From IMG/VR virus record IMGVR_UViG_3300035093_000027: a DNA stretch of 64,000 nt; one strand, given 5' to 3'. Positions within the stretch are counted from its first letter, which is position 1; the number at the start of each line of letters is the position of its first letter. Below, piece by piece: positions 1-64,000 of the stretch. This DNA is from an uncultured virus (IMG/VR IMGVR_UViG_3300035093_000027) (Duplodnaviria; Heunggongvirae; Uroviricota; Caudoviricetes). The position numbers and the translations under genes were made by a program. The notes under the pieces were generated by a model. The model saw nothing but the letters and a program-made list of their open reading frames with translations. It was not told the origin of the DNA and searched no databases.

Positions 1-13
1 ACGCGCAGTCGCT

Positions 14-415
14 GTGCCGGCGGCGCTCGAGCCACCGCTGGTCGTGCCTACCCGATCGCGACCCCACGCGACTGCGCGCGGATCTGCACTGCCCCCGCCT
101 GTGCCAGCGCCAGTTCAAGCGTCGCGCGCCGTGGCCGTCGCGTCATCGCGGCAGATCCAAGGTCGGACCAACCGAGACGACACACCGCCCGCACCATCGA
201 AGCTGGGCGAGCTGCGCTCGATCATCGCGCGCATGCAGCAACGGATCGAGCAACTCGAGGCGGCCTCTGCGGGAGCGTCCGATAGCCAGGCGCGGATCGA
301 CCTGCTCGTCGAGATCCTGGACGAGGCCATCGAGATCATCTCGCTGCCCGACGGGGTCGTGAACCGCCGACGTCTGCGCCAGAGGATCGAGGAAGCCAGG
401 AAGGTGCTCGGATGA
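14..415 (+). CDS. Hypothetical protein with C-terminal coiled coil (probably 5'-truncated)
   Basis: ORF with heptad-like segment; stop overlaps next ATG at 412. Confidence 0.55.
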   Translation: MPAALEPPLVVPTRSRPHATARGSALPPPVPAPVQASRAVAVASSRQIQGRTNRDDTPPAPSKLGELRSIIARMQQRIEQLEAASAGASDSQARIDLLVEILDEAIEIISLPDGVVNRRRLRQRIEEARKVLG

Positions 416-510
416 ACCAGTCCACGCAAGCGATGATCGTGCTCTTCGCACCTGTGATCGTGCTGATCCTCGTCATCGTCCTCGACCAGATCTGGAGCCG
501 TCGCAAATGA
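412..510 (+). CDS. Small membrane peptide (32 aa)
   Basis: MNQSTQAMIVLFAPVIVLILVIVLDQIWSRRK; ATGA overlaps at both ends; not in ORF track. Confidence 0.55.
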   Translation: MNQSTQAMIVLFAPVIVLILVIVLDQIWSRRK

Positions 511-734
511 CCGTCATCGTCACCACCGCCTTCGAACACGACGGACGCAAGTTCACAGCAGAGGGCACGTGGACGCCGACGCCGGCGCGCTGCGGCTTCG
601 CGCCGACCGGCGACGTCGTGGTCGTCTGCGTGCTGTCGCGTGCAACCGGTGCCCGCATGGAACCCATCGAAGGAGGCGGACTCCACCGTGCGGCCAGCGC
701 GGCGATCCGCAAAGCAGCCAGAAAGGACTCGTGA
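507..734 (+). CDS. Hypothetical protein
   Basis: ATGA-coupled ORF in operon. Confidence 0.55.
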   Translation: MTVIVTTAFEHDGRKFTAEGTWTPTPARCGFAPTGDVVVVCVLSRATGARMEPIEGGGLHRAASAAIRKAARKDS

Positions 735-880
735 GCGATGAAACTGCAGCAGTTGATGGCACTCGCGGAGCGCGTGACGAGCAACACGAAAGAGCGACTG
801 CGCACCGTCCAACTCGTCGAGACGTTCAAGGACGCCAGCGGCACCCGCGTGCGCGCGAGCGAAGAACTGCTGGGGTCGTA

Positions 881-1483
881 ATGAGCAGTGGCAACGACAA
901 CCGACTCAACCTCGCTGAGATCCACTTCGACGTGTGGCCATACGGCGATGCGCTGTGGATCGAACGTCGTGCCATGGCGCGCGGTGAGCACCAACCGAAG
1001 CTGCTCGAAGGCGTCAACTTCTACATCGGCGGACCGGTGACGTATACGTCCGTCCACACCGCGATCCTCCGCACCGCGTCGCAGCTTCGAAGCCTCGCCT
1101 ACCTCGATAGCGCCCATGCTGTGGTGAAAGTGCACGCAGAGGAACGGCGCGCGCCCAAGATCGGAACGTTCGACGAAGCCTGCGGTGAAGTGAGCGATGA
1201 CGGCATCGACCTCGAGTTCGCCGGTGCGTGCCCGGTACAGGGCTACGGGATGGTGCATGGTAACCCCGCGTACTACCGCTCGCGCGGAACCGGATGGTCG
1301 CTCGATGTCTACGCAGTAGGCGTCGACGTCTGCTCCGAAGAAGACCCCACGGATCCGATCTTCTCTCACGACGAGAACCCGTACGCGTTCCCCGACGGGG
1401 GATGGATCCATCGAGACGAGTCGATCGCCAACATCCGCAAGGCCGCCGCCGCGTTCGCGGCGTGGAAGGCGGAGAACCCATGA
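881..1483 (+). CDS. Hypothetical protein
   Basis: ATG at 881 overlaps the TAA of a small upstream ORF (738-881); stop overlaps next start. Confidence 0.6.
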   Translation: MSSGNDNRLNLAEIHFDVWPYGDALWIERRAMARGEHQPKLLEGVNFYIGGPVTYTSVHTAILRTASQLRSLAYLDSAHAVVKVHAEERRAPKIGTFDEACGEVSDDGIDLEFAGACPVQGYGMVHGNPAYYRSRGTGWSLDVYAVGVDVCSEEDPTDPIFSHDENPYAFPDGGWIHRDESIANIRKAAAAFAAWKAENP

Positions 1484-2445
1484 GCGACGGAAGTTCGATC
1501 GAGTGGTGCCACGCTACGTGGACGATCGCGGTGGGTTGCACGCGCGTGAGCGCGGGCTGCGACAACTGCTACGCGATCAGCTTCGTGCACCGCGGACTGC
1601 ACGAGACGCACCGCGGGCTCACGAAGCTCCGCTCGAAGGACGCCGCACGTCCCGGCGTCGACTGGAACGGAACGGTGCGCACGCTGCCGGAGCGTCTCTC
1701 CGATCCGCTGAAGTGGAAGAAGCCGCGGCGCGTGTTCGTCGGATCGATCACCGATCTGTTCCACCCGTCGATCCCGTTCGAGTACATCGCGGCCGTCTTC
1801 GGAGTGATGGCCGCGTGCCCGCAGCACACGTTCCTCGTGCTGACGAAGCGTCCCGAGCGAGCGCGCGCGTTCTTCGACCACATTTTCGGGTTGGAGAACT
1901 GCGCCGAGACGGTCGCGTGGGAGGGCGAGCGGCACGGCGTGGTCTGGGACGCGCGCGGCAGCGAGGCGTTCCGCTACCCGCCGCATGAGCCGCTCAACCT
2001 CGCGAATCGCCGGGCATTCGAGTGGCCGCTCCCGAACGTCCAACTCGGCACGAGCGTCGAGGACCAGGCCACCGCCGACGCGCGGATCCCCGAGCTGCTG
2101 CAGTGCCCGGCCGCCGTGCACTGGGTGAGCCTCGAGCCGCAACTCGAATACGTGGTGCTGGCGAAGCGCATGCAGTCCGGCAACCGCACGTGGATGAACG
2201 CGCTCTACCACTTGGGTTGGTTAGTTGTTGGCGGAGAGTCTGGGCCCGGCGCTCGTCCGTTCCACGTCGAGTGGGCGCGCTCGTTGCTCGAGCAGGCCCG
2301 TGGTCTCGACACGAAGGTGTTCGTGAAACAGCTAGGCGCGCATCCGCAGTGGAACGATCCACGAGACGCCGTGTTCACCGACGACCGCAAGGGCGGCACG
2401 ATGGAGGACTGGCCGATCGACCTGCGCGTGCGCGAGGTGCGGTGA
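1480..2445 (+). CDS. DUF5131 (phage Gp37/Gp68) family radical-SAM-like protein
   Basis: SSIEW..ATW...GCTRVSAGCDNCYA, VFVGSITDLFH, LTKRPER, SLEPQL, VVGGESGPGARP, FVKQLG. Confidence 0.9.
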   Translation: MSDGSSIEWCHATWTIAVGCTRVSAGCDNCYAISFVHRGLHETHRGLTKLRSKDAARPGVDWNGTVRTLPERLSDPLKWKKPRRVFVGSITDLFHPSIPFEYIAAVFGVMAACPQHTFLVLTKRPERARAFFDHIFGLENCAETVAWEGERHGVVWDARGSEAFRYPPHEPLNLANRRAFEWPLPNVQLGTSVEDQATADARIPELLQCPAAVHWVSLEPQLEYVVLAKRMQSGNRTWMNALYHLGWLVVGGESGPGARPFHVEWARSLLEQARGLDTKVFVKQLGAHPQWNDPRDAVFTDDRKGGTMEDWPIDLRVREVR

Positions 2446-2461
2446 TGCGCGTGGAGACTCT

Positions 2462-3061
2462 GTGACCCGATCGCGCGGAATACGAAGGAGGCAGAAAGAG
2501 GACGTGATGGTCCGCTTCTGGCGGTATGTTCACAGCGAACCCAACACCGGTTGTTGGCTGTGGGTCGGAGCTCTGCATGAAGCGGGATACGGGATGCTCA
2601 ACGTCGACCAGCGCGCAGTCCGAGCCCACCGAATATCCTACGAACACTTCCGTGGCCCGATTCCCGCGGATCTCGAACTCGATCATCTCTGTCGGCAGCG
2701 ATGCTGCGTAAATCCTGATCATCTTGAGGCGGTCTCCCATCAGGAGAACATGCGCAGAGGGCAGCTCTTCGACCTTGGAGAGTTGTCGCGACGCAAGGAC
2801 TCGTGTCCTTTTGGGCACCCGTACGATGAGCAGAACACCGTGTCATACAGGGGCCACAGGAAATGCCGAGCCTGCCACACGCAGGACAGCAAGGCACGAA
2901 GCATTGCCGCTCGCTCTCCCGAGTATCCGATCCCGCATCAACGCCGGAAGACCCACTGCCCGCAAGGACACCCGTACAACTCCGAGAACACACGGCTGTA
3001 CCAAGGACGTCGTTACTGCAAGATTTGTCAGAAGCGACATCGAGACGCGCGGGTACGATGA
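2462..3061 (+). CDS. HNH endonuclease with two C-terminal Zn-binding repeats
   Basis: CWLWVG..GYG..RAHRISY..LDHLCRQRCCVNPDHLE; CPxGHPY..NT..RxCxxC twice; start may be ATG 2506. Confidence 0.9.
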   Translation: MTRSRGIRRRQKEDVMVRFWRYVHSEPNTGCWLWVGALHEAGYGMLNVDQRAVRAHRISYEHFRGPIPADLELDHLCRQRCCVNPDHLEAVSHQENMRRGQLFDLGELSRRKDSCPFGHPYDEQNTVSYRGHRKCRACHTQDSKARSIAARSPEYPIPHQRRKTHCPQGHPYNSENTRLYQGRRYCKICQKRHRDARVR

Positions 3062-3456
3062 TGCCGATCGTTGTAAATCGACATCACTTCATGTACGTCG
3101 ACGGCGTCGGTCCTCCGCCGAAAAAGAAGCCGCGCAAGGGCAAGAACTACCTTCCTGCGCCGTGGATCTACGTGGGCCGCAAGGTGTCCGGCCATCCGGG
3201 AGGATCTCCGCTTGCGAATCAGTATCGTCCGCGAAGCGCGAGCTTCGACGGCGAGGCGGTCACCCACGACGCGGCGCTGGCGCTCTACAGGCGCTGGTTG
3301 TGGCAGAAGATCCGCGGCAACGACTACTCCGTGCTGCTGGCCATGCGATCGATCACCGATGATTCCGCCCTCGTGTGCTCGTGCGCGCCGAAGGCCTGCC
3401 ATGCCGACATCGTGCTGCGCGCTTGGCAGTGGGTGCGCGCGCGTGGGATGCTATAG
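3058..3456 (+). CDS. DUF4326 family protein
   Basis: IYVGR..GSPLAN..YRRWL..LVCSCAPKACHADIV. Confidence 0.8.
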   Translation: MMPIVVNRHHFMYVDGVGPPPKKKPRKGKNYLPAPWIYVGRKVSGHPGGSPLANQYRPRSASFDGEAVTHDAALALYRRWLWQKIRGNDYSVLLAMRSITDDSALVCSCAPKACHADIVLRAWQWVRARGML

Positions 3457-3513
3457 CCCGGGCATTGCGTCCAAACGGCCATCGGTACGCGCAGGCCGTC
3501 GTACGTAGCCAAC

Positions 3514-4116
3514 GTGCTACGATCCATCATCCGCGAGGTCAGAGTGCCCACGCGTTCAGACACCGAGTACCACGAGCGTCGAAGCAAGACTGAACCCGGT
3601 TTGGAGGCTGTACGCCGCCGAGACACGGGTGATCGCGATGCGGAACGCGACCGAGAACGGGACGCGGCCGATCGGCCGACCGTACGGGAGCCCAAGCCGC
3701 AGAGCGGATGGAGCCTCGCGTTCTCGCGGTCGAACCTTCGCGTGAGGATCAGCATCACGATCCTGACGTCGCTCGTTGGCGCCCTCGTCATGGTGTGTAC
3801 GCACCTGTGGACGTACGTGAAGGGGATCAACGTCGACAACGGCGAGCGCGATGCCGCGCTGTCCGAGGTACGTGCGGTGCGAGAGCAACTCGACGAGCAC
3901 GAGGCGCGCATGGCCACGATGGTCGTCGGCTACAAGGCGGATCTCGAGCGCAGCGACAAGGCCTTGCGCATACTCGCGCACGTGCAACTGTTGCAGTGGT
4001 CGTACGTCACGACCGTCGTCGAGGCCGCGCAGAAGCGCAAACCGATCCCTGGCAAGCCACCCGCGCTGGTCGAGGCCGAGACGAAGGCTGCGATCGCGCT
4101 GCGAGATCAGCCGTGA
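3514..4116 (+). CDS. Single-TM coiled-coil membrane protein
   Basis: Hydrophobic ISITILTSLVGALVMV followed by helical region; start uncertain. Confidence 0.55.
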   Translation: MLRSIIREVRVPTRSDTEYHERRSKTEPGLEAVRRRDTGDRDAERDRERDAADRPTVREPKPQSGWSLAFSRSNLRVRISITILTSLVGALVMVCTHLWTYVKGINVDNGERDAALSEVRAVREQLDEHEARMATMVVGYKADLERSDKALRILAHVQLLQWSYVTTVVEAAQKRKPIPGKPPALVEAETKAAIALRDQP

Positions 4117-4457
4117 GCCGAGAGCAGCGGATCACCGACTTCCACCAGGCCAACGCGATCCAGGTCGACGCGCTCACGGAGTTGCGCAAGCGCTTCCGCG
4201 AGGACGGCATGGACGAGGAAGCTAGGATGGTCGATCGCTCGGTGGTGGAGCTACAGTTGCCGGGTGAACCGGCCGAGCGTGTGCGTCGAGCGATCCCGCA
4301 TATCAAGGCGCTGCGCGTGCGCATGGGCGAGATCGGCGAACCCGTGCTCGCACAGGCCGTCGAGAACGTGAAGCGCGTGCTGACGCGCTACGCGGACGAC
4401 ACGCTCACGGACACCCAAGAGATCGACGTCGACGAGATGGGCTTCCGCAAGAAGTAG
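4113..4457 (+). CDS. Hypothetical protein
   Basis: GTGA-coupled start, helical ORF. Confidence 0.6.
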   Translation: MSREQRITDFHQANAIQVDALTELRKRFREDGMDEEARMVDRSVVELQLPGEPAERVRRAIPHIKALRVRMGEIGEPVLAQAVENVKRVLTRYADDTLTDTQEIDVDEMGFRKK

Positions 4458-4464
4458 CGATCAT

Positions 4465-4941
4465 TCACTTCGGCAAGAGCGGAGAGCGTAGCCGACCATC
4501 GGGGAGCCGAATCTCGTTGGCGAAGTCGGGTCGGCGGTGGAACCTGCTTGCCGCGGTGATGATGTCTTCCTCGGACTCGCCGTCACGATACGTCACGTCA
4601 GTAAACGTGACATCGATCGCTTTTTTGCGAGAGCGTGTCTCCGACTTTTTCATATCCCACGCTCGTCCGACTTCGGCGAAGCGCTCTCCTTCGGCGGTGA
4701 GCTTCCATCCAGTTCGCGACACTTCACGATCCGTCTGTCCTGGCAGCTTGACGTCACGGACGAGATTCTGGGAATGCATAGACGCGGCAACCTTGAACTG
4801 CGAGAAGCTCGTCGGCTGCCATGGTTCATCCGACATGCCGAGCATCTTGATCAAGAGCGACCGCTGGCCCGGCGTCATCGCCTTCCACTGTCGGATGTCC
4901 TCGTCGTGCGACGACGCGTTCTTCTTCTTGGACTTGCTCAC
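4465..4941 (-). CDS. Hypothetical protein, possible winged HTH
   Basis: GGAG RBS; MTPGQRSLL...WKLTAEGERFA pattern. Confidence 0.6.
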   Translation of the reverse strand: MSKSKKKNASSHDEDIRQWKAMTPGQRSLLIKMLGMSDEPWQPTSFSQFKVAASMHSQNLVRDVKLPGQTDREVSRTGWKLTAEGERFAEVGRAWDMKKSETRSRKKAIDVTFTDVTYRDGESEEDIITAASRFHRRPDFANEIRLPDGRLRSPLLPK

Positions 4942-4944
4942 CGT

Positions 4945-5418
4945 TTACTCCTCCGGCGTGTTGCGGAGCGCCTCGACCTGCTCGCGCAGATCCTGCTCGT
5001 AGGCGTAGAACGCGATCTTCGTGATCACGTCGGTGACGCCAGTCGCACCCCACGTCGACGGATCCTCACCGATCGCGTCCTCGATGGACGTCCACTTGTC
5101 GGACTGTACGACGATGTCGAGCGCGTGGCGCGTGTACGTGACCGCGGAGTCTGCCGCCTCGTGGATGAGCGTGTCGACGCGATCGTTCACATCGTCCGAT
5201 CCCATGGCCTCGGCGAGGATGTCCTTCGCCGCCGCCCTGATCCCGCGGTAGTAGCGGGCTCGCGCGATCTGAGCTGCGTCTTCGAGCACCTTGTCGAACT
5301 CCGGTCCGTTGGGGAACTCGGACTTCGCTCGCATCGGTTTGTTCGTCGGTTCCTTGCCGCTCGATTTCTTCGAGCGCGCAGCCTTCGACGACTTGGTCTT
5401 GGTCTTGGTCTTCGCCAT
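4945..5418 (-). CDS. Ocr (T7 gp0.3)-like DNA-mimic anti-restriction protein with basic N-terminal extension
   Basis: IHEAADSAV and DVITKIAFYAYEQ resemble T7 Ocr IHMAADNAV and DVIRILQARIYEQ (recalled from memory) at similar spacing; acidic core. Confidence 0.7.
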   Translation of the reverse strand: MAKTKTKTKSSKAARSKKSSGKEPTNKPMRAKSEFPNGPEFDKVLEDAAQIARARYYRGIRAAAKDILAEAMGSDDVNDRVDTLIHEAADSAVTYTRHALDIVVQSDKWTSIEDAIGEDPSTWGATGVTDVITKIAFYAYEQDLREQVEALRNTPEE

Positions 5419-5502
5419 CTTCGTTGTCCGCAGCTCCTCGCCGCGTCCTGTGCCGTCTATGACGGCACATCGGGCGACGGCATTCCAGCTCCGCATGCGC
5501 TC
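5416..5502 (-). promoter_or_regulatory. Repeated cassette, copy 1: operator + ECF-like promoter + leader
   Basis: GAGCGCATGCGGAGCT-GGAAT-N17-CGTC...GGACGCGGCGAGGAGCTGCGGACAACGAAG-ATG; conserved blocks identical to 24562-24649. Confidence 0.75.
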
Positions 5503-5601
5503 CTCTGATCTGGTCATGAACCTGGTTCCGAACGTAGATTTCGACGTTTCGACATGGGGGCACCCCCCAGGGTGGTCACCTTTCGACTGGTATGCACGGG
5601 G

Positions 5602-5838
5602 ATGCCCAAGCAACCACCGCCACAGTCCGAAGACGACCTGCTACGACGCGACGAGGTCGCACGCATGTACGGCGTGGAGCCTGCCACCATCTCGGCGTGG
5701 CTGTACCGTAGAGATGGTCGTCTGCCTTCTCCGATTCGGATGGGACGTAACTACTTGCGTTGGAGAAGAGGCGACGTCCTCGCGCGTCTCCGTGCGATCG
5801 CAAAGGGTGAGGTGGCGGTGTTCCCTGGACGTCGTTGA
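5602..5838 (+). CDS. AlpA/excisionase-like HTH protein
   Basis: LLRRDEVARMYGVEPATISAW...LPSPIRMG..LRWRRGDV. Confidence 0.8.
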   Translation: MPKQPPPQSEDDLLRRDEVARMYGVEPATISAWLYRRDGRLPSPIRMGRNYLRWRRGDVLARLRAIAKGEVAVFPGRR

Positions 5839-6110
5839 CGCTCGAGGACGAATCGGCGCCGGCCGGTCGCCTTCGTGCTCGCGGTGCCTGTCGCCCATCA
5901 CAGCCAGCGATCAGACTGGGCCCGCCTGTGAGCGGGAGCGGCGAGATCCGCCGCGGACGTCGAGACTTCACAGCCTTTCGGGCTCCATCCCGACGAACAC
6001 CGTCTCCTACTACACGACCCGTGCCAACCATAGCGTCGTGACGTTCGTGGATGTCGGCCTGCAGTGCGCGCGGATCCGAGACAAGGATCCTTGTCGGTCC
6101 ACAAGGCCGC

Positions 6111-6887
6111 TTACGCCTGCTGGGCGACGAAGGCCTCGACGCGATCGCGCCACGCCTTGGTCTGCGCACCCGTCAGGTCGTGGCCCGAGCTCGTGAAGGC
6201 CTCGAAGCTTACGGGCGCCCCGCGCTCGGCCGCCCACGCCGCATTCTGCTGCGCGGCCGCGAACGGGATGGTCGTGTCGCGCGTGCCGTTGAGCATCACC
6301 GTCGGCGCCATGTTGGGGCGCCACAGACCCGACGGCATGTCGCCGTTGACCGCCACTGCTCCGCCGAGGAGCCGGCGGTGCTGGGTGGCCATCACGAGGG
6401 TCATCTCGCCGCCCGAGCTCGCCCCGGTGATGATGGGCTTGCCCAGCGTCGGTCGGCAGCGCGCGAGCGTCTTGACGAGCCGCGCGAGCCGCTCAGCGTG
6501 CTGCGCCCACGCGTGGGACTCGGCGTTGTCGAAGCCGCCCTCGAGCGTCGCCTTCAGCCCCGCCGGGAACCACATGTACCCGTGGATCGGCGACTCGAAG
6601 CCGCCCTCGGGAACGATGAGGCGTGCGCGTCCGATCCCGTTCATGCCCGACGCGTAGCCCTCGGGCGTCGCGTCGCGTGCGTGCAGGAGCACGACCATCG
6701 GCACGCGCTCCGAGCTCGACGCTCCGCCGCGCATGCGCTCGAGGTAGCGGACGCCCTCCGCGGTGCCTCCGTCCTCGCCGACGCCGCTGCAGTCGGGGCC
6801 GCCGAAGGCGTAGGCGATGCCGGCCGCGCCGAGCCCGGCAGCGGCTGCGCCAGCCGCTGCGACCCACGGCACCCACCTACGCGCCAT
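6111..6887 (-). CDS. Membrane-anchored alpha/beta hydrolase (phospholipase/carboxylesterase-like)
   Basis: N-terminal TM; VVLLH, nucleophile elbow GASSGG, NGTRD (Asp), SGH (His). Confidence 0.8.
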   Translation of the reverse strand: MARRWVPWVAAAGAAAAGLGAAGIAYAFGGPDCSGVGEDGGTAEGVRYLERMRGGASSSERVPMVVLLHARDATPEGYASGMNGIGRARLIVPEGGFESPIHGYMWFPAGLKATLEGGFDNAESHAWAQHAERLARLVKTLARCRPTLGKPIITGASSGGEMTLVMATQHRRLLGGAVAVNGDMPSGLWRPNMAPTVMLNGTRDTTIPFAAAQQNAAWAAERGAPVSFEAFTSSGHDLTGAQTKAWRDRVEAFVAQQA

Positions 6888-7140
6888 GGTCGATCTCCTG
6901 CGCGAGCTCGAAGTCGCTATCACGCAGCTCGAGCGTGTCGTGCCATGCACCGCCGGCCAGCGTGGCGTCGGGGACCCGGATCTCGACGAGGTAGACGCCG
7001 GGCCCGAGGAACGCGACGACGAGGCCGTCCGATCCGGACGGGTGCACGCGGATCGGCTCGGCGGCGCTCTGCAGGTTCGCGGTCGTGCGCACCGTCGCGC
7101 CGACGCGAGCATCGCTCACCGATCGCAGGGCTTCGTTCAT
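6877..7140 (-). CDS. Hypothetical protein
   Basis: Coupled ORF between hydrolase and transglycosylase. Confidence 0.55.
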   Translation of the reverse strand: MNEALRSVSDARVGATVRTTANLQSAAEPIRVHPSGSDGLVVAFLGPGVYLVEIRVPDATLAGGAWHDTLELRDSDFELAQEIDHGA

Positions 7141-7817
7141 CCGAAGAGTCCTCCGCACGCATTCAGCAGTTGCGCGTACCAGCCCATGCGCTCGCGCGTC
7201 GCCTCGACGTACTGTCGCACGTCGGACGACCACGTTCCGTTGGCCCCGCCTGCGCCCGCGTTGTATGCCGCGAACGCCCAGTCGGTGCCCTTGCCGGCGT
7301 CGATGAGCTTGCGCAGCAACGCGGCACCCAGCCACATGGACTGCCGCGGATCGCTGCGATCGACCCAGTCGGCGACGCCCTGCGCTTGGATCTTCGCGAG
7401 ACCCGGGTCGCGGTTGTTGGTCACCGCGGAGAAGGGCCACTTGTTGGCCTCGGCGAGATCCTTGAACACCGCGGCTGCGGTGCCGGGGATCATCTGCGTG
7501 AAGCCAGCGGCCACCGAGTTGTGCGCATCTGGATTCCAGCGCGACTCCGTGTGCACGATCGCGGCGAGCACCTCGGGGTCGAGCCCGAACTGGCTCGCGG
7601 CGTAGCGCGCCAGTGGCATGTACCGCCACGCGCGCTGCACCACCTCGTCGTTGACGTGGGTGCCGAGCGTCTGGCGATACGTATCGATCGAGCACGAGTC
7701 ACCTTCGGCTGGCCACGACGAGCTCGCCAACGCCGTGACCGCGTAGCCCGTCATGCCGATGGCCACTGCTCCGAGCGCAGCTCCTGTCCAGATCATCCAT
7801 GGGTCGAAGCGCTTCAT
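7137..7817 (-). CDS. Lytic transglycosylase (SLT domain) with N-terminal TM
   Basis: AIVHTESRWNPDA, GFTQMIPGTA, AFAAYNAG. Confidence 0.9.
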   Translation of the reverse strand: MKRFDPWMIWTGAALGAVAIGMTGYAVTALASSSWPAEGDSCSIDTYRQTLGTHVNDEVVQRAWRYMPLARYAASQFGLDPEVLAAIVHTESRWNPDAHNSVAAGFTQMIPGTAAAVFKDLAEANKWPFSAVTNNRDPGLAKIQAQGVADWVDRSDPRQSMWLGAALLRKLIDAGKGTDWAFAAYNAGAGGANGTWSSDVRQYVEATRERMGWYAQLLNACGGLFG

Positions 7818-8497
7818 GGGTTCGTCCCCGGACCGGCGGCCACGAGTAGGAGGTACGTGGGGTCGAGCAGCGCCGCAGGCGGAGCGCCGCCGTGCCACGG
7901 GAAGTTCTTGGTGGTGCCCGGCGCGTAGGTCTCGAAGTGCAGCATGTGGCTGTCGCAGTCGCTCTCACTGCCGACCATGCAGCCGATCCGTGCGATCTGT
8001 TGGCCCGCTCGCACTTGCGATCCGATGCCGACGCCGAAGTCGTTCCACGAGCCGGGGCGGATCTCGCCGTAGAGCGCAACGAAGCCGGGATGCGCCACGA
8101 GCATCGCAGACGTCCCGAGATGGAAGCTCTGCGTCGCGATGACGACGCCGTTCGCGATCGCGACGACGGGCTCGCCGTTGACGCCGTAGAGATCGACAGC
8201 CGCGTGGCGCCGTCCGTCTCGAGGCGCTCCAAAGGCACGCGACTGGTTGCCGTGCTTTCCGCCGTTGACGTCGACGTAGCCCACCTGACCGCGACGATCG
8301 TCACGGGTGAGCACGGGCCATACGACGCGACGAGGCACCGGTGCGAAGGGGGCAGGGCTCGGGCGCGGCGGCACGACGCCAGCGGGCAGACGCGGCGTCG
8401 AGAACAGCCCGACGACGCCGTAGCCCACCATGCCGAGCGCGACGGCGCCGAGTCCCGCGGCGGTCCAGATCTGCCACGCCTCGGGCTGGCGCGCCAT
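7814..8497 (-). CDS. M23 family peptidase with N-terminal TM
   Basis: FGAPR..RRHAAVDL, VRAGQQIARIG, HMLHFE. Confidence 0.9.
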   Translation of the reverse strand: MARQPEAWQIWTAAGLGAVALGMVGYGVVGLFSTPRLPAGVVPPRPSPAPFAPVPRRVVWPVLTRDDRRGQVGYVDVNGGKHGNQSRAFGAPRDGRRHAAVDLYGVNGEPVVAIANGVVIATQSFHLGTSAMLVAHPGFVALYGEIRPGSWNDFGVGIGSQVRAGQQIARIGCMVGSESDCDSHMLHFETYAPGTTKNFPWHGGAPPAALLDPTYLLLVAAGPGTNP

Positions 8498-8501
8498 GGC
8501 G

Positions 8502-8720
8502 TCAGCCCTTCTCGATGTACTCGCGGCTGAGGGTCTCGGAGTCGGCGAGCGCGACGATGGCCTTGTCGAGATCGCCGGCCTGCGCGTGGCGGGCCAGCCG
8601 CTCGCGCACCTCCGCGATCGTCTGGGCGCCGCGAGCCGCTTCGCGCACGACGACCGCGACGGTCTCGAGGATCGCCTCGCGGTTGCGGCGGGAGCCCAGG
8701 ATCTTCGACAGCCAACTCAT
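8502..8720 (-). CDS. Small hypothetical protein
   Basis: Coupled ORF with GGAGG RBS. Confidence 0.6.
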   Translation of the reverse strand: MSWLSKILGSRRNREAILETVAVVVREAARGAQTIAEVRERLARHAQAGDLDKAIVALADSETLSREYIEKG

Positions 8721-9160
8721 CGCAGCCCCTCCACGGCGTTCTCGGCCTGCTCGAGCGCGGGCGTGGCCTCGCGGATCTCCTCGAGCGCGGTCGCGATCTC
8801 GTCGTACGCGCGGGCCAGCGCCTCGAAGGCCTCGCGGACCTGGCCGATCTGGTCAGGCGCGAACCCCTTGCGACTCAGGCAGGCCTCGCGGGCTTCCGGC
8901 GTGGATGCGTCGCCGAGCTCGGCGCGGCAGACGTTGATCGCCTCGAGCGTCGCATCGCGGTAGGCGCGGGCGCCCTCGTTGGCGGCAACGTCGACGATGG
9001 CCATCGATTTGTCGGCGTAGCGCGTCGCGTCCGATAGCGTCTGCGCGCATCCGACGAGGGTGACGAGGCCGAAGATCCCGAACCACGTCGCGATCGCCAT
9101 CACGCGCACGTGCTCGTAGTGGCGGATGGCAGCGATGGCGGCTCGGTCGATGGGTGTCAT
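8717..9160 (-). CDS. Putative lipoprotein with helical ectodomain (spanin-like position)
   Basis: Hydrophobic stretch ending LVGC (lipobox-like), next to lysins. Confidence 0.5.
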   Translation of the reverse strand: MTPIDRAAIAAIRHYEHVRVMAIATWFGIFGLVTLVGCAQTLSDATRYADKSMAIVDVAANEGARAYRDATLEAINVCRAELGDASTPEAREACLSRKGFAPDQIGQVREAFEALARAYDEIATALEEIREATPALEQAENAVEGLR

Positions 9161-9759
9161 TGGACCGGCTCGTACGTGTCGCCACCGACGGGCTCACCCG
9201 GTGGCAGCCGCATCGCACGGCTCCACTTGCGCAGGCCATACACCGCAGCGCCTGCGACCGCGACTCCGCCGACCACGAGCGCGACGGTCGTGGCGGCCGG
9301 GTTGCTCTTTCGGCTGGTGTGGCCGCCACCGACGGCGCCGCCCGCCGCCGCTCCGATGGGGCCGAGCATGCCGCCGAGCGCTCCACCGATCGCGCCTCGA
9401 CGATCGCGCTTGTCGGGCGCGCCGATGTGCCCACCGATCGCACCGCCGGCGATCGAGCCGGCCCACGACAGCAGGGGCAGGAGTGCGATCGACGACATCT
9501 CACCAGCGGTGATCTCCGTGGTTCCCGCGTCGGCCTCGTCCATGACCTTCTTCGTGGCCGCGCCGAGTCCCGCCGCTGCGCCGGCGATCCCGCCCAGCAG
9601 CGAGCCGACGCCGGCGCCGATCCCTGTCGTGAGCGCGGAATCTCCGTCCCATGGATTGCGGCGACGACGAGAGCGCCGACGACGTCGGCGACGCGGGTTC
9701 GCTTCGGGTGTAGCCGAGCTCGTCTTCGTGCGCTTCGCGGGGTTCTTCTTCTTCGCCAT
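9157..9759 (-). CDS. NP-motif glycine-zipper membrane protein
   Basis: KKKNP, NPRRRRRRRSRRRRNPW, RKSNP; GxxxG repeats. Confidence 0.75.
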   Translation of the reverse strand: MAKKKNPAKRTKTSSATPEANPRRRRRRRSRRRRNPWDGDSALTTGIGAGVGSLLGGIAGAAAGLGAATKKVMDEADAGTTEITAGEMSSIALLPLLSWAGSIAGGAIGGHIGAPDKRDRRGAIGGALGGMLGPIGAAAGGAVGGGHTSRKSNPAATTVALVVGGVAVAGAAVYGLRKWSRAMRLPPGEPVGGDTYEPVQ

Positions 9760-10307
9760 CACATGCCTTCGACTTCCGCCCATGCGAGCTCGACCAGTTG
9801 CGGCCATGTCAGGTTCATCGCAAGCGTCCACTGCTCGGCTTGCCAGAACGAGTTTGCGGTGTTGTTGCCGATGAGGCCGTCTTCGACGAGCGCGGGTCCG
9901 GGAACCGGCGCGGGCAGTTGGATCCGGCGCACCACGTTAAAGTCGCGCTGGAACTCGCTGACCGCCTGGATGGGCAGCGCGTCGATGACGGTCCACTGCT
10001 CGTTGGTGTGGATCGGGCCGACGTCATAGCCCCACGCATCGAGCTGGATCCCGAACGCATGCTCGTTGGGGTAGCGATCGATGTGCGGCCACGTCTCGAG
10101 ATGCGGGACGTAGTTGAAGTTGATCGTCTCCTTCGGACCAGACCCTGCACCCGCCAGCTTTTTCTGGCGCCAGAACCAGGCCGCCGTGCCGACGAGAGCA
10201 GCACCACCCACGGCCGCCACGATCTTCCGACCGCGGGACCATGGATTTCTCCCGCGCCGCTTGCTTCGAGAGCTACGGCGGCGCGGGTTGGGACGAGCTC
10301 GGCTCAC
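9759..10307 (-). CDS. NP-motif membrane protein with peptidoglycan-binding-like domain
   Basis: NPRRRSSRSKRRGRNPW + TM; AVSEFQRDFN...EDGLIGNNT. Confidence 0.7.
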   Translation of the reverse strand: MSRARPNPRRRSSRSKRRGRNPWSRGRKIVAAVGGAALVGTAAWFWRQKKLAGAGSGPKETINFNYVPHLETWPHIDRYPNEHAFGIQLDAWGYDVGPIHTNEQWTVIDALPIQAVSEFQRDFNVVRRIQLPAPVPGPALVEDGLIGNNTANSFWQAEQWTLAMNLTWPQLVELAWAEVEGM

Positions 10308-10993
10308 GAGACGTTCGAGGCCTCGGCGACGAGCGACTTCCACGTCTGCGTGGCCGACCACAACGACGCGTCGTAGAACGCGCGGGCCGTCCCCGCGCCG
10401 AACAGACCATCGGTCGCGATCGGACCCGAGGTCGACGGCTCCGGCGACAGCCCGAGCTGATCGGCCGCGGCGCGCACGAGGTTGTAGTCCTCCTGGAACT
10501 CGGTCGTCGCATCCATCGCGACCTTGCGCACCATGTTCCAGTCGTCCGCGTTGGTGTCACCGGGGTTGTAGCCGAGCACCTTGAGCTGCGTTCCGAGCTG
10601 CCGGTTGTTCGGCCATCGATCCTTGTGCGGCCACACGAACGGCGACACGGTCTGTCCGATCGCGGCGAGCGCGATGTGGCAGTCGACGTAGTTGCAGGCC
10701 TTCGCTCCGCTGCCGCCTCCGCCGCCGCCACCACCTCCACCACCTCCGCCACCACCACCGGGCGGGGGCGGCGGGGGAAACTGCTTCTTGCGACGGCGAT
10801 ACGCGGCGTAGCCGACTCCGGCTCCGAGCGCGACCGCGGATCCTGCCGCGATCATCACCCACGTAACCGCGGTCGGGTTCATGCGCGCGCGTCCGGGATT
10901 CTTGCGCTTGCGCTTGCCCTTCTTGCTGCGGCCGCCTCGGCGGCCGCGACGGGAGCCGCGGGGGTTGTCTTCGGGAGCCGGGAGCTGCTGCAT
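10304..10993 (-). CDS. NP-motif membrane protein with Pro/Gly linker and peptidoglycan-binding-like domain
   Basis: PEDNP..KRKRKNP + TM; poly-P/poly-G; EFQEDYN...TDGLFGAGT. Confidence 0.7.
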   Translation of the reverse strand: MQQLPAPEDNPRGSRRGRRGGRSKKGKRKRKNPGRARMNPTAVTWVMIAAGSAVALGAGVGYAAYRRRKKQFPPPPPPGGGGGGGGGGGGGGGGSGAKACNYVDCHIALAAIGQTVSPFVWPHKDRWPNNRQLGTQLKVLGYNPGDTNADDWNMVRKVAMDATTEFQEDYNLVRAAADQLGLSPEPSTSGPIATDGLFGAGTARAFYDASLWSATQTWKSLVAEASNVS

Positions 10994-11096
10994 GCGCGGG
11001 ACCCTACCAGCATCGGCGCGGATCGGTACAAGCGCCGAAAACAAGGCGATACGGCCCATTCGCGCATCAGGTCAGTCGCGCTCGAGCGAGCGTCAT

Positions 11097-12938
11097 CTAC
11101 CAGACCTCGATGTAGATCGCTCCGGGACCACCTGCGCCGCCGTTGCCTCCGGCGACGGCACCGTGCGCAGAGCCTCCACCTGCTCCGCCGCCGCCGTGCG
11201 ATCCACCAGCGCCTCCGACAGCGCCCACGACTGCGGTCGTCGAGCCACCACCACCACCACCACCTGTGCCGCCATAGGCCGATGTCCCCGTCACGCCTGC
11301 TGTGCCTGCTGTGCCTGCAGCACCGCTCGTGCCTGCAGCACCACCGGTACCAGCGGTGTACGTGGCTTGTCCTCCACCCGCAGTCGGCGGTAGTGCAACC
11401 GGAACGTTCGACGAACCTCCACCCGATCCACCGCCTCCGCCACCTTGCAGTGAACTCCCTCCTGCGCCGCGACTAGTGATGCCGTTGTTGCCGCCACCGC
11501 CTGCGCCTCCGTTTTCGGCGAATGCTCCGGGGTTGCTTGAGATTCCTGTTGCACCTGCTCCTCCGGTGTTTCCGACTGCGTTTGCAGTTGGACTGGAGCT
11601 CCCGTTGGGACCTCCTCCCGCGCCCGTGCCCGAGCCGGTGCCCCCCGCACTCTGACCGCCTCCGCCGCCGCCACCGGCGGCGACAGCACTGACGGATTGA
11701 CCACCTTGACCGCCGCCGCCACTGAAAGCGCTTAGGATCACCGGAGATCCGAACGTCGAGTTCCCGCCGGGTGTGCCGGATCCACCGGTCGCAGCGGCAG
11801 CGCCCGCACCACCAGGTCCGCCTGCACCGATGGTGAAGTCGACCGTGCTCGGCAACTCACTCGCGAGATAGAAGCGTTCGGCATGATAGCCACCGCCTCC
11901 GCCACCGGCCCCGATGTTGGCTGTGGCCGCCGCTCCCGATCCACCGCCGCCTCCACCACCTCCCGCGTAGAGCACGACGCGCACGAGCACTGCGCCCGGC
12001 GGGATGTTGTACGTGCTCGAGCCGGGTGTATCGCTGAAGAAGCTCGCGGTCGCATCTTGCCACGCGATCGTTCCGCCGCTTTGGGACACGAGGATCTGTC
12101 GAGGACCCGAAGGCGATACGTCTTGCGGATCTCCGATGGCCGCGGTCGGGTTCATCTTGACGCTCGCCGCCGGCATGTTGGCGAGCTTCGCGTTGTCGAT
12201 CTGATCGTCGCCGACCTGTCCGGTCACGAGCTGCGCGGCGACGAGGTTGCCGGCGACGCGACCGACTACGGTGTTCGTGCCGACCGCCATGTCCTGCGGA
12301 TCTCCGGGCGCCGCGGTCGGGTTGGTCTTGATCGAGTTCGCGGCCATGTCCGCGAGCTGGGTGTTGGTGATCGCGTTCGCGGGCACGTCCCACGTCACGG
12401 TTGCAACGCCGACGGTGACGGCGACCGTCGACGTCGACGTCGCGACGCGATCGTTGGTGAGCGTGGCCGTGGCCTGCCACGTCACATACGGCGCGCCCTG
12501 CAGCGCTGCGACGTCCGCCTGCAGCGCTGCGACCGCAACTTGCAGCGCTGCGACGTCCGCCTGCAGGACGGCGACTTGGCCTTGAAGGACGCCGACGTCA
12601 CCCTGTAGCGCGATCACCTGCGCTTGTAGTAGAGCAACGTCCGCTTGGAGTTGCGCGACTGCGGGGCCGAGTCCTCCGCCTCCACCGGATCCGATCGGCG
12701 CCCATCCGTTGACCGTGCCGGGCTCACCGAAGAACTGGAAGATCCCGAGATCGGAGAAGCGGAAGTCACCGAGTCCCCATCCGATCTCGACCCCTTCGGG
12801 AGATCCCTCGATCGCGCCGCCGATGATTCCTTGGCTAGCGGTCTCCGAGAGAAACCGAAAACGGATCCGATAGACGTCGAGCGCCTCGATGACGTCGGTG
12901 TATCCGGGACTGTAACTTGCTGGTCCTGTGCCGCCCAT
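11097..12938 (-). CDS. Gly-rich fibre/spike protein with heptad coiled coil (paralog 2)
   Basis: LQADVAA heptads, repeated ITN..LADM..NPT..DPQD units, Gly-rich C-terminal domain ending GAIYIEVW. Confidence 0.75.
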   Translation of the reverse strand: MGGTGPASYSPGYTDVIEALDVYRIRFRFLSETASQGIIGGAIEGSPEGVEIGWGLGDFRFSDLGIFQFFGEPGTVNGWAPIGSGGGGGLGPAVAQLQADVALLQAQVIALQGDVGVLQGQVAVLQADVAALQVAVAALQADVAALQGAPYVTWQATATLTNDRVATSTSTVAVTVGVATVTWDVPANAITNTQLADMAANSIKTNPTAAPGDPQDMAVGTNTVVGRVAGNLVAAQLVTGQVGDDQIDNAKLANMPAASVKMNPTAAIGDPQDVSPSGPRQILVSQSGGTIAWQDATASFFSDTPGSSTYNIPPGAVLVRVVLYAGGGGGGGGSGAAATANIGAGGGGGGYHAERFYLASELPSTVDFTIGAGGPGGAGAAAATGGSGTPGGNSTFGSPVILSAFSGGGGQGGQSVSAVAAGGGGGGGQSAGGTGSGTGAGGGPNGSSSPTANAVGNTGGAGATGISSNPGAFAENGGAGGGGNNGITSRGAGGSSLQGGGGGGSGGGSSNVPVALPPTAGGGQATYTAGTGGAAGTSGAAGTAGTAGVTGTSAYGGTGGGGGGGSTTAVVGAVGGAGGSHGGGGAGGGSAHGAVAGGNGGAGGPGAIYIEVW

Positions 12939-12973
12939 GGTGTTGCTCCTTCAGTTCGTTCTCGAGTCGCGCG

Positions 12974-14800
12974 CTACCACGTCTGGATGTAGATCGCGCC
13001 GTCGCCACCCGAGGCGCCGTTGCCACCGCTGGCCGTGCCGCGTGCTGCACCGCCACCGCCACCGCCGCCGCCGTTCGCTCCGCCAACACCTCCCACGCTG
13101 CCTACCGATGTCGTAGTGGTCCCGCCACCACCTCCGCCGCCTTCACCGCCGAACGCAGACGTTCCGTCCGCACCGGGTCCGCCTGGCGTCGACGTCAAAC
13201 CGCCCGTCCCGGCCGCGCCACCTGGTGCTGTGTACGTATGCTGGCCGCCACCAGGTCCGGCTGGTTGGTAGACGCCGACGTTGCTGCATCCACCTCCGAT
13301 ACCTCCACCGCCGCCGCCTTGGAGCGATCCTCCGCCACCAATCCCAAGGCCGTTGGTCGACGCGCCTCCGCCTCCGCCTCCTCCGTTCTCGGCGAAGCCT
13401 CCCGTGTTCGCAGAACTGCTCGCCCCGGTGCCACCGGTGTTTCCCTCGGCGTTGGATCCTTGGACCGCGACCGCGTTAGGACCACCACCGATCCCGCCTG
13501 AGGCGACCGCCGTCGCGCCAGCACTCTGACCACCTCCGCCTCCGCCACCACCGGAGCTGCTGTTCTGTTGACCGCCTCGTCCACCGCCTCCCCCGAAGGC
13601 CGTCAGGATCACCGGAGATCCGAACGTAGAACTCCCGCCGACGGTACCGCTGCCTGCATTGATGCCAACGACGCCCGCTCCTCCGTTGCCGCCTCCGCCC
13701 ACCGTGAAGTCGATGGTCGTCGGCAGTTCACTCGCGAGGTACGTGCGCTCGGTTCGAAATCCTCCGCCACCACCTCCGCCTCCTCCCACGTTCTGGGTCA
13801 GAGCACTGCATCCGCCACCGCCACCGCCTCCGCCTCCGTAGAGCACCACGCGAACGAAGCGCGCGCCCGCAGGGATGTCGTACGTGGCGGCGCCGGATGT
13901 GGTGCTGAGGAAGTTCTGGACGAAGGGAGCCCACGCGATCGTGCCGTCGTCTTGCGAGATCAGCGTCTGCGGGGACGTAACTGCTGCGACGTCCTGCGGA
14001 TCGGCCGCGGCGATCGTCGGGTTCATCTTCACGCTTCTCGCCGGCATGTTGGCGAGCTTCGCGTTCGTGATCTGGTCGTCGCCGACTTGGCCGGTGACGA
14101 CTTGCGCCGAGACGAGGTTGCCGGCGGCGCGGCCAAGCACTGTGTTCGTGCCGACCGCGAAATCTTGCGGATCGGCGACGCCTGCCGTCGGGTTGGACTT
14201 GACCGTGTTCGCGGGCATGTCCGCGAGGATCGCGTCGGTGATCGCGTTGGCCGGTACGTCCCACGTGATCGTGTTCGCGGCGACCGTGGCGTCGATCGTG
14301 GTCGTGTCCGTCGCGACGCGGTCGTCGGTGAGCAGCGCGCTGGCTTGCCACGTCAGATAGGGCTCGGTGGCCAACGCCGCGATCGGTGCGGGCAGTGCAG
14401 CGATCGCGGCCTGCAGCGCGGTGACATCGGCCTGCAGGACGGCGACGTCGTTCTGCATCGTTCCGACGTCGCCTTGCAAGGCGACCACCTGACCTTGGAG
14501 GATCGCGACGTCGACCAGGAGTTGCGCGACCTCGGGACCGAGGTTGCTGCCGCCCATGGCGACCCAGCCGATCCGCGTACCGGGCACACCGAAGAACTGG
14601 AAGATCCCCTCGGTGCTGAATCGGAAGTCGCCGCGCACCCAGCCGATCTCGATGCCGTTGGGATTGCCGCGGAAGGCGGCGCCGTTGAGCGCTTGGCTCA
14701 AGACGGTCGACAGCATCCGAAAGCGCAGTCGATGCAGGTCGACGGCCTCACGAAACGACGTGATGCCGGGGCTGTAGCTGGCGGGACCGGTGCCTCCCAC
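12974..14800 (-). CDS. Gly-rich fibre/spike protein with heptad coiled coil (paralog 1)
   Basis: Collinear with 11097-12938, same N-terminus MGGTGPASYSPG. Confidence 0.75.
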   Translation of the reverse strand: MGGTGPASYSPGITSFREAVDLHRLRFRMLSTVLSQALNGAAFRGNPNGIEIGWVRGDFRFSTEGIFQFFGVPGTRIGWVAMGGSNLGPEVAQLLVDVAILQGQVVALQGDVGTMQNDVAVLQADVTALQAAIAALPAPIAALATEPYLTWQASALLTDDRVATDTTTIDATVAANTITWDVPANAITDAILADMPANTVKSNPTAGVADPQDFAVGTNTVLGRAAGNLVSAQVVTGQVGDDQITNAKLANMPARSVKMNPTIAAADPQDVAAVTSPQTLISQDDGTIAWAPFVQNFLSTTSGAATYDIPAGARFVRVVLYGGGGGGGGGCSALTQNVGGGGGGGGGFRTERTYLASELPTTIDFTVGGGGNGGAGVVGINAGSGTVGGSSTFGSPVILTAFGGGGGRGGQQNSSSGGGGGGGGQSAGATAVASGGIGGGPNAVAVQGSNAEGNTGGTGASSSANTGGFAENGGGGGGGASTNGLGIGGGGSLQGGGGGGIGGGCSNVGVYQPAGPGGGQHTYTAPGGAAGTGGLTSTPGGPGADGTSAFGGEGGGGGGGTTTTSVGSVGGVGGANGGGGGGGGAARGTASGGNGASGGDGAIYIQTW

Positions 14801-14811
14801 GCGCTATCTCC

Positions 14812-15747
14812 TCACGCGACGCCGTGTTCGACGGCGACGAGACTGGTGACTGCCTTGATCGCCTGCTGCACTTCGCTCGAGGTTCGGATTGCGCCGAGCG
14901 ACCACCATGTGATGGCGCTGGGCCGCTGTGACTGCGCACCTTGGAATGACGCTCGGATCGCCGAGTCGATCGTGTGACCCGCGATCCCGCGTTGGTTGTA
15001 CGAGGCCAGGCCGACGACGAGTTCGCGATCGCCGAAGGTCTCGCGCCAGCGCGCGCACAGTTTCGGCGCCACCTCGGCTGGCCGCAGCGACGTGGTGTTG
15101 GTCGCGTAGCACTGCGGCAACATGAAGCTGCTGCGCTTCACGAGCGGTCCGAGCTTGGTCGGCGACGCGTATCCGATTCCGGTGACGCCCCACTTCAGAT
15201 CGGGCCCGAGCACTTCGGCGACCAGATCGGACGCGGACGTGTACGACATGGGCTTGATCGCCTGCGTCCAAGGTTCCTCGGCGTCGAGTACGAGGCTCGT
15301 GTATGGCACTGCCTCGTGGAGCTCGCGCAACTCGAGACCCATGCGACGGATGTACGGATCGTGTGGCATCACCCACGAGGTGACGTGCGCATCGAGGCCG
15401 GCATCCACGGCGGTCTTGAGCAGGGCCTTGATCCTGCTCATCGAGTACGTGTCGTAGTCGCGGGCCTGCCTCGCCTTGCTGTGGTCGTTGATGATGATGT
15501 CGAGCCGCTGCAGTCCGACCTTCTTCGCCAGGGCCACGTCACGACGGATCGCGGCGTCGCTCGCCATGCTCGCCCATCCGGCCCATGCACCGCAGCGCAT
15601 CGGCGTCCGTGGCACTGGCGTCGGATCGACGTCCTCCATCGAGCTCGGGATCGGGATCACGACGCGCGTCTCGTCCGACTCGGGATGGTTGCTCGTCCAC
15701 CAGCCGGTGAGCAGGTCGAGCAGGCCTTGTGCGGAGAGAGTCGCCAT
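14812..15747 (-). CDS. Hypothetical protein, possible glycoside-hydrolase-like TIM barrel
   Basis: Alternating beta/alpha pattern, LVLDAEEPW, FMLPQCY. Confidence 0.45.
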   Translation of the reverse strand: MATLSAQGLLDLLTGWWTSNHPESDETRVVIPIPSSMEDVDPTPVPRTPMRCGAWAGWASMASDAAIRRDVALAKKVGLQRLDIIINDHSKARQARDYDTYSMSRIKALLKTAVDAGLDAHVTSWVMPHDPYIRRMGLELRELHEAVPYTSLVLDAEEPWTQAIKPMSYTSASDLVAEVLGPDLKWGVTGIGYASPTKLGPLVKRSSFMLPQCYATNTTSLRPAEVAPKLCARWRETFGDRELVVGLASYNQRGIAGHTIDSAIRASFQGAQSQRPSAITWWSLGAIRTSSEVQQAIKAVTSLVAVEHGVA

Positions 15748-15750
15748 GGC

Positions 15751-16275
15751 TCAGCCTCCGCCACCCGTGTAGTTCTCCCATGTGCGCTGAGCGAGCTCGG
15801 ACGCCATCGCGCTGGTCGTCGCTCGGTAGGGTCTGTTGCACAACTGGTCGAGCGCCGCGGCAGCGATGACCACCACGTTCTCGTAGTTGTTCGGATTGTC
15901 CATGCTCATGAGCAGCGGCACGAACACCTGCTCCTGCAACAGCATCCGCTGCTCGAGCGACAGCGCCTGCGGGTTGATGCAGAAGCGCCGCTTGGCTCGG
16001 TTGAACGCGCTGCTGCGATCCTCTCCGCTTGGACCCGAGCCGCCTTGGCCTCCGCCAACCGGCTCGCACTGCTGCGTCGCATCATTCCACAGCATCGGCT
16101 GACCGTTGACGCCCGGCGGACAGAAGGGCTGCGTGCGCTTGGGCTTGCGGCGCATCGCTATAACGGCCGCGGTGACGCCACCGACGGCGGCCACGCTGAC
16201 CAACGCGATACCGATCTTCTTGTTGCGGCTGAGCTTGGGGTTGCGTCGGGGATTGCGTGCCAGTTGGTTCTTCAT
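15751..16275 (-). CDS. NP-motif membrane protein
   Basis: ARNPRRNPK + TM + RRKPK. Confidence 0.7.
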   Translation of the reverse strand: MKNQLARNPRRNPKLSRNKKIGIALVSVAAVGGVTAAVIAMRRKPKRTQPFCPPGVNGQPMLWNDATQQCEPVGGGQGGSGPSGEDRSSAFNRAKRRFCINPQALSLEQRMLLQEQVFVPLLMSMDNPNNYENVVVIAAAALDQLCNRPYRATTSAMASELAQRTWENYTGGGG

Positions 16276-17915
16276 CGATGCCTCCTGATCCGCGACACCG
16301 CGCGGCGCAGATCGTTGTCCAAGTAGTAGGCGGCCGCGCCTGCAGCCGCGATGGCGCCCGAAGCGATCGCGAGGTTGCGGGCGATCCGGCTGCTCGATCC
16401 GTTGTTCGAGATCGGTGCGCCGTCGGAAGCTCCGCCGCCGCCGCCCGGTACTTCCGGTGCGTCCGCGCCGCCTTCACCTTGCCCGCCGCCACCGCCTGCG
16501 CCGAGCTTCCCGGGGCCGCCGAACTTGCACGACGGTCGCTGGTCTTGCTCGAACTCCACCTGGCCGCGGTAGATCGCGTCGGGGATCATCGACAGATCGA
16601 CGTCGCAGATCGACGGGTGCTCGAGCAGATCCTTGCGACGCTGCTTCCACTTGTTCTTGACCGTCGGATCCGACATGGCTCCGAAGCTGTCGTCGACGTA
16701 CGCGCACGTATGCGTGTCGAGGAAGGCGAGCTGACGCTCTCGCAGCGTCGTCGCCGCCTTCACGGGCTGGTATTTCGCGACGTCCTCGTCGGGGATCCAC
16801 GCGCCGCCTTGGGTGGTGCGTGGCTTGCCCCACCCGAAGATGGGTCGACCGTCGCTGTCCTTGTTGTAGAAGCTGATGAGCTTGTTCTTCTGCGCGGCGG
16901 ACAGCTTGTTGTTGCCCTCGACGTACAAGCGCAGCGCCTTGAGGTAGTTGCCCCATCCCGACGCGAGCGTCTTTGCGTTGACCGTGTACAGCGCGGGCGA
17001 GTTCTTGCGAGCAATGTGCTCCCAGATCCACACGCCGTGTTGGCGAGCGGTCGGAAGCAGCGCGTTGCCGCTGTCCTTGACGTTGGCACCGACCATCTCG
17101 ATGCGCTCGTGCAGGAACGCGGTGCCTGGCACGTAGCCCAGGCAGTCTGTGCACGGGTTGGTCGCCTGGATCCTGTCGCCGAACTTCGTGTCGTTGGGAC
17201 CCGTGGTGCCCAGCGCTTGGGTTTCGAACTCTCCAAGCCACGCCGCGTTCGCTGGCACGCCGCCGCCGGGCGGACGAAAGATCTCCGTCCAGTCCTGCGT
17301 GTAGCGCATGGGCGTGAGCACCTTATCGTTGAACCGATTGAGATCGCGTTGGGGATTGAAGCGCGACTGCGGATATAGCACCGGACCATCCGAGGCATTG
17401 CTCGTCTTCACGGCCTGCACGAGCTGGTAGATCCCGTTGCCGAAGGTCCACGCGATCTCGGCGATCCATCCAACGACCGGGATCTGGCTCATGAGCTGGA
17501 TCGATACGCCGATCCCGATCTTCATGGCCTCGCGCACCAGTGCGGTCGGATCCCCACCCGACGCATCCGCGATCGCGGAGAGCAAGCTGCCCGAGTTGCC
17601 GAGCACGCTCTGCACGGACGCGACCGATCCGCTCAGCCAGTTGACCGTGCTGTCGTCGAGCGCATTGGCGATGTTCTCGACCGTGAGATCGGCGGCCACT
17701 CCGATCGTGGTCGCGATCGTGGCAAGCCCGATCTCCCCGCCGCCCTGGTAGTTCTTGGTCGACTGGTCGGCGACCCACGCACTTACCTCGGCGGCGATCG
17801 ATGAAGATCCGGCGGTGTCTTCGATGATGTCGTCGATGTCGGGGTACGCGAAGCTGTCCGGAAGGAGATCCGGAAGCTTCTTGAACGCGGGATCCTGTTT
17901 GGAGAGCCGCGGCAT
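16272..17915 (-). CDS. Large putative virion protein with C-terminal TM
   Basis: 547 aa ORF with GAGG RBS; IPVVGWI amphipathic segment, Gly linker, C-terminal hydrophobic helix. Confidence 0.65.
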   Translation of the reverse strand: MPRLSKQDPAFKKLPDLLPDSFAYPDIDDIIEDTAGSSSIAAEVSAWVADQSTKNYQGGGEIGLATIATTIGVAADLTVENIANALDDSTVNWLSGSVASVQSVLGNSGSLLSAIADASGGDPTALVREAMKIGIGVSIQLMSQIPVVGWIAEIAWTFGNGIYQLVQAVKTSNASDGPVLYPQSRFNPQRDLNRFNDKVLTPMRYTQDWTEIFRPPGGGVPANAAWLGEFETQALGTTGPNDTKFGDRIQATNPCTDCLGYVPGTAFLHERIEMVGANVKDSGNALLPTARQHGVWIWEHIARKNSPALYTVNAKTLASGWGNYLKALRLYVEGNNKLSAAQKNKLISFYNKDSDGRPIFGWGKPRTTQGGAWIPDEDVAKYQPVKAATTLRERQLAFLDTHTCAYVDDSFGAMSDPTVKNKWKQRRKDLLEHPSICDVDLSMIPDAIYRGQVEFEQDQRPSCKFGGPGKLGAGGGGGQGEGGADAPEVPGGGGGASDGAPISNNGSSSRIARNLAIASGAIAAAGAAAYYLDNDLRRAVSRIRRHR

Positions 17916-17916
17916 G

Positions 17917-18687
17917 TCACCTCGCGCTGTAGGTCTCGCCGGCTTTGCGGATCGAGGAGCCGCGATCGACTACGACCGTCGTCGACGCGGTCTTCGGCAT
18001 CTGCCAGACCTGACCAACTACCACGCCACCCGCGACGAGCGCTGCGCCGCCGAGCGCAGTCCATGCGTAGATCGGTATCTGCCGCTTCGCGCCGCTTGCC
18101 CCGGGATCAACGATCGGTGGCGGAACTTGTCCATACGCCTTGAGCCCCTCGTCGCTCTTCTCGAGCAGGCAAAGCGCGTCGTTGATCACTGCCTGCGATC
18201 GGCCGATCCCTTCGACGGGGTTGGTCGTGAACGAGTTAGGGAGCGCCTTATAGGACGCTGTCATCCGGTTGTTGAGATCGAGCAACGCGTTCCATCGCGG
18301 ATACGTACCTCCGCTCGCTTCGTCCGGGTCAGTGCAGTTGGTCCCACCTGTTGCTTGACACTCGGCAGCCCCGAGCTCGCCGAGCCGGTCATTCGCCATG
18401 TCCGAGATCTGTCGCGCGAGCTCGCGCCACTCCTCGTAGTCGGAGCCGAACGCGACCATCCCGTACGGGTTCTCGAACGTGTACCCGGACACGGTCACGA
18501 CGAGCGATCGGTACTTTGACCCGCATCCCCGCGAGCGCTTCTTTTGCAGATCGCGTAACGCAACGACGCCGGATCCCAAGAGCGTCAGCACGCCCAGGGC
18601 GATCGATGCCTTCGCACCGCCGGCCATCGGATTGCGACGCGTGCGCTTGCGTCGCTTCGCGTTCGATCGCTTCGTCTTGCGTGCCAT
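17917..18687 (-). CDS. NP-motif membrane protein with two TM helices
   Basis: MARKTKRSNAKRRKRTRRNPM + TM; second TM near C-terminus. Confidence 0.7.
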   Translation of the reverse strand: MARKTKRSNAKRRKRTRRNPMAGGAKASIALGVLTLLGSGVVALRDLQKKRSRGCGSKYRSLVVTVSGYTFENPYGMVAFGSDYEEWRELARQISDMANDRLGELGAAECQATGGTNCTDPDEASGGTYPRWNALLDLNNRMTASYKALPNSFTTNPVEGIGRSQAVINDALCLLEKSDEGLKAYGQVPPPIVDPGASGAKRQIPIYAWTALGGAALVAGGVVVGQVWQMPKTASTTVVVDRGSSIRKAGETYSAR

Positions 18688-19403
18688 CACGTTCCTTCCG
18701 ATCCGCCGAGATCTGCCTCGACGACGCAGTCGCGGATGAACTCGATCCGCTGGCCCCGCTGCAGCCCATGGATCTCGGGATGCATGGTCTCGTAGGCGAC
18801 CTCGCCGATCAGAGCCTGGCCGCCTTTGCTCGGCTCGACGACCGTCGCCCAGATGAGCTCGACCGGCGTGTCGTTCTTGGCGACCACGAGTGCAGCGCGA
18901 TCTCCGGGACGCAGCGCCTCCGCGCGAGGATCGGGCGCGGTCGGCAGACCGAGGCTCGCGGGAATGGACAGAAGCCGCGGCCCGCACAGCAGGAGCGCGC
19001 GTCCGCCGAGCGGACGATAGCGATCCCACACGCAGGCCGCGTCGGCCACGACGTGTTGCCCGAGCTCGAAGCCGTGCTTCTCGGTCTGCAGCGGCTTGGG
19101 ATCGGTGTTCGATCCGACTTGGCTGTTGAGCTCGACCTTGATCCCCGAGCCGAGCCCGAACCAGGTGCGCCCGAGCACACGGCCCCACGTCGCCTCGGAG
19201 AACGAGTGATCGACCGCGCCGAGCTGCAGCGCGACGTAGTCGCCCTCCTCGATCTGCTTGGCACCGTACAAGGGCGCCGCCGGGCACAGCAACTCGCCCT
19301 TGCGATCTTCACGCAAGAGCAGGTAGCCAGCGGTCACACCCACCGCGGCCAAGCCGGTGGCGCCAGCGGCGAGGGTCACCTTCCGTCGACGGTCGAGCGG
19401 CAC
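18687..19403 (-). CDS. Membrane-anchored protein with two DUF2314-like repeats
   Basis: EATWGRV..HGFELGQ and ELIWATV..HGLQRGQRIEF. Confidence 0.5.
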   Translation of the reverse strand: MPLDRRRKVTLAAGATGLAAVGVTAGYLLLREDRKGELLCPAAPLYGAKQIEEGDYVALQLGAVDHSFSEATWGRVLGRTWFGLGSGIKVELNSQVGSNTDPKPLQTEKHGFELGQHVVADAACVWDRYRPLGGRALLLCGPRLLSIPASLGLPTAPDPRAEALRPGDRAALVVAKNDTPVELIWATVVEPSKGGQALIGEVAYETMHPEIHGLQRGQRIEFIRDCVVEADLGGSEGT

Positions 19404-19653
19404 GGCGGGACCCTACCACCGGTTTCGCTCGAGGGCTGGATCACCTCTACGGGCTCGTCTGACGCGTAGGAGTCGCGGGGCGGCTTGCCGCGCGGCCCAC
19501 GACCACACGCGGCGCACCGGTGCGTGGTGACGTTGTGTCCACTCTCGTTGATCCCGCCGGGGACGTAGAACCAGCCCTTGGGCAGACCGGATCCGTGCAC
19601 CTCGACTGCGCGCTGACACCCGTCGCAGGTCCACCGCCAGATCCGCGCGAAGC

Positions 19654-20079
19654 TCACGTGAACTTCGCTGCGTCGGGGGCCGCGATCGTGACGACCATGA
19701 TGTCGACGACGGGCTCGCCATCCGCTCGGCGCAGCCTCATCTCGAGCGGGAAGAGCCATGACACCAGACCCAGATCGAAAGTCGCATAGCTTCGTGGAAC
19801 GCACCATCGAGCGATGTCGAACGGTACGCTCACGCGCTCTCTCATGTCGGCGACGATCGACTCAACCATCACGATGGTGTCGATCGGATCGATGAACGCT
19901 CGCACGCCCATCACGTGCTCGATGCCATTGGGCGTCACACAGAGGCTGACTTGGCGAGATCGCATCCGGATACGGATCGCGTGGATCGAGTAGTCGTAGT
20001 CCAGTATGCGTACGACCGGTGGCGCGTCCTCGACGAGCTCGGTTCGCAGCCGCGCAACCGCTTCGTCCACGTCCGACAC
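19654..20079 (-). CDS. Hypothetical protein
   Basis: ORF in minus-strand operon. Confidence 0.45.
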   Translation of the reverse strand: MSDVDEAVARLRTELVEDAPPVVRILDYDYSIHAIRIRMRSRQVSLCVTPNGIEHVMGVRAFIDPIDTIVMVESIVADMRERVSVPFDIARWCVPRSYATFDLGLVSWLFPLEMRLRRADGEPVVDIMVVTIAAPDAAKFT

Positions 20080-20083
20080 GTGA

Positions 20084-20236
20084 TCACGTCCGTCGCTTCG
20101 CGTTCTTCCGGATCTTGTTGAGCATGTACACGACGCCGATCTTCGCACCGATCCCGACGCCGACCAGCACGCCGATGATGGCCCACGCTGTCTTGGACGG
20201 GTTGGGCTTGTCGGGGTTGGTGGGGATCCGCTTCAC
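20084..20236 (-). CDS. Small NP-motif membrane protein
   Basis: (M)KRIPTNPDKPNPSK + TM + basic tail. Confidence 0.6.
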   Translation of the reverse strand: MKRIPTNPDKPNPSKTAWAIIGVLVGVGIGAKIGVVYMLNKIRKNAKRRT

Positions 20237-20265
20237 GGCCGCCTCATGTCCGGACCCTAACAGCG

Positions 20266-20502
20266 TTAGCAGCCTTCTGCACCCCAGCGCCGCTGGCCCA
20301 GCCGGTAGGCCTCGAGAACCGTAATCCCGAAGTCGGTGAGCGCGAAAGGCGGCACCTGCTCGGGCGTTCGGACGGCGAAACGGTTCTGGACGAGCGAATC
20401 CAGCACGACCTTCGCGGGCGCACGCGGGCGCGGATGCGTCACTCGTCGCTCGCACTGCGCGACGTATTCGATCGCGCGCATCATCGCCGGCGTCAGCGTC
20501 AT
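20266..20502 (-). CDS. Small winged-HTH-like protein
   Basis: LTPAMMRAI...FALTDFGITVL. Confidence 0.5.
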   Translation of the reverse strand: MTLTPAMMRAIEYVAQCERRVTHPRPRAPAKVVLDSLVQNRFAVRTPEQVPPFALTDFGITVLEAYRLGQRRWGAEGC

Positions 20503-22040
20503 GGTGGTGTCCTGTCGCCGTTTCCGTTGGAAGGCGCGCTGGGCTTACGCGGCGGAAGTTCGCCGAAGGTCTCGCGGTACTGCTGCGTCACCCAGCCGGG
20601 CTTGAAGGACTTCTGCTCGCGCACGCCCTCGAGCCGTGCGAGCTCGGCGGCCTTGCGGTCGGCGCTGGCCATGCGTGCGGCTACGCGGTCAGGCTGGTAG
20701 GTGGTCTGTCCGCACGCGCGGCACTTCACGCGGATCCGCAGATCGTTGAAGGGCTCGAGGGTCACGGAGTCGGATCCACATGTACACAGCACCGGCGCCA
20801 TGTCGCGTGGTTTGAACTCCACAAGTTCGCCATCGACCTCGATTGGCGCGCGAACGAAGATCTGCTCCTGGACTCCGAAGCACGTCGGACAGCGCCACAC
20901 GTTCGCGGGGCGCACGGTGCTACACGTCTCGCACGTGAGCACCTTCGATCCGGACTCTTCCGGTTTCCCATCTCGCTCCTTACGGCCCTCCAAGCTCCAC
21001 TGTCGTGGCGTCGCAGGAAGTCCGTGGCGATGCACGCATCCCGCGTGGTCGAGCACGATCGCGTAGGTTTGATCTTCCCACGGTCTCATCACGCGGCCGA
21101 TCTGCTGGAGGTACCGGATGATGGACAGCGTCGGACGTCCGAGGATCACGCAGCCGAGGCTCGGGAGATCGTAGCCTTCAACCAACAAGTCGCACTGGCA
21201 AACGATGAGCGTTTCGCCACTCGCGAGACGGCCCAGGACAGCATCGCGAAGCGATGTGTTCGTGTCTCCGTCGAGATGCTCTGCTGCGATCCCTCGAGCG
21301 ACGAACTCGGACGCCATGTTGCGGCTGTCCTCGACGTTGGCGCCGAAGTAGATCGTCCTGCGGCGCTCTCCGAATAGTTCCCAGTGCCTCGGGATCTCAC
21401 CGACGCGTGTCACGTCGCCGCGCAACCGTTCGCCGAGCGCCTTCTGGTTGTAGTCGCCCCCTGATCGTGGCAGCCCCTTCAGATCGGGTTGCGCGGGTGC
21501 GTAGACCTTCAGCGGCAGCAGGTAGCCCATCTCCGTCAACTCGGCGATGCTCGGCGCGCAGATCATGTCGTCGAACATGTCGCAGAGTCCCTGGCCGTCG
21601 GTGCGTTCAGGCGTCGCCGACAGACCGATCAGAACAGCGTCTGGATACGCCGCAACGATGTCGCGGTAGGACTTCGCGTTGGCGCGATGCGCCTCATCGA
21701 TCACGATGACATCGGCGGGTGGCTTGTCGCGGCGCGCGAGCGTCTGCACCGATGCAACCTGGACCATCGCGTCGTACCGCGCGCGGTAGTCGTCGCCCAT
21801 GATGACGCCGGGTGTCAGCCCGCAAGACACCAGCGTCTTGAACATCTGATCGATGAGCTCCTTGCGGTGCGCGAGCACGAGTACGCGCTTGCCCTTCTGC
21901 ACCGCAGAGAGGATCAGGGACGCCACCAGGACCGTTTTTCCGGATCCTGTCGCGGCCTGGATCAGGAGCCGCTTCACGCCATGACGCACAGCGTCGCGGG
22001 CACGATCGGTGACGTCGAGTTGGTACTGGCGAAGCTTCAC
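20499..22040 (-). CDS. SF2 DEAD/DEAH helicase (RadD/YejH-like) with C-terminal Zn fingers
   Basis: LRQYQ, ATGSGKT, DEAH, SATP, EGYDLP, QQIGRVMR; CxxC pairs. Confidence 0.92.
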   Translation of the reverse strand: MKLRQYQLDVTDRARDAVRHGVKRLLIQAATGSGKTVLVASLILSAVQKGKRVLVLAHRKELIDQMFKTLVSCGLTPGVIMGDDYRARYDAMVQVASVQTLARRDKPPADVIVIDEAHRANAKSYRDIVAAYPDAVLIGLSATPERTDGQGLCDMFDDMICAPSIAELTEMGYLLPLKVYAPAQPDLKGLPRSGGDYNQKALGERLRGDVTRVGEIPRHWELFGERRRTIYFGANVEDSRNMASEFVARGIAAEHLDGDTNTSLRDAVLGRLASGETLIVCQCDLLVEGYDLPSLGCVILGRPTLSIIRYLQQIGRVMRPWEDQTYAIVLDHAGCVHRHGLPATPRQWSLEGRKERDGKPEESGSKVLTCETCSTVRPANVWRCPTCFGVQEQIFVRAPIEVDGELVEFKPRDMAPVLCTCGSDSVTLEPFNDLRIRVKCRACGQTTYQPDRVAARMASADRKAAELARLEGVREQKSFKPGWVTQQYRETFGELPPRKPSAPSNGNGDRTPP

Positions 22041-22477
22041 TGCTCGCCGCCTGTGGCGAGCGACGGCGTGGGGGTCTCGTCGCGGTAGCAACCCAGCAAG
22101 CGCGCGGCGATGTTCTCGGCCACGGTGTCGTCGCCGAGTGAGTTGAGCAGCTCCACGCATCGCGCGAAGGTCTCGGACTTGCGTGGGGGCTCCTCCCTGG
22201 GGGCGGCCTTCTCCGACGGAGGCGAACACCCTCCGCCGTGCTCGCCCCCCGGTTCACCGCAGTCCGAGCAGGGCTTCGGCGGGGCGCCCTGCCCTGCATC
22301 CATCGACGGGCGCTTAGCTGTGTCGAATAGGTCACGCGACTTGGGGGCGGCCTGCGCTACGGGGGCCTGGAGAGCGTCGATGGCCTCCCGTACGGAGCGT
22401 TCGTATTCGTGGATCCGCGTCGTGCTCCGTTGCGTCTTGCGCAGCAACTCGAGCGCCTTTTTCACGTCGGGCATCAC
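22037..22477 (-). CDS. Hypothetical protein
   Basis: Coupled ORF, CxxC...H..C. Confidence 0.5.
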   Translation of the reverse strand: MMPDVKKALELLRKTQRSTTRIHEYERSVREAIDALQAPVAQAAPKSRDLFDTAKRPSMDAGQGAPPKPCSDCGEPGGEHGGGCSPPSEKAAPREEPPRKSETFARCVELLNSLGDDTVAENIAARLLGCYRDETPTPSLATGGEQ

Positions 22478-23226
22478 GTCCTCTTCATAGCCCGCAAGGC
22501 TACGTGCAGGGTGTCGGCGGCCATGTCGGCGCGCGCAGTGATCTCCTTCTGGGCGTTCGACCCCACCGATCGAAGCCGCCGCACGACCGCAGCGATCACC
22601 TTGTCGAAGTGGTCATCGCGGATCTGCGCAGCCGCTTCCGCGATCGACACAAGCTGGATGTCGCAGAACGTCTGGCCGTTGCCCTCGCGGTGCGTGTCGA
22701 GCTCTCCGCCGTGCTCCATCGCCGCGATCCGTGCGGTGACACGCTCGCTCTCGGCGTCGTCGGGCGGCAGCGCGACCAGCCACCAGCTTCGGCCCGACAC
22801 GATCACGCGTCCGGGCCCCGAAGGCGCCTTGCGCATGCCGTCGAGCAGCTCGAAGCCCCGCAATAGAGGATGGTCGGTGCGCTGGCCGTGCCGGCCGGGC
22901 TCGTTCCACGTCTCGGTCGGCACGGGCCCGAGCAGCGCGGGCAACGACGGCTGGATGATCTCGAGCAGCGAGCGGAGCACCGACTCGCGGGCGCCGACGC
23001 TGCGCTCGACGGCTTCGCGGCACTCCTCGCGCCGATCCTCGGACTGCAGCACCAGTCGCTCGAGATACGTCGAGGGCGAGCCGAGTTCGCGCAAGTAGTG
23101 CTCGACGATCTGGTACAGCAGGTTCTTGAGGTCGCCCTTGTCGAAGGCGGCGATCGCCTCCAACTCACGCTTGCGCTCGACGGCATGCTCGAGGTCGGGC
23201 AAGAGCACGTGGATCGGTAGCGTCAC
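22474..23226 (-). CDS. Hypothetical protein
   Basis: Coupled ORF. Confidence 0.55.
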   Translation of the reverse strand: MTLPIHVLLPDLEHAVERKRELEAIAAFDKGDLKNLLYQIVEHYLRELGSPSTYLERLVLQSEDRREECREAVERSVGARESVLRSLLEIIQPSLPALLGPVPTETWNEPGRHGQRTDHPLLRGFELLDGMRKAPSGPGRVIVSGRSWWLVALPPDDAESERVTARIAAMEHGGELDTHREGNGQTFCDIQLVSIAEAAAQIRDDHFDKVIAAVVRRLRSVGSNAQKEITARADMAADTLHVALRAMKRT

Positions 23227-23672
23227 GTCGGCTCCGCCTTCAGATCCTCGAGCGTGACGGGCAGCCACGTCGACGTGTCGTGGAAGATCCACTGGACGTC
23301 TTCGCCATCGTTGTGGCTACGGATCCATGAGATGGTGCGCACCAAGCATCCACGATCGGATGCCTGCATCGCGACGGTCAGCGACTGCAGCGTCGAGTTG
23401 ATCTCGTGCCACAGACGACCGGTGCTGTGATCGGGACCGAGCATGTAGCGGAGCCCATCGCGCTGATCCTCGTAGGACTCGATGTCTTCCGTATCGAATC
23501 CCTCCTCGTTGAACCCGTCGTCGTCGTCCTCCTCGTCGTCGTCCTCGTCCTCGTCCTCGAGGACGTCGCCCTTGAGGATCTCGACGGGTTGCTCAGCGGA
23601 CTCGGGCTCACCGATGACAGGATCGTAGTGCTTGGTCACGTTCACTCCGTTCATGCGCGACTGCGCGGTCAC
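23223..23672 (-). CDS. Acidic hypothetical protein
   Basis: D/E tract EDEDEDDDEEDDDD. Confidence 0.6.
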   Translation of the reverse strand: MTAQSRMNGVNVTKHYDPVIGEPESAEQPVEILKGDVLEDEDEDDDEEDDDDGFNEEGFDTEDIESYEDQRDGLRYMLGPDHSTGRLWHEINSTLQSLTVAMQASDRGCLVRTISWIRSHNDGEDVQWIFHDTSTWLPVTLEDLKAEPT

Positions 23673-24133
23673 GATCTCGTCGACCGTGCCGCGCGTTCAT
23701 GTCGCGGTTGCTCGTCCTTTACGCCGCGTTGCACCTCTTGTCGAGCATGGACGAGAGGGTACGCAGCAGCTTGATCCCTTCCGCGAGCGACGATGCGATG
23801 CCGCACGTGCGCCGGACCTGGATCTGCCACGTCGTGTCGCTGATCTTCTCGATGGTGCCGAGCGTGCGTCCGCCGCTACGGACGGTGATCTTGCCGGCGT
23901 TCATCGAGCACCCAGCGGCGCGATCCATGCGGACACGCGATGCTCGTCGGCGGTGGCGATCGTCCAGCGTCCGAGCGCGGTCGCACTCTCGTGCAGGGTG
24001 GGCCCGAAGCCTTGGAGGTCGGCGACGTAGCGCGCGGCATCGAGGGCATGCGTGCAGTGGTCGACGACGCACGCGTTCACGGGGTGCTCGATCGCGTCAT
24101 CGATCGCGACGAGGTAGACGCGCGTCGCTCGGT

Positions 24134-24415
24134 TCACGACGCACCGCCTTCCGCCAGCACGCGAGCGACGGCGCGGCCGAGGTCGGTAACGGACGTCGAT
24201 GCGTCGACGAGGAGCCCGTGGGCGCGGAGTGCGATGCAGTCCGTGTCGAAGGTCGCGAGCATGGAGCCGCGACGGATGCAGCAGAGCTCCAGCGCGTACC
24301 CTTGCGACTTGGTCAGCCCCGCCGCGACCTCGCGAGCGCGTGCGTCGAGGTCGAGAGGATCGCGACCCGTGGGAGTTGTGGCGCCGGGGCCTCTGTTGGC
24401 CTTGGTCTTCGTCAT
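24134..24415 (-). CDS. Small winged-HTH-like early protein
   Basis: Follows repeated leader; ends VTDLGRAVAR, similar to 24883-25221. Confidence 0.6.
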   Translation of the reverse strand: MTKTKANRGPGATTPTGRDPLDLDARAREVAAGLTKSQGYALELCCIRRGSMLATFDTDCIALRAHGLLVDASTSVTDLGRAVARVLAEGGAS

Positions 24416-24649
24416 CCGGAATGTCCGCAGCTCCTCGCCGCGTCCTTTCAAGCGTCAGACGACTGTCCGACCCTGCGCATTCCACCCCGCCCGCCTCGAG
24501 CGCATGCGGAGCTTGCCAGCGCCAACCGAGCATGGCACGCTCCGGATCCGCTCGTCAACCCGAGCGCATGCGGAGCTGGAATGCCAGCGACGCACGGCTC
24601 GTCTGAGCCAAAGACAGGACGCGGCGAGGAGCTGCGGACAACGAAGATG
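24413..24649. promoter_or_regulatory. Divergent promoter region with two copies of the repeated cassette
   Basis: Minus copy GGAAT-N17-CGTC + GGACGCGGCGAGGAGCTGCGGACA before ATG 24415; plus copy before ATG 24647; GAGCGCATGCGGAGCT at 24498 and 24562. Confidence 0.8.
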
Positions 24650-24886
24650 AAGGCGAAGAACCGCGCAGGCGTTGAGGTCGAAGTGCATGAGGGCGCGAAG
24701 GTGCGTCCCAGCGGTGCAACCAAGAGCGGGATCTCGTACGGATACGTGCGCAAGATCGTGCAGTACCCCAACGATCCTCGCGAGCACGGCCGCGAGCAGG
24801 CGATCGTGTACTGGCCGCAGGGCCGTACGCTCGGCGGCGGCTGGACCAGCATCGATCTGGTGGTGCTCGACGGAGGTGCGTCGTGA
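24647..24886 (+). CDS. Small SH3-like hypothetical early protein
   Basis: Follows repeated leader; beta-rich pattern. Confidence 0.6.
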   Translation: MKAKNRAGVEVEVHEGAKVRPSGATKSGISYGYVRKIVQYPNDPREHGREQAIVYWPQGRTLGGGWTSIDLVVLDGGAS

Positions 24887-25221
24887 ACGAGGCCGACACG
24901 GACGCGCGGGCACGCATGCTGTCGAAGCCGTGGCATGAGCGCTGCGGGGAGCACCACGGTGCGGGCGAGTTGTGTCCTGCTGACGTGCGCGAGATCGCCG
25001 CTGGACTCGACGCATGGGAGCGAGAGACGCTCGCGCGAACCCACGAGTACCTTCTGCACACGAGTTGGGGAAGCGAACTTGCACCGCTGGACCGCTACGA
25101 CCGCACGGAGCGCTTGTTCGCCCTTGGTCTCGTAGCCGAGGCGATTCGCGGATGGGCGCGACTGACCAACCTCGGCCGCGCGGTTGCTCGCGGGCGGGCA
25201 GAGGGGACGGTTGGCAAGTGA
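24883..25221 (+). CDS. Small winged-HTH-like protein
   Basis: GGAGG RBS; AREIAAGL..LTNLGRAVAR. Confidence 0.6.
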   Translation: MNEADTDARARMLSKPWHERCGEHHGAGELCPADVREIAAGLDAWERETLARTHEYLLHTSWGSELAPLDRYDRTERLFALGLVAEAIRGWARLTNLGRAVARGRAEGTVGK

Positions 25222-26934
25222 AGAAGTACCGGTACATGCTGCGCTACTTCCACGTGTCGACCATGTCGTGGACGGGCGGCCGGTGCTACGCCGAACTCGG
25301 CGGAGCAGCCGACGACTACGTCAAGATCGCGAAGGACTTCGGCACGTCGGTGTCGTGCGTCGAGATCTACGACCACGCGCAACGACGGCCCGGCGAGAAC
25401 CTCTACGCGCCGCAGCACCTGCTGTTTGTCGACGAGTGGGCCGACGACATCCGGCAGCAGATCGCGAACTCCGCTCGGCATCGCGTCGAGCGGGCGCTCG
25501 CGGTGTTCTTGGCCGTCGGAGGTGCAGCGTGAAGGATCTCCTTCTATGTCTGGCTGCCGCGTTCGTCGTGAGCCTGGGCCTGCTCGGCGCGCGTGTGCTC
25601 GGGGAGTGGTGGCACGGCTTCGCGGTGGGCGCAACGCTCTCTCTCGCCGCCACCGGACTACTCGTGCGGGATCGGGGTGCAACGTGAACGGGGCGACGCG
25701 CGAGACCTGCTCGGTGTGCGGGCTGCTGCTGCGCTGCCACGAGGACTCCTGCCCTCGCTGCGCCCGCCAGGCGCTCGCGAAGCGTCTCGAGGCTCACGGC
25801 TTCGAGCACGACGACACCGGTGGCAACTGCACGGCGTACGTGCGCCGGCGCGGCGACGTCGAGATCATGATCACGGTCGAGAGTACCAACGACGCGCCCA
25901 TATCCGATAACCACGACGTGATGGTCGGAGAGTACCGCGGCGATCAGATGACCCACGAGTGGCACGGCAACCTCGGCGACTACCTCATGGTGCTCGACGT
26001 GGTCGAGGCGCGCTTCGGTCGCGCGGAGGGAGCCGTCCAGCGATGAGCTACGTCATCGTGTGGCGCAAGAGGGGCAAGTTCGTCGCGCAGCTCGGCACGC
26101 TGCCGTCGTACACGAACAGCCTGGAGTACGCGCATCGCTTCGACACGCGCGAGGAGGCTGACGTGGTCCGGTGCCCGGAGTCCGAGGTGGTGCTCACCAT
26201 GCAAGAGGCCGAGGTGATCGCAGCCTCGAAGGGAGTCCGGTGATGTCTCGACGCACAGGACAGCTCGGCAACGACGACTACGGCGAGACCGCCGACGAGA
26301 CACGCGAGCGCCCGAGCTCCGCTCTCGATCCCGCGGAGATCTGGGCGAAACTCGTCATCGACAAGATCGCGCTCAAGCGATTGCGGGCGATCCTCGCCAG
26401 CGGCGCGCGCGCGGATGAGCCGCTCGTGTACGAGGTGCGCGCGCCTGCAGGCAGTCGCCACCTGCTGAAGTGGGGATGCATCGAGATCCGCAACGTCGAC
26501 GGGCGCGTGCACGTGTGGCCGCTACCGTTCGCGAGCCGCGTGCTCGAGGAGCCCAAGGCATGAAGATCCGCGACGCCGTCGGCGACGTGATCGCCGAGGT
26601 CGCGACCACGCCAGACGAGGACACATTCCTCATCACATCCACGATGCTCATCGGCATGACTATGGGGTCCGACGCTGCGGTCATCACCTGGATGCGGATC
26701 GTCCGCAAGATCTACGAGGCGGGTCTCGCCAAGGGGCGGGCCTACGATCCGCGCGCCGGGCCGCCGAGCGATCCGATGGGCCTCGTCGGTCCGAGCGACG
26801 CCGAGACGATCGGATACCCGTGGTGTCCGTGGTGTCCGTGGTGCCGCGAGCGCGCGCACTTCGGCGCGTGTCCCGACGTGAGCAACGACGCTCTCGCGCG
26901 GCGGATCCGCAGGGCGAAGCCGGAGGATTCGTGA
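25218..26934 (+). CDS. Run of six coupled small hypothetical ORFs (25218-25532, 25529-25687, 25684-26046, 26043-26243, 26243-26563, 26560-26934)
   Basis: Consecutive stop/start overlaps, some with RBS. Confidence 0.55.
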
Positions 26935-26947
26935 TGAGGGGCCATGT

Positions 26948-28237
26948 ATGATCACGATCGGATCTCTCTTCTCGGGTGCCTGCGACGGCATCGCGCTCGG
27001 CCTCGAGTGGGCCGGGCTCGGGCCGGTGCTTTGGCACGCCGAGCTCGACCCGTGGCGGCGCCGCGTGCTCGCGCGGCACTGGCCCGACGCGATCCTCTAC
27101 GAGGATGTTCGGCAGATCACGGATGCCACTCCCGCGGTTGATCTGCTGTGTGGAGGATTCCCTTGTACCAACGTCAGCATCATGGGCAACAAGGCCGGTC
27201 TTGACGGTGATGAGAGCGGCCTCTGGTCGGAGATGCTCCGTGTCATCCAACAAGTTCAACCATCCATCGTCTTCATCGAAAACGTCTCCAGTCTCATCTC
27301 CGCGAGCGGAGGAGATCTTCGCTGCGTATGCGGCTGGAATCGTGGACGGAGAGGGCTGCGTCCACATCACGAAGAAATCCCCGTCGAACGGAAAGCCGAC
27401 CTATTCGATGCTTGTCGAGGTCGGCATGAGCGAGAGCGGCCTTCCGATCCTTCAAGAGTTGCATCGGGTGTACGGCGGCATCTTGTTCCCCGGACGAGCG
27501 GCGACGTTGACTCACAAGCCGATCCACACGTGGCGTATTTGCTCGGACGAAGCCGTAGCCTTCCTCCAGTCTGTTCGTCCCTACCTGATCATCAAGGCGA
27601 CGCAGGCAGATGTACTGTTGGAGTTCCAGCAGATGCGTCTCGGATCGCACTACTGGACGATGGCGATGCGAGAATCAGCAGAGCGCATGAAGCAGGAGAT
27701 CCATCGTCTGAATCGTCGCGGTCCGCGACAAAAAGAGCCACCGCCGAGCATCCAGAAACGGGAGATTGCGAGGTTTGTGGATGGCCGCTGGGTGGCGCCC
27801 CAAGGTTCGCTGTTTCCCGGACAGCCCTTGGACGAGTTCTCGGGGATCTTTCCGCGTTCGGGTTCGATGCGAGCTGGTGTTGTTTACGAGGTACCGATGT
27901 CGGCTATCCAGTCGAGCGCGAGAGGATCTTCGTTATGGCCTGCGCCCACGAAGGCGGATGCGAGAAGCTCCGGGAGGCACACGACCTCGACGGGCGTTAT
28001 GCACCATGGGACATCGCTCACAGACGCGGTGCGTGCCGTCCTCCGCCAGGACCCCGAGATGGCGCCGCACTGCGAACCTGGTCTGCCGACTACCGTGGTC
28101 ATCAATCCGGAGTTCGTAGAAGCTCTTCTTGGCTTTCCGATCGGGTGGAGCGCGTTGGATCCCTCGGAGACAGTGCCATGCCCGTCCTCGTCCTCGAAGC
28201 CTTCCGACGACTCCGAGACAGGATGATCGCTGCATGA
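26948..28237 (+). CDS. C5 cytosine DNA methyltransferase, alpha-type chain with large insertion
   Basis: SLFSGACDG (I), GGFPC (IV), IENV (VI), RERIF (VIII), SLGDSAMP (X-like); about 170 aa insert after ENV. Confidence 0.85.
   Translation: MITIGSLFSGACDGIALGLEWAGLGPVLWHAELDPWRRRVLARHWPDAILYEDVRQITDATPAVDLLCGGFPCTNVSIMGNKAGLDGDESGLWSEMLRVIQQVQPSIVFIENVSSLISASGGDLRCVCGWNRGRRGLRPHHEEIPVERKADLFDACRGRHERERPSDPSRVASGVRRHLVPRTSGDVDSQADPHVAYLLGRSRSLPPVCSSLPDHQGDAGRCTVGVPADASRIALLDDGDARISRAHEAGDPSSESSRSATKRATAEHPETGDCEVCGWPLGGAPRFAVSRTALGRVLGDLSAFGFDASWCCLRGTDVGYPVERERIFVMACAHEGGCEKLREAHDLDGRYAPWDIAHRRGACRPPPGPRDGAALRTWSADYRGHQSGVRRSSSWLSDRVERVGSLGDSAMPVLVLEAFRRLRDRMIAA
27210..28226 (+). CDS. Overlapping +1-frame ORF: LAGLIDADG endonuclease fused to MTase beta-type chain
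   Basis: AYAAGIVDGEGCV, FLQSVRPYLIIK, then FPRSGSMRAG, WPAP, INPEFVEALLGFPIGWS; start uncertain. Confidence 0.8.
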   Translation: MRAASGRRCSVSSNKFNHPSSSSKTSPVSSPRAEEIFAAYAAGIVDGEGCVHITKKSPSNGKPTYSMLVEVGMSESGLPILQELHRVYGGILFPGRAATLTHKPIHTWRICSDEAVAFLQSVRPYLIIKATQADVLLEFQQMRLGSHYWTMAMRESAERMKQEIHRLNRRGPRQKEPPPSIQKREIARFVDGRWVAPQGSLFPGQPLDEFSGIFPRSGSMRAGVVYEVPMSAIQSSARGSSLWPAPTKADARSSGRHTTSTGVMHHGTSLTDAVRAVLRQDPEMAPHCEPGLPTTVVINPEFVEALLGFPIGWSALDPSETVPCPSSSSKPSDDSETG

Positions 28238-28785
28238 CAACTGCCGCTTGGTACCGTGATGGTCATGTGTGGCTCGCGGGTGACGTGTTCTCCGCGCCCG
28301 CAAAGATCACCGTCGATGACGCCGCTGCGTTGATCGTGAACATCCGGTCTGCGTTACAGGACGCGGCACGGAGCAACCGTGCGGATGGTCGCGAAGCGCT
28401 CGGGTCGATGTATCGCGCATCGATCGCAGAGGCTAGTGAACAACTTCTTCTGATGCGCATCGACGATCTAGTGGTCGACGACCAGCCGTGCCCTGTGCGC
28501 CTCGCGAACTGCAGTCAGAATCGTGGAGCGTTGTACATTGGACTTCTCGTGATGATGTCCGCGAGGGAGATCATGCGGACGAAGAACCTGGGCAGGACGA
28601 CGTGTCGCCAACTCGAACGAGGACTCGCGGAACTCGGTCTGCATCTCGCTCCGCCGGACTTCCACAAGGCTCGACCGGATGCTTGGGGAGGATTCTGGCA
28701 AGAAATAAACCCTGAACTACTCGATCGTCTAGCAGCGATGCGACCCGAGGTTGCGGACACGCTGCGTGAAAGCATGCGCCGATGA
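28234..28785 (+). CDS. Protein with RNA polymerase alpha-subunit CTD-like domain
   Basis: RIDDL..PVRLANC..ALYIGLLV..EIMRTKNLGR..LAELGLHL matches the RpoA CTD pattern. Confidence 0.75.
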   Translation: MTTAAWYRDGHVWLAGDVFSAPAKITVDDAAALIVNIRSALQDAARSNRADGREALGSMYRASIAEASEQLLLMRIDDLVVDDQPCPVRLANCSQNRGALYIGLLVMMSAREIMRTKNLGRTTCRQLERGLAELGLHLAPPDFHKARPDAWGGFWQEINPELLDRLAAMRPEVADTLRESMRR

Positions 28786-29452
28786 GCGCCAAGGGAGAAC
28801 CGATGACCGAAGAAGAGATCCGCGCCGACGAGCGCCGCCACTGGGCCAAGGTCGTGTTCGTCGTGATGCTCGAAGCGAAGCAAAAGGCCCAAACAGATCC
28901 GTCGTTCGACAAGGCGTGGCGCACGCTCGCGGTGCTTGCCTCACGGATGCTCGAGGACGACACACCGGTGGGTGCTGACATGGAGGCGGTCTCGAAGCGC
29001 CTTAGGGCCGCCGGGTTCAAGATCGGAGACGATGCATGAGCGAACCCGTCAAGCAACCTCGCAGTGCGTGGGACGCGATGCCGACGCGGCAGGCCGAGCT
29101 CCGCGCGGCACAGCATCCGGTCGCCGGCGATCGCTGGGAAGAGATGATGTCGTACTGGATCCACGTCGATGAGGTCACCGACGAGCACGTGCTCGTGCGG
29201 TGCTACGTCGGTCCGTGCCAGATGCGACCGGAGGAGTGCAGGCAGGAGCACACTGTGCCGCGCGCGGAGTTTCGCGACTGGATCCTCTCGCGTGGTGTGT
29301 TCTTCGACGGAAACGCGCGCTACGTCGCCATGGCTGGTGGGAGCTACGCCGAGGGTGGGTTCGCAGGCGCGACGATGAAGAAGATCGAGCACTGGACGAC
29401 GACGGACTGGCGCGCAGCACAAGGGATCGAGAAGGAGAAGGACGAACCATGA
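28782..29452 (+). CDS. Two coupled hypothetical ORFs (28782-29039, 29036-29452)
   Basis: ATGA overlaps. Confidence 0.55.
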
Positions 29453-29709
29453 AGATCGAGACGTTCACCGACGACAACAACGAGACGCGCTTCCGCGTGG
29501 TCGCGGCCAACGGCCAGATCGTGCTCACGCCACACGAGGGCTACACGCGCAAGGCCGACTGCCACCGTGCGATCGTCGACAACTTCGCCGCCATCGTCGA
29601 CGGCGTGATGGGCGACGGAATGATCGTCGTCGACGAGGACGGCACAGAGCAGCGCCTCATGCTCCGGCGCGAGCCGGACAAATCCATCTCGCTCTATCTG
29701 CAGGAGTAG
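29449..29709 (+). CDS. YegP/DUF1508 family protein
   Basis: RFRVVAANGQIV..EGYTRKADC..AI. Confidence 0.8.
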   Translation: MKIETFTDDNNETRFRVVAANGQIVLTPHEGYTRKADCHRAIVDNFAAIVDGVMGDGMIVVDEDGTEQRLMLRREPDKSISLYLQE

Positions 29710-29712
29710 ACC

Positions 29713-30999
29713 ATGCCGATCAGTCTCAAAGTGCTCATGCCGCGTCCGTCGGAAGCGGGCAAGATCAAGGTCGGATGTGTCGTCAGCCGCAAGGGCAAGG
29801 GCGGCAAGCTGCCGCAGAAGTTCGAGAGCAAGGACGGCCCGTACTTCATGATCACCAAGACGCTTCGCGGACACGACGACGCGGCCAACTTCATCATCGA
29901 CGCCAAGATCATGAAGGAGCTCGAGCAGTACGCGGACAAGGACAGCGATGGCGTGATGCGTCTGCGCCAGATCCCGATCCGTCTCGACTCGGACATCATC
30001 GAGCAGATCGCGCCCACGCGCCTGGCGATGTACAAGGGCACCAACCTGTTCTGTGCCGGCACAGGTGACGGCAAAGAAGCCGCGACACGCTGGACGAGTT
30101 CGGCTCCCGGCCAGCAGGTGTCGACCAAGGTCGATTGCCCCTGCGAGTTCTTGCGCGCGCGTGGCGACGAGAAGTGCAAGCCCAACCTCATCCTGTGGTG
30201 CACGATCGACGCAGGAGGGGAGACGCGGCTCGGTGTGCGGCACGCGTTCCGCACCACCGGATGGAACTCGATCAAGTCGATCCTCGCGGGGCTCGAGCTG
30301 ATCCAGGAGCAGGTCGGCACGTTGCGTGGCCCGAAGTTCTGGCTGTGCGTGAAGTGGGATCTGAAGAAGGACGCGACCGGACAGAGCCGCCGCGTTCCGG
30401 TGGCGTACATCGAGTGCCGCACCAACGATCTCTCCGCGCTACGCCGCGATGCGATCATGACGGAGCGCACCCGGCTCGAGGTCGTGCGGCTTCGCGACCC
30501 GGCCGTGCTCTCACTGCCGGCGCCTGCGGTCGACGAGTCGAAGGCGACGCAGGCTGCTGTCACCGCCGAGTGGTACCCGACGCCGGATGCTGCGCGTGAC
30601 CAGCCGGATGATGGCGACGAGGACGACGACGAGGCGTTCTACAACCCCGAGACCGGCGAGGTCTACGAGGACGAGGATGACGGCGAGCGACCGACCGTCA
30701 CGCCGCAGATGGCTCCGAAGGAGGAACCGAATCCGGAACCGAAGGCCGAACCGGTTGAGGCCACCGATCCGCCGCCGCGCTGGCACAAGGTGCTCGGCCC
30801 GAAGCTCGCCAAGCTCGTCGAGATCCGCGGCTTGGACAAGGGACAGCAGTCCATGAAGGAGGTCCTCGAGCAACTCACTACGGACAAGTTCGGTGAGCCG
30901 ATTCCGTTCATGAAGATGACGACCGAGCAGGCGGCCGCGATCGACCTCATGGTCGAAGCGGAGATCAAGAAGAAGGCCGACGAGGTCTGGGTGCCATGA
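29713..30999 (+). CDS. Gp3-like (recombination directionality factor-like) phage protein
   Basis: AGKIKVG..KLPQK..F, CPC..CKP, FRTTGWNSI; acidic linker. Confidence 0.6.
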   Translation: MPISLKVLMPRPSEAGKIKVGCVVSRKGKGGKLPQKFESKDGPYFMITKTLRGHDDAANFIIDAKIMKELEQYADKDSDGVMRLRQIPIRLDSDIIEQIAPTRLAMYKGTNLFCAGTGDGKEAATRWTSSAPGQQVSTKVDCPCEFLRARGDEKCKPNLILWCTIDAGGETRLGVRHAFRTTGWNSIKSILAGLELIQEQVGTLRGPKFWLCVKWDLKKDATGQSRRVPVAYIECRTNDLSALRRDAIMTERTRLEVVRLRDPAVLSLPAPAVDESKATQAAVTAEWYPTPDAARDQPDDGDEDDDEAFYNPETGEVYEDEDDGERPTVTPQMAPKEEPNPEPKAEPVEATDPPPRWHKVLGPKLAKLVEIRGLDKGQQSMKEVLEQLTTDKFGEPIPFMKMTTEQAAAIDLMVEAEIKKKADEVWVP

Positions 31000-32222
31000 C
31001 CGCGAACGCGTCCAACTACGAGATCCGATTATCCGACGAGCAGCAGCGTGCCGTTGACAGCGTGCTCTTGTGGTTGCACGACCTTGGTCTGCAGGACGCC
31101 GGCATGATCGAAGGCTGGGATCCGCCCTCGCTAACGCCACCGAGACGGTTCCGTCTCGGCGGCCTCGCTGGCACTGGCAAGACGACGATGATCCGGTGGA
31201 TCAAGCAGATCGTCGGCTCCGGCGTAGCCGTGTGCGCGTTCACAGGGCGCGCGGCGTACGTGCTGCGCAACAAGGGCCTGACGGAGGCCGCGACGATCCA
31301 CCGGACGATCTACGACCCGGTTCCCGCGTGCGACGTGTGCGGCATGGCGGCCCGCGACTTCGCTGAGGACCCCGATCACTGGTGTCCGCACCCCAGCGTG
31401 TCGGTCCGGTTCCGTCGCAAGACGATGCTGCCGTACAGCCTCATCGTGGTCGACGAGGCCTCCATGGTGAACCGCGACATCATGGAAGATCTGGAGAGCT
31501 TCCGCGCGCCAGTGCTCTACGTCGGCGACCATGGCCAGCTCGAGCCGATCGGCGACAACCCCAATCTCATGGTGGATCCGGACATCGTGCTCGAGACGAT
31601 CCACCGGCAAGCGGAAGGATCTCCGATCCTCGAGCTCGCACACCTGGTCCGCAGCGGCAAGCGTCCGGTGACGACCGGTCCGGAGGCGATGGTCGTCGAG
31701 GCAAACACGATGCCCCGCGACGCACCGGAGTACGACGTTGTGATCTGTGGCTTCAATAAGGAGCGCGTGGCGATCAACTACTGGTTCCGTCGACGGCACG
31801 GACGCACTGGCGACGTACAGGCTGGCGATCGTGTGGTGTGCCTGCGCAACGACCACGAGCGCGGGATCTTCAACGGCATGCTGGCCACCGTGCTCGAGGC
31901 GCGCGTCGGCAAGGCCGACAACGGCCGCTCGATGCCGACGATCGACGTCCAGGACGACATGGGCGACAAGTGGACGTCGCTGCCGTACGCACCCGAGCAG
32001 TTCGGAGCCGAGTCGACGCTCAAGGGAATCCGCAAAGAGAAGACGTTGTGGGACTTCGGCTACGCGTTGACCTGTCACCGCGCCCAAGGCGGCGAGTGGG
32101 ATCGCGTGCTCGTGCTCGAGCAGATCGGACGATCGTGGGAGCCCGCGCGCTGGCGCTACACCGCGGTGACGCGCGCGGCAAAGCAACTCGTGTACTGCGT
32201 GAACAAAGGGAGGGTGCGATGA
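30996..32222 (+). CDS. RecD/Dda-like SF1 helicase
   Basis: GLAGTGKT, AFTGRAA, TIHR, DEASMV, GDHGQL, YALTCHRAQG, YTAVTRA. Confidence 0.92.
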   Translation: MTANASNYEIRLSDEQQRAVDSVLLWLHDLGLQDAGMIEGWDPPSLTPPRRFRLGGLAGTGKTTMIRWIKQIVGSGVAVCAFTGRAAYVLRNKGLTEAATIHRTIYDPVPACDVCGMAARDFAEDPDHWCPHPSVSVRFRRKTMLPYSLIVVDEASMVNRDIMEDLESFRAPVLYVGDHGQLEPIGDNPNLMVDPDIVLETIHRQAEGSPILELAHLVRSGKRPVTTGPEAMVVEANTMPRDAPEYDVVICGFNKERVAINYWFRRRHGRTGDVQAGDRVVCLRNDHERGIFNGMLATVLEARVGKADNGRSMPTIDVQDDMGDKWTSLPYAPEQFGAESTLKGIRKEKTLWDFGYALTCHRAQGGEWDRVLVLEQIGRSWEPARWRYTAVTRAAKQLVYCVNKGRVR

Positions 32223-33895
32223 CGGACACGGAGCCAGATTGGGACAAGGTAGCCAGCGAAGCCGCGGTCGAGGTAGGACGTGGCATCGCGCTGATCTTCA
32301 TGCGGCGTCGGCAGATCCAGCGGGAATCGCTCCCGCCTTGGGATCTGTCCGAGGCGTTCGCGCTCGTGCATGCGGCTGGTCGTCGCCGAGACAAGGCACG
32401 ACTCACCACGATCGAAGGAGACAAGTAGATGTTCGTCATCGACGCAACCGGCAAGACCGAGTTCGTTCTACTCGCGGGCACCGAGCACGAGGTTCGCTTC
32501 GACTGGCCCACGGGCGCGTGCCCGCCCGGCACTTGGGGAGAGAAGGTCTACGCGGCGCTGGCGAAGCTGCGCACGCTGCTGAGCCACCAGTCGCCGCAGT
32601 TGGTGCCGCTGGTCGACGGGATCCTGCTCGGGTGGGTCTACGCTTCCATCGAGGCCCAGCGGCTGCGGGACGACAACACCGCGCTCGAGGCACGGCTGAA
32701 GAAGGTCGAGCACGACCTGAAGAACGTCATGGCGGCGCAGGTGGCTCGCGACCTGCTGATTGGCCGCAATGCCTGAGCGCAAGCACCTGCGGGTCGACCC
32801 CGCTCGCCGCCTGCACGGCGCTACGCCCAAGCTCCCCCAGTTCGCGCGCGCGTTCGTCGAAGACGGCACCGTCGACACCGTCGCAGTCGAAGAGCTCGAC
32901 GCGCCGTCGTTCCTCGTGTGGATGGCAAGCCGCGACAGCCGGGCGTTCGTCGAGGACTGTCTCGCGCGGTCGCTCGGCTACGGATTCCTCCACCAGCGCG
33001 ATCGGATGGGACACTGGCCGGCCGAAGTGCCCAAGCTCGCCGAGGCCGACGAGAAGGATCAGACATGACCATCCGTGACATTCGAGAGTTTGCGAAGGAA
33101 CTGGCTGGCGATCCGTACATCGGTGATGCGTCGACGTGTCCGCGCTGTCGCGCAACGGACGACAGCGACCACCCCATCGAGAGCGGCCCGTTCGTCGACA
33201 ACCTCGGCGACGGCGAGCACGTCTGCTGTACCCGGTGCGGGTTCTGCTGGCAGCCATTCGGAGAACACGAGTGGCCGTGCGCAGTTTGCTGTGCGGGCAC
33301 AGACGACGCGCAGTACGTCGTCAACGCCGCGCTCGCTCGGGACGTGCAGCGTCTTCGCAAGGAGAGCGCGAGCTTCGAGGCACGTTGGCGCGAGGCCGGC
33401 GATCGGGCGATGTCCGAGTGCGGCCGCCGACAGCAACTCGAGTCCGATCTTCGCGGGATGCTCGCGTCTCCGCCCGAGGCGTGGCGCGTCAGCGGCATGT
33501 TCGACATGCTGCGGCGCTTCATCGAGTCGTCGAGTCGCGGACTCGGACACGAGTTGGCGGTACCGCTGTCACGGGTGACCACGGAAGGAGCACGCGAGAT
33601 CCTGCGCGTGTGGACGCTGCCCGACGACACGATCATGGTTGCGCTCGATGGCACTGCAGGTCTCGCGGCACGTGCCGGCCGCGACGATGACGACGAGCGC
33701 GAGTACGAGCCCGCTCGCTGGGGTGTCTTGCTGCACGACGTCGCCAAGAACGTCGCGACTTGGTACGCATCTCGGATGGAGGACGAGAATGGCAACTGCG
33801 CCGATCCGGACAACGTGATCACGCTCATCGAAACGCGATTCGCCTACGAAGCCGTGCGTCCAACGAGCGACGCCCGCGAGTTGAGACGGGACTAA
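32219..33895 (+). CDS. Four hypothetical ORFs (32219-32428, 32429-32776, 32769-33068, 33065-33895; last is Cys-rich)
   Basis: Coupled ORFs; CxxC motifs in the last. Confidence 0.5.
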
Positions 33896-34078
33896 GGGAC
33901 CACGATGCCTCCCACGGACCCGTACATCGAGCAGTGCTCGCACTGCGACTTCGATCCCGACTACGACGCGTGGGAGAGCCACGACAAGACGTGCCCAGGG
34001 TACGTCGACCGGGACGAAGCCAAGCGTGCTCACGAAACGATCACCGCGGCGACATATCCGAAGGACTGCGCCTGATCG

Positions 34079-35296
34079 ATGGTGCACGCGATGGAGATCT
34101 GTGGGTGCGCCGGCGGCATGGCGCTGGGCTTCCGGCGCGCCGGCCTCGAGTTCGATCTTGTGGTCGACCGCGATGCGGACGCGTGCGCGTCGTACACCCA
34201 CAACCTCGGGCACGCACCGTTACGAATGGATCTCCGCGACCTGTTGCGCATGGCCGAGTCGGGCTGGCACCCCGGGCGAGGCGTGCTCGATCTTCTGGTC
34301 GCGGATCCGCCGTGCCAGCCGTGGTCGAGCGCGGGCAAGCAACAAGGCCTCGGCGACGAGCGCGACTGCCTGCGGCCGCTCATGGCGCTCGTGGCCGTGC
34401 TGCTGCCGCGGGCGTTCCTGCTCGGCAACGTGCCCGGACTTGAGTACGAGAACGCCCAGGCTGCGCTCGCCGAGACCGTCGGTGCTCTCTCGTACCGCGG
34501 CTATTGCATCGACCACTGCGTTCTCGATGCCGCCGACTACGGCGTCCCTCAGCGCCGGATCCGTCCGTTCTGGTTCGCGCATCGCGGAGGGCCATGTATC
34601 ACGTGGCCAACTCCGACGCACGGTCCACCCACGGACCAGCTTGAGATCGGCGGCACCGAGCTCTACCCATGGGTGACCTGCCGCCAAGCGCTGTGCGATC
34701 TTCCGCTGTCCGAGATCGGGCAGGTGCGCGGGCTCAGGCCACCGAAAAAGAACGAGGACGGATCGGGGCATCCGTGGTCAGAGGTCGATGCGCCGGCGCG
34801 GACGATCTGCGCGCGCCGTGACGGAGGCAGCGGGGGCGGCGACGTCCTGAAGGTCATGGAGTGGCCTTGGGATCGACCGGCCACGACCGTGTGCGCCGAG
34901 AACTGGATCCCGCAGCCGGGGCACTGCTTCACTAAGGGCGAGCTCAAGGGGGCCAAGTACGAGGGCAAGACGTATCAGGGCTGGCGCGCCGTCGTGCTGT
35001 CCGAGCGCGCCCGAGCGCGACTGCAGTCGTTCCCGGACATGCTGTGCGGATGCAATGGCGGGTTTCCGACCGCTGAGATCTATCGGTTGGTGGAGGCCGT
35101 TCAGATGGTAGAGCCCATCGATGCATCGGGACGGATCTACCGCGCCGAAGACTGCTGCGAGACGTGCTGGTTGCCACGGCGTCCGTGGCGGTTCATCGGC
35201 CAGACCAAGGGCAGTCGAAACGCACAGATAGGGATGGCCATGCCACCGCTGCTCTCCTCAGTGATCGGACGAAGCGTGAAGGAGTGGTTCGGATGA
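34079..35296 (+). CDS. C5 cytosine DNA methyltransferase with atypical motifs
   Basis: CGCAGG, DPPCQPWS, GNV in place of ENV, YGVPQRRIR, ARLQSFPD, QIGMAMPP. Confidence 0.85.
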   Translation: MVHAMEICGCAGGMALGFRRAGLEFDLVVDRDADACASYTHNLGHAPLRMDLRDLLRMAESGWHPGRGVLDLLVADPPCQPWSSAGKQQGLGDERDCLRPLMALVAVLLPRAFLLGNVPGLEYENAQAALAETVGALSYRGYCIDHCVLDAADYGVPQRRIRPFWFAHRGGPCITWPTPTHGPPTDQLEIGGTELYPWVTCRQALCDLPLSEIGQVRGLRPPKKNEDGSGHPWSEVDAPARTICARRDGGSGGGDVLKVMEWPWDRPATTVCAENWIPQPGHCFTKGELKGAKYEGKTYQGWRAVVLSERARARLQSFPDMLCGCNGGFPTAEIYRLVEAVQMVEPIDASGRIYRAEDCCETCWLPRRPWRFIGQTKGSRNAQIGMAMPPLLSSVIGRSVKEWFG

Positions 35297-35751
35297 AGGT
35301 CAATCGCGATCGTACGTTCCATGCTGCTTGCGTCTACGGCGTGACGCCCTACCAGACGTTCGTAGACGCGTTGGCGAACCAGGATGATCGTCACTTGGAA
35401 CACCTCTGCCACGAGGTTGCACACGCGCTGTTGCTTCCGATCCGTTCACATCTCTACTCCGCGGAGCCTACGTGCCTCAGCAGTCTCATCGAGGACGAGT
35501 TGCGGTCTACGCGTCATCGGCGTAAGTACCGCGATGAGGCGCACGTGCTCGTGGCAACGAGCCGACTGCTGAAGCCGCTGTGCGAAGGCGCGACGCAGAA
35601 GATCTTCGAAAATGTGTCTCGCGGGCAGCGTGTGAGACGACGCGAATGGCGTGCTGCGCTGGCGTCCCCGCGGGCTCGCGTCCTCGAGAGAGATCTCCGT
35701 GCGTTGCTTGTGCGGTGGGGCGTGCTGGTACTGGAGGTGAGCGATGGCTGA
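35293..35751 (+). CDS. HEXXH-motif protein (zincin-like)
   Basis: CHEVAHALL...DEAHV. Confidence 0.5.
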   Translation: MKVNRDRTFHAACVYGVTPYQTFVDALANQDDRHLEHLCHEVAHALLLPIRSHLYSAEPTCLSSLIEDELRSTRHRRKYRDEAHVLVATSRLLKPLCEGATQKIFENVSRGQRVRRREWRAALASPRARVLERDLRALLVRWGVLVLEVSDG

Positions 35752-35778
35752 GATACTTCCGCCTGAACCAGAGGATCC

Positions 35779-36051
35779 ATGACTGCCACGAAGGATGAGA
35801 TCGATCGCGCGTACGCCATCATCGAGGAGGTGATGGGAGATCCCGAGCACTTGCTGTACACCGCGCTCGACATCGAGAGCGTCTGCGGATGGAGGATCCA
35901 TGACGATGCGCCGAAGTGCGGTGCGGCCGTACGCAAGGCGTGCTTTCTGTTCGCGACCGATGAACACGGACAGGTGCACGCGGTCACTTACTGCGACCAC
36001 CACGCTGACTGCATGACCGAAGCTGCTGCGTCTCGACGACGCAAGAACTGA
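35779..36051 (+). CDS. Small Cys-containing hypothetical protein
   Basis: GAGG RBS. Confidence 0.5.
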   Translation: MTATKDEIDRAYAIIEEVMGDPEHLLYTALDIESVCGWRIHDDAPKCGAAVRKACFLFATDEHGQVHAVTYCDHHADCMTEAAASRRRKN

Positions 36052-36147
36052 TCGAGGAGAGCCCCACCCATGACCGACGACAACCAAGCGATGCGCAAAG
36101 CCCGGGTGCGCGCCACCTGCTTTCGTCCAGTAAGGAGAGAGATCACG

Positions 36148-36624
36148 ATGAGCAAGAAAACCAAGAAGCCGTTCGCCACCAAGCCTCCAAAGGGCACTGT
36201 CCACGTCCATCTCGTCATCGGCGTAGCCGTCAGTGGGGATGTCGAAGTGGTGCATGCCTTGCCGCACCAGAGCATGGATTCTGTGATCGCGGAAGCAACA
36301 CCGTATCTCGGCGGCCCCACGGATCATCATGTCTGCGTGCTGAGGTTGCCGATCCCGAAGATGACGAAGGCGAAGAAGATCAAGGCGAAGAAGGTGACCA
36401 AGGCGGCCGACTCGAAGAAGAAGGCGGTCAAGAAGACCAGCAAGAAGAAGGCGTCGAAGGTGACGCGTCCCAAGCGAGTGCTGGGCCGCATCGAAGAGCC
36501 GATCCGTCCCGCGAAGGCGAAGCGCGTCCGCCACGACGATGCCGCCGCCGCGATCCAGCCGGCGGAGCTCAACTCGGACGGTACGATGCCCGACGAGATG
36601 CCAGCCGACCCGAGCGCGAACTGA
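36148..36624 (+). CDS. Protein with Lys/Ala-rich histone H1-like tail
   Basis: AAGGAG RBS; KAKKIKAKKVTKAADSKKKAVKKTSKKK. Confidence 0.65.
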   Translation: MSKKTKKPFATKPPKGTVHVHLVIGVAVSGDVEVVHALPHQSMDSVIAEATPYLGGPTDHHVCVLRLPIPKMTKAKKIKAKKVTKAADSKKKAVKKTSKKKASKVTRPKRVLGRIEEPIRPAKAKRVRHDDAAAAIQPAELNSDGTMPDEMPADPSAN

Positions 36625-36631
36625 GGTCACG

Positions 36632-37510
36632 ATGGCGAAGGGGAAGCGCAAGACGCAAGAGCCGGCCGGCGAGCCCGTCAAGCTGACGACGTCGGACGCG
36701 GTCGTCGCCCTCCTCCGCCAGCGCTACGCCGCACCCGCGTGGGCGTTCTTCGAGAACGTCGCCGACGGGACCGGCGGAGCTGCCAACCGCTACGCCGACG
36801 GGCTGGCGATGTCGCTGTGGCCGAGCCGTGGGCTCACCATCGAGGGGTTCGAGGTCAAGGTGAGCCGCCAAGACGTCGTGCGCGAGCTCGAGACGCCGCA
36901 GAAGGCCGACGCGGTCGGCCGCTACTGCGACGCGTGGTGGCTCGTCGTGGGCTCGGCCTCGCTCGTCGCCATCGACGAGTTGCCCGGAGCGTGGGGACTG
37001 CTGGTGCCCACCAAGATCCGCGGAGTCATCTCGTTGCGTGCTGCGAAGGCGGCCGCACCGCTCGAGCCGCGCGCGATCGATCGCAAGTTCTTGGCGGCGC
37101 TGCTGCGGCGCACCGCCGAGCGCTTCGATCCGGTGCGAGTTCGGCAGGACATCCGAGCCGAGATCTACAAAGAGGTGAGCGAGCAGGTGCACAAGGACGT
37201 CGACGGCCAGCACGAGTACAGGGTCGCCGAACTCGAGAGGATGCTCGAGCACGCGCACACGAAGGCCTCGGAGTCCGTCGCAGCGCTGCGCAAGGTGAGC
37301 AAGTTGGGCTACGACGCGGACGTCATCGAACGCGCATGCGCGCTGCTGCGTTGGTTCGGGGCGTGGAACGGTGGACCGAAGCAGATCGAGCAAGCCGATC
37401 GCACGTTGCGCAACGAGATCGCGAATCTCACACAGACCGCGGACGCGCTCGCGTCTGTTCGTGAGTTGCTCGATCTCCTACAGAGCTCGGCCAAGACCGG
37501 CGACACGTGA
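36632..37510 (+). CDS. PD-(D/E)xK nuclease-like (MmcB-like) protein with coiled coil
   Basis: RYADGLAMSLWPSRG..GFEVKVSRQD. Confidence 0.7.
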   Translation: MAKGKRKTQEPAGEPVKLTTSDAVVALLRQRYAAPAWAFFENVADGTGGAANRYADGLAMSLWPSRGLTIEGFEVKVSRQDVVRELETPQKADAVGRYCDAWWLVVGSASLVAIDELPGAWGLLVPTKIRGVISLRAAKAAAPLEPRAIDRKFLAALLRRTAERFDPVRVRQDIRAEIYKEVSEQVHKDVDGQHEYRVAELERMLEHAHTKASESVAALRKVSKLGYDADVIERACALLRWFGAWNGGPKQIEQADRTLRNEIANLTQTADALASVRELLDLLQSSAKTGDT

Positions 37511-37562
37511 TCGGTTGCGGATCGTTCCCGGTGGGCTAGGCCGTGGCCCGGAGGGCATCACC

Positions 37563-37718
37563 ATGTCGTGGCCCATGATCCTGTTCGTCGTCCTGTTGAT
37601 CGCGCTGCTCGGTGTCGCGCCTGTGTGGCCCTACAGCCGCTCCTGGGGACCGCTGCCCAGCGTCGCGCTGCTCGTCGCAACGATCCTCGTTGGGCTCAAG
37701 GTGTTCGGCGCACTCTGA
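37563..37718 (+). CDS. DUF3309 family small membrane protein
   Basis: LLIALLGVAPVWPYSRSWG. Confidence 0.75.
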   Translation: MSWPMILFVVLLIALLGVAPVWPYSRSWGPLPSVALLVATILVGLKVFGAL

Positions 37719-37910
37719 GCCTACGTCGCGAGTTCGCGTAGTGGCGCGAGAGTTCTCGTCGGGCGAAAGGAAATGGCCGCCGAGTGGCCGGTGCACGAGG
37801 TCTGATCCCTATTCATGTGCCTTGCGGCGCGCGTGTGGGCATCGGCTCGATGGCGGCTCCCCACCGTAGAGGACTCGCGTGGTCGTCGTCAAGCCTGTAC
37901 GCTCGCCCCC

Positions 37911-38285
37911 ATGGCCAGCACTCAAGCGAAGAAAAAGGTCCGCCGCTCCGGTGGCACAGCCCACCCCGCCGCGTCGAAGCGCAAGCTGCTCGCCCCCGTA
38001 CACGCGGCCGCGTCCCTCGGCTCGCCGACCCTGCGCGTCGTCGCGAATCCCGAGTCGCTCGAGGGCCGCATCGTCGCGCTCGAGAAGACCGTGGCTGGCC
38101 AGCGCAACGAGATCAACCGCGCGCTCGGCATGCTCGACCAACTCGTTGCCGCCGGCGCGCGGATCGTCGCCGAGGCCGCCGAGTCGTCGAAGACCCAAGC
38201 GCCGCTGTTCGACCCGAGCTCAACTGCCAGCGCCGAAGCGTCCGTCGATGCGGGTGCGCAGGATCTCGGCGGCGAGACGGCGTGA
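37911..38285 (+). CDS. Hypothetical protein, basic N-terminus and coiled coil
   Basis: TACGCT box 7 nt before ATG. Confidence 0.55.
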   Translation: MASTQAKKKVRRSGGTAHPAASKRKLLAPVHAAASLGSPTLRVVANPESLEGRIVALEKTVAGQRNEINRALGMLDQLVAAGARIVAEAAESSKTQAPLFDPSSTASAEASVDAGAQDLGGETA

Positions 38286-39296
38286 CGGGACGTCGGCGCC
38301 GAGCGGCTCGCCGAAGTCGCGCGCGCTGACGGGCTCGTCCGGATCGATCCCGGCGCGGCGCGCCTGCGGCCGGAACCGTTCGACGGCGCTGGGCTTGGGC
38401 ACCACGTCGCCGGTCGCGATGGCGGCGTGGACCGTTGCCCACGTCGGGCGCACGCCGAGGCTGTGCTGCTTGCGCGCGGCGATCCGCGCTCGCTCAAGGT
38501 ACGTGTCGGTCGCCTCGACCTCGCGGCAGAGGATCTCCGGCGGGGCCTTGGGATCCCACAGGTACACGAACAGCGCCGAGTTCTGGCCGAAGAGGCCGTA
38601 GCCCTGCCAGCGCTGTGAGTCGCGGTAGTGCGGGTTGCCGCCGCGCTGGAGGCTCACGCCGGCGATGATGTCGCGCGCAGCGCCCTTGCGGCGCTCGAGC
38701 ACGTGCCCGTGGCCGTAACGCTTCGCCTTGAGCGCGTAGGTGCTGCGGTTCGCTCGCAGGTCGCCGTTGAGCCGGTGGGTCTTCCACGGGCGCCACGTCG
38801 ACTCGCGTTGCGCCACGGCCCCCATGAAGGCGCCGAGCGTCCTTGCGTTGCACCCGGCGCCGCGGCAGACGTGCTCGACCACCGCCTCGAGGCGAGCTCG
38901 CCGCCAGCGCTGCTCGGCACGGCGCGGCCACGCCGAGGCGCACACGCGCTCGCGCTCGGCCTTGGGCAGCTTGCGGTTGCGCTTGGCTGCCCACCAGGGC
39001 TCGACGCACGCCTGCGGCTTGCCGTCGGGCGCGGGCCGGCAGTCCTTCGCCGAGCGGCACGGCGCGGGCTCGACGGCCTCGCACCAGCGATCGTAGCCGG
39101 CGTAGGGTTCGAGCCGCGGCGCCTTCGGACGTACTGTCCGAACCGGCGGAGACTCGGGCTTCGGTAGTGATAGCTCGATCGGGACGGTCCACCGAACGAG
39201 TTGGGGCGACGACGACGCGAACGCGACGCGGATCAGAAGGGACATCGCGAGGCAGAGCACCGCGACGACGACGAGGGTTCGTCTTGAACTCGACAT
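38220..39296 (-). CDS. Secreted protein, possible lysozyme-like fold
   Basis: Signal peptide (..VAFA), Cys cluster, AQRESTWRP...GYGLFGQ. Confidence 0.5.
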   Translation of the reverse strand: MSSSRRTLVVVAVLCLAMSLLIRVAFASSSPQLVRWTVPIELSLPKPESPPVRTVRPKAPRLEPYAGYDRWCEAVEPAPCRSAKDCRPAPDGKPQACVEPWWAAKRNRKLPKAERERVCASAWPRRAEQRWRRARLEAVVEHVCRGAGCNARTLGAFMGAVAQRESTWRPWKTHRLNGDLRANRSTYALKAKRYGHGHVLERRKGAARDIIAGVSLQRGGNPHYRDSQRWQGYGLFGQNSALFVYLWDPKAPPEILCREVEATDTYLERARIAARKQHSLGVRPTWATVHAAIATGDVVPKPSAVERFRPQARRAGIDPDEPVSARDFGEPLGADVPSRRLAAEILRTRIDGRFGAGS

Positions 39297-39362
39297 CGCC
39301 GCGACCCTACCGCGCTGCGCCGCGTCGCACGACGGCTTCGCTCACGTTCGATGGTGTTCGAG

Positions 39363-39543
39363 GACGGACGCGCAACGCCGTGAAGCTCCGCACGAGACCA
39401 CCCCGTCCGAAAGCACGCGCACGTCCGTCGACTGCAGTGTATCCCAGCGCGCGAAACGACGGACGCGCACGCCTTATGCCACAACCAACGAGACCATCTC
39501 GAGGAAGGAAACGCGCACGCCCGTCGCTCCGAGTGTATCGCAG
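39363..39543 (-). repeat. Diverged 95-bp-period non-coding tandem repeat (candidate twin sRNAs)
   Basis: Blocks GACGGACGCGCA, ACGAGACCA, ACGCGCACG.CCGTCG, AGTGTATC.CAG each occur twice in order. Confidence 0.7.
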
Positions 39544-39562
39544 GACCCAGTGCAACGAAATG

Positions 39563-39838
39563 CTACGCGCCTTCGCCGTACTTCGTGTGCTCGGATCCGG
39601 GCGTCAGCTTGACCATCGCGTCGCCTTGGCGGTTCCACCCGCCGCGCCCGTCGTTGTTGTAGTCACCGGGCCAACGCCAACTGATCTTGCCCATCATGCG
39701 CTCCATCCGGCACGGTGCTTGCTGCTCGGGCGGTGACGCGGAGCAGATCTCCGTCACTTCCGGCGGCGGATCGTCGTAGGCCTGGAGTTCTTCGATCTCG
39801 CGCCCGCACGCGTCGCAGCGGTAGTCGTACAGCGGCAT
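39563..39838 (-). CDS. FmdB family zinc-ribbon protein
   Basis: MPLYDYRCDACGREIEELQ. Confidence 0.85.
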   Translation of the reverse strand: MPLYDYRCDACGREIEELQAYDDPPPEVTEICSASPPEQQAPCRMERMMGKISWRWPGDYNNDGRGGWNRQGDAMVKLTPGSEHTKYGEGA

Positions 39839-40206
39839 CGACGCGCATCGTACTGCACGCCCAAGATCTTGGGGTCCATAAACGAACCGCCACGACCGGT
39901 AGGGTCGTGGCGGCTCCCCTGGACTCTCTGCTCGCGCCGAACTGCTCGGGCTGGCGGCTCCAGCCTAGCGACTTCGAGCGCGCCGCGCAACGGCACGTGA
40001 CACGCGGCGATCTTGACGGCCACAGGGTCGCGGCGTTACCACGGCGATCCCCATGACTCTCACCGCCGCGCCGAGGTGCCGATGGATGCGCTCGATCCGA
40101 TCGAGTTGCGCTCCGTTCTCGATGTAGTCGCGCCTTCGCTGCGTGGTCGTGCTGGTTGCTGCCCCTTCGGGCATGCGGCCGGAGTCACCGTGCCGTGGAG
40201 GTCGTC

Positions 40207-41259
40207 ATGACGTCGAAGTTCGAGCGAGATCTTCTTCACAACGCCGAATCCTTGATCGCTGTCGGGGCGGAAGCTGAACGACGAGCTGGTCGAAGCCACG
40301 GCCTGGGGTACGGGGAAGGATCTGGCGACATCAGGTTCGCTCACCTGCTTCTGCAGGCGATGATCCGCCACGCTGGCCTTGAGGATATCGCCGAGTCCAT
40401 CTTGGATGACAACGGCGCCGGAGAACTTGCCTACGCGCTCATGCGATGGTTCAAGAGCGGGTGTCCGAGGTTTCGGTTGAGCCATGGGCTTGCGACCCAA
40501 CTAGCGCTAACGGATCCCGTCGGTGTCCCGCGGTGCGAAGCTAGACAGCCGTTCCATTCCTACGTGATCGAGTTGCCGAGTCCGAACGGCCCGATCACGT
40601 GGCCTCCTGAGCAGAACGCGCACGGCGTGGATCCTGCTTACATCTTCGTGACGACCGGCACCTACGCGCACCATCCCAACGACGTGTTTCCTGGGGGTAG
40701 CAGCATCGCCGATCCGAAGATGCTCGATCATCTGGCGTCGATGCGTGGAGGCACCATCGTATCTCCTCGCATGAGCGTGGTGTTGTTCAACTGGCACCCC
40801 CATGTGTTGGCCCATGACACGCACTTCATGTCGTCCGAGTTGATCGAGATCGACAACAAAGCTGTAGATGACGGTGTTGAGCACGATGAGACCCACGTGG
40901 TCATGGCGGTGCGTATAGCGTACAACCTCGCGCTCCATCTGAAGCATCGACCATCCTCCGCTTCGACCTCAGGCAAGACGGTGAATCATGATCACGGTCT
41001 TCAGTCGTTGCTGTACGAGCTTGGCGCCGACGTCTCTATCGATCGGGATCTGCGTGATGCTGCTCGGATCGCGAGTTCTTCGGGATCCGATCCGCAACGG
41101 TGGATTCTTCAGAAACGGTTTATCGTGCGTGGGCACTGGAAGCAACAAGCCCATGGTCCGGGTCGAACGGAGCGCAAGCTCATCTTCGTAGAGCCGTACT
41201 GGAAGGGCCCCGCTGACTCGCCTGTCTTGGCACGTGCGTACGTCGACAAGAGGGCGTGA
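40207..41259 (+). CDS. Phage hypothetical protein
   Basis: GGAGG RBS; C-terminal VRGHWKQQAHGPGR..RKLIFVEPYWKGP motif typical of phage proteins. Confidence 0.65.
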   Translation: MTSKFERDLLHNAESLIAVGAEAERRAGRSHGLGYGEGSGDIRFAHLLLQAMIRHAGLEDIAESILDDNGAGELAYALMRWFKSGCPRFRLSHGLATQLALTDPVGVPRCEARQPFHSYVIELPSPNGPITWPPEQNAHGVDPAYIFVTTGTYAHHPNDVFPGGSSIADPKMLDHLASMRGGTIVSPRMSVVLFNWHPHVLAHDTHFMSSELIEIDNKAVDDGVEHDETHVVMAVRIAYNLALHLKHRPSSASTSGKTVNHDHGLQSLLYELGADVSIDRDLRDAARIASSSGSDPQRWILQKRFIVRGHWKQQAHGPGRTERKLIFVEPYWKGPADSPVLARAYVDKRA

Positions 41260-42242
41260 TGGACATCCTCGAGTACGTGCGGCTGAAGACGCCACCGGAC
41301 GCTGCTGCGGCGTTTCGTGATGGCAAGTACGTCCACGGATGGCTCGCGACCTACTGTCCGCGGTGTGATCCGGACGCTCGTAAGCGCGGAAGGCTGACGC
41401 TGCGCGCTGGGATCCTGACAGCGGGTCCACGCAAGGGCCAACCATGGTGGGGGTGCATGCGCTGCCACTACGAGAAGGATGTCGCACAGGATCGGCGCAC
41501 CGCTTCGATCGAGTGGGAGGTGAACCGCACCAAGCTCGCGGCCGACGAGCAGAGGATCAAGGCGTACGCGCTCGAGATCGTCGAGGCTGCGATGTTCGTG
41601 CGCGACCGCGATCCGATCGACGACTACCTGCGGCTAACACGTCTGCTGGAACCACTTGGTACATGTTGGTCGACCGCGCTTCGTGTCGCGCACCGACGCC
41701 ATACCAAGCACCCTGCGACCAAGCAAGCCGGGTTGCCGGTGATGCTGGGCGTCGTCAGCGGAGGTGATGGCCGGCCGATCGCGGCGCACCGCACGTTTCT
41801 GTTCGAGTTGCCCACCGGACGCGTGGTGAAGGTCAGCGATCCGAACGTGCCGCGGAAGTTCAGGCATCCGAACGCGAAGTACTCACTGGGCCCGGTCTCC
41901 GGCGGTGCGGTCAGGATGGGCATCGACTCGGAGGAGATCTGCGTCGCTGAGGGCATCGAGAGTGCCTTGGGACTTGCGATGGCGGTGCGCCTGCCGTGCT
42001 GGTCTGCGCTCAGCGCAGGCAACCTCGAGAACCTGGCCGTGCCGGCGAACGTTCGGCGCATCGTCATCGGTGTCGACATCGACAAGCCCGACCGCAACGG
42101 ACGCATGGCCGGCATGCAGTCGAGCCTAGCGTTCAAGGAACGGATCACCGAAGAAAACATCCGAAAGAACAGAGCGATCGACATCGAGCTCAAGCTTCCA
42201 CCCGCCAACGCATCTGACTGGGCGGAAGCCCACACGCGCTGA
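41256..42242 (+). CDS. Zn-finger + Toprim primase
   Basis: CPRC..CMRC, AAHRTFL, GGAVR, VAEGIESAL, IGVDID. Confidence 0.85.
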   Translation: MMDILEYVRLKTPPDAAAAFRDGKYVHGWLATYCPRCDPDARKRGRLTLRAGILTAGPRKGQPWWGCMRCHYEKDVAQDRRTASIEWEVNRTKLAADEQRIKAYALEIVEAAMFVRDRDPIDDYLRLTRLLEPLGTCWSTALRVAHRRHTKHPATKQAGLPVMLGVVSGGDGRPIAAHRTFLFELPTGRVVKVSDPNVPRKFRHPNAKYSLGPVSGGAVRMGIDSEEICVAEGIESALGLAMAVRLPCWSALSAGNLENLAVPANVRRIVIGVDIDKPDRNGRMAGMQSSLAFKERITEENIRKNRAIDIELKLPPANASDWAEAHTR

Positions 42243-42245
42243 TCC

Positions 42246-44327
42246 ATGTCGAGCGACGACTTCTCCGCGCATCTCGCATCGCTTCTGTCGAGCGACAAGG
42301 GTGCAGGATTTCGTCCCGAGATCTTCCAGCGCTTGGTGATGATCTTCACCGACGACTCCCTCGCCGCCGAGTGGATCCGCGTGAAGGCGGTGCTCAAGTC
42401 GCAGAACGTCCTGCAGGACTACCTCAAGCCGCTGAAGGCGAAGGCGCACCAGCTCAAGGGCGTCACCCAGCTTCGCAACACCGAGCTACGTGGAGATCGA
42501 ACGGTGAAGGACGCATGGGGTCAGGACACACCGGTGTCGTCGGAGGCCGTGCCTCCTGAAGGATGGGTGTTCGACAACTTGAAGACCGCGATCTACCGCC
42601 TCGAGCAGAAGATCGTCGAAGGTCAGTCGACCACGCGAAAGATCCCTGTGTCGTACGACCCGGTCGTCATCACCAAGAGCATGCAGCAGACGGAGACCGG
42701 CGTCATCTACGTCGAGCTCGCCTGGAAGACCGAGTCGAAGTGGCACAACTACGTGTTCGAGCGCGACCAGGTGTTCAACTCGCGCAAGATCGTCGAGTGC
42801 GCCAAGTACGGTGCTCCGGTCGGCAGCGACAACGCAGCGGAGATGGTGCAGTACCTTCGCTCCTACGAGACCGAGAACCGCCCATGCATCGCGGTCGGCT
42901 TCGCGCAGTCACGCATGGGGTGGCTTGGTGATGACGACGAGCTTGGGCACCACGGTTTCCTCGTCGGCGACCGTCAGATCGGCAAGAACGGAAAGCAGGT
43001 CGACTACCTCGGCGAGGCTGCGAGCGAGTTCAAGGCGGGAGGCACACTCGAAGGATGGAAGGCGGCAGTCGCGAGGCTCCACGAGTTCCCATCGATGCGT
43101 GTGGCCATCTGTGCTTCGCTCTGTGCGCCGCTTCTCGGCATCGTGTCTGCCCCGAACCCCATCATCGAGTTCGTCGCCGAGACCAGCACGGGCAAGTCGG
43201 AGTGCTTGAAGGTAGCGACATCGTGCTGGCGCAGCGTGAAGCCGAAGCTTCCGCGGTGGAACTCGACCGCCAACGGAATCGAGACGCGCGCGAAGACGAT
43301 GAACGATCTTCCGCTCATCGTCGACGACACCGCCGACATCCCCGAGAGCAAGCGACGCGACCTGCTCGGACAGTCCGTCTACATGCTCGAGTCTGGGCAC
43401 ACCCGCACACGCGCCACCAAGACGCTCGGCCAGGCTCCAGCACAGCAGTGGCGGACGGCCGTGCTGTCGACGGGGGAGTACTCACTAACGGACTACGTGG
43501 GCACCGGAGGCGCAGCGGCTCGCGTGCTGTCGTTCTGGGGACCGCCGCTCGGTGCTTCGAGCGAGAAGACCGGAACGCTCATGCGCGAGGTGATCGGCGA
43601 CCTCATGGATCACTACGGCGTCGCGGGACCGCGCTTCGTCGAGTGGCTGTGCGAGAACCGCGAGCGCTGGGATGAGATTGCGAAGCAGTACCGTGGGTTG
43701 GTGTCCAAGCTCCGCAGCATCATGACGACGGGCGTTGCGATGCGCCTGGCAGAGACGATCGCTTTGCTCGAGCTGACGTCGCGTCTCGTGAACGAGGCGC
43801 TGGAGCTTGGGTGGTCCAGCTCGCTGATCGCCGATCCATACGTCACACGAGCTCTCGAGCGCGCGGTGAGCGAAGCACAGGTCACTTCGAACAAGGCGAG
43901 AGAGGCATGGGAGCACGTGGTGTCGTTCGCCGAATCGCGGCGTTCGCAGTGGGCTGTCTGGGGCGACACGCCCGGCCCGAAGGACGAGCCGCATGGTGGA
44001 TGGCTGGGATGGAAGCGCCTCGGAGATCCTGGTGAGGCGCCCGTGCAGAACGAGATGAGCGAGCCGTCGCGCGACCCGAACGAGCCGCGTATGACCCAGA
44101 TCCCGCTGGAAGGAGATCTGCTTGCGTGGCATCCATCACACCTGAAGCGTGTTCTTCAAGACGCCGGTTACATCCCGGAAGTCGTCATGAAGTCGTGGCG
44201 AGACCACGGCGTATTGGTCTCTGACAAGGACCGGCTGACGGCTGTCGCCAGGTGCTCAGGTGGCAGGAAGTCCCACCGTGTGCACCTTATCAAGGCTAAC
44301 AAAACTAAGTGGGATCCAGGTTTGTGA
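42246..44327 (+). CDS. DUF927 domain replicative helicase (Cch-like)
   Basis: RMGW, GTLEGWK, Walker A ETSTGKS, W..TANGIE, LIVDD, W..AVLSTGE. Confidence 0.85.
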   Translation: MSSDDFSAHLASLLSSDKGAGFRPEIFQRLVMIFTDDSLAAEWIRVKAVLKSQNVLQDYLKPLKAKAHQLKGVTQLRNTELRGDRTVKDAWGQDTPVSSEAVPPEGWVFDNLKTAIYRLEQKIVEGQSTTRKIPVSYDPVVITKSMQQTETGVIYVELAWKTESKWHNYVFERDQVFNSRKIVECAKYGAPVGSDNAAEMVQYLRSYETENRPCIAVGFAQSRMGWLGDDDELGHHGFLVGDRQIGKNGKQVDYLGEAASEFKAGGTLEGWKAAVARLHEFPSMRVAICASLCAPLLGIVSAPNPIIEFVAETSTGKSECLKVATSCWRSVKPKLPRWNSTANGIETRAKTMNDLPLIVDDTADIPESKRRDLLGQSVYMLESGHTRTRATKTLGQAPAQQWRTAVLSTGEYSLTDYVGTGGAAARVLSFWGPPLGASSEKTGTLMREVIGDLMDHYGVAGPRFVEWLCENRERWDEIAKQYRGLVSKLRSIMTTGVAMRLAETIALLELTSRLVNEALELGWSSSLIADPYVTRALERAVSEAQVTSNKAREAWEHVVSFAESRRSQWAVWGDTPGPKDEPHGGWLGWKRLGDPGEAPVQNEMSEPSRDPNEPRMTQIPLEGDLLAWHPSHLKRVLQDAGYIPEVVMKSWRDHGVLVSDKDRLTAVARCSGGRKSHRVHLIKANKTKWDPGL

Positions 44328-44332
44328 TGCAT

Positions 44333-44468
44333 GGCCACCGGTGGTTACCGGTGGCCACCGGTGGAAAAATCGATTTCCCTGTGAAAAATGGAGACAGCGC
44401 GCGTCCCCTGCCCCTGACGAGAGATCGAGTTTTTTTGACCGGTAACCACCGGTGGCCACCGGTAACCA
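44333..44468. repeat. Candidate replication origin: two inverted triads of ACCGGT flanking A/T runs
   Basis: ACCGGT at 44337/44347/44357 and 44438/44448/44458. Confidence 0.65.
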
Positions 44469-44496
44469 CTTTTCCTGATCTAGACGGATCCACCAT

Positions 44497-44721
44497 ATGA
44501 GCGAAAAACCTTTGACGCTCATCCGGATCTCCGCTCCAGGCTTCGTCGCCGGCGCCGAGATCGACCTCGAGACGGACACGATCGTCCGCATAGCGCCTCT
44601 GCTGCGCTGGCACCTGCGTCGCCGTGGGCTGTGGGTGCCCGAGTCGCTCGGACGAGCGCGCGTCTCAGGCCTTCGTCAGCTCGTGCGGGCGACGAAGTGG
44701 AAGGCCGAGGTGGTGCCGTGA
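44497..44721 (+). CDS. Small hypothetical protein
   Basis: LIRISAPGFVAG..APLLRW. Confidence 0.55.
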   Translation: MSEKPLTLIRISAPGFVAGAEIDLETDTIVRIAPLLRWHLRRRGLWVPESLGRARVSGLRQLVRATKWKAEVVP

Positions 44722-44736
44722 AGATCCGCGGCGTCG

Positions 44737-46464
44737 TCAGCCCGTCGCGGAGGCGGGCGCCCGAGGCCGCGGCGGGACGCGCTTGCGCTCGGTGGCCGCG
44801 CGTCCGAGATCCATGAGGGCTCGGGTCTGATCGGGGCGGAGGATCTGCATGATGCCGGTCACGGTCGTGACGTCCTTGCGAAGCATCGTCTCGAGCCGAG
44901 TGGAGAGCGCCCGCGCGTTGCTCTCGGTCTGCGCGACGGTGATCTTCTCGAAGGTCTCCCACACGCCCTCGGGGAGCGCCCGCAGCAGTTCCTTGGACTG
45001 CTCTTCGTCGATGGTCTCGAGCAGAGCTCGGGCGCCATCACGCGTCGGTGACGGATTCGCGTAGGCCGGCTGTGCTCGCGGTGTCTCGGTCGCGTCCGTG
45101 TCGACGACGCGTCCTGCGAGGTTCTCGTCGGATTCGTCCTCGTCGTCCTCGTCCTCGTCCTCGTCGACCTCCGCTCGAGACTGGGCGGTCATCGTGTTCG
45201 CCATGTCCCTGAACATCTCGTACAGATCGGTGTTGCCGCGCTTCTTCTGGATGTTGGCCATGAATCCGAGCGCCATCGGGATCGCTTTGCCGGCGATGCC
45301 GCCCAAGAGGCCAGGCCACTGCGACGGTTCGACCTCGACGTTGCGCTCGGCGTTCGCGAGGCGTTCGTCGAACAGAGCTCGCTCGTAGCGCATGAGCGTC
45401 GACGCCATCGTCGCCTCCTGCTCCATGGAGTGGCGGAACGCCTTCCAACTGTGCGCGGCGATCTTCTGGTAGTTCTCGTGCTGCTCGCGGTTGAGCGACG
45501 TGATCTCGATGAGCTGTGCGCCGAGATCCGCGGCGAGACGCTGAGCGGTGTCCCGCTGCTCACGCGACTCGCTGATCATCATCGATGCCATCCGCCGCAT
45601 CTCGCGTGCTCCGCTCGTGAACTCGCGACGCATGAGTCGGCGATCGCGTCGTTGCTGACGAGCCTGGTCCGCCCAGATCCGGGCGACGTTGGCGGTCTGC
45701 CGCTCGATCACCTGCAGGACGAACATCGCGTTCATCTGCAGCGGCACGCCGCCGGACAGATCGGGTTGCAACCCCATGCTCTGCGCCTGCGCGACGACCG
45801 GATGGATCTGCACGGGCTGCTCGATGGGTCCCATCAGCGAGCGGTCGACGTACGCGTCAGCAGCGTCACGCGGCCTGGGCAGCGCGCGTGGACGCGGACG
45901 TGACGCGCGCTCGACCGGTTCGTCGTCATAGTCGGCCTCGGCCTCAGGGTCGTCGTTGTCGTCGTCCTCGCCCTCGTCCTCCGCCTCCTCCTCGTCGACG
46001 TCGCCATCATCGTCGTCCTCGTCGTCCTCTTCTAAGTCGTCCTCGTCGTCATCGCCATCGGACAGACGCGACGGATCGACGGTGAATCGCACCTGCTTCT
46101 CCTGCGACTTGCCGCCGTCCTCCACCCACTGAAGGTCGATCCGGAAGTTGACGAGGTGATCGCGATCGCGAGCGAACGACTCCGCGAACTCGTTGACGAG
46201 CGCAGCGATCGTGCGCGCCGACAACGACGGGCGACGATCATCACCGAGCGCGAACGATAGACGTTGGAAGGTCCCGACCTGATCACCCTTAGCGTCTCGG
46301 ACATTGCGCGCCACGACGGCGACGCGACGAAGCCCGACGTGGACGAGCTTCACTGCCCGCTCGAGATTCGCCGGCGGTTCTCGACGGTCGAGCGCCTCGA
46401 TCGGAGGGAGCTTCCGCGGCGGAGAGCACTTGACGTCGGCGTAGGGATCGGCCTTGGGTGGCAT
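44737..46464 (-). CDS. Large hypothetical protein with acidic tracts, coiled coil and amphipathic/TM helix
   Basis: 575 aa ORF with host-like codon pattern; TACGAT box 8 nt before ATG. Confidence 0.7.
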   Translation of the reverse strand: MPPKADPYADVKCSPPRKLPPIEALDRREPPANLERAVKLVHVGLRRVAVVARNVRDAKGDQVGTFQRLSFALGDDRRPSLSARTIAALVNEFAESFARDRDHLVNFRIDLQWVEDGGKSQEKQVRFTVDPSRLSDGDDDEDDLEEDDEDDDDGDVDEEEAEDEGEDDDNDDPEAEADYDDEPVERASRPRPRALPRPRDAADAYVDRSLMGPIEQPVQIHPVVAQAQSMGLQPDLSGGVPLQMNAMFVLQVIERQTANVARIWADQARQQRRDRRLMRREFTSGAREMRRMASMMISESREQRDTAQRLAADLGAQLIEITSLNREQHENYQKIAAHSWKAFRHSMEQEATMASTLMRYERALFDERLANAERNVEVEPSQWPGLLGGIAGKAIPMALGFMANIQKKRGNTDLYEMFRDMANTMTAQSRAEVDEDEDEDDEDESDENLAGRVVDTDATETPRAQPAYANPSPTRDGARALLETIDEEQSKELLRALPEGVWETFEKITVAQTESNARALSTRLETMLRKDVTTVTGIMQILRPDQTRALMDLGRAATERKRVPPRPRAPASATG

Positions 46465-46486
46465 CGAGTCGCATCGTAACGCCAAT

Positions 46487-46526
46487 CCACTTGACTTTGC
46501 TTGATACCACTTGACTTCGCTTGACT
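46487..46526 (+). promoter_or_regulatory. Four helically phased CTTGA(C/T) boxes between divergent genes
   Basis: TTGA at 46491, 46501, 46511, 46521. Confidence 0.65.
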
Positions 46527-46645
46527 GACGCCGCTCCTACACGCGCGCGAGGCCTTCTTTCGGACCCGCTTGACCGATGTCCACGATGCTGGTTGGGTCC
46601 CGGCGACATCGGCCGCCGCCGACCTTCACACGAGGATCCAAGACC

Positions 46646-47260
46646 ATGCCCAAGGCAATCGTCGCACGTCAGCGAGAGCAGAACCCCCGAGACGTCTACG
46701 ACGACGCTCACGACCTCGCCCGCACCAACCCCTCCGCGCTGGCGAAGAACGTCGCCAAGCTCGCCCGCCGCAAGAACCAGAGCGACGGCCAGGCTGACGC
46801 GATGGCCGCGGGAGCCCGCGAGTTGACCGGGGTGGCTGTCGGCACGCTTGCGACGCTCGGCGCCTCCATGATCGACGGCCGCGTCGAGGCGGATCGCGAC
46901 GCGATGCTCGCTGCGTGGATCGACGAGGGCAACGCTGCGTCCGAGGATTGCCCGGTGCCGTGGGAGCTCGAGGGCGTGAAGGATCCGGCGACGGCGTTCC
47001 TCGGCGTGCCGTGGCTCGCGTTGCCGCCGCTCGTCTTCGGTGGGCTCTACGGCCTGACGAAGATGATGCGGCCCAAGGTGGTCGGCGGTCGCAAGACCAT
47101 GCCGGGCTTCCTCGAGTCGATGATGTACTACAGCTCGCTGTTCACGCTCGCGTACGGCTTCGGCACGTACATCCGCGGACGGAGCTATTGCACTCGCGAG
47201 CGCGCGATCGGTCGGGGCGACGTCCAGATCTCGATCACGCCCAAGGCGGAGGCCGCCTAG
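46646..47260 (+). CDS. Putative virion membrane protein (NP motifs, about 3 hydrophobic helices)
   Basis: GAGGA RBS; EQNP, RTNP; first gene of right arm. Confidence 0.65.
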   Translation: MPKAIVARQREQNPRDVYDDAHDLARTNPSALAKNVAKLARRKNQSDGQADAMAAGARELTGVAVGTLATLGASMIDGRVEADRDAMLAAWIDEGNAASEDCPVPWELEGVKDPATAFLGVPWLALPPLVFGGLYGLTKMMRPKVVGGRKTMPGFLESMMYYSSLFTLAYGFGTYIRGRSYCTRERAIGRGDVQISITPKAEAA

Positions 47261-47407
47261 CGCGCACGGATTCCTAGCCCGGCGGAACGAGTCCCGCTCG
47301 ATCCCAACGCATTCCGCGGAGGGATCGTCAGCGGGGCAAAGGCCCGAGTCTTCACGACGAGGGAACCGCTCGATGAACCGGGGCCTGACCCAAAGAGGAG
47401 ACGACCC

Positions 47408-48157
47408 ATGTTCGGCAACTTCGGAAGAGGCAATGAGATCGCACTGGCGAAGCAGCGCATCGCGCAGCGTCGCCAGATCCCCGGTGGCGCGCACGCAGGC
47501 GCGATGGCCGGTGCTGCCCCGATGCAGCAGTACAACCAGCCGCAGTACCCGCAGCAGTACCAGGGCTACCCCCAGGTGCCGCAGGGCGCCCCGGACGGCT
47601 CGATGGCCGGCTGCGGCATCATGGACAACTGCGCGGGCCCGGTGGCCACGCCCTTCATGGGCATGCAGCAGCCCACGGGTCCGTGGATGCAGAACCAGGC
47701 CTTGCTCGGCCTTGTGGCGACGCCGGCGACCCTCGGGTCGTTCACGCTCAGCGTCACGTGCGGCAACAAGTTCTTCTACGGGTGCGGCGCGCGCTCGTTC
47801 AACAGCCCGCTGCAGCTCCTGGTGACCTCGATCATCAGCGGCTTCAACGGCTACGAGCGCACGTGCGGACCCGATGCGGGCTTCGATGTCGCGTTCTGGA
47901 ACACGGACGACTGCTACTGCCCCTTCGACTGGGGCTGCTTCAGCAATCTCGCTCCGCTCACGATCACGTTCGACCCGCTCGACACCCTCTCGGTGTTGCC
48001 GACGCTCGACATGATCATCGTCGGCAAGGCGGTCAACTTCTTCAACGACTGCTGGCCGATGTTCCCCGGGACGCCTCCCGGCTACGGCGGCGGCGTCGCT
48101 GGCGGCCCGCCGATGGTGGTCGGTCAGCCCACCGGTGGTGGCAGCTCGATCTTCTGA
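47408..48157 (+). CDS. Candidate single-jelly-roll major capsid protein
   Basis: Strong GAGGAG RBS, own terminator, about 115 aa all-beta core (LLGLV..FTLSVT..LLVTSII..LTITFD..LDMIIVGKAV) between low-complexity arms. Confidence 0.5.
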   Translation: MFGNFGRGNEIALAKQRIAQRRQIPGGAHAGAMAGAAPMQQYNQPQYPQQYQGYPQVPQGAPDGSMAGCGIMDNCAGPVATPFMGMQQPTGPWMQNQALLGLVATPATLGSFTLSVTCGNKFFYGCGARSFNSPLQLLVTSIISGFNGYERTCGPDAGFDVAFWNTDDCYCPFDWGCFSNLAPLTITFDPLDTLSVLPTLDMIIVGKAVNFFNDCWPMFPGTPPGYGGGVAGGPPMVVGQPTGGGSSIF

Positions 48158-48196
48158 TCGCGTTCGCTCGTCCATCAGATCGTTGAACGACGAGGG

Positions 48197-48236
48197 GGGC
48201 GAGGACGCGTCGAGCGCCCTCGCCCTTTCTTTTTTT
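48197..48236 (+). terminator. Rho-independent terminator
   Basis: GGGCGAGGaCGC-loop-GCGcCCTCGCCC followed by TTTCTTTTTTT. Confidence 0.8.
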
Positions 48237-48261
48237 CCGGCCTCCCACAGGAAGATCAGCG

Positions 48262-50193
48262 ATGTCACCGATTTCCAACCCCTCGAGCAACTTTGGTGGC
48301 GTCGCCGATCTCTTGCCCGCCGGTCGTCGAGCTCGCCGAGCCAGACGCCGAGCCGGCTACGGCATGGGCCTGAGTGCGGGCATGGTGGCGAACCCGATCC
48401 CCGCTGACGCGTTGCCGGTGACGAGCAATCTGGCGGTGCCGCCGGCAGGCGCATCGACGTTCGTGTACGCGCCCAACGGAGCGACGCCGGGAGCGGCCGC
48501 GTACCGGGTGAGCAACGGGCTGTCGACGCCGGTGACGATCACCGCGATCTTCAACGATCCGAGCGGCGTGTACGCGCGCGTCAACGCGAACGTCGCCGCC
48601 GCCTTCGGTCCGTCGCTGACGGGAGGATTCGGAGAAGTGCTCGCTCCGTTCTCGCAGGGCTCGAGCGTGCGCACGACGAGCGGCTCGCCGGTACGCTCGG
48701 CTAATCCACCGCCGAAGCCCGGCGGGTCGCCCGGGCCGCTCATGAACTACGTCGGCTCAGGCTGGGTGTGGCCCTTGGCCGACTTGTTCCCGACGGAAGG
48801 CGCGTTCGTCTACTACTTGAAGGCGCTCGGCTACGACGCCTCCGGACTGAACGTGCTCTCCGCGGAGAACATGGAGGCGGTGCGCAACTTCCAATCCGAT
48901 CATTATCCGACGCACATCGACGGACTGATCGGCCTCCAGACGATCTCGGCGCTGCACGGTCCCGTGGTGGAACTGCTGCAAGGCGGACTGCCGCGCTACG
49001 TGCCAAAGACGAGCGGCGCGAGTCGCCGCCGATCGAGCGGTGCCACCCGCAACCCGGCCGATCCATGGGACGCCAGCACGTGGGAGTGGCTGCCCGCGAC
49101 GTTCTTCGATGGTCCGCCGACTACGACGACGAGAAGGTGGATCAAGCTGGTCGCAGTGGACACGCCGTCGCCGACTCCTCCGTCTCTTCCTGGTCCGGGG
49201 AAGCCGCCATCGCCTTCGGGATGGTATGGACACGGCGGAGACTACGTCGCGAAGCTGATGAAGAACTTCGGAGCGACGCAGGAGGACGTCATCGCCGTGA
49301 TCCGCACGCGACCGCGTCCCGGAGGTGGCACCGAGATGCAAGCGGCCGTCGTCAGACACCTCCCCAGATCCAGCGGCGCCAGTCGTCGCCGATCGAGCGG
49401 CGCGTCGCGCAACGCGATGCGTGGAGGCGGAGGCAGTTTTGCCGGCGGCGGCGGACTTCGCCAGAGCAACCCCTGCGGCTGCACTGCAAAGGCCGAGAAC
49501 CCCGACGACTGCACGGTCGTGTACGAGAACGGGCAGGCGTTGCTGTGCTGCGGGCCGTCGGCGACGTGCGCGAGGCTGCCGATTCTGAGTCCCCAAGACG
49601 TCGATCTGCTGCTGGCCGAGCTCCCGATCGGGACGTATCGACCGCTCGCGCGTCTGTCACGACGAGCTCGCAAGGCCGTTGAGCGCGCGGCCGCGTATGC
49701 CCATGGCGCAGGCGACGTGCTGTCGGGCCGGCAGCGCAACCAGGTACACCACGGCAACAGCGGAACCGACTTCGGCACCGTCGCACGACGCTCGCAGTTG
49801 CTCGCCGAGTGCGCGGACGTCCTGTCGGGTCGCATGCAGAACCAGGCGCATCACGGCAAGACGGGACATGACTTCGGTACGGTCGAGCGTCGCCGCAGCA
49901 ACCCAGATGCTTCGGTGAACGCGTGCTTCATCGATCTCTCGGCGCTGCGCCTGCACTGCCCCGGATCTCCGCTGCACGGCGTCGTCGTCACGGACGTGGA
50001 AGAGATCGGCCAAACCGGATCCGGCGAGGGCACGGTCGTGATGGCCTCGTACATCGATCCGACGACCGGCGTCGAGACCATCGACGCAGTCGTCGTGATG
50101 GCCGACCAAGGCGTGCCGTGGTGGGAGAGCGACGGCCACTGCTGTGAGTCGTGCGCACTCGGCGAAGGCTGCACCGACTGCGAGGCCGCCTGA
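48262..50193 (+). CDS. Modular NP-punctuated protein with peptidoglycan-binding-like domain and internal repeats
   Basis: AVRNFQSD..IDGLIGLQT; SGASRRRSSGA.RN twice; DVLSGR..NQ.HHG..G.DFGTV twice; Cys-rich end. Confidence 0.65.
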   Translation: MSPISNPSSNFGGVADLLPAGRRARRARRRAGYGMGLSAGMVANPIPADALPVTSNLAVPPAGASTFVYAPNGATPGAAAYRVSNGLSTPVTITAIFNDPSGVYARVNANVAAAFGPSLTGGFGEVLAPFSQGSSVRTTSGSPVRSANPPPKPGGSPGPLMNYVGSGWVWPLADLFPTEGAFVYYLKALGYDASGLNVLSAENMEAVRNFQSDHYPTHIDGLIGLQTISALHGPVVELLQGGLPRYVPKTSGASRRRSSGATRNPADPWDASTWEWLPATFFDGPPTTTTRRWIKLVAVDTPSPTPPSLPGPGKPPSPSGWYGHGGDYVAKLMKNFGATQEDVIAVIRTRPRPGGGTEMQAAVVRHLPRSSGASRRRSSGASRNAMRGGGGSFAGGGGLRQSNPCGCTAKAENPDDCTVVYENGQALLCCGPSATCARLPILSPQDVDLLLAELPIGTYRPLARLSRRARKAVERAAAYAHGAGDVLSGRQRNQVHHGNSGTDFGTVARRSQLLAECADVLSGRMQNQAHHGKTGHDFGTVERRRSNPDASVNACFIDLSALRLHCPGSPLHGVVVTDVEEIGQTGSGEGTVVMASYIDPTTGVETIDAVVVMADQGVPWWESDGHCCESCALGEGCTDCEAA

Positions 50194-51065
50194 TGCTGAA
50201 CCATCCTCCGCTCCCGAGCGCGTTCGACATGGTGATCGTCGCGCCATCGGCGGATCCGTTCCTCCAGCGCTGGTTGCCGCCCGGTCCGCGACGCAACCAG
50301 CCGATCGTCGTGGGCTCGGGCTACTCGCAGGTCCGTGCCCTTCGCGCGATGACGATGCAAACCGGCTACTCCCTGCACTCGGGCGATCAGACCGAGAACC
50401 CGCAGCCGGTCGGAGTGTGGCATCACGTCTCGATCTCTGCGCTCGAAACGTTTCAGCCACCGGGTACCACGATCGACGGGTTGAACCTGGTGGGACTGCC
50501 GGACATCGGCAACCAATCCTCGCTGCTGAAGGCGCGGATCAAGCTCTCCATGGGCAACGCGCGCGCCCGGACCTTCGACTTCGACATCGGCGCAGGCGTT
50601 GAGTTCAAGGTGCGCGCGTACGCGGTGCTCGGCATCGATGCGCTCGTGCCCGACCCGGAAGGCGGCGGCGTTGCACCGGAAGACGTCAGCGCCAACCCTC
50701 GAGCGCTCGCGACGTTCGTGACCACGGCGGTGTACTGCAGCGCGAGCAACAGCACGGAGAAGAACCCGCTCACCTACTCGCAGGTCTTCCTACTCGCCGA
50801 CAACCAGGTGACGATGCCCGTCGTCGCCGGCGCCAGGCAGGTGCAGTTCTTCGCGACCGAGGACACGACGGTCGAGTTCTCGTACGTCTTCGAGAACCCC
50901 ATCGTCGCGTCCAGCGTCTACCCCACCGGACGCGTCATCATCTCGTCGGTGCTGGTCGAGTCCGGGATCCCAAGTCCGATCCTCTTCATCCCCGTCAACG
51001 TGAACGCGTTCACGGTGCCCAACGGATCCGGCCAGCTCAACATCGTCCAGATCCTGAACGCGTGA
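50193..51065 (+). CDS. Beta-rich putative structural protein
   Basis: TGATG coupling; alternating hydrophobic strands. Confidence 0.6.
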   Translation: MLNHPPLPSAFDMVIVAPSADPFLQRWLPPGPRRNQPIVVGSGYSQVRALRAMTMQTGYSLHSGDQTENPQPVGVWHHVSISALETFQPPGTTIDGLNLVGLPDIGNQSSLLKARIKLSMGNARARTFDFDIGAGVEFKVRAYAVLGIDALVPDPEGGGVAPEDVSANPRALATFVTTAVYCSASNSTEKNPLTYSQVFLLADNQVTMPVVAGARQVQFFATEDTTVEFSYVFENPIVASSVYPTGRVIISSVLVESGIPSPILFIPVNVNAFTVPNGSGQLNIVQILNA

Positions 51066-51072
51066 GGTACCC

Positions 51073-51597
51073 ATGGCGCGACACAGCATGAACAAGATGA
51101 ACCGCGCCCTGCTCGACCGAGCATCCGCGAATCCTGCAGCGATCGCCGAAGCTGCGATGGGGTCGGGCGTGCTCCCCGAGCACAACCCGGCACCGATCCA
51201 GAACCCTGGCCCGATCAACTACCCCGGCCTGCCGCCGAAGCCGACGACCCCCGGCAACATTTCAGCGAACCTGCTGTCGGCTGCGCAGCAGACGTGGCTG
51301 AAGCGCCGCGCGCTGTGGTTCGCGTCGGCGCTGCAGCAGATGACGGGCGACTCGATCGACGATCCCGACATCATCGATCGCACAGCCTACCTCGCTGCGG
51401 TGGCGCTGGTCGGCGACGACTACGATCCTCTCACGCAAGGCATTACGCCAGGGTGGACCGACGAGCAGTGGTCGGCGGCGTACAACTACGTCAAGACCTC
51501 GCTCGTGCAGTGGTGGCACACCGCCTACGACGCGACGCCCGCATCCAAGCACCAAGGACACATCGAGATCGACTCGATGAGCTACGGGGTGCGCTGA
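51073..51597 (+). CDS. Hypothetical protein, paralog of 51597-52001
   Basis: LSAAQQTWLKRRA..AYLAAVALVGDD vs LTTSDKAYLANRA..ASMAATGLLGDD. Confidence 0.65.
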   Translation: MARHSMNKMNRALLDRASANPAAIAEAAMGSGVLPEHNPAPIQNPGPINYPGLPPKPTTPGNISANLLSAAQQTWLKRRALWFASALQQMTGDSIDDPDIIDRTAYLAAVALVGDDYDPLTQGITPGWTDEQWSAAYNYVKTSLVQWWHTAYDATPASKHQGHIEIDSMSYGVR

Positions 51598-52001
51598 TGT
51601 ACAAGTCGATGTTCAAGATGGCGTCGCGCCACCCGATCCGCTACGCGCAACTCGCCGCGCTCGGGGCTGTCGCAACTCCGATGCCGACGACACCCGTCGC
51701 GCCGATGCGCTCGGAGGTGCCCAGCCCGCCGCGACGCTCGGGCGCCTACCGAGCGCTGACGACGAGCGACAAGGCGTACCTGGCCAACCGCGCCGAGCGC
51801 ATGCGCAACGTCTACTTCTTCTTCGCCGAGAGCAGCACGTCGCGGCTCAACCCCGATCAGATCGGCTTCATCGCATCGATGGCCGCGACCGGACTGCTCG
51901 GTGACGACGGCGACGCCGGCACGCGGCACGCTCGCAAGTTCGGGCAGGCGATCCAGTACGCGAGCGCCTGGCTGCGCGACCACCAGCTCGGACCGATCTG
52001 A
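51597..52001 (+). CDS. Hypothetical protein, paralog of 51073-51597
   Basis: Shared helical domain, TGATG coupling. Confidence 0.65.
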   Translation: MYKSMFKMASRHPIRYAQLAALGAVATPMPTTPVAPMRSEVPSPPRRSGAYRALTTSDKAYLANRAERMRNVYFFFAESSTSRLNPDQIGFIASMAATGLLGDDGDAGTRHARKFGQAIQYASAWLRDHQLGPI

Positions 52002-52664
52002 ATGCTGCTCACGCTCCACCTGTGCATGCCGTCGGGCGACGGATCGCGCGCGACCTACCAGGACGCGCTCGAGATCGTGCAGGCCGACAACCGCAGGGTG
52101 ATCCGAGCGATGCTCAACCGAGGCGACGACATCCCGGACACCGTCGCCGACTGGAACCTGGGGTACGCGCCCGAGCAGCGTCGCAACGACGCGTACGGCA
52201 ATCCGATGATGGACATCTACGGCATCGCCGCGTGCGTCGAGCGAGGGCTGTTCTCCTGTGGATGCGCCGCCGCGCTCGAGGCCGCGGTGCTTGAGGAGAA
52301 GTACGGCGTGCGCGCCCTCGCGACCTCCGTGCCGCAGGCCGACAACGACTTCCACGCCGTGGTGGTGTCCGAGCTCGGCGTGCACGACCCGGTCGCCAAC
52401 TTCCAGCGCGGCCTGCAGCACCACATCCCGTCGCGTCCCAAGCGACGCGTCAAGCCGCAGTCGTGCGACATCGGGCCGGACGGTCGCGTACACTGTGACG
52501 TGCCCGCGTCGTGCTACATCGACCAGCGCGGCAAGTGGCACTGTCCCGACGTTCCGGGGCTGACCGATCGACGCGAGAAGATCGCGAGCGTGCACCGCTC
52601 GCCAGGCGGACAGCAGTGGGCCCGCATGCAAAACGGCGCCGTGGCGCCGATGAGGCGCCGATGA
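52002..52664 (+). CDS. Transglutaminase-like Cys-His-Asp protein (candidate protease)
   Basis: GLFSCGCAAALEAA (Cys at helix start), FHAVV, VHDP. Confidence 0.5.
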   Translation: MLLTLHLCMPSGDGSRATYQDALEIVQADNRRVIRAMLNRGDDIPDTVADWNLGYAPEQRRNDAYGNPMMDIYGIAACVERGLFSCGCAAALEAAVLEEKYGVRALATSVPQADNDFHAVVVSELGVHDPVANFQRGLQHHIPSRPKRRVKPQSCDIGPDGRVHCDVPASCYIDQRGKWHCPDVPGLTDRREKIASVHRSPGGQQWARMQNGAVAPMRRR

Positions 52665-52711
52665 GCAACTCCATACACGCCGAGGGCGCGAAGCCCAAGA
52701 AGAGGTGAAGC

Positions 52712-53089
52712 ATGCATCCGTCGCTCTTTCCGTTCCTAAATCCGCAAGTGCAGCAACTGATGGTGCCGCGTGGCGCCGCACAGAGCTCGATGGGGGCGTT
52801 CGTGTGCGCTGAGCACACGGAGGACGGGTGCAGAGCATCGAAGTGGGTCAGCACGGGCACAGCCAGTCCTTGTGGACCTGACGGAGAAGTCTGCGGCTCA
52901 TCGTCGCCAGGTGATCCTCCAGTCTGCTGCTACACCGGATCGCCGCAAGTCGCGGCGTACCAAGCTCAACTGCAATCGCTGGCGTACCAAGCCCCGCAGC
53001 GCATGAGAACGAAGCGCCCCATCCTCCGTGCTCAACTCGCCGCGCAGAATCCTCCGGACCCGGAGATCCGCTCCACGAGAAGGCGCTGA
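52712..53089 (+). CDS. Cys-rich hypothetical protein
   Basis: GAGGTG RBS; ends QNPP..RRR. Confidence 0.45.
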   Translation: MHPSLFPFLNPQVQQLMVPRGAAQSSMGAFVCAEHTEDGCRASKWVSTGTASPCGPDGEVCGSSSPGDPPVCCYTGSPQVAAYQAQLQSLAYQAPQRMRTKRPILRAQLAAQNPPDPEIRSTRRR

Positions 53090-53105
53090 AGAAGGCGGCG
53101 ACAGG

Positions 53106-53594
53106 ATGAGCAAGCGACGACGCAACCAAGAAGAGGCGAAGAGCAACAAGGTCGCCTTCATCCTCGGCGCACTCGGAGCGGGCGCAGGTCTCGGCGTGGG
53201 CTACTGGATCGCGACGACCAAGTCTGCGCGCGACGCCGCCGACAAGCTCACGCAGGGATGGCGGATCCCGCAGCCCGACTTTCGCGTGCACGTCCCCGAG
53301 GAGCCGAACGACTTCCAGCGTCTCGACGACGAGATCTGCGACTGCGCCGAGCCGATCTTGGCCGAGGTGGCCGAGGACGCGGACTTCTCGGTCGTCATCG
53401 ACGAGATCCGGCTGTGCGTTGCGCGGCGTCTGTATCCCGACCTCGAGTGGCCGCCGGTGCCCGGCGATCACCCGAGCGTGGCCCAGCTCTGGAGCGAGGT
53501 CGGGTTCATGGTGCGCCGGGCCATCATCACCGACATGGTGTGCGACTCGCCGATCGCACCACCGCATCCGATTCCGATCCCTGAGGCGACATGA
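53106..53594 (+). CDS. Membrane-anchored protein with RRRN leader
   Basis: MSKRRRNQ..+TM. Confidence 0.7.
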   Translation: MSKRRRNQEEAKSNKVAFILGALGAGAGLGVGYWIATTKSARDAADKLTQGWRIPQPDFRVHVPEEPNDFQRLDDEICDCAEPILAEVAEDADFSVVIDEIRLCVARRLYPDLEWPPVPGDHPSVAQLWSEVGFMVRRAIITDMVCDSPIAPPHPIPIPEAT

Positions 53595-54481
53595 GACGAC
53601 GACCACTCCAGCGGAAGCCGAACCCGTCAGGCGCGACGTGGGCCGTGCTCGCGGCCGGCTCCGCTGCGGCCGTGGGTCTCGGCGCCTACGCGTGGAGGCG
53701 ACGCCGGCCCGGCACGATGCCGACCGAGCCGCCCAAGCCCGTCGAGCCCACCTCGACACCGCGCGAGTGGACGTGGCACCGCGCGACCGATCCGGGCTAC
53801 CCGTGGCTCGAGCCCACGCTGCACGTCGAGAACTATCCGACGCCCGGCATGTTCTTCGACGTCGGCGACGACACAGGCGCCTTCGATCCGAGCCAAGGCT
53901 TCGATGCGCTCGTCACTGCACTGCTTGGATCGGCCCTCGTAATGGCGGGCTGGGATCCGCAGCGTGCGATCGCGGTGGCGAAAGCACAGGGCCAGGATCC
54001 GGACGCGCTGCTCGGACGCACGATGCGACGCGACGTCCGACGCGCGCTCATCATGCCGGGCTCGTGGAACGACAAGATGTTCGGGCAGACCAACGCCAAC
54101 TACGCAGGCGGCACCGATCCGGGCAAGGCGTGCACGGGAGGCTCGACCAACGCGCCGTGCAACGACGGGATCCGCGATCCGAACGCGATGCCGGTGCGCT
54201 ACATGATGAACACCGCCGGCCGCGGCCTGAACTGGCTGCCGCGGCACACCGACGTCATGGATGCGATCGCTGCAGGACAGACGCCGGTACGAGGCACGAC
54301 GATCACCGGTGAGCCGTTCGCGGGGGCGCACTCGCACATGCTCCTGTGGATGCCGGCGTTCGACCTGGGGGCGCTGGCGGAGCCGAGCTCGACCGTGCGG
54401 GTGCTGTCGTCCGGCGGCGATCCGCCGCCCGTGGTGACCGATCTCGGCATCGACATGCACGGGGTCAGCCTGGCGGCGTAG
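53591..54481 (+). CDS. NP-motif membrane-anchored protein
   Basis: RKPNP + TM + RRRR. Confidence 0.7.
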   Translation: MRRRPLQRKPNPSGATWAVLAAGSAAAVGLGAYAWRRRRPGTMPTEPPKPVEPTSTPREWTWHRATDPGYPWLEPTLHVENYPTPGMFFDVGDDTGAFDPSQGFDALVTALLGSALVMAGWDPQRAIAVAKAQGQDPDALLGRTMRRDVRRALIMPGSWNDKMFGQTNANYAGGTDPGKACTGGSTNAPCNDGIRDPNAMPVRYMMNTAGRGLNWLPRHTDVMDAIAAGQTPVRGTTITGEPFAGAHSHMLLWMPAFDLGALAEPSSTVRVLSSGGDPPPVVTDLGIDMHGVSLAA

Positions 54482-54490
54482 GATCGGCCG

Positions 54491-54847
54491 ATGGCCGGTC
54501 CACTGATGCTCCTGGGATTTCGTCGTGACGACGACGGCATGTACACGATCGTCGATCCTACCGGCGTCGATCACATGGCCTGCGACGTCCTGAGCGTCGG
54601 TCGGATCGTCACCAAGCTCGTGCAGGATCCGGAGATGCCGCGGGCGAACCCCGAGGCCATCGAGCGCAACCCCGTCGTCGACGTCGCCGCACGCGTCGCT
54701 CGTCGGGTCGCGCCCGAGAAGTCCGCCCTGATGGACATGCTCGAGCCGCTGGCGCACCTCGTGACCAACGAGGTGTCGAAGAAAGTCGCGGCGCGACCCC
54801 GGCGCAACCCGGCAGGACGTCGCCGACGGGCGCAGAATCGCATGTGA
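54491..54847 (+). CDS. Small NP-motif protein
   Basis: RANP, ERNP, RPRRNPAGRRRR. Confidence 0.65.
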   Translation: MAGPLMLLGFRRDDDGMYTIVDPTGVDHMACDVLSVGRIVTKLVQDPEMPRANPEAIERNPVVDVAARVARRVAPEKSALMDMLEPLAHLVTNEVSKKVAARPRRNPAGRRRRAQNRM

Positions 54848-54923
54848 TGGGGGCGCGGGCGGCCCCGCGCGGGGCAAAGGTCGTAGCCCGCGAGCGCCGG
54901 GTGCTCCGGCCTCACCAGCGGAA

Positions 54924-55160
54924 TCAGACGTACACGCGGTAGATGCTCGCCACCGCCCGTGCACCGTCGTCGTTGAGGCTCGACTCCTCGTCGCGCCACA
55001 CAAGCACGCGGCCATCGTCGAGGTCGCCCTCGGTCGCGATCTCCTCGCCGTACACCGAGCGCAGAGACGCAAGCGCCGCGTCGAGGTCGGCGAACTTGTC
55101 GACTTGGCTGGTGTGCGAGTAGCGGACGCGGATCTCGGCGGCGGTCTTCGTCGTGGGCAT
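54924..55160 (-). CDS. Small hypothetical early protein
   Basis: AGGAG RBS; preceded by a variant of the repeated cassette. Confidence 0.7.
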   Translation of the reverse strand: MPTTKTAAEIRVRYSHTSQVDKFADLDAALASLRSVYGEEIATEGDLDDGRVLVWRDEESSLNDDGARAVASIYRVYV

Positions 55161-55169
55161 GATGTCTAC

Positions 55170-55229
55170 TCCTACGTGCGGAATGGTCCGGTCATTCGGC
55201 TCCGCATGCGCTCAACCGCATGCGGAGCT
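55170..55229 (-). promoter_or_regulatory. Variant copy of the operator/promoter cassette with inverted operator pair
   Basis: GCTCCGCATGCG-N6-CGCATGCGGAGC (55199-55228), then GAAT-N17-CGTA on the minus strand. Confidence 0.7.
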
Positions 55230-55385
55230 TCGCGGATCCTCGTTGGCCGACCTCGCATGCCAAGGCTGAGGCGATCCGCGACGACTCGACCACAGGCAGA
55301 ACCGGAGCATGTAGTTCGGCGCGCACGGAAGCGCGCACGGGGCCCGAAGGTGCGGAAGGACTCGGTAGCGGATCGTCATCGGTTG

Positions 55386-55724
55386 TCACCGCTCGATGTC
55401 CATCGGACGCAGCGGCGCAGTGCGTCCTGTCGCGCGTGTCATCGCATTGTGGAAGATGTTGCGTAGTGCGCCGTGAATCTCGTTGAACGTCTCGTTGTCG
55501 ATCCGACCACGCCATCGCGCGGTGAAGTCTTCGATCCGGTGCCGCCACAACAGCGTGAGCACTTCAGCGGCGCAGCGGTGGTCCTTCATCCGCGTCGCGA
55601 CGCCCATGAGGTCGTGATGGATCCGCTCGAACTGCTGCCGCAGGCGTCTGTCGCTGCGCATGACCTCGACCGACGCTGGTCGGGTCTGCAACTCGGGGAT
55701 CGACACTGCCCACTGATCGCTCAC
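55386..55724 (-). CDS. Hypothetical protein
   Basis: ORF downstream of Doc. Confidence 0.5.
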   Translation of the reverse strand: MSDQWAVSIPELQTRPASVEVMRSDRRLRQQFERIHHDLMGVATRMKDHRCAAEVLTLLWRHRIEDFTARWRGRIDNETFNEIHGALRNIFHNAMTRATGRTAPLRPMDIER

Positions 55725-55734
55725 GTGGCCCCAC

Positions 55735-56148
55735 CTACTCGATCTCGTTCCACTCGCCCATCGCGGCGGCGAAGCGTTTGCTCAACACGTCATGGCTCGT
55801 CAGCCCCTGCGCAACGTCGACCATGACATCTTGGAAACCGACGAAGTTATCCAGCATGTCATCGTACCCGTTCAGCGTCAGGAACGTGAGCGCTATGCCA
55901 AGCCCGGTACGCTTGTTGCCATCGACGAAAGCATGAGACGTGGAGATGTAGAAGGCGTAAGCAGCAGCGATCTCAGCAAGCGAACCCAGGAGAAGCTCTC
56001 CATCCCAAGTTGCTTCGACCGCCATCATCGAACCCTCGAGCGCGTTTGGACGAGCGAGGCCATGGGCGCCTCCATACCGTTCGATGGCCTCGTCATGGAC
56101 GACGATCGCTTCAGCGATCGACAGAAATCGGATGTCTTCCTCTCTCAT
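55735..56148 (-). CDS. doc: Death-on-curing (Doc/Fic) family toxin
   Basis: HAFVDGNKRT; H...I..YGG..G.R. Confidence 0.92.
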   Translation of the reverse strand: MREEDIRFLSIAEAIVVHDEAIERYGGAHGLARPNALEGSMMAVEATWDGELLLGSLAEIAAAYAFYISTSHAFVDGNKRTGLGIALTFLTLNGYDDMLDNFVGFQDVMVDVAQGLTSHDVLSKRFAAAMGEWNEIE

Positions 56149-56375
56149 CGATCGGCGAGATCGCGGAAGGTGGAGTCATGCACACGGAAGACCTCGGCAA
56201 GGGCTCTCCGAAAGTCCCGATCCCGTGTGCGCTCGGCAGGCGAACGCACGGCTACTCCGGATGCGAGTTGCTCGAGTTCGACGCTCTTGCCGATCTGCCA
56301 TCCGAGGCTGTTGGCGATCGCCGCGGGGATCATGACCGCGCGTCCGTTGCCGTGCTTGACGATCTTGGCCTTCAT
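56145..56375 (-). CDS. AbrB/MazE-type antitoxin
   Basis: MKAKIVKHGNGRAVMIP; ATGA-coupled to Doc. Confidence 0.88.
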   Translation of the reverse strand: MKAKIVKHGNGRAVMIPAAIANSLGWQIGKSVELEQLASGVAVRSPAERTRDRDFRRALAEVFRVHDSTFRDLADR

Positions 56376-56402
56376 GGTCGACCATGGTCTACCACGGTCG
56401 AC
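56373..56402. promoter_or_regulatory. TA operator: three 10-bp repeats overlapping the antitoxin start
   Basis: CATGGTCGAC CATGGTCTAC CACGGTCGAC, includes perfect palindrome CATGGTCGACCATG. Confidence 0.7.
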
Positions 56403-56581
56403 GCAGAGGATCAACTGCATCGGTACTCGTTGTTGTGGACGACGTAGCGCAAGCGCGGACTGAAAATGGTCTCGCCGTGCGCTCAGAAGACTCGTGATCG
56501 CCTCGAATCCGAGGATCCTCGCGTGTTCGGGCGGACTCGTGACAAACGCGCCGTTTGCTGGTGGGTTCGGGCGCAGCGCCC

Positions 56582-57142
56582 ATGACCCAAGACACCAACC
56601 GCCCACGCCCGCACGTCGTGCCCGATGATCCGCCGCGGAACGAGCGGAAGGCCAAGAACCCGAACTCTGAGACGTGGCGCACCGTCAAGACCGTCGCCCT
56701 GACGACCCTCGTCAGCGCGGCCGTTCTCGGCTCGGCATCATGGGTGTGGAATACGGCGACTCGCCGCGCCACACGAGCGGCGCGTCGTCGGCAGCAGCTC
56801 GAGCAGATCGAGAGCCCATACGCGCAGGCACCCGTCTACGCCGCGGCCGCGCAGCAAGGCTACGGCTGGCCGCAGACCAACATGCGCGACGTCCCCGAGG
56901 CGCTGCGCGACGGTCCGCGGCTGACCAACACGATGCCGCAGGCTGCTCCGCCGCCACAGGTGGTCGTTGCGCCCCCGAGCCCCGAGATCATCGCCGAGAT
57001 CCGCCGACTTGGGCAGCACGTCGACAAGCGCTTCTCGAACGTCGAGCGGCGCTTCGACGCGCTCGAGAACCCCGAGCTCGACGACGACGAGATTGAGGAC
57101 GAGGACGACGACGAGGAGGATGCGCCCCGCAGGCGCAACTGA
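56582..57142 (+). CDS. NP-motif membrane protein with acidic tail
   Basis: RKAKNP + TM; coiled coil; D/E tail. Confidence 0.7.
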   Translation: MTQDTNRPRPHVVPDDPPRNERKAKNPNSETWRTVKTVALTTLVSAAVLGSASWVWNTATRRATRAARRRQQLEQIESPYAQAPVYAAAAQQGYGWPQTNMRDVPEALRDGPRLTNTMPQAAPPPQVVVAPPSPEIIAEIRRLGQHVDKRFSNVERRFDALENPELDDDEIEDEDDDEEDAPRRRN

Positions 57143-57145
57143 TCG

Positions 57146-57916
57146 ATGCTGTCCAAGCGCCAACGCAACGCGATCGCTCGCCAAGCGAACCGAGCTGGGA
57201 AGCTCGGGATCTACGACCCGCAGCTTCCGTCGCCGCGATCGCTGGACGACGATGCGCGCAAGGTCTACGACAAGGCCTACGAAGAGGCGCGCAAGCAGTA
57301 CAACGACGACGAGACCGCGACCGCGACTGCGTGGCGCACGGTCCGTCTGGGGTGGCGCAAGCAGGGCAAGCGGACGTGGCAGCGATGCGCGAACGGATCG
57401 TGCGGCTGGCCCACCGCGATGGTTCTGCCGCAGCCCGGCGATCTCGTAGGACTCGGCGTGCTCGTCGAGTACGCGTTCGTCGACAAGCATGGCGAGCTTC
57501 AAGTTCGCCGCTTCGAGGGCGACGAGCCCACGCTGTACTGGGACGAGAAGAACAAGGCGATGTACGCCTTCCCGCACGCGCCGTATCAGGCGTGCTCGCT
57601 CGGCGCCAAGCCGACTTCGAACGCGCTCGACACCTACGAGCGCTGGCACCAACGGCAATCGTCGTGCTTCGACGAGATCGATATCCCAGCGGTGACGCTG
57701 CAGCCGATGGGTCCGTCGGACACGGTGAGCTACCGCAGCGACAAGTGGCACGACAAGAACATCGATCCTCGTGTCCGAGGCGCGCAGGAGTACATCCACC
57801 ACCACTACACGGACGTGTGGACGTACCAGGACACCGACGATCTCAAGCGAGCGCCCAACGCGATCTTCGTGACGGGCGGACACCTCGACCTCCACGAGCG
57901 CGGACTCATCCACTGA
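57146..57916 (+). CDS. ChaB-like domain fused to a beta-rich C-terminal domain
   Basis: ARKVYDKAYEEARKQYNDDETATATAWRTVR..RKQG..W fits the ChaB pattern. Confidence 0.65.
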   Translation: MLSKRQRNAIARQANRAGKLGIYDPQLPSPRSLDDDARKVYDKAYEEARKQYNDDETATATAWRTVRLGWRKQGKRTWQRCANGSCGWPTAMVLPQPGDLVGLGVLVEYAFVDKHGELQVRRFEGDEPTLYWDEKNKAMYAFPHAPYQACSLGAKPTSNALDTYERWHQRQSSCFDEIDIPAVTLQPMGPSDTVSYRSDKWHDKNIDPRVRGAQEYIHHHYTDVWTYQDTDDLKRAPNAIFVTGGHLDLHERGLIH

Positions 57917-57923
57917 GGACACC

Positions 57924-59538
57924 ATGAAGACGAACAAGATCGCCAAGAACTCCACCGGCGGACTCGCCAAGAACCCGCGCCGTCGCAACGGCTCGCTTGC
58001 GCGCGTGATCACGGGATACGACAAGGCCTTCATGGTCATGGTGGGGGGTGCGCTCGCTGGCGCCGCCCTCGGCTACTTCGTCAAGCCGACGACGACGACC
58101 AAGACCGCGTCGAAGCGAGCTCAAGACGGCTTCGCGATCGGAGGCCTGGCTGTCGGCATTCCCGCGCTGGTCTACGCCGCGGTGAAGTCGTGAAGCACTC
58201 TTCGATCACCCGCCGGCGCAACCCCAGCGCGCTGGCGATCGCTCGGACCGATCCGCTCGGCCGCATCGCGGTGCCCATGATGGCGATCGCGTTGGGTTCG
58301 GCTGCGGGGATCCTCGCGGCCAAGCCGCTGGGGAAAACACCGATGACGGGCGGCCTCGTCGGTGCAGCAGCAGGACTGGCCGCATTTCTGCTGGTCGATC
58401 AAGTCGACCAGCGCCGCTAGGAGAACCCATGCCTCGAGCAGCCGCCATCCAAGGTCCCGTCCACCGTCCGCAGCGCAACCCCAACCCGGCGCCTCCCACG
58501 GTACGCGACGAAGCGGAGAAGAACCCGCGTCGGCGTCGCAAAGGCAAGGGCAAGCGCCGCCGCAACCCGAAGAACCCGAAGATCTCGTACACCACGGGCG
58601 CGATCATCGGGGCGGTACTGGGCTCGATCGGCGTGGCGATCTCGAGCGCTGCGAAGGCGCCGATGCCGGTGATCTCCACGGATGCGGGCGAGTTCGCGGT
58701 CGACACGACCTCGACGACGAAGCGCGCGCTCATGGGAGCGCTGCGAGGCGCGGCCGTCGGCCTCGCGGTGGGCGTCGGCGCGACGATCGTCGCGCGCGAG
58801 CTCAAGGTCGGCGCGGCGGGGCGGATGATGAACCCGACGGGCGTCGGCTCGGCCATCGTGCTCGGATCCTCCATCGCCGCGACCACCCTCGCGGTCGACC
58901 ACGGCATGACGAAGGCATTCGAGGCTGCATGAAGGCGCTGTCCAAGCGCCGACCCAACCTGTCGGCCGTCGCCACCACGACGTACGTCGGCACCGCCGCG
59001 CTCGTCGGCGCGCTGTCGAGCGCGCTCAGCTACACGGTGACCCACAACAAGCGCAGCGCGATCGCCTCGGGCGTCGCCGGCGTCGCCGTGGGCCTCGTGC
59101 TGGTCGCCTCGATGAGGCACCTATGAAACGCCGATCGAAGAAGCGCCGCCGCAACCCGGCGCGCCACACCAACCCGAGCGGTCTCATCACGACGCTGATC
59201 TGCGGAGCCGCAGCCGTCACCGGCATCACGCTGGTGTCGGTGGCGATGCAGTCGCGTCGCAACGCGGCCATCTCGATGTGCGGTCGCCTCGGCGGCCTTC
59301 CGGAGGGCGCATGAAACGACGCAATCCCGGCGCGCTGGCCACGTTCGCGTGGGCCTCGGCTTCAGCGGCGGTCGGCGGCCTCGCGGCCTACTTCACACTG
59401 CGCGAGGTGTACGCTGCGCAGGTCGTCGAGCGGTGCGACGTCATCCGCACGTCGAAGCAGCAGATGTCGATCCAGACCGGCATGCCCACTGCCATGCTGC
59501 CGGCTGTCACCAAGTCGCGCGCGCGCGCCTGGTTCTGA
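57924..59538 (+). CDS. Six small basic-leader membrane proteins (57924-58193, 58190-58420, 58429-58932, 58929-59126, 59123-59314, 59311-59538)
   Basis: KNPRRRN, RRRNP, KRRRNPKNP, KRRPN, KRRRNP, KRRNP, each followed by Gly/Ala-rich TM helices. Confidence 0.75.
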
Positions 59539-59554
59539 CCGAGGAGTCCGTCGA

Positions 59555-60274
59555 ATGGAACGCTCGAGCAACCCCCGTCGTCGTCGTGGTCGCAAGTCCC
59601 GGCGGCGCAACCCATGGGATCGTGATGCCGCGGTCGCGCTCGGCGTCGTCGGAGGGGTGCTCGGGATCGCATCCGCCTTCGCGGCGGCCTCCACTGATCG
59701 CGTGTGGACCCGTGCGGTCGTCGCTGGGGCGACAGGCGGCGCCGCGGGTGCGGTGCTCGGTGCTCTGCTGCCCAAGGGCAAGTCGAGCAACCCGCTGCAG
59801 AACCCGATCGGCACCGCAACGGCGGTCATCGCCGGCACAGCGCTCGCGCTCGTGCCCGTGGCGGTCGCGGCCAAGGTGATGCTGCCGAAGTCCGCCGGAC
59901 GCAGTGCGGCGCCGACAGTGCGCGGCAAGATGGGCGCGCACGCCATCGACGTCTACCGCAACGGTCCGACGTGGGCATGGCGGGCGCCGGACGTGAAGAT
60001 CTCGAGCACGAGCAACGAGAGCATGGCAGGCGCTGGCGACACGCGTCGCGACGCCATCGTCAACGCCTACTCCGATCTCGTGATCAAGGATCTCGGACCC
60101 GACGATCGGATCACGCTCGACTTCTATCCCGAATCGTTCCAGATCCAGGTGCTCTCGAGCAACGGATCGTGGACGTGGAACACGACGACTGGGGAAGGCG
60201 GAGTCGCGGACAGCCGCGGCGACGCGCTCACCAAAGCCCTCGACTGGGTCGACGCGCACAGCGAGCTCGACTGA
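59555..60274 (+). CDS. NP-motif multi-TM protein with C-terminal duplicated domain
   Basis: NPRRRRGRKSRRRNPW; W.W...DTRRDA and W.W...DSRGDA repeats. Confidence 0.7.
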   Translation: MERSSNPRRRRGRKSRRRNPWDRDAAVALGVVGGVLGIASAFAAASTDRVWTRAVVAGATGGAAGAVLGALLPKGKSSNPLQNPIGTATAVIAGTALALVPVAVAAKVMLPKSAGRSAAPTVRGKMGAHAIDVYRNGPTWAWRAPDVKISSTSNESMAGAGDTRRDAIVNAYSDLVIKDLGPDDRITLDFYPESFQIQVLSSNGSWTWNTTTGEGGVADSRGDALTKALDWVDAHSELD

Positions 60275-60288
60275 AGGAGAACACCACC

Positions 60289-61155
60289 ATGACCAAGCAA
60301 CGACTCGCGCTCGCCGGCACGCGCAACCATCCGGCTCCCAATCCCGCTCCCGCTTCCAAGGGCCCCGCGCCCGAGGACAACCCGCGTCGCCGTCGACGCA
60401 AGGGCGGCGGCAAGCGTCGTCGCAAGGCGCGTCGCAACCCCGTGTCGGTCGCCGGCACGCTGGTCGCGGTGGGCCTCGGCGCCGCAGCGGTCGCCGGCGG
60501 CTACGTGGCGTATCGCGGATGGCAGCGAGTCCGCGGCCAGATGAAGATGACGCCCGGTGGCGAGATCGCCGGACTGCTGTCGAAGGGCGCGACCCTGGCC
60601 GACTCGCCGCAGATCGTGTCCGACGTGCGCATGCCCGTCCAGCTCGCGGTGAGCTCGGCCGCGATCCCGAGTGGCTACACGGGCGCGCCGACGCTGCGCG
60701 TGCTGCTGCAGAACGAGGACGGCACGTACACCGCCCGTGACGTCGCGAACGTCGCCTTCGGATTGACGTCAGGCGGCGCCACGGATGCGGTCGTGCTGTC
60801 CGGTCGCATGCCCGACGGATCGACCTTCGAGCAGCGCAACGAGTTGCCCGGCGGCGTCAGCGAGCCCGCGGTCGCGCGCCTGGTCACCGACGTCAAGGGC
60901 ACACTGGCCCGCGACCTCTACGAGCGCATGCTCGCGGAGATCGTGACCAAGAAGGTCGACTGGGAGGATCCGGCGGCTCGCGACGCGTCGATCAAGCACG
61001 TGCTCGGGATCGTCGTACCGCAGGTCGACTACAGCCGCGGCCTCGAGCCGTACTCGTTCGGCGATCTGCCGAGCTCGGTGTGGAGCGCCGCGCAGCTCAT
61101 GGGCGCGCTCGCGCAGCAGTCCATGCTGAACAAGGCGCTGCAGGGCGGCGGCTGA
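60289..61155 (+). CDS. NP-motif membrane-anchored protein
   Basis: AAGGAG RBS; PAPEDNPRRRRRKGGGKRRRKARRNP + TM. Confidence 0.75.
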   Translation: MTKQRLALAGTRNHPAPNPAPASKGPAPEDNPRRRRRKGGGKRRRKARRNPVSVAGTLVAVGLGAAAVAGGYVAYRGWQRVRGQMKMTPGGEIAGLLSKGATLADSPQIVSDVRMPVQLAVSSAAIPSGYTGAPTLRVLLQNEDGTYTARDVANVAFGLTSGGATDAVVLSGRMPDGSTFEQRNELPGGVSEPAVARLVTDVKGTLARDLYERMLAEIVTKKVDWEDPAARDASIKHVLGIVVPQVDYSRGLEPYSFGDLPSSVWSAAQLMGALAQQSMLNKALQGGG

Positions 61156-61156
61156 C

Positions 61157-61552
61157 GTGAGCGAGGACGGCGACACCCTTCTGGCCCGCGCGTTCGCTGC
61201 AGGTGCAGCGAACGTGTCGGTGATGAAGATCGGCGACGACTACGTCGCGACGATCTCGGCGTGGCGCACGATCGATGATCATAGCGGCGTGAGCCACAGC
61301 GAGCACGCGAGCAGCCGCGGCGAAGGCTCGACGCCGGACTTCGCGATGCGCGAGGCGATCGCGAAGCTGCAGCCGACGCCGGCGATCGAGGTTCGCGAGA
61401 TCAAGCGCAACCGTGCGCTCGGCGAAGCTCGCGATGTCGTGCCCGCCGCGCTCGCCGACCGCGTCACACGGATCAAGGGATTGCTACCGCCGCCGGTCGA
61501 GCCGGCGGCCATCGACGCGGTCGAGCGCGTCGCCGACGAGACGGGGAGCTGA
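61157..61552 (+). CDS. Hypothetical protein
   Basis: ORF in operon. Confidence 0.55.
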   Translation: MSEDGDTLLARAFAAGAANVSVMKIGDDYVATISAWRTIDDHSGVSHSEHASSRGEGSTPDFAMREAIAKLQPTPAIEVREIKRNRALGEARDVVPAALADRVTRIKGLLPPPVEPAAIDAVERVADETGS

Positions 61553-61557
61553 GCGGC

Positions 61558-63291
61558 ATGGAGTTGGCGTGGCACCGCTTCGAGACCCACCGCAGCCCGA
61601 AGGGGCACGGGATGCGCGCCCGCGCAGGGAGCAAGACGCTCGAGGCATGGCAGGACGCCTCCGGCCGATGGCGGGTGCGATCCACAGATCGTCCACAGGA
61701 CAAGCCGGACTTACGATCCTGGTCAGAAGCGCGCGCATGGGCGGAAAAGCGCGCGTCTTCGAACCCCGTGCCCGAGCAGAACCCCCAGGTCGTCCACAGC
61801 GGTGTCACGGATCGTGACACCCGTCGCGAACGAAAGAACGACATGTCAGCACGCAAGAATCCCTCACGCCGCTGGGTGCGTGTCCCGGGCGCATGGCTGC
61901 GCAAGGGCATGATCGTCAAGGCGCCGTTGTGGGTGCAGCAGTTCGACGAGGATGACGACTACAAGAAGCGGCCGAAGACGGTCCCGTGGAAGAAGTTCTG
62001 GGCTCCCGATCCGGCCCCGAAGATCTTGCGCGTCGACTACTGGGGCGACTATCACGTCGATCCGCTCGACGACGATGGCGAGAGCGATCTGCAAGCGCTC
62101 AACGACGATGGCACGGACGCATATGGATCCGTCGACCTGAACACCGCCGACTACCCCGATACATGGATGGTCGACGTCGATTCGATCGACATGGACGATG
62201 AGACCAGAGCCGAGACGCTCGCCGGCGGCTTCTATCCGCCCGACCCGAAGGAGAACCCCATGAGCGCAGCACCCAAGCCCCGCGGCAAGACCAGCAACCC
62301 GGCACAGGGCAAGCGCGGCGAGGTCGACACGACCGCGGGCGACGAACTCGAGCTCTACATCGACAACGACCAGCCGTTGTACCGCCAGTGGGAAACGATC
62401 ACGGCCAACATCGCCAAGCACAAGGCGCGCGGCAACTACAGCCACGAGCGCGCGGTCGACGGGTACATGTACCTCGTCGACGCCGGCGCGAAGAAGTACG
62501 CGAAGGAGTGGGACTCGGCGTCCAACTGGAACACGATGTTCGACTCGGCGACGCGCCGCTACGTCGCTGGCGAGTACGCCAAGAGCTTCGAGCAGAATCT
62601 GCGCGAGGAGTCCCGCTTCGCGCCGGTCAAGAAGTCGAAGAAGAACCCGCTCGCGTCCTTCGACGAGCTGTCCGCGCACGAGCAGGTCGAAGCGATCCAC
62701 GCGTACGCGCGCGGTCTCGAGATCGGCTCGGGTGCCGCGGCGATGACGTACACGACCACGCCGAAGTACAACGCGTTCGTCGCCATCGGCGAGAGCGACG
62801 CGAAGACGGCGCTGACCAGCTCGCGTGCGGGCAACCCGACGCCGCCGCAGTCCGCCTGGGTCGTCGTCGAGCGCGGGCGCGCGACGGGACTGTTCTTCGC
62901 CCCCGAGGCGCTCGAGCGCACCTCGGCGAGCAAGATCCCGACCGGTCCGGCCGGGCGCCGCCGCAACGGCGCCGGACTGGGCGCCTTCCTCGGCAGCTTG
63001 GCCGGTTCGGTGGTCGGCACGGCGCTCGCGGCCGCTGGCGCGATGTCGCTGGCCAGCACGGGCGGCCTGGTGGTCGCGCCGCTGTCGCTGCTGATCTCGG
63101 CCGCGGGCGGTGCGATCGGTGGTCACGTCGGCGCATCGAGCAAGAGCAAGCGCCGCGGAGCGATCGGCGGCGGCGTCGGTGGTCTGTTCGGTCCGCTGGG
63201 CGCGGCACTGGGCGGCTACCTCGGCGGTCGCAAGGCCGACAAGCGCAAGAACCCGCGCGAGCGCGCGATCGCTCGACGCCTGACGGCGTGA
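61558..63291 (+). CDS. Polyprotein-like multi-module NP protein with C-terminal glycine zipper
   Basis: Eight NP sites separating modules; ELELYIDND..LYRQ phage-type domain; glycine zipper similar to 9157-9759. Confidence 0.7.
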   Translation: MELAWHRFETHRSPKGHGMRARAGSKTLEAWQDASGRWRVRSTDRPQDKPDLRSWSEARAWAEKRASSNPVPEQNPQVVHSGVTDRDTRRERKNDMSARKNPSRRWVRVPGAWLRKGMIVKAPLWVQQFDEDDDYKKRPKTVPWKKFWAPDPAPKILRVDYWGDYHVDPLDDDGESDLQALNDDGTDAYGSVDLNTADYPDTWMVDVDSIDMDDETRAETLAGGFYPPDPKENPMSAAPKPRGKTSNPAQGKRGEVDTTAGDELELYIDNDQPLYRQWETITANIAKHKARGNYSHERAVDGYMYLVDAGAKKYAKEWDSASNWNTMFDSATRRYVAGEYAKSFEQNLREESRFAPVKKSKKNPLASFDELSAHEQVEAIHAYARGLEIGSGAAAMTYTTTPKYNAFVAIGESDAKTALTSSRAGNPTPPQSAWVVVERGRATGLFFAPEALERTSASKIPTGPAGRRRNGAGLGAFLGSLAGSVVGTALAAAGAMSLASTGGLVVAPLSLLISAAGGAIGGHVGASSKSKRRGAIGGGVGGLFGPLGAALGGYLGGRKADKRKNPRERAIARRLTA

Positions 63292-63292
63292 C

Positions 63293-63601
63293 ATGGCACG
63301 GCGGCGCAACCCGATCCCGGTATGGCTGTGGGCCCTGCCGGTGGGCGCCGTCGCCGTAGCGGCCGTCGTCGTCGCGCGGCGCCGCAGCGCTGGCGACGGG
63401 TCGATCTACCTGTACTGGTCCGAGCTGCTGCCGCGCGGCTACAAGGACACGTACCCCGGCTACGTCCCGCACATCCAGCGCGAGGACGGCACCGAGCACG
63501 TCGTGCTCGACGGTCGGCTGGCGGAGGCTGAGGCCGAGCGCGACGCGATCAACGAGATCGAGAGACGCGCAGGGATCCCGCGTCCCGGGAGACCTGCGTG
63601 A
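63293..63601 (+). CDS. NP-motif membrane protein
   Basis: MARRRNPIP + TM + RRR. Confidence 0.7.
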   Translation: MARRRNPIPVWLWALPVGAVAVAAVVVARRRSAGDGSIYLYWSELLPRGYKDTYPGYVPHIQREDGTEHVVLDGRLAEAEAERDAINEIERRAGIPRPGRPA

Positions 63602-64000
63602 AGCCCGAGACGATCACGCTCGGTCGTCTCGACGGCGAAGTGCGGCAGATGCTCGCGCGCGGCGGGATCGACCCGCGGCACGCGACGGTCGTGCTGCACA
63701 CGCCACTCGAGCGCGAGCACGCCAAGAACCGACGGCGCTACGCGCAGTGCGTCCCCGACGAGCTCCACTTCGAGTTCGCAACCGCGATCCTGTCGCTCGC
63801 CGCCGAGCACCGTACCGGCATCGTCGCCCACGAGGTGGGTCACTGCATCGCGTGGCGCGAGCAGGGCAACCATGGCGAGGACGATGCCGACGAGGCCTCC
63901 GAGCGCGTGCTCGGGATCCCGATCTGCTACGACCTCGACTGGCCGGGCAAGGGGCTGCAGTGCCTCTGCCAGATCGAGACGATCCGCGCCCTGAACCCGC
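63598..64000 (+). CDS. HEXXH zinc metallopeptidase-like protein (3'-truncated, absent from ORF track)
   Basis: GTGA-coupled start; translated by hand: GIVAHEVGHCIAW..HGEDDADE; open to window end (..IRALNP). Confidence 0.65.
   Translation, partial: MKPETITLGRLDGEVRQMLARGGIDPRHATVVLHTPLEREHAKNRRRYAQCVPDELHFEFATAILSLAAEHRTGIVAHEVGHCIAWREQGNHGEDDADEASERVLGIPICYDLDWPGKGLQCLCQIETIRALNP

Follow-up and report, generated by a model that had tools for sequence, protein, structure and literature searches.

Among DNA-mimic anti-defence proteins, Ocr (gp0.3) of phage T7 serves as the reference; it is also known to trigger PARIS and has mostly been treated as a feature of T7-like coliphages. In addition, proteins annotated as “Ocr-like antirestriction protein” have already been reported from actinobacteriophages, namely gp86 of Rhodococcus phage ChewyVIII and gp75 of phage Urza; in the available part of that description, Urza gp75 failed to counter the one system tried. 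The occurrence of Ocr-like proteins outside T7-like phages is, therefore, not new in itself. According to the accessible text of PMC12707154, “Ocr and relatives” are typical of virulent phages and are expressed during DNA entry, and the other mimics considered here, ArdA, Arn, and Gam, are non-homologous to Ocr. Here, we compare with these systems a gene located in a window (the whole stretch of DNA that was analysed) of 64 kb with a GC content of 62–70%, which belongs to a 130-kb JGI/IMG contig. The product of this gene, P0001, combines an acidic core with a Lys-rich N-terminal arm.

Gene structure and protein layout

The gene and the two parts of its product were delimited as follows:

4945..5418, minus strand: Ocr-related gene encoding P0001, 157 aa, stop included (open reading frame and translation; remote homology to T7 Ocr)
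5314..5418, minus strand: disordered Lys-rich arm, codons 1–35 (charge, pLDDT, and codon use)
4948..5313, minus strand: acidic all-helical core, codons 36–157 (composition, AlphaFold2 model, and alignment with Ocr)

P0001 opens with the residues MAKTKTKTKSSKAARSKK..., and its residues 3–18, 82–93, and 129–144 are KTKTKTKSSKAARSKK, DTLIHEAADSAV, and TDVITKIAFYAYEQDL, respectively. All the sequence blocks named in the original prediction, as well as the Lys-rich N-terminal arm, are present in the translation of 4945–5418 (minus strand). The strings of T7 Ocr given there were correct when checked against gene 0.3 from the T7 record and against the alignments.

Codons 1–35 had a GC3 value of 0.86, close to the 0.88 of the core, whereas the value dropped to 0.68 in frame upstream of the gene. 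The arm is therefore coding; it is partly encoded by an AAG-ACC repeat. A longer gene call of 183 aa (P0002), whose start lies 26 codons upstream and inside the repeated cassette described below, was also considered. That start was rejected because the cassette copy at 24566 meets a stop codon, and because the three cassette copies are identical at the DNA level with an ATG at equal distance, so that the cassette was read as non-coding.

The arm (residues 1–35) has a net charge of about +10. The core contains 25 D/E and 12 K/R residues, which corresponds to a net charge of -13 and a pI of 4.4, and the entire protein, including the arm, has a net charge of -3 and a pI of 5.5. The AlphaFold2 model of P0001, obtained with a 149-row alignment, had a mean pLDDT of 89. 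The core was predicted with a pLDDT of 95–98 as all-helical, with helices at residues 39–71, 77–92, 96–105, 111–115, 120–123, and 128–153, and the arm was predicted with a pLDDT of 55–69 and no secondary structure.

Sequence relationship of the core to T7 Ocr

The Pfam profile PF08684 (DNA mimic ocr) matched residues 57–110 of P0001 over profile positions 6–61 of 101 with 13.7 bits (E = 0.089), a score below the curated gathering cut-off of 25 bits; hence, PF08684 in its curated form does not include P0001. A search of the PDB sequences with P0001 alone (phmmer) or with a 4-sequence profile gave no match to Ocr at E-values up to 10. One directed BLASTP comparison between P0001 and the product of T7 gene 0.3 revealed 32% identity over 103 aa (E = 8e-4).

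A family alignment (A2) of 149 sequences was then used as a profile; it comprised P0001, P0003, P0004, and P0005–P0150, without P0002, P0151, and P0152. The best match of this profile among 177,635 PDB sequences was T7 Ocr (1s7z; E = 3.8e-4; residues 8–115 of 117), and the next matches had E-values above 0.5. As Ocr was matched in the PDB only with the 149-sequence profile, the larger profile was needed for its detection. When A2 was compared by hhalign with a profile (A3) of 27 T7-type Ocr homologues, the probability was 93.6–93.8% (E about 2e-7) over 90–97 columns covering Ocr residues 8–101 or 8–106, and residues 57–151 of P0001 were aligned to Ocr residues 8–101. In the controls, the probability fell to 1.4% when the columns of A3 were reversed and did not exceed 6.7% in 30 column shuffles; the real score was 44.3 versus at most 20.9 in 30 random column orders. 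Matches were obtained in both directions: the family HMM scored true Ocr homologues with up to 35 bits, and the Ocr HMM scored family members with up to 28.5 bits (18.1 bits for P0001). The blocks H-x-AAD-[SN]-AV and Y-E-Q-x-x-D-L are common to P0001 and T7 Ocr, and the D143/D93 column also matches.

Predicted fold and dimer

The predicted model of P0001 resembles the Ocr fold, which consists of helices A–D with two loops. Foldseek placed Ocr chains at ranks 2, 7, 10, and 23, with E-values of about 1 and TM values of 0.42–0.50, and VIA-align placed them at ranks 1–5 and 7 (Z 5.5–7.5, rmsd 3.5–4.0 Å, 98–101 residues). In a fold search that was independent of Foldseek and covered 48,161 representative PDB chains, Ocr was ranked first (Z 6.9, rmsd 3.5 Å, 99 of 106 residues), with a margin of 0.9 to the chain at rank 2 (Z 6.0 over 73 residues); according to the tool, VIA Z values below 8 are common for helical proteins, so the values of 6.9–7.5 are modest. 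The matches in BFVD (best E = 3.5e-4) were all to viral proteins that are unnamed or uncharacterised, and a search of the ESM Atlas gave no usable match.

Homodimer prediction with two copies of residues 36–157 and the alignment yielded a score of 0.70 compared to 0.01 for the best control, with 100% contact agreement between runs and a partner pLDDT of 90; the mark used was attained in 20 of 30 cases among proteins solved as pairs of one chain, and in 1 of 23 cases among those solved as single chains. The predicted interface included residues 100, 103–104, and 109–135, as well as the extra N-terminal helix (37–55). In the hhalign register, L100 and I132 of P0001 align with F54 and L82 of Ocr, and residues 131–132 are in the predicted interface. 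The available part of the PARIS structure paper places F54 and L82 at the Ocr dimer interface (PMC10802264). A literature search found no description of the Ocr interface mutants F53D/A57E. Likeness to the solved Ocr dimer may contribute to the result, and the score would thus indicate likeness to the Ocr dimer rather than binding.

In sequence, the similarity goes beyond chance only at the profile level. We conclude that the core of P0001 is a remote homologue of T7 Ocr, because the sequence profiles and, independently of them, the fold point to Ocr and to no other protein. It belongs to the Ocr superfamily as a divergent branch that is missed by the curated family models. The relationship to Ocr proposed in the original prediction was thus borne out as a remote one by the profiles, the predicted fold, and the predicted dimer interface. 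As for the profile and structural comparison that had been suggested as a check, the hhalign probability and the first rank in the fold search agreed with the proposal, and the Foldseek E-value and the Pfam score below the cut-off did not.

Charge of the core

Among the T7-type Ocr proteins, the median net charge is -24 (-28 in T7), or -0.21 per residue. For the family core, calculated from 146 of the 149 rows (cores of 80–150 residues), the median was -15 (-0.14 per residue), with values between -5 and -22, so that the charge density of the family is about two-thirds of that of Ocr. The net charge of the P0001 core is approximately half that of T7 Ocr (-13 versus -28), with 12 versus 6 basic residues. 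Among the 90 aligned columns, 22 were predominantly acidic in Ocr, 14 in the family, and 11 in both; that is, 11 of the 14 acidic family columns coincide with acidic columns of Ocr. An acidic C-terminal tail (net charge of -5 or lower) was present in 72 of the 146 family members.

In the accessible part of PMC4872106, about 16 acidic residues per Ocr monomer are given as the minimum for activity, and evolved variants with 14–17 were active. With the carboxylate array of Ocr as a reference, whose monomer has 34 acidic residues and 6 basic ones, the 25 acidic residues in the P0001 core appear compatible with mimicry, and the 12 basic residues are without a parallel in Ocr.

Distribution of the family and its basic arms

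The profile search among 1.84 billion representatives retrieved 182 proteins at E-values up to 1e-3, including 31 at 1e-10 or below and 4 at 1e-30 or below; the family thus consists of 182 clusters at 50% identity. Pfam ocr matched 8 of 149 members weakly (best E = 4.7e-4) and phrog_2568, “ocr-like anti-restriction”, 2 of 149, also weakly, and none of the Pfam or PHROGs families matched more than 8 of the 149. The relative P0143 carries a precomputed PF08684 label. A word-indexed search with the family alignment gave six matches, none of them named, and the nine relatives that were looked up were all metagenomic and had no informative name. For one relative, the source gives the label “plasmid stability protein”, which was not relied on.

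No match was found by tblastn of five family members against 50,697 GenBank phage records, and pattern scans of IMG/VR and GTDB genomes returned no confirmed relative. Among 16 long, possibly fused members, Pfam identified no informative partner domain. A metagenome scan yielded two loci, with usable context only in L002, an 80.6-kb contig. Literature searches on remote homologues of Ocr from metagenomes did not reveal a description of this family. The family was seen almost only in metagenomes, and its putative function is drawn from Ocr by analogy.

Basic arms were defined as 16-residue windows with a net charge of +6 or more. They were detected in 31 of 151 family proteins (16 N-terminal, 13 C-terminal, and 2 in the middle) and in none of 120 T7-type Ocr homologues. 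The Lys-rich arm on an acidic Ocr-like protein, which had been pointed out as unusual, is thus real and recurs among the relatives. P0003, encoded on L002, is the closest relative with genomic context; it is 59% identical to P0001 in the core, but has a short N-terminus and carries a 33-residue Arg/Lys tail at the C-terminus. Several of the C-terminal tails start after an N-P-[SR] motif. The possibility that the arms are a by-product of high-GC composition or of the core charge was rejected, as no association was observed (p = 0.09, 0.23, and 0.16). On a FastTree phylogeny of 146 cores, the presence or absence of the arm changed at least 20 times, compared to 24–28 changes when the labels were shuffled (first 10 of 200 shuffles); with cores this short, the tree was poorly resolved and shows only that the arms are labile in the family.

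The occurrence of arms at either end suggests a non-specific electrostatic role, and the arm may serve as a DNA tether or for loose masking. The original prediction had suggested autoinhibition or DNA co-delivery as putative roles of the arm. A docked regulatory element would need a fixed geometry, and the presence of the arm at the opposite end in relatives argues against it. A DNA mimic with a basic tail that matches this family was not found in the literature search.

Neighbouring genes and the carrier element

The following genes of the window are relevant to the context of the Ocr-like gene:

4465..4941, minus strand: downstream gene ORF158, 158 aa, GTG start, with GGAGGAG 6 nt before the start
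5554..5838, plus strand: divergent helix-turn-helix gene (excisionase/MerR-like; phrog_66, E = 2.5e-8; Pfam HTH_17, E = 1.6e-4, below the cut-off)
26948..28237, plus strand: C5 cytosine DNA methyltransferase (PF00145, E = 5.4e-27; phrog_363)
34079..35296, plus strand: second C5 cytosine DNA methyltransferase (PF00145, E = 7.7e-31; phrog_116)

The GTG start of ORF158 is located 3 nt after the stop codon of the Ocr-like gene. Because of this spacing and of the GGAGGAG sequence before the GTG, the two genes are probably co-transcribed and translationally coupled. ORF158 matched no Pfam, PHROG, or NCBIfam family, and its single-sequence AlphaFold2 model (pLDDT 41.7) was not used. Since ORF158 is absent from L002, the slot beside the Ocr-like gene appears to be variable. 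On the other side, the helix-turn-helix gene is a candidate regulator that may act on the intergenic region which it shares with the Ocr-like gene. The two methyltransferases noted in the original prediction were confirmed, and both proved to be C5 cytosine enzymes by their PF00145 matches.

The window also encodes glycine-rich tail-fibre-like proteins, three membrane-anchored cell-wall hydrolases, two helicases, a Toprim protein, a DUF927 primase-helicase, a Gp3-like recombination directionality factor, and HNH, DUF4326, and DUF5131 proteins. The best genome match of the DUF5131 gene was in a Nannocystales MAG, with 48% identity, which is too weak to name a host. Capsid, portal, and terminase genes were not recognised in the window, and NCBIfam gave nothing usable for 12 large unknown open reading frames. 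Since no capsid or terminase gene was found, the designation “phage-like” is based on the tail-fibre-like, lysin, helicase, primase, and methyltransferase matches; the structural identity of the neighbouring genes corresponds to weak PHROG matches.

L002 is syntenic with the window over the block of hydrolase and tail-fibre genes, with protein identities of 36–85%. In both, the Ocr-like gene lies at the end of a series of tail-fibre-like genes and genes for cell-wall hydrolases, all on one strand. On L002 it lies near the middle of the contig, directly after the hydrolase genes and on the same strand, without a helix-turn-helix gene or cassette. The carrier is not T7-like, as proposed in the original prediction: besides the gene content listed above, it differs by its size and high GC content, and a megablast search of positions 1–20000 of the window gave no match to GenBank phage DNA. 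Neither a T7-like genome nor a position as the first early gene at a leading end, which are characteristic of the T7-type arrangement, was observed.

Upstream cassette and expression

The repeated elements upstream of the Ocr-like gene and their further copies were located as follows:

5426..5449, minus strand: 24-nt leader, copy 1, an exact repeat that ends 9 nt before the ATG at 5418
24423..24446, minus strand: 24-nt leader, copy 2, before a 92-aa gene at 24134–24412 (minus strand) starting with MTKTK
24616..24639, plus strand: 24-nt leader, copy 3, before a 79-aa gene at 24647–24886 (plus strand) starting with MKAKNR
5487..5500, minus strand: 14-nt motif that includes the palindrome GCATGC and forms the upstream portion of the cassette; in the alignment, it is in register with the leader

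The three copies of the leader have zero mismatches, with 0 expected by chance, and each of them ends 9 nt before an ATG. The 14-nt motif, about 40 nt before the leader, has three exact copies (5487–5500, 24500–24513, and 24564–24577) and two with one mismatch (an inverted pair at 55198–55229); this count is weak on its own, as five matches were reached in 8 of 100 shuffles. The cassette is contained in the intergenic gap of 135 nt that separates the Ocr-like gene from the divergent helix-turn-helix gene.

The gene had been described as lying behind a repeated promoter cassette, as expected for immediate-early expression. The repeat itself is real, as the exact leaders demonstrate; a search for sigma-70-type promoters between 4300 and 6300 found none, so that the cassette would be no more than a putative promoter. 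The immediate-early timing was unsupported: the gene does not occupy a known genome end, and its L002 homologue lies near the middle of a contig, directly after hydrolase genes and without the cassette.

Possible function and alternative explanations

On balance, we lean towards the explanation that P0001 inhibits restriction or BREX-type enzymes as a DNA mimic, by analogy with Ocr. The DNA mimicry and its targets, as well as what the arm does and when the gene is expressed, are inferred. The homodimeric, acidic, all-helical protein would fill the DNA-binding cleft of defence enzymes that track along DNA, such as the methyltransferase cores of type I R-M systems and PglX-like enzymes of BREX, and unmodified DNA of the element would thereby be shielded. 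It would act beside the two C5 methyltransferases, with self-methylation as a second anti-restriction layer. The Lys-rich arm could be an add-on module whose attachment end varies and which most likely provides non-specific affinity for DNA, thus bringing the inhibitor onto or close to the DNA that the defence enzymes scan.

It is also conceivable, although rather unlikely, that the Ocr fold was kept while its job changed, and that the protein binds another host DNA-binding machine or nucleoid protein, such as RNA polymerase or an H-NS- or HU-like protein; the host would then be shut off or re-programmed, and restriction would not be blocked. Inhibition of E. coli RNA polymerase by T7 Ocr and its interaction with H-NS, as described in the accessible part of PMC12707154, are precedents for such a change. 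The halved charge of the core, the retention of only 11 of the 22 acidic Ocr columns, and the added N-terminal helix (39–55), which is absent in Ocr and joins the predicted interface, would be in line with it, and a basic tail would suit association with the nucleoid. However, such a protein would still be a DNA mimic, no specific evidence points to any alternative target, and the two methyltransferases together with the variable accessory slot fit anti-restriction at least equally well. The position of the gene at the end of the tail-fibre-like and hydrolase array, both in the window and on L002, where the cassette is lacking, raises another explanation, which we consider quite unlikely: the polybasic arm may bind DNA within the virion, so that the protein is delivered with the genome as a passenger and acts before any gene expression, its gene being late rather than early. 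Dar of phage P1 and IPI of phage T4 are injected anti-restriction proteins. Such proteins are known in other phages according to the available part of PMC12373910, and arms at either terminus (16 N-terminal, 13 C-terminal, and 2 in the middle) are what would be expected for a non-specific DNA tether. Nevertheless, as only 31 of 151 members carry an arm, packaging could not be the general mode of the family; moreover, the gene in the window has its own cassette in common with two small non-structural genes, and the structural nature of its neighbours depends on weak PHROG matches.

Convergence or chance, i.e., a generic acidic helical bundle that merely resembles Ocr, appears very improbable. 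The single-sequence Pfam match was not significant, the Foldseek E-value was about 1, and Z values below 8 are common for helical models, all of which would be compatible with a fortuitous likeness. Against this, three independent lines lead to Ocr and none elsewhere. The hhalign result was far above its controls, and the HMM matches were reciprocal; Ocr took the first rank among 48,161 chains, the alignment covering 93% of its length, and the H-x-AAD-[SN]-AV motif, the D143/D93 column, and the dimer positions are shared.

The explanation as an inhibitor of restriction or BREX-type enzymes could be extended to a second, “tethered” design of DNA mimic, in which an Ocr-type dimer is combined with a movable polycationic tail that holds it on the DNA of the element or masks it. 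We regard this design as unlikely. If it were true, the decoy would travel with the genome, either packaged and co-injected or loaded onto the entering DNA, and would meet the restriction or BREX complexes where they are engaged. Alternatively, a masking tail would cover the acidic surface until DNA competes for it, which would limit toxicity and detection by PARIS-like sensors of Ocr. If these proteins are active, the polybasic tail found on about one in five members would raise the question of how a cationic tail acts when joined to an anionic decoy.

If the family is active, Ocr-type mimicry would extend well beyond T7-like coliphages. Since the predicted fold and dimer positions are kept at about two-thirds of the charge density, its members would then be natural low-charge variants of Ocr, which are suitable for asking how much charge mimicry needs.

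Comparison with known systems

T7 Ocr is the closest described system. P0001 shares with it an all-helical core of about 100 residues with an equal order of helices, the acidic character of that core, and a predicted homodimer via the positions equivalent to F54 and L82, and Ocr (PDB 1S7Z; PF08684; phrog_2568) is its best structural match in the PDB. In contrast to T7 Ocr, P0001 has an extra N-terminal helix (39–55) and a 35-residue polybasic arm, its core is less acidic (-13 versus -28) and contains 12 instead of 6 basic residues, and it falls under the Pfam cut-off. Moreover, its gene is carried by a large high-GC element, unlike the approximately 40-kb genomes of T7-like phages, and does not stand first at a known genome end.

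ArdA (Orf18 of Tn916), Arn, and Gam resemble P0001 as acidic dimeric decoys of DNA-binding defence or repair enzymes, as described in the accessible part of PMC12707154. No sequence or fold match of P0001 or its family to these proteins was found in the PDB and fold searches, and the similarity is likely a functional analogy. The actinophage proteins ChewyVIII gp86 and Urza gp75 share with P0001 the Ocr-related annotation and the origin from high-GC phages that are not T7-like. Since the five tblastn queries gave no match among the 50,697 phage records, these two proteins probably represent a branch separate from the family described here.

Genes associated with the repeated cassette

A Lys-rich N-terminus was observed in all four proteins that start at copies of the repeated upstream cassette, or shortly downstream of them:

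4945-5418 (-), the Ocr-related gene, starting at 5418, N-terminus MAKTKTK
4465-4941 (-), the 158-aa gene downstream of it, starting at 4941, N-terminus MSKSKKK
24134-24412 (-), small cassette-led gene, starting at 24412, N-terminus MTKTK
24647-24886 (+), small cassette-led gene, starting at 24647, N-terminus MKAKNR

These starts may represent a common functional tag, or may reflect an effect of AAG-rich codons on translation start. In the Ocr-related gene, the hexamer AAGACC is repeated in tandem approximately 3.5 times across codons 3-9 (5385-5409, minus strand), encoding KTKTKTK; the repeat is a possible slippage site able to vary the length of the arm.

Basic extensions were also found at the other end of the protein in several relatives, where a conserved N-P-[SR] motif ends the last core helix and is directly followed by a C-terminal basic tail. 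This arrangement was observed at 8370-8477 of the syntenic relative contig L002 and in the family members P0012, P0014, P0016, and P0021.

Downstream of the small cassette-led gene at 24134-24412 there is, on the same strand, a 149-aa ORF (23223-23672, minus strand), in which a run of about 30 residues is composed almost exclusively of Asp and Glu. The ORF had no family match in Pfam or PHROG, and its product could be another charge-based decoy.

The 14-nt motif of the cassette was additionally detected as an inverted pair at 55198-55229, between small genes, with one mismatch per copy and a 6-nt spacer. The pair possibly forms a hairpin of 12-13 bp or serves as a palindromic operator.

Other gene blocks in the window

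Three further regions were noted:

6111-8497 (-), three exported or anchored cell-wall enzymes in succession: an alpha/beta hydrolase (with a weak Peptidase_S9 match), an SLT transglycosylase, and an M23 peptidase
44737-63999, a stretch of about 19 kb with ORFs of good coding quality (GC3 0.76-0.90), some of whose products are 483-643 aa long
1294-3456 (+), genes for DUF5131 (Gp37/Gp68-like), HNH endonuclease, and DUF4326 proteins in one run

Two of the three cell-wall enzymes share a similar N-terminal membrane segment, and the 70-nt DNA repeat at 7737-7806 and 8414-8483 is the same segment seen at the DNA level. For the ORFs of 44737-63999, searches of PHROG, Pfam, and NCBIfam returned a single match, a ChaB domain; the region could be an unrecognised structural module. 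Within the run at 1294-3456, candidate frames overlap at 2462-3456, and the best genome match of the DUF5131 protein was a Nannocystales MAG, with 48% identity.

Follow-up and report, generated by a model that had tools for sequence, protein, structure and literature searches.

An arginine-rich arm, Asn-Pro and a membrane helix form a conserved, swappable anchor module in a large uncultured virus-like element

RESULTS

Six cassette genes on two arms

The analyzed stretch of DNA, here called the window, comprises 64 kb of a 130-kb dsDNA contig. A regular-expression search in all six frames revealed six cassettes in which a run of Arg and Lys is bracketed by two Asn-Pro dipeptides (NP-[Arg/Lys run]-NP), three on each strand and with about 50 kb between the groups. 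All six were located inside real genes, directly ahead of a Gly/Ala-rich hydrophobic helix. On the minus strand, gene A (9157..9759, 200 aa) encodes the two-NP arginine arm, a Gly-zipper-like membrane region, a second unit of SRKSNP and a helix, and a short C-terminus. Its cassette (9652-9699; here and below, cassette coordinates run from the codon of the first Asn to that of the last Pro) reads NP-RRRRRRRSRRRR-NP, with W as the next residue and the helix 5 aa on. Gene B (9759..10307, 182 aa, GTG start at 10307) carries the cassette NP-RRRSSRSKRRGR-NP (10242-10289), a single helix and an ectodomain paralogous to that of C; the two proteins are 31.6% identical over 177 aa (E 2.7e-18). Gene C (10304..10993, 229 aa, ATG start at 10993) starts with a PAPEDNP leader, followed by the cassette NP-RGSRRGRRGGRSKKGKRKRK-NP (10895-10966), a third NP 7 aa later at the helix, a poly-Pro/poly-Gly linker and the ectodomain.

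The remaining three genes are on the plus strand. Gene D (58429..58932, 167 aa) has three hydrophobic segments and an N-terminal tail with five NP, including those of the cassette NP-RRRRKGKGKRRR-NP (58522-58569), after which KNP follows. Gene E (59555..60274, 239 aa) contains the cassette NP-RRRRGRKSRRR-NP (59570-59614) 5 aa from its start, three helices, of which the third is preceded by a conserved internal KGKSSNPLQNP, and a C-terminal domain. Gene F (60289..61155, 288 aa) combines a PAPEDNP leader, the cassette NP-RRRRRKGGGKRRRKARR-NP (60379-60441), one helix and a 200-aa ectodomain. The six frames have a GC3 of 0.78-0.89 versus 0.57-0.75 in overlapping rival ORFs. Genes C, B and A are coupled by a GTGA overlap (C stop/B start) and a TGATG overlap (B stop/A start), and AGGAG-like sites were found upstream of the starts of D, E and F. 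The initial annotation had placed the peptides at 9759, 10307, 10993, 58429, 59555 and 60289. The peptides are real, but these numbers are the start codons of the genes and not the positions of the cassettes.

As a control, the search was repeated with altered sequences. Six cassette loci in the real window compare with none in the reversed sequence and with a mean of 0.03 (maximum 1) in 200 triplet shuffles. All six peptide strings were found, and the claim that conserved cassettes exist on both arms was confirmed. Among the 69 window proteins (17,314 residues), at least two Arg/Lys residues directly before NP were seen 16 times; 2000 residue shuffles gave 0.47 on average and never more than 4. 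No other dipeptide is as over-represented in these proteins as NP, which occurs 84 times with 31.4 expected (2.67x), whereas the control dipeptide PN occurred 32 times (31.4 expected). Between the two NP, Arg and Lys account for 65-92% of the residues across the six cassettes. The NP codon pairs are not fixed (AAC or AAT followed by CCN), and the comparison of the leaders at both levels proposed in the initial annotation gave a signal in the amino acids and no extra nucleotide identity in common. The signal is therefore at the protein level, and a DNA-level motif was rejected as an explanation.

Pfam, PHROGs and NCBIfam gave no recognized family for the module proteins. Gene A was compared with the glycine-zipper profiles Rick_17kDa_Anti and Gly-zipper_YMGG. 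The match to Pfam Rick_17kDa_Anti (E 0.0071, 16.7 bits) lies below the cut-off of 24.2, and many weaker HMMER representative matches cover only query residues ~90-160. The ectodomains of B and C gave no Pfam match to PG_binding_1 at E up to 5 and nothing relevant in a profile search of PDB sequences. They resemble a region of the protein encoded at 48262-50193 (BLAST, E 1.8e-4 and 6.5e-5), which is itself sub-threshold for PG_binding_1 (17.9 bits versus 23). A far sub-threshold match of gene C to Pfam TT_ORF1 (E 0.24) is compositional and reflects the arginine-rich sequence. In the AlphaFold2 model of F, the ectodomain (residues 90-288) is confident (pLDDT ~90), and residues 1-72, including the helix, have a pLDDT below 50, with no confident helix start at NP. 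The ectodomain fold was not matched (Foldseek best E 0.042; VIA-align best Z 5.4), a result that is evidence neither for a novel fold nor for any function.

A wider module of basic tail, Asn-Pro and helix

At least 14 window proteins contain a basic tail, Asn-Pro and a membrane helix in this order, and the cassettes represent the long-armed version of this wider module. In 14 window proteins with a basic N-terminal tail, the last NP lies at most 9 aa before the first hydrophobic segment, and the end of each of the six cassettes falls within a span from 2 residues inside this segment to 5 residues ahead of it. The segments are 18-26 aa long and moderately hydrophobic, with a best 17-residue Kyte-Doolittle window of 1.4-2.2. 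Two further members are on the minus strand. The single-helix protein at 15751..16275 has NPRRNP ahead of the helix, and its homologue in L001 has RRRRRNL without NP. The protein at 18400..18690 has a basic tail (11 Arg/Lys in 21 aa), RRNP and a helix, and its L001 homologue retains RRRRRRRGRANP. On the plus strand, MRRRPLQRKPNP and a helix were found in a 296-aa protein (53591..54481), KAKNP and a helix in a 195-aa protein (56555..57142), and MARRRNP and a helix in a 102-aa protein (63293..63601). Two small proteins of 89 and 76 aa (57924..58420) have KNPRRR or RRRNP tails ahead of their helices, and another two of 63 and 86 aa (59123..59538) have a basic tail, NP and a helix; the 86-aa protein probably starts at an internal MKRRNP.

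The module is conserved and swapped among relatives

Orthologues were found for A, E and F. Their cassettes are retained, but both the length and the sequence of the arginine run change among them. In the alignment of 16 A-family sequences, N35 and P36 of the helix-proximal NP are invariant (16/16, down to 36% identity), and N153 and P154 of the second unit are at least 90% conserved. The arm sequence is not conserved, and arm length lies between ~5 and ~35 aa. The distal NP was found only in long-armed members and is missing in 8/16, where the short arms begin at Met; the expectation that all homologues carry a second NP thus failed. In the F family, PE[DA]NP, a stretch of 17-18 basic/Gly residues and RRNP are retained in all four orthologues whose N-terminus is complete. 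At least two NP surround the arm in 5/6 complete E-family members; P0028 and P0029 have three, and P0031 has no helix-proximal NP. P0060 and P0058 retain NP without an arginine arm. NP also stands ahead of internal helices (SRKSNP in the A family, KG[KR]S[SA]NPLxNP in the E family), and P0088 has tandem cassettes.

A-type anchors were found on F-type ectodomains in P0022, P0038, P0043 and P0082. P0036 and P0037 have another C-terminal domain in common; the domains of P0039 and P0040 differ from these and from each other. The same anchor on unrelated C-terminal domains therefore supports the proposal that the leader is shuffled between ectodomains. The cassette-bearing leader is a genuine anchor module, both conserved and swappable. 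For a 172-kb relative, 14.8 kb were covered, and the region syntenic with the cassette genes lies past the contig end.

Charge distribution and predicted topology

Topology was assessed by a Kyte-Doolittle scan and a charge count. The N-terminal tails of the six cassette proteins have a net charge of +8 to +16, and the 15 aa that follow the helix one of -3 to +5. This bias predicts that the arms are on the cytoplasmic side, as the initial annotation had anticipated for a DNA-binding cassette. The flank after the helix has a charge of +3 to +5 in B, C and F. Such basic flanks are unusual for a translocated segment and make the topology less certain.

Database and literature searches

No capsid, portal, terminase or packaging ATPase and no processing protease was recognized in 64 kb of the 130-kb contig (Pfam, PHROGs, NCBIfam). 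The only peptidase matches in these 64 kb were an M23 peptidase and a weak alpha/beta-hydrolase match. Known phages gave no megablast match to 45 kb of the window, and a phage collection gave no tblastn match with two large window proteins. Scans of IMG/VR with gene C, with a 547-aa neighbor protein (poor model, mean pLDDT 55) and with its 16-member alignment returned no relatives. Two IMG/VR contigs of 47-48% G+C matched by an A-family subgroup alignment were judged unrelated; their other ORFs are tailed-phage-like, and the match lies within an ORF of at least 830 aa (1023 aa in L252). Scans of species genomes with two alignments found nothing, so no host was assigned. The DUF927 primase-helicase matches phages and plasmids of unrelated hosts only distantly (21-30% identity) and so gives no taxonomic hint. 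The ESM Atlas yielded no usable family for the proteins at 61558-63291 and 50151-51065, and a PDB sequence search with five candidate structural proteins from the window and from G001, an unrelated 39-kb viral contig with similar G+C, yielded nothing at E <0.1. Literature searches found no description of an Asn-Pro, arginine-rich and transmembrane module in a phage, and nothing relevant on arginine-rich membrane proteins and DNA in internal-membrane bacteriophages.

DISCUSSION

The proteins described here have a lineage-specific order of arginine arm, Asn-Pro pair, Gly/Ala-rich transmembrane helix and variable C-terminal domain. The architecture, conservation, modular reuse and charge asymmetry are plain from the data. 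As their explanation we tentatively favor an uncleaved type II anchor, whose arginine arm would bind a polyanion, probably DNA, and whose NP would be the joint at which the helix starts. The arm would stay in the cytoplasm (N-in, C-out), with the variable domain on the other side. Uncleaved type II signal-anchors have a positively charged N-terminal tail and one hydrophobic helix and follow the positive-inside rule. The window proteins are alike in that their tails are positive, a hydrophobic helix follows and more charge lies before the helix than after it. They differ in that the tails carry +8 to +16 instead of a few charges and are closed by a near-invariant Asn-Pro, and in that one unit heads no fewer than 14 proteins of the element and has moved from one ectodomain to another.

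The helix-adjacent NP may serve as a structural joint, with Asn as the helix N-cap and Pro as the first helix residue. It would terminate the arm and begin the helix, and the distal NP would likewise mark the start of a long arm. In helix N-capping, Asx is found at the N-cap and Pro at N1. This agrees with the position of NP in 14 window proteins, no more than 9 residues ahead of the hydrophobic helix, and also with NP before internal helices. In contrast to common capping, the window uses NP and nearly excludes the commoner Ser/Thr/Asp-Pro caps, and the model of F lacks a confident helix start. In G001, RRRRNP also occurs after a membrane segment and in soluble arginine-rich proteins, and NP is therefore not only a transmembrane-helix cap.

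Remaining attached, the arm would bind its polyanion electrostatically. Its most likely partner would be the DNA of the element, with anionic lipid head groups as the alternative, and with at least 14 such proteins, DNA would be held at a membrane while the element is assembled or transferred. Capsid proteins of small RNA and ssDNA viruses have disordered, arginine-rich N-terminal arms that stay attached and neutralize genome charge; these arms sit on jelly-roll proteins and face the genome. The arms described here may likewise be disordered and stay on the protein, but they are on membrane anchors and the element is a 130-kb dsDNA contig. SPK(K/R) repeats have the geometry of a turn-forming small residue and Pro. 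They occur in the N-terminal tails of sperm-specific histone H2B (PMC9903204). The likeness consists of a small residue and Pro followed by at least two basic residues, repeated in an N-terminal tail, and by analogy NPRR could form an Asx-Pro turn equivalent to SPK(K/R). Unlike H2B, the window proteins have Asn instead of Ser, far longer Arg runs and a membrane anchor; the DNA-packing role belongs to H2B.

A less likely, though still serious, explanation is that the arm is purely topogenic. It would be a strong positive-inside determinant that forces N-in/C-out insertion of weakly hydrophobic Gly/Ala-rich helices, with NP as the helix start and no nucleic-acid partner. Architecture and charge asymmetry fit it as they fit the favored explanation, and both the moderate hydrophobicity of the helices (1.4-2.2) and the free length of the arm (~5 to ~35 aa among homologues, some being armless) are consistent with it. 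Signal-anchor helices are usually adjoined by few positive charges, whereas the arms are 12-33 residues long with up to +16. Tandem cassettes in P0088 and G001 and NP-studded arginine tracts in soluble G001 proteins also argue against it.

It is improbable that the basic run and NP are a sorting or export tag read by a machine of the host or the element, by Tat-like export or by sorting into a virion membrane or vesicle. Such a tag would explain why at least 14 otherwise unrelated window proteins are headed by the same short unit and why the module recurs in G001. Tat signals have the consensus S/T-R-R-x-F-L-K before a hydrophobic region. Arg-Arg, the Gly/Ala-rich segment (1.4-2.2) and a basic flank (+3 to +5 in B, C and F) resemble their overall layout, but the cassette leaders lack the consensus, the residues after the Arg pair being N-P-(W/V/M/G/I/S/A/K) and not x-F-L-K. 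No sorting enzyme was recognized within the 64 kb. Among the IMG/VR matches listed, a hydrophobic segment followed the DNA pattern for RRRRR-NP in 2/120 loci versus 3/119 for the RRRRR-PN control; it is therefore not a widespread signal, and a general phage signal was rejected.

The initial annotation had proposed that DNA is tethered to the virion membrane and that cuts at both NP, by a viral protease or by Asn-Pro self-cleavage, free protamine-like peptides of 10-20 aa. We consider this very improbable. The adenovirus proteins pVII and pre-mu are made as soluble precursors, which a cysteine protease encoded by the virus trims at a defined consensus. The window resembles them in having arginine-rich tracts in proteins of a DNA element with conserved short flanking motifs, and by composition (65-92% Arg/Lys) these tracts, arginine-rich like protamines, would be able to neutralize DNA. 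Here, however, the tracts are fused to membrane helices and flanked by NP, and no such protease was found in the 64 kb. Asn-Pro bonds are self-cleavage sites in RsgI anti-sigma factors, and reovirus/aquareovirus mu1 and VP5 are also named in that paper (PMC10328401); FlhB is reported as a further Asn-Pro self-cleaving protein (PMC3708937). As in these membrane or virion proteins, Asn-Pro is conserved in the window (A family 16/16; F family 4/4), and both NP are kept in long-armed orthologues (F 4/4, E 5/6). In contrast to them, the window proteins have two to five NP per tail, and these would lie in a low-confidence and probably disordered region; residues 1-72 of F (pLDDT <50) are not modeled as a folded domain, which argues against a folded scaffold around the NP sites.

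Conservation is likewise difficult to reconcile with cleavage. The helix-proximal NP is invariant where no arm exists (P0060, P0058), a single NP is present in 8/16 A-family members, and NP stands before internal helices, where cutting would split the membrane domain. From the sequences, a structural joint fits better than a release site. Because the arm between two NP ranges from ~6 to 33 residues, cleavage would not give a conserved, defined peptide product. Since no protease, evidence of cleavage or capsid gene was found in the 64 kb, released protamine-like peptides and a virion membrane are left without support. With no capsid or packaging genes visible in the window, the membrane could be that of the host and not of a virion. 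It is equally doubtful that these are large (130-170 kb), membrane-containing bacterial viruses without a nucleoprotein, with a genome held and part-neutralized by a dozen-plus arginine arms and with NP cleaved, either by Asn-Pro lyase chemistry or by an unseen protease, to free protamine-like peptides at maturation.

Internal-membrane phages such as PRD1 and PM2 have small integral membrane proteins. The window is similar in that many small single-pass proteins are encoded beside cell-wall hydrolases, but it has no sequence relation to these phages, no capsid or packaging genes were seen and the contig is ~10x larger. In a PRD1-type particle, the assembly route would turn the cytoplasmic face of the membrane toward the capsid and not the DNA. 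In a review (PMC6356626), the terms "positively charged", "basic", "condens" and "nucleoprotein" do not occur.

Least likely of all, the element would be no virus but a large plasmid or conjugative element with a membrane apparatus for DNA translocation or spread, its arms binding DNA in the cytoplasm and its ectodomains acting in the cell wall: the lack of a recognized capsid, portal or terminase within the 64 kb, the failure of the queries used to find the lineage in IMG/VR or the phage collection, the presence of a DUF927 primase-helicase and of a Doc/MazE-like pair, both common on plasmids, and the sub-threshold PG_binding_1 resemblance of the B and C ectodomains point to it, while FtsK/TraB-like, VirB4-like and relaxase proteins were not found in the window, two Gly_rich_2 fiber-like proteins match phage minor-tail PHROGs, the M23 peptidase matches endolysin PHROGs and the arguments from gene absence cover half of the contig.

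If the arms of these anchors bind DNA, they would pack or tether a large dsDNA genome in a way not described for cultured bacterial viruses, with charge neutralization spread over many membrane anchors and not one core protein. If they are only topogenic, they would exemplify the positive-inside rule in an extreme but otherwise ordinary form. In practice, the module is a marker for a lineage of uncultivated elements that standard libraries miss, and mutation of the near-invariant Asn-Pro joint offers a simple way to probe insertion, cleavage and DNA binding.

Six coding cassettes above chance

A six-frame regular expression found exactly six cassettes in the window in which a run of Arg and Lys is bracketed by two Asn-Pro (NP) sites. 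The minus strand carries three of them at 9.6-11.0 kb, and the plus strand the other three at 58.5-60.4 kb. The positions named in the initial annotation refer to the start codon of each gene that carries a cassette: A (9157..9759), B (9759..10307) and C (10304..10993) on the minus strand, and D (58429..58932), E (59555..60274) and F (60289..61155) on the plus strand. The frames of these genes are coding, because GC3 is 0.78-0.89 compared with 0.57-0.75 in overlapping rival ORFs, GTGA and TGATG overlaps couple C, B and A, AGGAG-like sites lie upstream of D, E and F, and orthologues were found for A, E and F, while B and C are paralogues.

The cassettes are not a chance occurrence. The reversed sequence contained no such locus, and 200 triplet shuffles gave a mean of 0.03 (maximum 1). 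Dipeptides were counted in 69 window proteins from a crude, hand-corrected GC3-based gene call, a few of which may be wrong. NP was the most over-represented dipeptide in this set (84 observed, 31.4 expected), with PN at expectation (32 vs 31.4). [RK]{2,}NP occurred 16 times, compared with 0.47 on average and at most 4 across 2000 shuffles, and NP was the commonest dipeptide following a basic run (16 of 279; the runner-up reached 6). The first 60 residues of the proteins, 24% of all residues, hold 39 of the 84 NP. The observation of the cassettes is thereby confirmed, and it is robust.

The initial annotation had the leaders recurring in both genome arms. This held for a motif at the protein level; the nucleotide alignment was no better than the amino acids demand. 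NP codons vary among cassettes, and synonymous sites differ between the PAPEDNP leaders of C and F, which points to old or convergent copies rather than recent recombination. CGT makes up 18 of the 51 Arg codons in the cassettes (35%), compared with 14% across the genes of the window. For the most part it alternates with CGC (e.g. 9652-9699, 59570-59614), perhaps an avoidance of long perfect repeats.

Conservation of the NP sites and the arm

Four F-family proteins have a complete N-terminus: that of the window itself, P0018, P0019 and P0024, a longer gene call that clusters with P0021 at 90% identity. All four read PE[DA]NP, then 17-18 Arg/Lys/Gly residues, then RRNP. The gene calls of P0020 and P0021 begin at the helix and are uninformative on the arm, as we term the basic run. 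Two or three NP surround the arm in five of six complete E-family members, P0031 being without the helix-proximal NP; two additional members come from truncated gene calls. Ahead of helix 3, seven of the eight carry an internal KG[KR]S[SA]NPLxNP, and the eighth (P0033) begins past that region.

A search with HMMER of 1.84 billion representatives gave 63 A-family matches at E <=0.001, 15 of them at <=1e-10. Sixteen were aligned, the window's own gene A (P0034) and 15 others. Helix-proximal N35 and P36 are invariant in this alignment and conservation is at least 90% for the second unit's NP, with arm length running from ~5 to ~35 residues. Eight of the 16 have the shortest type of arm, beginning at Met with one NP. 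Across all 63 matches, [RK]{2,}N(N)P is present in 44 and, by a loose rule, the two-NP bracket in 16. P0088 carries two tandem cassettes; P0060 and P0058 retain NP without an arm.

Cassettes precede hydrophobic segments and variable ectodomains

Every cassette runs up to a Gly/Ala-rich hydrophobic segment, its end lying anywhere from 2 residues within that segment to 5 residues ahead of it. In 14 window proteins with a basic N-tail the last NP lies at most 9 aa before the hydrophobic segment, and in one more at 14 aa. In seven further proteins an N-terminal hydrophobic segment comes without NP (3514-4116, 6111-7112, 7814-8497, 8717-9160, 18687-19403, 38220-39296 and 53028-53594). Among these, the minus-strand alpha/beta-hydrolase at 6111-7112, whose start is uncertain, has an RRRS-rich tail and hydrophobic helix ahead of it and weak Peptidase_S9, Abhydrolase_2, DLH and PHA-depolymerase matches.

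The initial annotation also proposed that the leader is shuffled onto unrelated ectodomains, and this was borne out. An A-type anchor is fused to an F-type ectodomain in P0022, P0038, P0043 and P0082; other C-terminal domains follow it in P0036 and P0037, which have one in common, and in P0039 and P0040. The window's 577-aa protein (61558-63291, plus strand) has an A-type Gly-zipper membrane unit at its C-terminus, ending in KRKNP and a short basic helix. Six or more NP seams follow basic or acidic residues in this protein, whose own arm reads RRRN-G in place of RRRNP.

From only nine sequences, the F ectodomain (residues 90-288) was modelled with high confidence (pLDDT ~90), while residues 1-72 scored <50. 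No convincing fold match was found in the PDB (Foldseek best E 0.042, VIA-align best Z 5.4), and the model may represent an undescribed fold. Both B and C have ectodomains similar to residues ~160-230 of a plus-strand 643-aa Cys-rich protein (48262-50193). This protein has several NP seams, a duplicated 'SSGASRRRSSGA[TS]RN' segment and two near-identical 'DVLSGR.QNQ.HHG..G.DFGTV.RR' segments. Since its PG_binding_1 match is sub-threshold and direct searches with the B and C ectodomains returned nothing, peptidoglycan binding by them is only a lead.

Genome setting and spread beyond the lineage

The window, 64 kb long, comes from a 130,310-bp contig with ~66% G+C. Neither megablast nor tblastn queries from two large proteins found anything similar in the phage collection. 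Searches of Pfam, PHROGs and NCBIfam identified mid-window replication and modification genes (two helicases, a Toprim primase, a DUF927 primase-helicase and a C5 methylase), an M23 peptidase, and a Doc (Fic/DOC) toxin gene with a MazE-like antitoxin gene (55735-56606, minus strand) within a plus-strand membrane-protein gene block. Two Gly_rich_2 fibre-like proteins match phage minor-tail PHROGs. They are minus-strand tandem paralogues (11097-12938 and 12974-14800; 62.9% identity over 464 aa) with a coiled-coil-like LQ(A/G)xV heptad region. The same three databases recognised no capsid, portal, terminase or packaging ATPase in the window. Therefore, we speak of a virus-like element, and the virion membrane to which the initial annotation had assigned the cassettes is treated as unproven.

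Fifteen relatives of a neighbouring 547-aa protein (16272-17915, minus strand) were found at 43-79% identity; the contigs they lie on reach 172 kb. The protein combines hydrophobic N-terminal helices, invariant Cys and His residues and a hydrophobic C-terminal helix with an R-rich end behind it; it gave no family match and a poor structure model (mean pLDDT 55). The 14.8-kb end of one relative's contig (L001) is syntenic with window 12-19 kb and carries a homologue of the tandem paralogues after the same neighbours. One neighbour there retains RRRRRRRGRANP ahead of its helix; another reads RRRRRNL, not NP.

An IMG/VR scan for NP-R4-x(0-10)-RR-NP in CGN/AAC codons returned one locus, in a complete 39,045-bp viral contig (G001) with terminal repeats and 69.6% G+C. 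Two tandem NP-polyArg(Tyr)-NP cassettes (17380-18327, plus strand) stand there ahead of a hydrophobic region, at the head of a presumed structural block. The same contig has RRRRNP downstream of a membrane segment and, at 29.2-31.6 and 34.3-35.3 kb, encodes soluble proteins rich in arginine and studded with NP. G001 and the window have no common genes save an HNH-like match. No tailed-phage structural gene and no known capsid or terminase family was recognised in G001. It also encodes an esterase/lipase-like protein. We rejected the cassette format as a general signal: among the IMG/VR matches listed, a hydrophobic segment came next in 2 of 120 RRRRR-NP loci, compared with 3 of 119 for the RRRRR-PN control.

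A proposed uncleaved anchor with a polyanion-binding arm

The net charge of the six cassette tails is +8 to +16, compared with -3 to +5 in the 15 residues past the helix. By the positive-inside rule this asymmetry argues for N-in, and the predicted cytoplasmic orientation of the arm is supported, although the C-side flanks of several helices are unusually basic, which makes the topology less secure. In the most economical reading, the protein would be an uncleaved type II anchor whose arm stays in the cytoplasm while the variable domain is exported. NP would then be the junction between arm and helix, which fits three findings: NP is invariant whether or not an arm is present, it also stands before internal helices, and arm length drifts freely.

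We tentatively favour an anchor of this kind whose arm binds a polyanion, with DNA as the first candidate. The main rival, that the arm is purely topogenic, is somewhat less probable. An arm charge that reaches +16, and in some cases is doubled, exceeds what topology ought to demand, and this excess favours a polyanion partner. As a rough estimate, the N-tails of the 14 proteins would sum to a net charge of ~+130, compared with 260,000 negative charges on a 130-kb duplex. Hundreds of copies per protein would thus offset no more than a modest part of the genome's charge, making tethering more plausible than full condensation. The NPRR motif might mimic SPK(K/R), reported as a DNA-binding unit in sperm histone tails (PMC9903204); the likeness would lie in the geometry of the turn. 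Peptide release by cleavage at NP, as originally suggested, is very improbable: RsgI gives a chemical precedent at Asn-Pro (PMC10328401), but within a folded beta-turn, whereas the window's NP are without folded context, no protease for it was found in the window and product length is not conserved.

Taken together, the initial interpretation is partly supported: the analysis backs the module, its shuffling and its orientation, but neither peptide release nor a virion membrane. The module was not recognised by Pfam, PHROGs or NCBIfam, nor described in the literature searched, and it is a variation on signal-anchor and arginine-arm themes.

Follow-up and report, generated by a model that had tools for sequence, protein, structure and literature searches.

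A predicted LAGLIDADG homing endonuclease in the second frame of a putative nested two-subunit C5 DNA methyltransferase gene of an uncultured phage

Alpha and beta frames of the methyltransferase locus

The window, i.e., the whole 64,000-nucleotide stretch of DNA analysed here (IMG/VR record IMGVR_UViG_3300035093_000027, an uncultured virus of Caudoviricetes), contains a C5 DNA methyltransferase gene with a second long open reading frame (ORF) in its +1 frame (Table 1). The outer ORF in frame A is called alpha and the +1 ORF is called beta; beta (27207/27210–28226) is nested wholly within alpha (26948–28237). Alpha matches the Pfam family DNA_methylase (PF00145) in two stretches (E = 5.4e-27) and, with residues 1–422, the PHROG family phrog_363, DNA methyltransferase (E = 2.8e-51). 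Based on the Pfam and PHROG matches and the invariant alignment columns, motifs I–VIII and X are all carried by alpha, among them the family patterns FxGxG (I), PC (IV), ENV (VI), RxR (VIII), and GN/DxxxP (X). Alpha is about 170 codons longer after ENV than its relatives of 256–269 aa. An earlier note on this DNA, made from the letters alone, had described frame A as a C5 methyltransferase with about 170 extra codons after ENV, and the ORF, Pfam and PHROG results agree with it. The TGA stop of alpha (28235–28237) shares bases with the ATG of the next gene (28234–28236) in the sequence ATGA.

Table 1. Positions of the features of the locus in the window
Feature	Position	Strand	Remarks
Alpha ORF (frame A), C5 DNA methyltransferase large subunit, 429 aa	26948..28237	+	Reading continues through the insert
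Alpha motif I (FSGACDG)	26969..26989	+	Alignments A1/A8, invariant F8, G10, G14
Alpha motif IV (GFPC, catalytic Cys73)	27155..27166	+	Invariant G70 F71 P72 C73
Beta ORF (+1)	27207..28226	+	Probable start GTG 27207 / ATG 27210; TGA 28224–28226
Alpha motif VI (ENV)	27278..27286	+	Invariant E111 N112; insert begins a few codons 3'
Insert relative to uninterrupted relatives	27293..27832	+	~540 bp, ~180 codons; ends approximate, +/- about 15 bp
LAGLIDADG motif AAYAAGIVDGEGC (+1)	27321..27359	+	Alpha reading of the same bases: RCVCGWNRGRRGL
Predicted LAGLIDADG homing endonuclease domain, I-CreI/I-MsoI-like, single motif	27324..27728	+	+1 frame; profile, fold
Doubly coding stretch	27834..27940	+	Alpha motifs VII–VIII (VLGDLSAFGFDASW...PVERERIF) over beta EFSGIFPRSGSMRAGVVYEVP
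Beta TRD-like region and motif IX	27941..28150	+	Alpha reading there: low-confidence linker and pre-motif-X segment
Alpha motif X (LGDSAMP)	28163..28183	+	Alignments A1/A8: G407, P412; pLDDT 91–92

In the structure model of alpha, the methyltransferase core is confident (pLDDT 83–96 for residues 1–125 and 290–350, and 91–92 at the C-terminus). The insert has a pLDDT of 31–56 and is predicted to be disordered. The stretch of alpha that separates motif VIII from motif X is a linker of low confidence (residues 355–408, pLDDT 39–58). In C5 methyltransferases, motif IX and the TRD lie at this place in the same polypeptide; here motif IX and a TRD-like segment are absent from the alpha polypeptide and present in the +1 frame.

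The +1 frame is open from stop to stop at 26952–28226 (424 codons), and from its first GTG at 26976–28226 (416 aa), the latter being the extent given in the earlier note. The start of beta was placed by reference to the ATG of L196 and L197, which are uninterrupted relatives, and it is probably the start in use. In the window, 27207/27210 has a weak Shine-Dalgarno context, and GTG 27240, with GGAG 7 nt upstream, is an alternative. Beta consists of an N-terminal part, the LAGLIDADG domain, and the TRD/motif IX region, in this order. The +1 frame at 27831–28226 matches phrog_1008, DNA methyltransferase (E = 2.1e-9), and motif IX of beta is INPEFVEALLGFPIGW (28101–28148). When the beta profile is compared by hhalign with the TRD–IX part of the single-ORF methyltransferase P0168, the probability is 99.3% (E = 7.7e-21), and the beta segment WPAPTKAD...SLTDAV, with a target-recognition-like WPxPT, aligns to the P0168 TRD. 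The C-terminal part of the +1 frame had been described as motif-IX-like, and the phrog_1008 and hhalign matches bear this out.

Another methyltransferase gene of the window, at 34079–35296, is single-frame in the dual-coding test. A DNA search of the phage collection with 26500–28700 gave no match, and a scan of genome contigs for relatives found none above 43% identity. Among sequencing runs, the sequence of the locus was seen in one DNA run, a peat metagenome that may be its source, and in no RNA run.

The insert and its endonuclease domain

The ends of the insert are based on alpha alignment A1 and on BLASTP of L196 beta, which resumes at residue 209 of the window beta (nucleotide 27834); only residues 38–153 of L196 beta are placed significantly. 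The length of the insert is divisible by three. Its ends by alignment to uninterrupted homologs (~27293–27832) are close to the earlier estimate of ~27300–27800.

The +1 frame at 27291–27830 matches positions 9–146 of the 161 positions of phrog_5046 (E = 8.1e-30). This family is labelled "HNH endonuclease", yet it is LAGLIDADG by profile and fold. A profile of the endonuclease family hits I-MsoI and I-CreI among PDB sequences with E of 1e-10 to 1e-21. The AF2 model of the domain has a pLDDT of 93.1, and Foldseek places it with I-CvuI, I-MsoI, and I-CreI (TM 0.72–0.76, probability 1.00). The window endonuclease matches Pfam LAGLIDADG_1 with E of 0.21 at best. It has the motif AAGIVDGEG in a LAGLIDADG helix with an acidic terminal residue and the alpha-beta-beta-alpha-beta-beta-alpha core fold, and all residues invariant in the family (D19, G20, E21, G22, and K102 in a 55-row alignment) are kept. 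Based on the profile and the predicted fold, it is a LAGLIDADG enzyme similar to I-CreI and I-MsoI, as had been recognized from the letters of the +1 frame. The nuclease activity may be retained.

The endonuclease has lost its own ATG; the window reads ATC TTC at this position, and the ATG is also gone in the related locus L198. Its N-terminus (EEIFAAY) contains no ATG, GTG, or TTG, and there is no stop until the end of beta. Because of the loss of its ATG, the endonuclease is most likely made as part of beta. The product is most likely a beta-internal domain, or a fusion of the endonuclease with the C-terminal part of beta started from an internal GTG. The earlier proposal that the endonuclease is fused to beta stands insofar as there is one continuous +1 ORF. 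The endonuclease is, however, not N-terminal but inside beta, ~32 codons past the likely start.

Rfam gave no intron for the window at 26500–28700 (E up to 10), nor for 11 loci with the endonuclease (E up to 0.1), although divergent group I introns can escape such a search. No intein or Hint family was found by Pfam in either frame. The frame of the endonuclease differs from that of alpha, and its ~135–160 codons nearly fill the insert of ~180 codons. These searches agree with the earlier observation that neither intein termini nor an obvious intron core is visible.

Two other features were considered and rejected. The similarity of SSSSKTS and RWVAPQ at the insert flanks might represent a target-site duplication, but the local alignments of the flanking DNA are no better than those of shuffled sequences in all six loci. 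An apparent zinc ribbon in alpha (CxCGW...CxxCGW) arises when the LAGLIDADG motif and FVDGRW of beta are read in the shifted frame.

Conservation of the two frames among relatives

L196 and L197, the nearest relatives without the insert, share the nested layout of the window. Their beta ORFs (163–167 aa) are in the +1 frame of alpha ORFs of 256–265 aa, and start with ATG with GAGG 5 nt upstream. The nested beta in these uninterrupted genes supports the earlier suggestion that the overlapping pair is older than the invasion by the endonuclease. By a strict motif test, motif IX is in a nested +1 ORF in 47 of the 80 IMG/VR relatives, so nested alpha/beta C5 methyltransferases appear widespread in phages.

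Among 80 loci with homologs of the endonuclease, nine contain a copy embedded in a C5 methyltransferase gene. All nine copies are just past ENV and in the +1 frame, and none has a stop in the alpha frame, against 6–15 in the third frame. A single +1 ORF runs from LAGLIDADG into the TRD/motif IX, both in the window and in all five other endonuclease loci of the alpha/beta type (L198, L004, L006, L084, and L085). On the alpha tree of 43 rows, the presence of the endonuclease changes six times, at least four of which are forced by well-supported branches. This patchy distribution is indirect support for possible homing, with site-specific cleavage of the allele without the insert. The window and P0002/L198 are sisters on this tree, so the inheritance between these two looks vertical.

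L143 seemed to be a methyltransferase-embedded copy with stops in alpha, but the motif match is spurious and no methyltransferase is present. The capsid gene of L121 was considered as a second type of host. The open frame over its endonuclease has a stop just upstream (2181–2183), and L121 is not counted as an example because this stop is in the same frame.

By itself, the openness of the two frames proves little, because the window has a GC content of 66% and many long ORFs in alternative frames. The codons of the endonuclease were thus shuffled synonymously 5000 times and stops were counted in the alpha frame. The alpha frame is stop-free in 2.2% of the shuffles for the window (P = 0.022). 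The corresponding P values are 0.004 for L198, 0.009 for L004, 0.014 for L006, 0.0004 for L084, and 0.029 for L085. In the high-GC loci L081, L082, and L127, P is 0.23–0.34, and the openness of alpha there could be compositional. The earlier note had proposed that alpha is kept readable and had regarded frame-A stops across the insert in homologs as contrary evidence; the absence of such stops from all nine copies and the shuffles of six loci are in line with the proposal.

Downstream of the insert, both frames are conserved between the window and L198. In the doubly coding stretch at 27834–27940, the amino acid identity is 0.87 for alpha and 0.83 for beta. At 27941–28150, it is 0.96 for beta and 0.70 for alpha, and 21 of the 28 substitutions are at third positions of beta codons (3/4/21 for the three codon positions). 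The third frame is full of stops across the locus.

Comparison with known systems and possible origin

In M.EcoHK31I (Lee, Kam and Shaw 1995), beta is encoded within the alpha gene in another frame, according to the relevant parts of PMC2836561 and PMC3404938, and the description of this architecture in the earlier note is consistent with them. Both chains are needed by experiment: when the beta starts are silently removed, methylation is lost, as summarized in PMC2836561. The layout of the window is similar in that beta is nested in alpha, with motifs I–VIII and X in alpha and motif IX in beta. By analogy, alpha and beta of the window may assemble into an active enzyme, and the methylase activity may be retained; the need for both chains is experimental in M.EcoHK31I, whereas in the window it is predicted. 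The two differ in the TRD, which those parts of the two sources assign to alpha in M.EcoHK31I, while the WPxPT/TRD-like segment of the window is in beta. The endonuclease insert is another difference, as none is described for M.EcoHK31I in the same parts. M.AquI is a C5 methyltransferase made naturally of two polypeptides, with the split in its variable region, and its small subunit has motifs IX and X, according to the portion of PMC3404938 on this enzyme. Unlike beta of the window, this small subunit is not nested in the large one. Of the related loci, L080 and L009 resemble the M.AquI type.

The nearest published analogue is the ShiLan domain (2025), an HNH endonuclease that lies out of frame in methylases of mycobacteriophages (PMC11855218). 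Both cases have a phage methylase gene with a homing-type endonuclease in a different frame, a host frame without stops, an insert predicted to be a loop of the host protein, a patchy distribution, and no detectable intron or intein. The ShiLan endonuclease is an HNH enzyme with zinc fingers whose own GTG start and TAA stop lie within the insert, whereas the window endonuclease is LAGLIDADG and has neither signal. The window endonuclease is continuous with beta, a second gene product. How the ShiLan endonuclease is translated was left open by the authors of that paper (PMC11855218). Nested alpha/beta coding is not mentioned in that paper, which has no match for EcoHK31I (PMC11855218).

In GenBank, a nested "LAGLIDADG endonuclease" is annotated in methylase genes of the Gordonia phages Bibwit, Ailee, Keitabear, Sedona, Hans, Sitar, and Lennon, and also as gp64 of the Mycobacterium phage DotProduct. 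These copies belong to the same family as the window endonuclease (33–36% identity) and are likewise after ENV, in the +1 frame, and in an open methyltransferase frame. Unlike the window endonuclease, they have retained an ATG and a stop of their own, and after the stop comes a new +1 ORF (MEPIATWNPRSQLWET... in DotProduct). Their motifs IX and X are in the methyltransferase frame, while motif IX of the window is in the +1 frame. A literature search found no description of these nested genes of the Gordonia phage and DotProduct methylases. The novelty seen in the earlier note is reduced by these annotations and by the published HNH case (PMC11855218).

I-CreI, I-MsoI, and I-CvuI are separate proteins whose genes lie in group I introns. 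The window endonuclease resembles these homodimeric single-motif enzymes in the fold, the full-length profile match (~1e-10 per monomer), and the metal-binding motif DGEG. It differs from them in that it is predicted to be embedded in-frame in a methyltransferase subunit.

The insert might still be a self-splicing, group I-like intron with an endonuclease ORF, with the open alpha frame incidental. The endonuclease family is elsewhere free-standing or intron-like, for example in the copy within the major-head-protein gene of L121. The annotators of Bibwit described its methylase as a two-piece join, which implies that they assumed removal of the insert, and one part of a 2023 paper likens the in-frame LAGLIDADG of Taj_79-type methylases to a group I intron endonuclease (PMC9957025). 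Against this, Rfam gives no intron in the loci searched, and the endonuclease domain takes 405–480 of the ~540 inserted bases, so that the remainder offers a ribozyme core little space. Nor does an intron account for the absence of alpha stops in nine of nine copies (shuffle P down to 0.0004) or for the insert length preserving both frames. An intron is considered very improbable.

Loss of mobility is unlikely but deserves attention: the endonuclease may be a domesticated DNA-binding or dimerising domain of beta, or a decaying remnant tolerated in both frames. Its own ATG is lost in the window and L198, and its inheritance between these sisters is apparently vertical. Their endonuclease cores are 44% identical in amino acids, against 83–96% in the flanks, and the excess of substitutions at third positions is weak (62/55/78), which together imply that the endonuclease may be decaying. 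However, the family-invariant residues are intact, the fold is predicted at pLDDT 93, and the distribution in the wider family is patchy, with six changes on the tree. It is hardly credible that high GC and frame A conservation gave rise to the +1 ORF as a by-product, with only alpha made and the LAGLIDADG sequence a dead relic. The GC content, the many long alternative-frame ORFs, and several beta motifs that are frame-shifted readings of conserved alpha motifs would fit such a by-product. In contrast, substitutions pile up on third positions of beta where alpha is a low-confidence linker, and nested beta ORFs persist in loci of 41–47% GC (L069 and L074). Besides, only the +1 frame has motif IX, and the in-frame TRD–IX of single-ORF methyltransferases is matched by the beta profile.

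The anatomy of the locus, the fold, two conserved frames, an alpha frame that avoids stops, and a patchy occurrence are read here as the probable outcome of the invasion of a nested two-subunit phage C5 methyltransferase by a +1-frame LAGLIDADG endonuclease, with alpha kept open and without splicing. In this invasion, translation of beta would begin within alpha at a separate +1-frame start, and an I-CreI-like endonuclease gene would have been inserted just past the codons of motif VI (ENV). This site would be constrained in both frames, and so be well conserved at the DNA level. The insert would serve as the endonuclease in the beta frame and would have been purged of stops in the alpha frame. 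As the insert is a multiple of three without alpha-frame stops, the host protein would simply carry a disordered loop; alpha would be translated straight through, with ~170 disordered residues between motifs VI and VII, and neither RNA nor protein splicing would be needed. This would be a third way, beside introns and inteins, for a homing endonuclease to reside inside an essential coding region. Since the host gene would already have a second translated frame in which the nuclease rides, it offers a concrete and testable answer to how a hidden nuclease is translated.

It can be speculated, tentatively, that the endonuclease without its own signals exists only as a domain of beta, so that one chain serves as homing nuclease and as essential methylase subunit at once, and that nested coding is the usual arrangement in a large clade of phage C5 methyltransferases. 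If so, nesting of the EcoHK31I style would not be a curiosity of one E. coli enzyme. The doubly constrained codons of motif VI would be an unusually stable homing target, and the second frame a ready expression route. This would be a third way, beside introns and inteins, for a homing endonuclease to reside inside an essential coding region. Since the host gene would already have a second translated frame in which the nuclease rides, it offers a concrete and testable answer to how a hidden nuclease is translated.

Gene callers report alpha only, and beta subunits and embedded nucleases would thus be systematically absent from protein databases. The Gordonia and DotProduct genes are annotated in conflicting ways, as a CDS join, as one ORF, or as two separate genes, and the annotation is inconsistent even between sister Gordonia phages.

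A methyltransferase gene with a second frame

Frame A (alpha) is a C5 methyltransferase gene at exactly the coordinates claimed in the earlier note. It matches Pfam DNA_methylase in two stretches (E 5.4e-27), and its residues 1–422 match phrog_363 (E 2.8e-51). Among 8000 scored candidates, 946 are relatives of the frame A protein. P0002 (429 aa) is 62% identical to it over the full length. P0003–P0013 (256–269 aa) lack the ~170 codons after ENV, while P0029 (403 aa) and P0064 (405 aa) carry an insert at the same place as the window. DNA of the two closest uninterrupted relatives (L196 and L197) and of the P0002 locus (L198) was obtained from a metagenome scan. The alpha stop overlaps the ATG of the next gene (ATGA).

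Features of the methyltransferase region and the second methyltransferase in the window
Feature	Position	Strand	Remark
Alpha ORF, frame A	26948–28237	+	429 aa
+1 frame, stop-free	26952–28226	+	first GTG 26976
Candidate beta start	GTG 27207 / ATG 27210	+	position of the beta ATG in L196 and L197
Candidate beta start	GTG 27240	+	GGAG 7 nt upstream, in the window and L198
Second C5 methyltransferase	34079–35296		phrog_116, E 5.3e-49

In L196 and L197, a +1 ORF (beta) of 163–167 aa is nested in alpha. It starts with ATG, with GAGG 5 nt upstream, and stops 10–30 nt ahead of the alpha stop. Its translation is MTNDPRSGPSS...SGSMRxG..Y.AP...WPAPV.SDARSS...GTSLTDAVRAVLRQDP...NPEFVEILLSFPRGWS. The arrangement is that of M.EcoHK31I, whose whole beta is reported to be encoded in another frame of alpha (PMC2836561, PMC3404938). 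The M.EcoHK31I-like overlapping pair thus predates the insertion, as proposed earlier. The C-terminal part of the +1 frame in the window does resemble beta-type chains: nucleotides 27831–28226 match phrog_1008 DNA methyltransferase (E 2.1e-9), and similarity to the L196 beta restarts at nucleotide 27834 (78% identity, 116 aa, E 1e-61).

Several results from sequence comparison and structure prediction show that the predicted beta frame is genuinely coding. At 27941–28150, the window and L198 differ by 3, 4, and 21 substitutions at beta codon positions 1, 2, and 3, and identity is 0.96 in beta and 0.70 in alpha. Other pairs show substitutions at the third positions of both beta and alpha, as expected under double constraint. 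P0168 is a C5 methyltransferase with a single ORF, and a beta profile of 39 rows aligns to its residues 282–464, the in-frame stretch from the target-recognition domain (TRD) to motif IX (hhalign probability 99.3%, E 7.7e-21). AF2 models the methyltransferase core and motif X of alpha with pLDDT 83–96, and residues 355–408, overlapping the beta TRD-IX, with 39–58. Finally, 47 of the 80 alpha-related loci from IMG/VR carry the motif IX pattern in a +1 ORF that lies inside alpha, which ends in motif X; 26 have no such +1 motif, and seven have no alpha by pattern. The +1 ORFs of the 47 loci (within L001–L080) are 145–438 aa from stop to stop, and some loci have only 41–47% GC (e.g., L069 and L074). 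On sequence patterns, nested alpha/beta coding looks common among the IMG/VR relatives of frame A. In the literature examined, M.EcoHK31I is the only description of this architecture.

In single-ORF proteins such as P0168, the pre-motif-X segment follows directly on motif IX. In the window they share the same bases in two frames, so that one ribosome cannot make both. This would argue for two polypeptides rather than frameshifting.

Other layouts are also seen. In L080 and L009, frame A stops shortly past motif VIII, while TRD, IX, and X lie in the +1 ORF, a split resembling the M.AquI type. In the predicted proteins P0121 and P0141, alpha motif I shares its frame with the beta reading (GGFPSRVRTS..., SPARTSQ...), which may reflect either genuine changes of frame or errors of assembly. 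Between its motifs I and IV, P0121 carries in addition an HNH-like insert in frame (CEECG...HHDDYNKP...CQPCHHEWH).

Familiar phage methylase peptide strings are frame-shifted readings of each other (window 27155–27180, 27270–27300, 27834–27940, and 28101–28160; same regions of L002–L079). GGFPCQDIS reads SPARTSA in +1, and IVENVAALL..VLGDLAxLGYDAEW reads SSWRTSQ..FSETWPRSGMMRNG. EPxVGRVAxGxPxRVD reads NPxWVEWLMGFPxGW when frame-shifted. The striking alpha strings RCVCGW and CEVCGW are likewise no zinc ribbon but frame-shifted readings of AAYAAGIVDGEG and FVDGRW.

The inserted endonuclease

Alpha homology ends a few codons past ENV (~27293) and restarts at RVLGDL (~27833), close to the insert ends first estimated (about 27300–27800). 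The +1 frame at 27291–27830 matches positions 9–146 of the 161 of phrog_5046 (E 8.1e-30). An alignment of 55 endonucleases combines 51 of the best 80 IMG/VR loci with the window, L198, L004, and L006. Its profile matches I-MsoI and I-CreI over their full length (E ~1e-10 per monomer) and also a tandem construct (E 1.5e-21). The five residues invariant in this alignment (D19, G20, E21, G22, and K102) are all present in the window. The AF2 model has pLDDT 93.1, and its top Foldseek matches are I-CvuI, I-MsoI, and I-CreI (TM 0.72–0.76, probability 1.00). The LAGLIDADG domain seen by the earlier note is thus recovered. Of the HMM matches it anticipated in both frames, DNA_methylase was obtained, but the window's own match to Pfam LAGLIDADG_1 was not (E 0.21); 39 of the 55 members match that family at E up to 0.01. 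In the alpha frame, the insert is a stop-free stretch with pLDDT 31–56.

One continuous +1 ORF begins ahead of the endonuclease and passes through it into TRD/IX in the window, L198, L004, L006, L084, and L085, in agreement with the proposed fusion to beta. An ATG is kept 2–5 codons before the LAGLIDADG helix in L004, L006, L084, and L085; it is missing from the window (EEIFAAY) and L198 (EETVAAY). At the upstream start position shared with L196 and L197, L198 has GTG alone, and two stops just upstream of the candidate starts exclude earlier ones in L198. From the continuous ORF, the missing ATG, and these stops, we infer that the product would be a beta-endonuclease chimera. In a second layout (L081–83, L127, and Mycobacterium phage DotProduct gp64), the endonuclease begins at an ATG and ends at a stop of its own, with a new +1 ORF (MEPIATWNPRSQLWET...) after it. 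The +1 ORF of L080 begins MLKPIAIWNDVRGVWEQP, like the ORF after the endonuclease in DotProduct and L081.

As for an intron, Rfam detects none in the window or in 11 endonuclease-bearing loci, and the endonuclease occupies most of the insert. An intein would be read with alpha, but the endonuclease uses a different frame, and no Hint family is found with Pfam. The earlier note likewise saw neither intein termini nor an obvious intron core. The endonuclease is possibly decaying or domesticated: its identity between the window and L198 is 44%, that of the flanks 83–96%, and its third-position excess is modest. The predicted fold and the full set of invariant residues speak against this.

Openness of alpha and distribution

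IMG/VR was searched with the endonuclease itself, so that matches are independent of alpha openness; the best 80 of 458 relatives were kept and scanned, again irrespective of alpha openness, for methyltransferase motifs IV and VI upstream. Nine loci have both (L081–L086, L089, L104, and L127; L086 and L104 represent the L004 and L006 contigs). In all nine, the endonuclease lies just after ENV in the methyltransferase frame +1, with no alpha-frame stops versus 6–15 third-frame stops. L143 seemed to be an exception, but its motif match was spurious. Free-standing copies have 2–21 stops in the equivalent frame (3, 8, 4, 2, 2, and 2 at GC >=0.57), save L155, a junk ORF, and L121, each with none. 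With 5000 synonymous-codon shuffles per locus, the probability of no alpha-frame stops is 0.022 for the window, 0.004 for L198, 0.009 for L004, 0.014 for L006, 0.0004 for L084, and 0.029 for L085. It is 0.34, 0.23, and 0.245 for the high-GC loci L081, L082, and L127. The claim that alpha was kept readable is borne out by these six low values and the nine open copies.

In L121 (1698–3443), the endonuclease (phrog_5046, E 1e-29) is followed by a match to phrog_1357 positions 163–350 (E 2.1e-15), the C-terminal half of a major head protein. The head-protein frame is open over the endonuclease and has a stop at 2181–2183, so L121 looks like an ordinary interrupted gene.

The alpha tree has 43 rows, with inserts removed by script from eight endonuclease-bearing rows; L085 is a long branch. 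Endonuclease presence requires six changes, at least four forced by well-supported branches, and 46 of 500 label shuffles needed no more. The window and P0002 are sisters in an otherwise insert-free clade.

Known systems and genomic context

The arrangement resembles the ShiLan-type out-of-frame HNH endonuclease of mycobacteriophage methylases, whose host frame has no stops, with no intron or intein found and the translation mode left open (PMC11855218). Taj_79-type methylases are reported to have an in-frame lone LAGLIDADG (PMC9957025). Out-of-frame or antisense endonucleases within inteins are described in a 2025 preprint (10.1101/2025.01.02.630785) and a 2026 preprint. The text examined of these four sources does not link hidden endonucleases to nested alpha/beta coding, and 'EcoHK31I' has no occurrence in PMC11855218. 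Searches of the main text of open literature gave no account of a nested methyltransferase whose beta frame encodes a LAGLIDADG endonuclease. The overall reading of the earlier note is essentially correct and the feature is real. As predicted from sequence, the two-frame methyltransferase with a hidden endonuclease is a new combination of two known oddities; alpha-beta assembly, unspliced expression, and nuclease activity are putative.

By tblastn, the placement of this endonuclease within a methylase gene recurs in cultured Gordonia phages and DotProduct. A +1 LAGLIDADG insert with the methylase frame open is found in DotProduct gp64 (L247), annotated as one ORF; Bibwit genes 4/5 (L246), a two-piece methylase join with a nested endonuclease gene; and Keitabear genes 4/5 (L248), two separate genes.

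The window has 66% GC overall and 55–61% across the methyltransferase gene. GC is 55–63% over 27100–28800, which includes the next gene (28234–28785), and 66–73% just upstream. This drop fits a separately acquired module. The window, found in only one sequencing run (peat metagenome DNA), encodes replication proteins of phage type, namely two helicases, a primase, and a primase/helicase. Its second C5 methyltransferase has motifs I–X in a single frame, and the other two frames have stops.

Follow-up and report, generated by a model that had tools for sequence, protein, structure and literature searches.

The gene at 47408..48157 (plus strand) of this uncultured virus encodes a Cys-rich, all-beta protein of 249 amino acids, and the question that it raises is whether the protein helps to build the virus particle and, if so, what kind of particle that is. 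The stretch of DNA analysed here, referred to as the window, comprises 64 kb of a 130,310-bp contig, about 66 kb of which lie outside the window. The original prediction was that the protein is a candidate single-jelly-roll capsid protein of a large, tailless, sphaerolipovirus-like virus and that the beta-rich product of 50193-51065 may be a second capsid or penton protein. Based on the conserved expression signals, codon bias, high conservation, conserved gene block, and sandwich fold described below, the 47408-48157 product is probably (with a probability of roughly 0.6) an abundant structural protein of the virion of a large uncultivated bacterial virus, from a lineage with high-GC genomes of ~130-170 kb found in peat, soil, and groundwater.

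The signals around the gene were examined together with its codon usage and conservation. Its GC3 of 0.92 is the highest among ORFs of at least 150 amino acids in a GC3-based gene list. The ribosome-binding site predicted to be strong is present as GAGGAG at 47395-47400 with the ATG 7 nt further on, and the orthologues of the gene are likewise preceded by a similar purine-rich site. The 5' leader that includes this site (47261..47407, plus strand) had been described as structured; it is, but its folding energy (-61.6 kcal/mol) exceeds that of shuffled sequences (-54.2 +/- 4.1) only modestly, with a z of -1.8 and 6 of 200 shuffles folding as well. Downstream of the gene, RNA folding recovered the expected intrinsic terminator at 48197..48236 (plus strand), comprising a GC stem-loop (GGGGCGAGG.CGC / GCG.CCUCGCCC, 48197-48225) and a U-run (UUUCUUUUUUU, up to 48236). 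A generic terminator scan of 44-56 kb returned three other sites against 5.0 expected and missed this one because its stem is bulged. A GC hairpin followed by a T-run is found 3' of the Cys-rich orthologue in all eight loci with downstream sequence, among which the protein is 46-80% identical. The position is kept while the stem sequences differ, indicating that the signal is selected and not a chance match, and this conservation is far stronger support for the terminator than the single site in the window. With its own ribosome-binding site and a position-conserved terminator, the Cys-rich protein would be made in excess over the products of the downstream genes, as would be anticipated where a major particle protein precedes minor ones. 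The gene is also among the most conserved of its block: the protein is 79% identical to its counterpart in the related locus L002, compared with 58-70% for most neighbours and 77% for the product of 52002-52664, and only a ChaB-domain protein (82%) scores higher. Among sequencing runs, the sequence was listed for one DNA run, a peat metagenome that is probably its source, and for no RNA run.

The protein consists of an N-terminal helix (residues 10-20), a linker rich in Gln, Pro, and Gly, a beta core (residues ~90-215), and a tail rich in Gly and Pro. It contains nine Cys residues, of which C69, C118, C126, C153, C169, C171, C177, and C215 are invariant in 24 aligned homologues (alignment A1). 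In this alignment, the N-terminal helix is conserved and bears the motif VPxGAxxGxxAGCG, the linker and tail are variable, and the core is marked by the blocks CGNxFFxGCGARSF and GCFSNLAPLxITFDPxDT. An AF2 model calculated on the alignment places seven strands within residues 94-210, corresponding to an all-beta core of ~125 amino acids. Two further parts of the original prediction are thereby recovered, namely the all-beta core with many Cys residues and the Q/P/G-rich arms, the latter visible in both the sequence and the alignment. Structure prediction and Foldseek searches had also been proposed as checks on 47408-48157 and 50193-51065, and the outcome differed between the two proteins. The model of the Cys-rich protein is poor (pLDDT 49.8, with 60-75 for the core blocks and <50 for residues 145-173), and Foldseek returned no PDB structure at E<=0.001; the product of 50193-51065, in contrast, is confidently modelled (see below). 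The ESM Atlas model of the Cys-rich protein has a pLDDT of 0.30, and matches in that resource to unnamed phage clusters (0.81-0.83) fall below the tool's trusted level.

Homologues were collected with a word-indexed search, which returned 31 proteins on contigs of up to 168,729 bp, and with an exhaustive profile search, which returned 59 representative clusters at E<=0.001; all are unnamed. The Cys-rich protein itself has no sequence match in Pfam, PHROG, NCBIfam, or the PDB, 57 scanned relatives have zero matches in Pfam or PHROG, and profile searches of the PDB with alignments A1 and A3 gave nothing under E 0.78. The N-terminus carries no signal peptide or hydrophobic stretch. Distant family members lack the cysteines, and two of them, P0062 (347 amino acids) and P0064 (328 amino acids), contain two tandem full copies of the core. 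Another relative, P0096 (1446 amino acids), consists of five identical 293-residue units that each weakly match the core; it has probably arisen by misassembly of a short sequence that is repeated or circular. In locus L017, two Cys-less paralogues of the core with helical N-termini (220-777 and 6299-6937) are encoded beside DNA methylase-like genes and outside any structural block; the core domain thus also occurs elsewhere than in particle genes.

Nine loci were obtained from metagenomes, and their gene order was compared by tblastn with the window proteins. Four of them (L002, L004, L007, and L009) share with the window an order of genes for an acidic protein on the minus strand, a membrane protein, the Cys-rich protein, a large ORF, the protein of 50193-51065, the proteins starting at 52002, 53028, and 53591, the ChaB-domain protein, and small membrane proteins. 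This order is also kept on the 9.8-kb contig of the distant locus L016, in which the Cys-rich protein is ~29% identical over 95 aligned residues. The acidic protein (44737..46485, minus strand, divergently transcribed; 582 amino acids) is helical, contains long runs of Asp and Glu, is syntenic in L002, L004, L006-L009, and L016, and is a possible scaffold. The conserved membrane protein upstream of the Cys-rich gene (46577..47260, plus strand; 227 amino acids) has hydrophobic segments and is syntenic in L001-L009 and L016. Between the genes for these two proteins, L016 carries an inserted ORF (7565-8056, minus strand) with the motif GLVDGDGSF, which we take to be LAGLIDADG homing-endonuclease-like.

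The slot between the Cys-rich gene and 50193-51065 is occupied in the window by a gene for a Cys-rich protein of 643 amino acids with 14 Cys residues (48262..50193, plus strand). Its product has a weak PG_binding_1 match (E 0.0037, below the Pfam cut-off) and two internal repeats, SGASRRRSSGA[TS]RN and VLSGRxxNQxHHGxxGxDFGTVxRR, each present twice. A large ORF fills this slot in five of six loci (461 amino acids in L002, 470 in L007, 815 in L009, and 867 in L016, in addition to the window), and L004 has just a short stretch there. The L002 product is similar to that of the window in three separate stretches, and no similarity was detected for those of L007 and L009. Having little or nothing in common, these hypervariable slot ORFs behave in a way that fits a host-recognition protein. 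Further downstream, a conserved protein of 220 amino acids (52002..52664, plus strand; alignment A7), syntenic down to L016, has an invariant Cys86 (within SCG), His118, and Asp129. It lacks a Pfam, NCBIfam, or PDB sequence match and is, from this motif, a putative papain/NlpC-like Cys protease or transglutaminase. It is followed by two conserved membrane-anchored proteins of 188 and 296 amino acids (53028..54481, plus strand; syntenic in L002, L004, L007, L009, and L016), by the ChaB-domain protein (57146..57916, plus strand; Pfam ChaB, 7.8e-8; alignment A6), which has the highest identity of the block in L002, and by clustered small proteins in which a polybasic [RK]NP N-terminus precedes transmembrane helices (57924..60274, plus strand). 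At the edge of the window, an ORF cut by the window end (63598-64000, plus strand) contains an HEVGH motif (HExxH, zinc-protease-like by eye) and has no family match.

The second beta-rich protein of the block (50193..51065, plus strand; 290 amino acids) starts at the position used by database cluster P0032 and has 25 homologues. Its AF2 model (pLDDT 84, pTM 0.83) contains ~16 strands, about eight plus eight, and it is confidently predicted to form two jelly-roll-like beta-sandwiches in one chain. Fold searches with the N-terminal domain (residues 6-184) and the C-terminal domain (residues 190-290) each returned sandwich folds; those matching the C-terminal domain were PirA (7.7-7.8), XepA (7.2), STIV A223 (7.1), and PR772 P31 (6.5), together with nucleoplasmin and picornavirus VPs. 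With the whole chain, Foldseek returned double-barrel proteins (vicilins, the capsid proteins of STIV, phiCjT23, and PRD1, and CPMV), all at TM <=0.29, and its rows included 2bbd (3e-4), 7zzz (1.7e-3), and 1hx6 (3.4e-3). The matches in BFVD were mixed, comprising picornavirus polyproteins, a tectivirus capsid protein, and Arthrobacter minor tail proteins. None of the fold searches gave a convincing match to a double-jelly-roll capsid protein, and no Pfam family, XepA (PF27453) included, matched the sequence. The two sandwiches are consistent with the proposal of a second capsid or penton protein. Comparison of the Cys-rich family (A3) with the two-sandwich family (A2) by hhalign gave a probability of 0.3, with no detectable relation. 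When the Cys-rich core (residues 85-225) and the two-sandwich protein were predicted as a complex, the score was 0.01 against a mark of 0.32, a result that counts neither way.

Many ORFs at 53-64 kb encode hydrophobic helices, in agreement with the abundance of transmembrane proteins noted originally. A short motif, [RK]NP (as RRRNP, KKNP, or RRNP), usually located directly before a transmembrane helix, occurs in more than 20 ORFs of two blocks, 9759-17915 (minus strand) and 46577-64000 (plus strand). No ORF from 18687 to 44721, the site of the replication genes, carries it, and the motif is frequent in locus L010 too. This distribution defines two non-replication blocks, which we take to be particle or envelope genes; the motif itself could be a cleavage, sorting, or DNA-binding signal. 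It is absent from the Cys-rich protein.

To characterize the rest of the window, which has a GC content of 62-70% per 2 kb, 71 ORFs were scanned with Pfam and 62 ORFs with PHROGs; tRNA and Rfam scans returned nothing. The families identified were DUF5131, DUF4326, an SF2 helicase, a Dda-like helicase, a Gp3-like protein, a primase, and a DUF927 helicase. Two C5 cytosine DNA methylase genes lie in the replication block (26948-28237 and 34079-35296, both plus strand). No terminase, portal, or HK97 capsid protein was detected in these scans at the reported cut-off, apart from one weak row (phrog_2, terminase large subunit, E 5e-4) for the SF2 helicase at 20499-22229, and no tail tube or sheath, tape measure, or FtsK/HerA ATPase was found. 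Canonical Walker A motifs in the well-biased ORFs of the window belong to three helicases only. The region within 10 kb of the Cys-rich gene in five relatives similarly lacks a packaging or head gene and an FtsK/HerA ATPase; the ORFs there without a window homologue encode UvrD-like helicases, a sulfotransferase, an HD protein, DUF3560, DUF6908, and a protein with a weak SLT match (below the Pfam cut-off). A search for a packaging ATPase as opposed to a terminase, suggested as a further check of the capsid proposal, therefore found neither in the window or in these flanks.

The claim that the window contains no recognisable HK97 capsid, portal, terminase, or tail genes holds for the first three within the 64 kb but is complicated by a pair of paralogous fibre-like proteins of 610 amino acids (11097-12938 and 12974-14800, minus strand). 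They match Pfam Gly_rich_2 (4.5e-10 and 2.8e-10) as well as PHROG families annotated as tail fiber assembly and minor tail protein. Each consists of an N-terminal domain, a heptad coiled coil (LQADVAALQ), VKxNPTAxxxDPQD repeats, and a Gly-rich C-terminal domain ending in IYI[EQ]xW. A search with the N-terminus returned one coiled-coil protein, the Rhodobacter phage match of the repeats is an unannotated gene among replication genes, and the surroundings of the pair encode membrane-anchored proteins and no recognisable tail genes. Adjacent to the pair are two paralogues (9759-10361 and 10304-11059, minus strand) that share a C-terminal domain, peptidoglycan-binding by eye, and in which the N-terminus is of the basic-NP kind and a single transmembrane helix is present; one of them contains 17 consecutive Gly residues. 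At 6.1-8.5 kb, a lysis-like set comprises an alpha/beta hydrolase (6111-7112) and two peptidoglycan hydrolases, an SLT (7137-7898, minus strand) and an M23 enzyme (7814-8497, minus strand); the latter two ORFs overlap as listed, and their N-terminal Gly/Ala-rich anchors are very similar.

The distribution of the block was examined in several collections. Scans of a viral-contig collection with alignments A1, A2, A4, A5, and A6 found no relative in any of the five cases, a species-genome collection contained no relative of A1, and tblastn gave nothing against phages for three proteins and nothing against 72,556 plasmids for one protein. A relative of the ChaB-domain protein, 40% identical, is on a contig binned with a Gemmatimonadales MAG and led to bin G001, which contains four matches to the Cys-rich family, L016 being one of them. 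In the phylum of this bin, the family (A3) is found in one of 401 genomes. Three Terminase_6N matches in G001 are on an ordinary prophage contig and two short contigs, all with no window homologue. A Pox_A32 profile had no match in the bin. FtsK/DUF87 matches were obtained on five contigs (C723, C434, C414, C28, and C733, the last with an 845-residue FtsK-like frame), and in C723, C434, and C414 the only similarity to the window was a single marginal match (E 5e-4). None of these terminase and ATPase matches could be tied to the element.

Taken as a whole, the original prediction of a large tailless sphaerolipovirus-like virus with a single-jelly-roll capsid and 50193-51065 as its partner is doubtful. 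In sphaerolipovirus-type viruses, the two capsid genes are related and adjoin each other, with a gene for an FtsK/HerA-type packaging ATPase beside them. The window differs from this type (VP16/VP17 of P23-77; VP4/VP7 of SH1, HHIV-2, and HCIV-1) in showing no sequence or profile similarity, in the separation of its two genes by the 1.9-kb gene 48262-50193 and their lack of profile similarity to each other, in the absence of a neighbouring FtsK/HerA ATPase, and in its 130-kb contig. To our knowledge, a Cys-rich core with long low-complexity arms is likewise not a feature of sphaerolipovirus-type capsid proteins. Membership of the Cys-rich protein in this group is not supported. More generally, a tailless particle would agree with the at least ten basic membrane-anchored proteins of the same block, with the absence of terminase, portal, and HK97 capsid genes from the 64 kb and five related loci, with the lack of any relative in the viral-contig collection (five of five scans), with the existence of double-core relatives, and with the viral jelly rolls among the structural neighbours of the two-sandwich protein; it is opposed by the lack of an FtsK/HerA-type ATPase, P-loop proteins in the well-biased ORFs being limited to three helicases, by weak structural scores and no sequence link to any known member, by fibre genes that match tailed-phage families, and by the half of the contig that lies outside the window. 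Every bacterial tailless virus that we know of has a far smaller genome. Among the titles and abstract openings surveyed, one speaks of tailless prophages of <16 kb (PMC11630473) and none describes a tailless bacterial virus of >100 kb. The papers include reviews and surveys of jelly-roll viruses (PMC5894146, PMC8328091, PMC8812541), and according to the abstract of one (PMC8328091), the capsid proteins of these viruses contain either one or two jelly rolls, and the packaging ATPases are mostly shared. Among the vertex and turret jelly-rolls of the PRD1/STIV type (STIV A223 and C381; PRD1/PR772 P31), A223 and PR772 P31 match the C-terminal domain of 50193-51065; the likeness to double-jelly-roll capsid proteins (PRD1 P3, STIV B345, and phiCjT23) consists of the two eight-stranded sandwiches in one chain of 50193-51065 and the tandem-core relatives of the Cys-rich protein.

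Two other explanations place the protein outside the particle. It could be an abundant phage-encoded protein that acts at the host envelope, for example by helping lysis in the manner of XepA/YomS, by excluding superinfection, as a surface protein, or as a lectin or toxin that is rich in Cys and released. Eight invariant Cys residues suggest an oxidising, extracytoplasmic site; the N-terminus has neither a signal peptide nor a hydrophobic stretch. Proteins that bind or cut peptidoglycan are plentiful in the block and its surroundings, and Cys-less paralogues are encoded outside the block; yet the gene is held in tight synteny with genes conserved at ~30% identity, which is typical of morphogenesis modules. 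The resemblance to XepA/YomS, the two-sandwich lysis-cassette proteins of Bacillus PBSX/SPbeta, is at the level of fold and limited to the C-terminal domain of 50193-51065, a gene without a Pfam XepA match located in a conserved block some 40 kb from the lysis-like enzymes (6.1-8.5 kb). A role of this kind is unlikely. Still less probable is that the DNA is a plasmid or other mobile element whose block builds a structure on the cell surface, such as a pilus or appendage in which disulfide bonds link jelly-roll subunits in the way known from Ena fibres: the window encodes many phage-type genes (DUF5131, Gp3-like, Dda-like helicase, and PHROG matches) and, among 71 scanned ORFs, no relaxase, type IV secretion ATPase, or partition gene, and the search of 72,556 plasmids was empty. 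In favour of it are the lack of a viral hallmark gene in the window and the absence of the family from the viral-contig collection. The occurrence of the family in just one of 401 genomes of the phylum searched is easier to reconcile with a lytic virus than with a resident element.

A structural protein of the virion remains the preferred reading, and the viral setting is supported by the primase, the DUF927 and Dda-like helicases, the Gp3-like and DUF5131 proteins, the two C5 methylases, and the membrane-anchored SLT and M23 proteins. Counting against it are the poor AF2 and ESM Atlas models, the empty Foldseek search at E<=0.001, the Cys-less paralogues outside the block, and the absence of [RK]NP from the protein, as well as the eight conserved Cys residues, which are unusual for proteins assembled in the reducing cytoplasm. 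Within this reading, the protein may form the shell or vertex of a tailless, membrane-containing particle without the HK97 fold, or it may be an abundant accessory structural protein, serving as decoration, cement, or a component of a tube or fibre, in a highly divergent tailed phage with its head genes outside the window; each is put forward tentatively. The Cys-rich gene opens a conserved block, and the ~125-residue beta core of its product would be a sandwich of the jelly-roll type from which a lattice or vertex is built. The eight Cys residues invariant in the subfamily may lock this core by disulfides or coordinate metal when the protein has left the cell. Carried by a flexible Q/P/G arm, the conserved N-terminal helix and the motif VPxGAxxGxxAGCG may tie the sandwich to an underlying layer, which could be a membrane, a neighbouring subunit, or DNA, and the hypervariable product of 48262-50193 would be the host-recognition part.

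Even on an ordinary interpretation, these genes would belong to a virus lineage widespread in soil, peat, and groundwater that offers a target for structure prediction and virion proteomics. As a whole, the conserved particle block of about 15 genes matches no curated family, and the lineage therefore escapes marker-based virus detection. A more far-reaching interpretation, which we consider quite doubtful, is that the contigs of 130-172 kb are large bacterial viruses with jelly-roll particles around or under a membrane studded with [RK]NP anchors and without an HK97 capsid, portal, or terminase. Such a virus would exceed any tailless bacterial virus known to us in size by a factor of roughly five to ten. 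If this were true, the single-core Cys-rich protein and the tandem-core P0062 and P0064 would show the step from a single to a double jelly-roll capsid protein within one living family. If tailless and built from jelly rolls, these viruses would mean that the large dsDNA viruses of bacteria are no longer exclusively tailed, and they would narrow the gap in size that separates PRD1-like viruses of bacteria from the giant jelly-roll viruses that infect eukaryotes.
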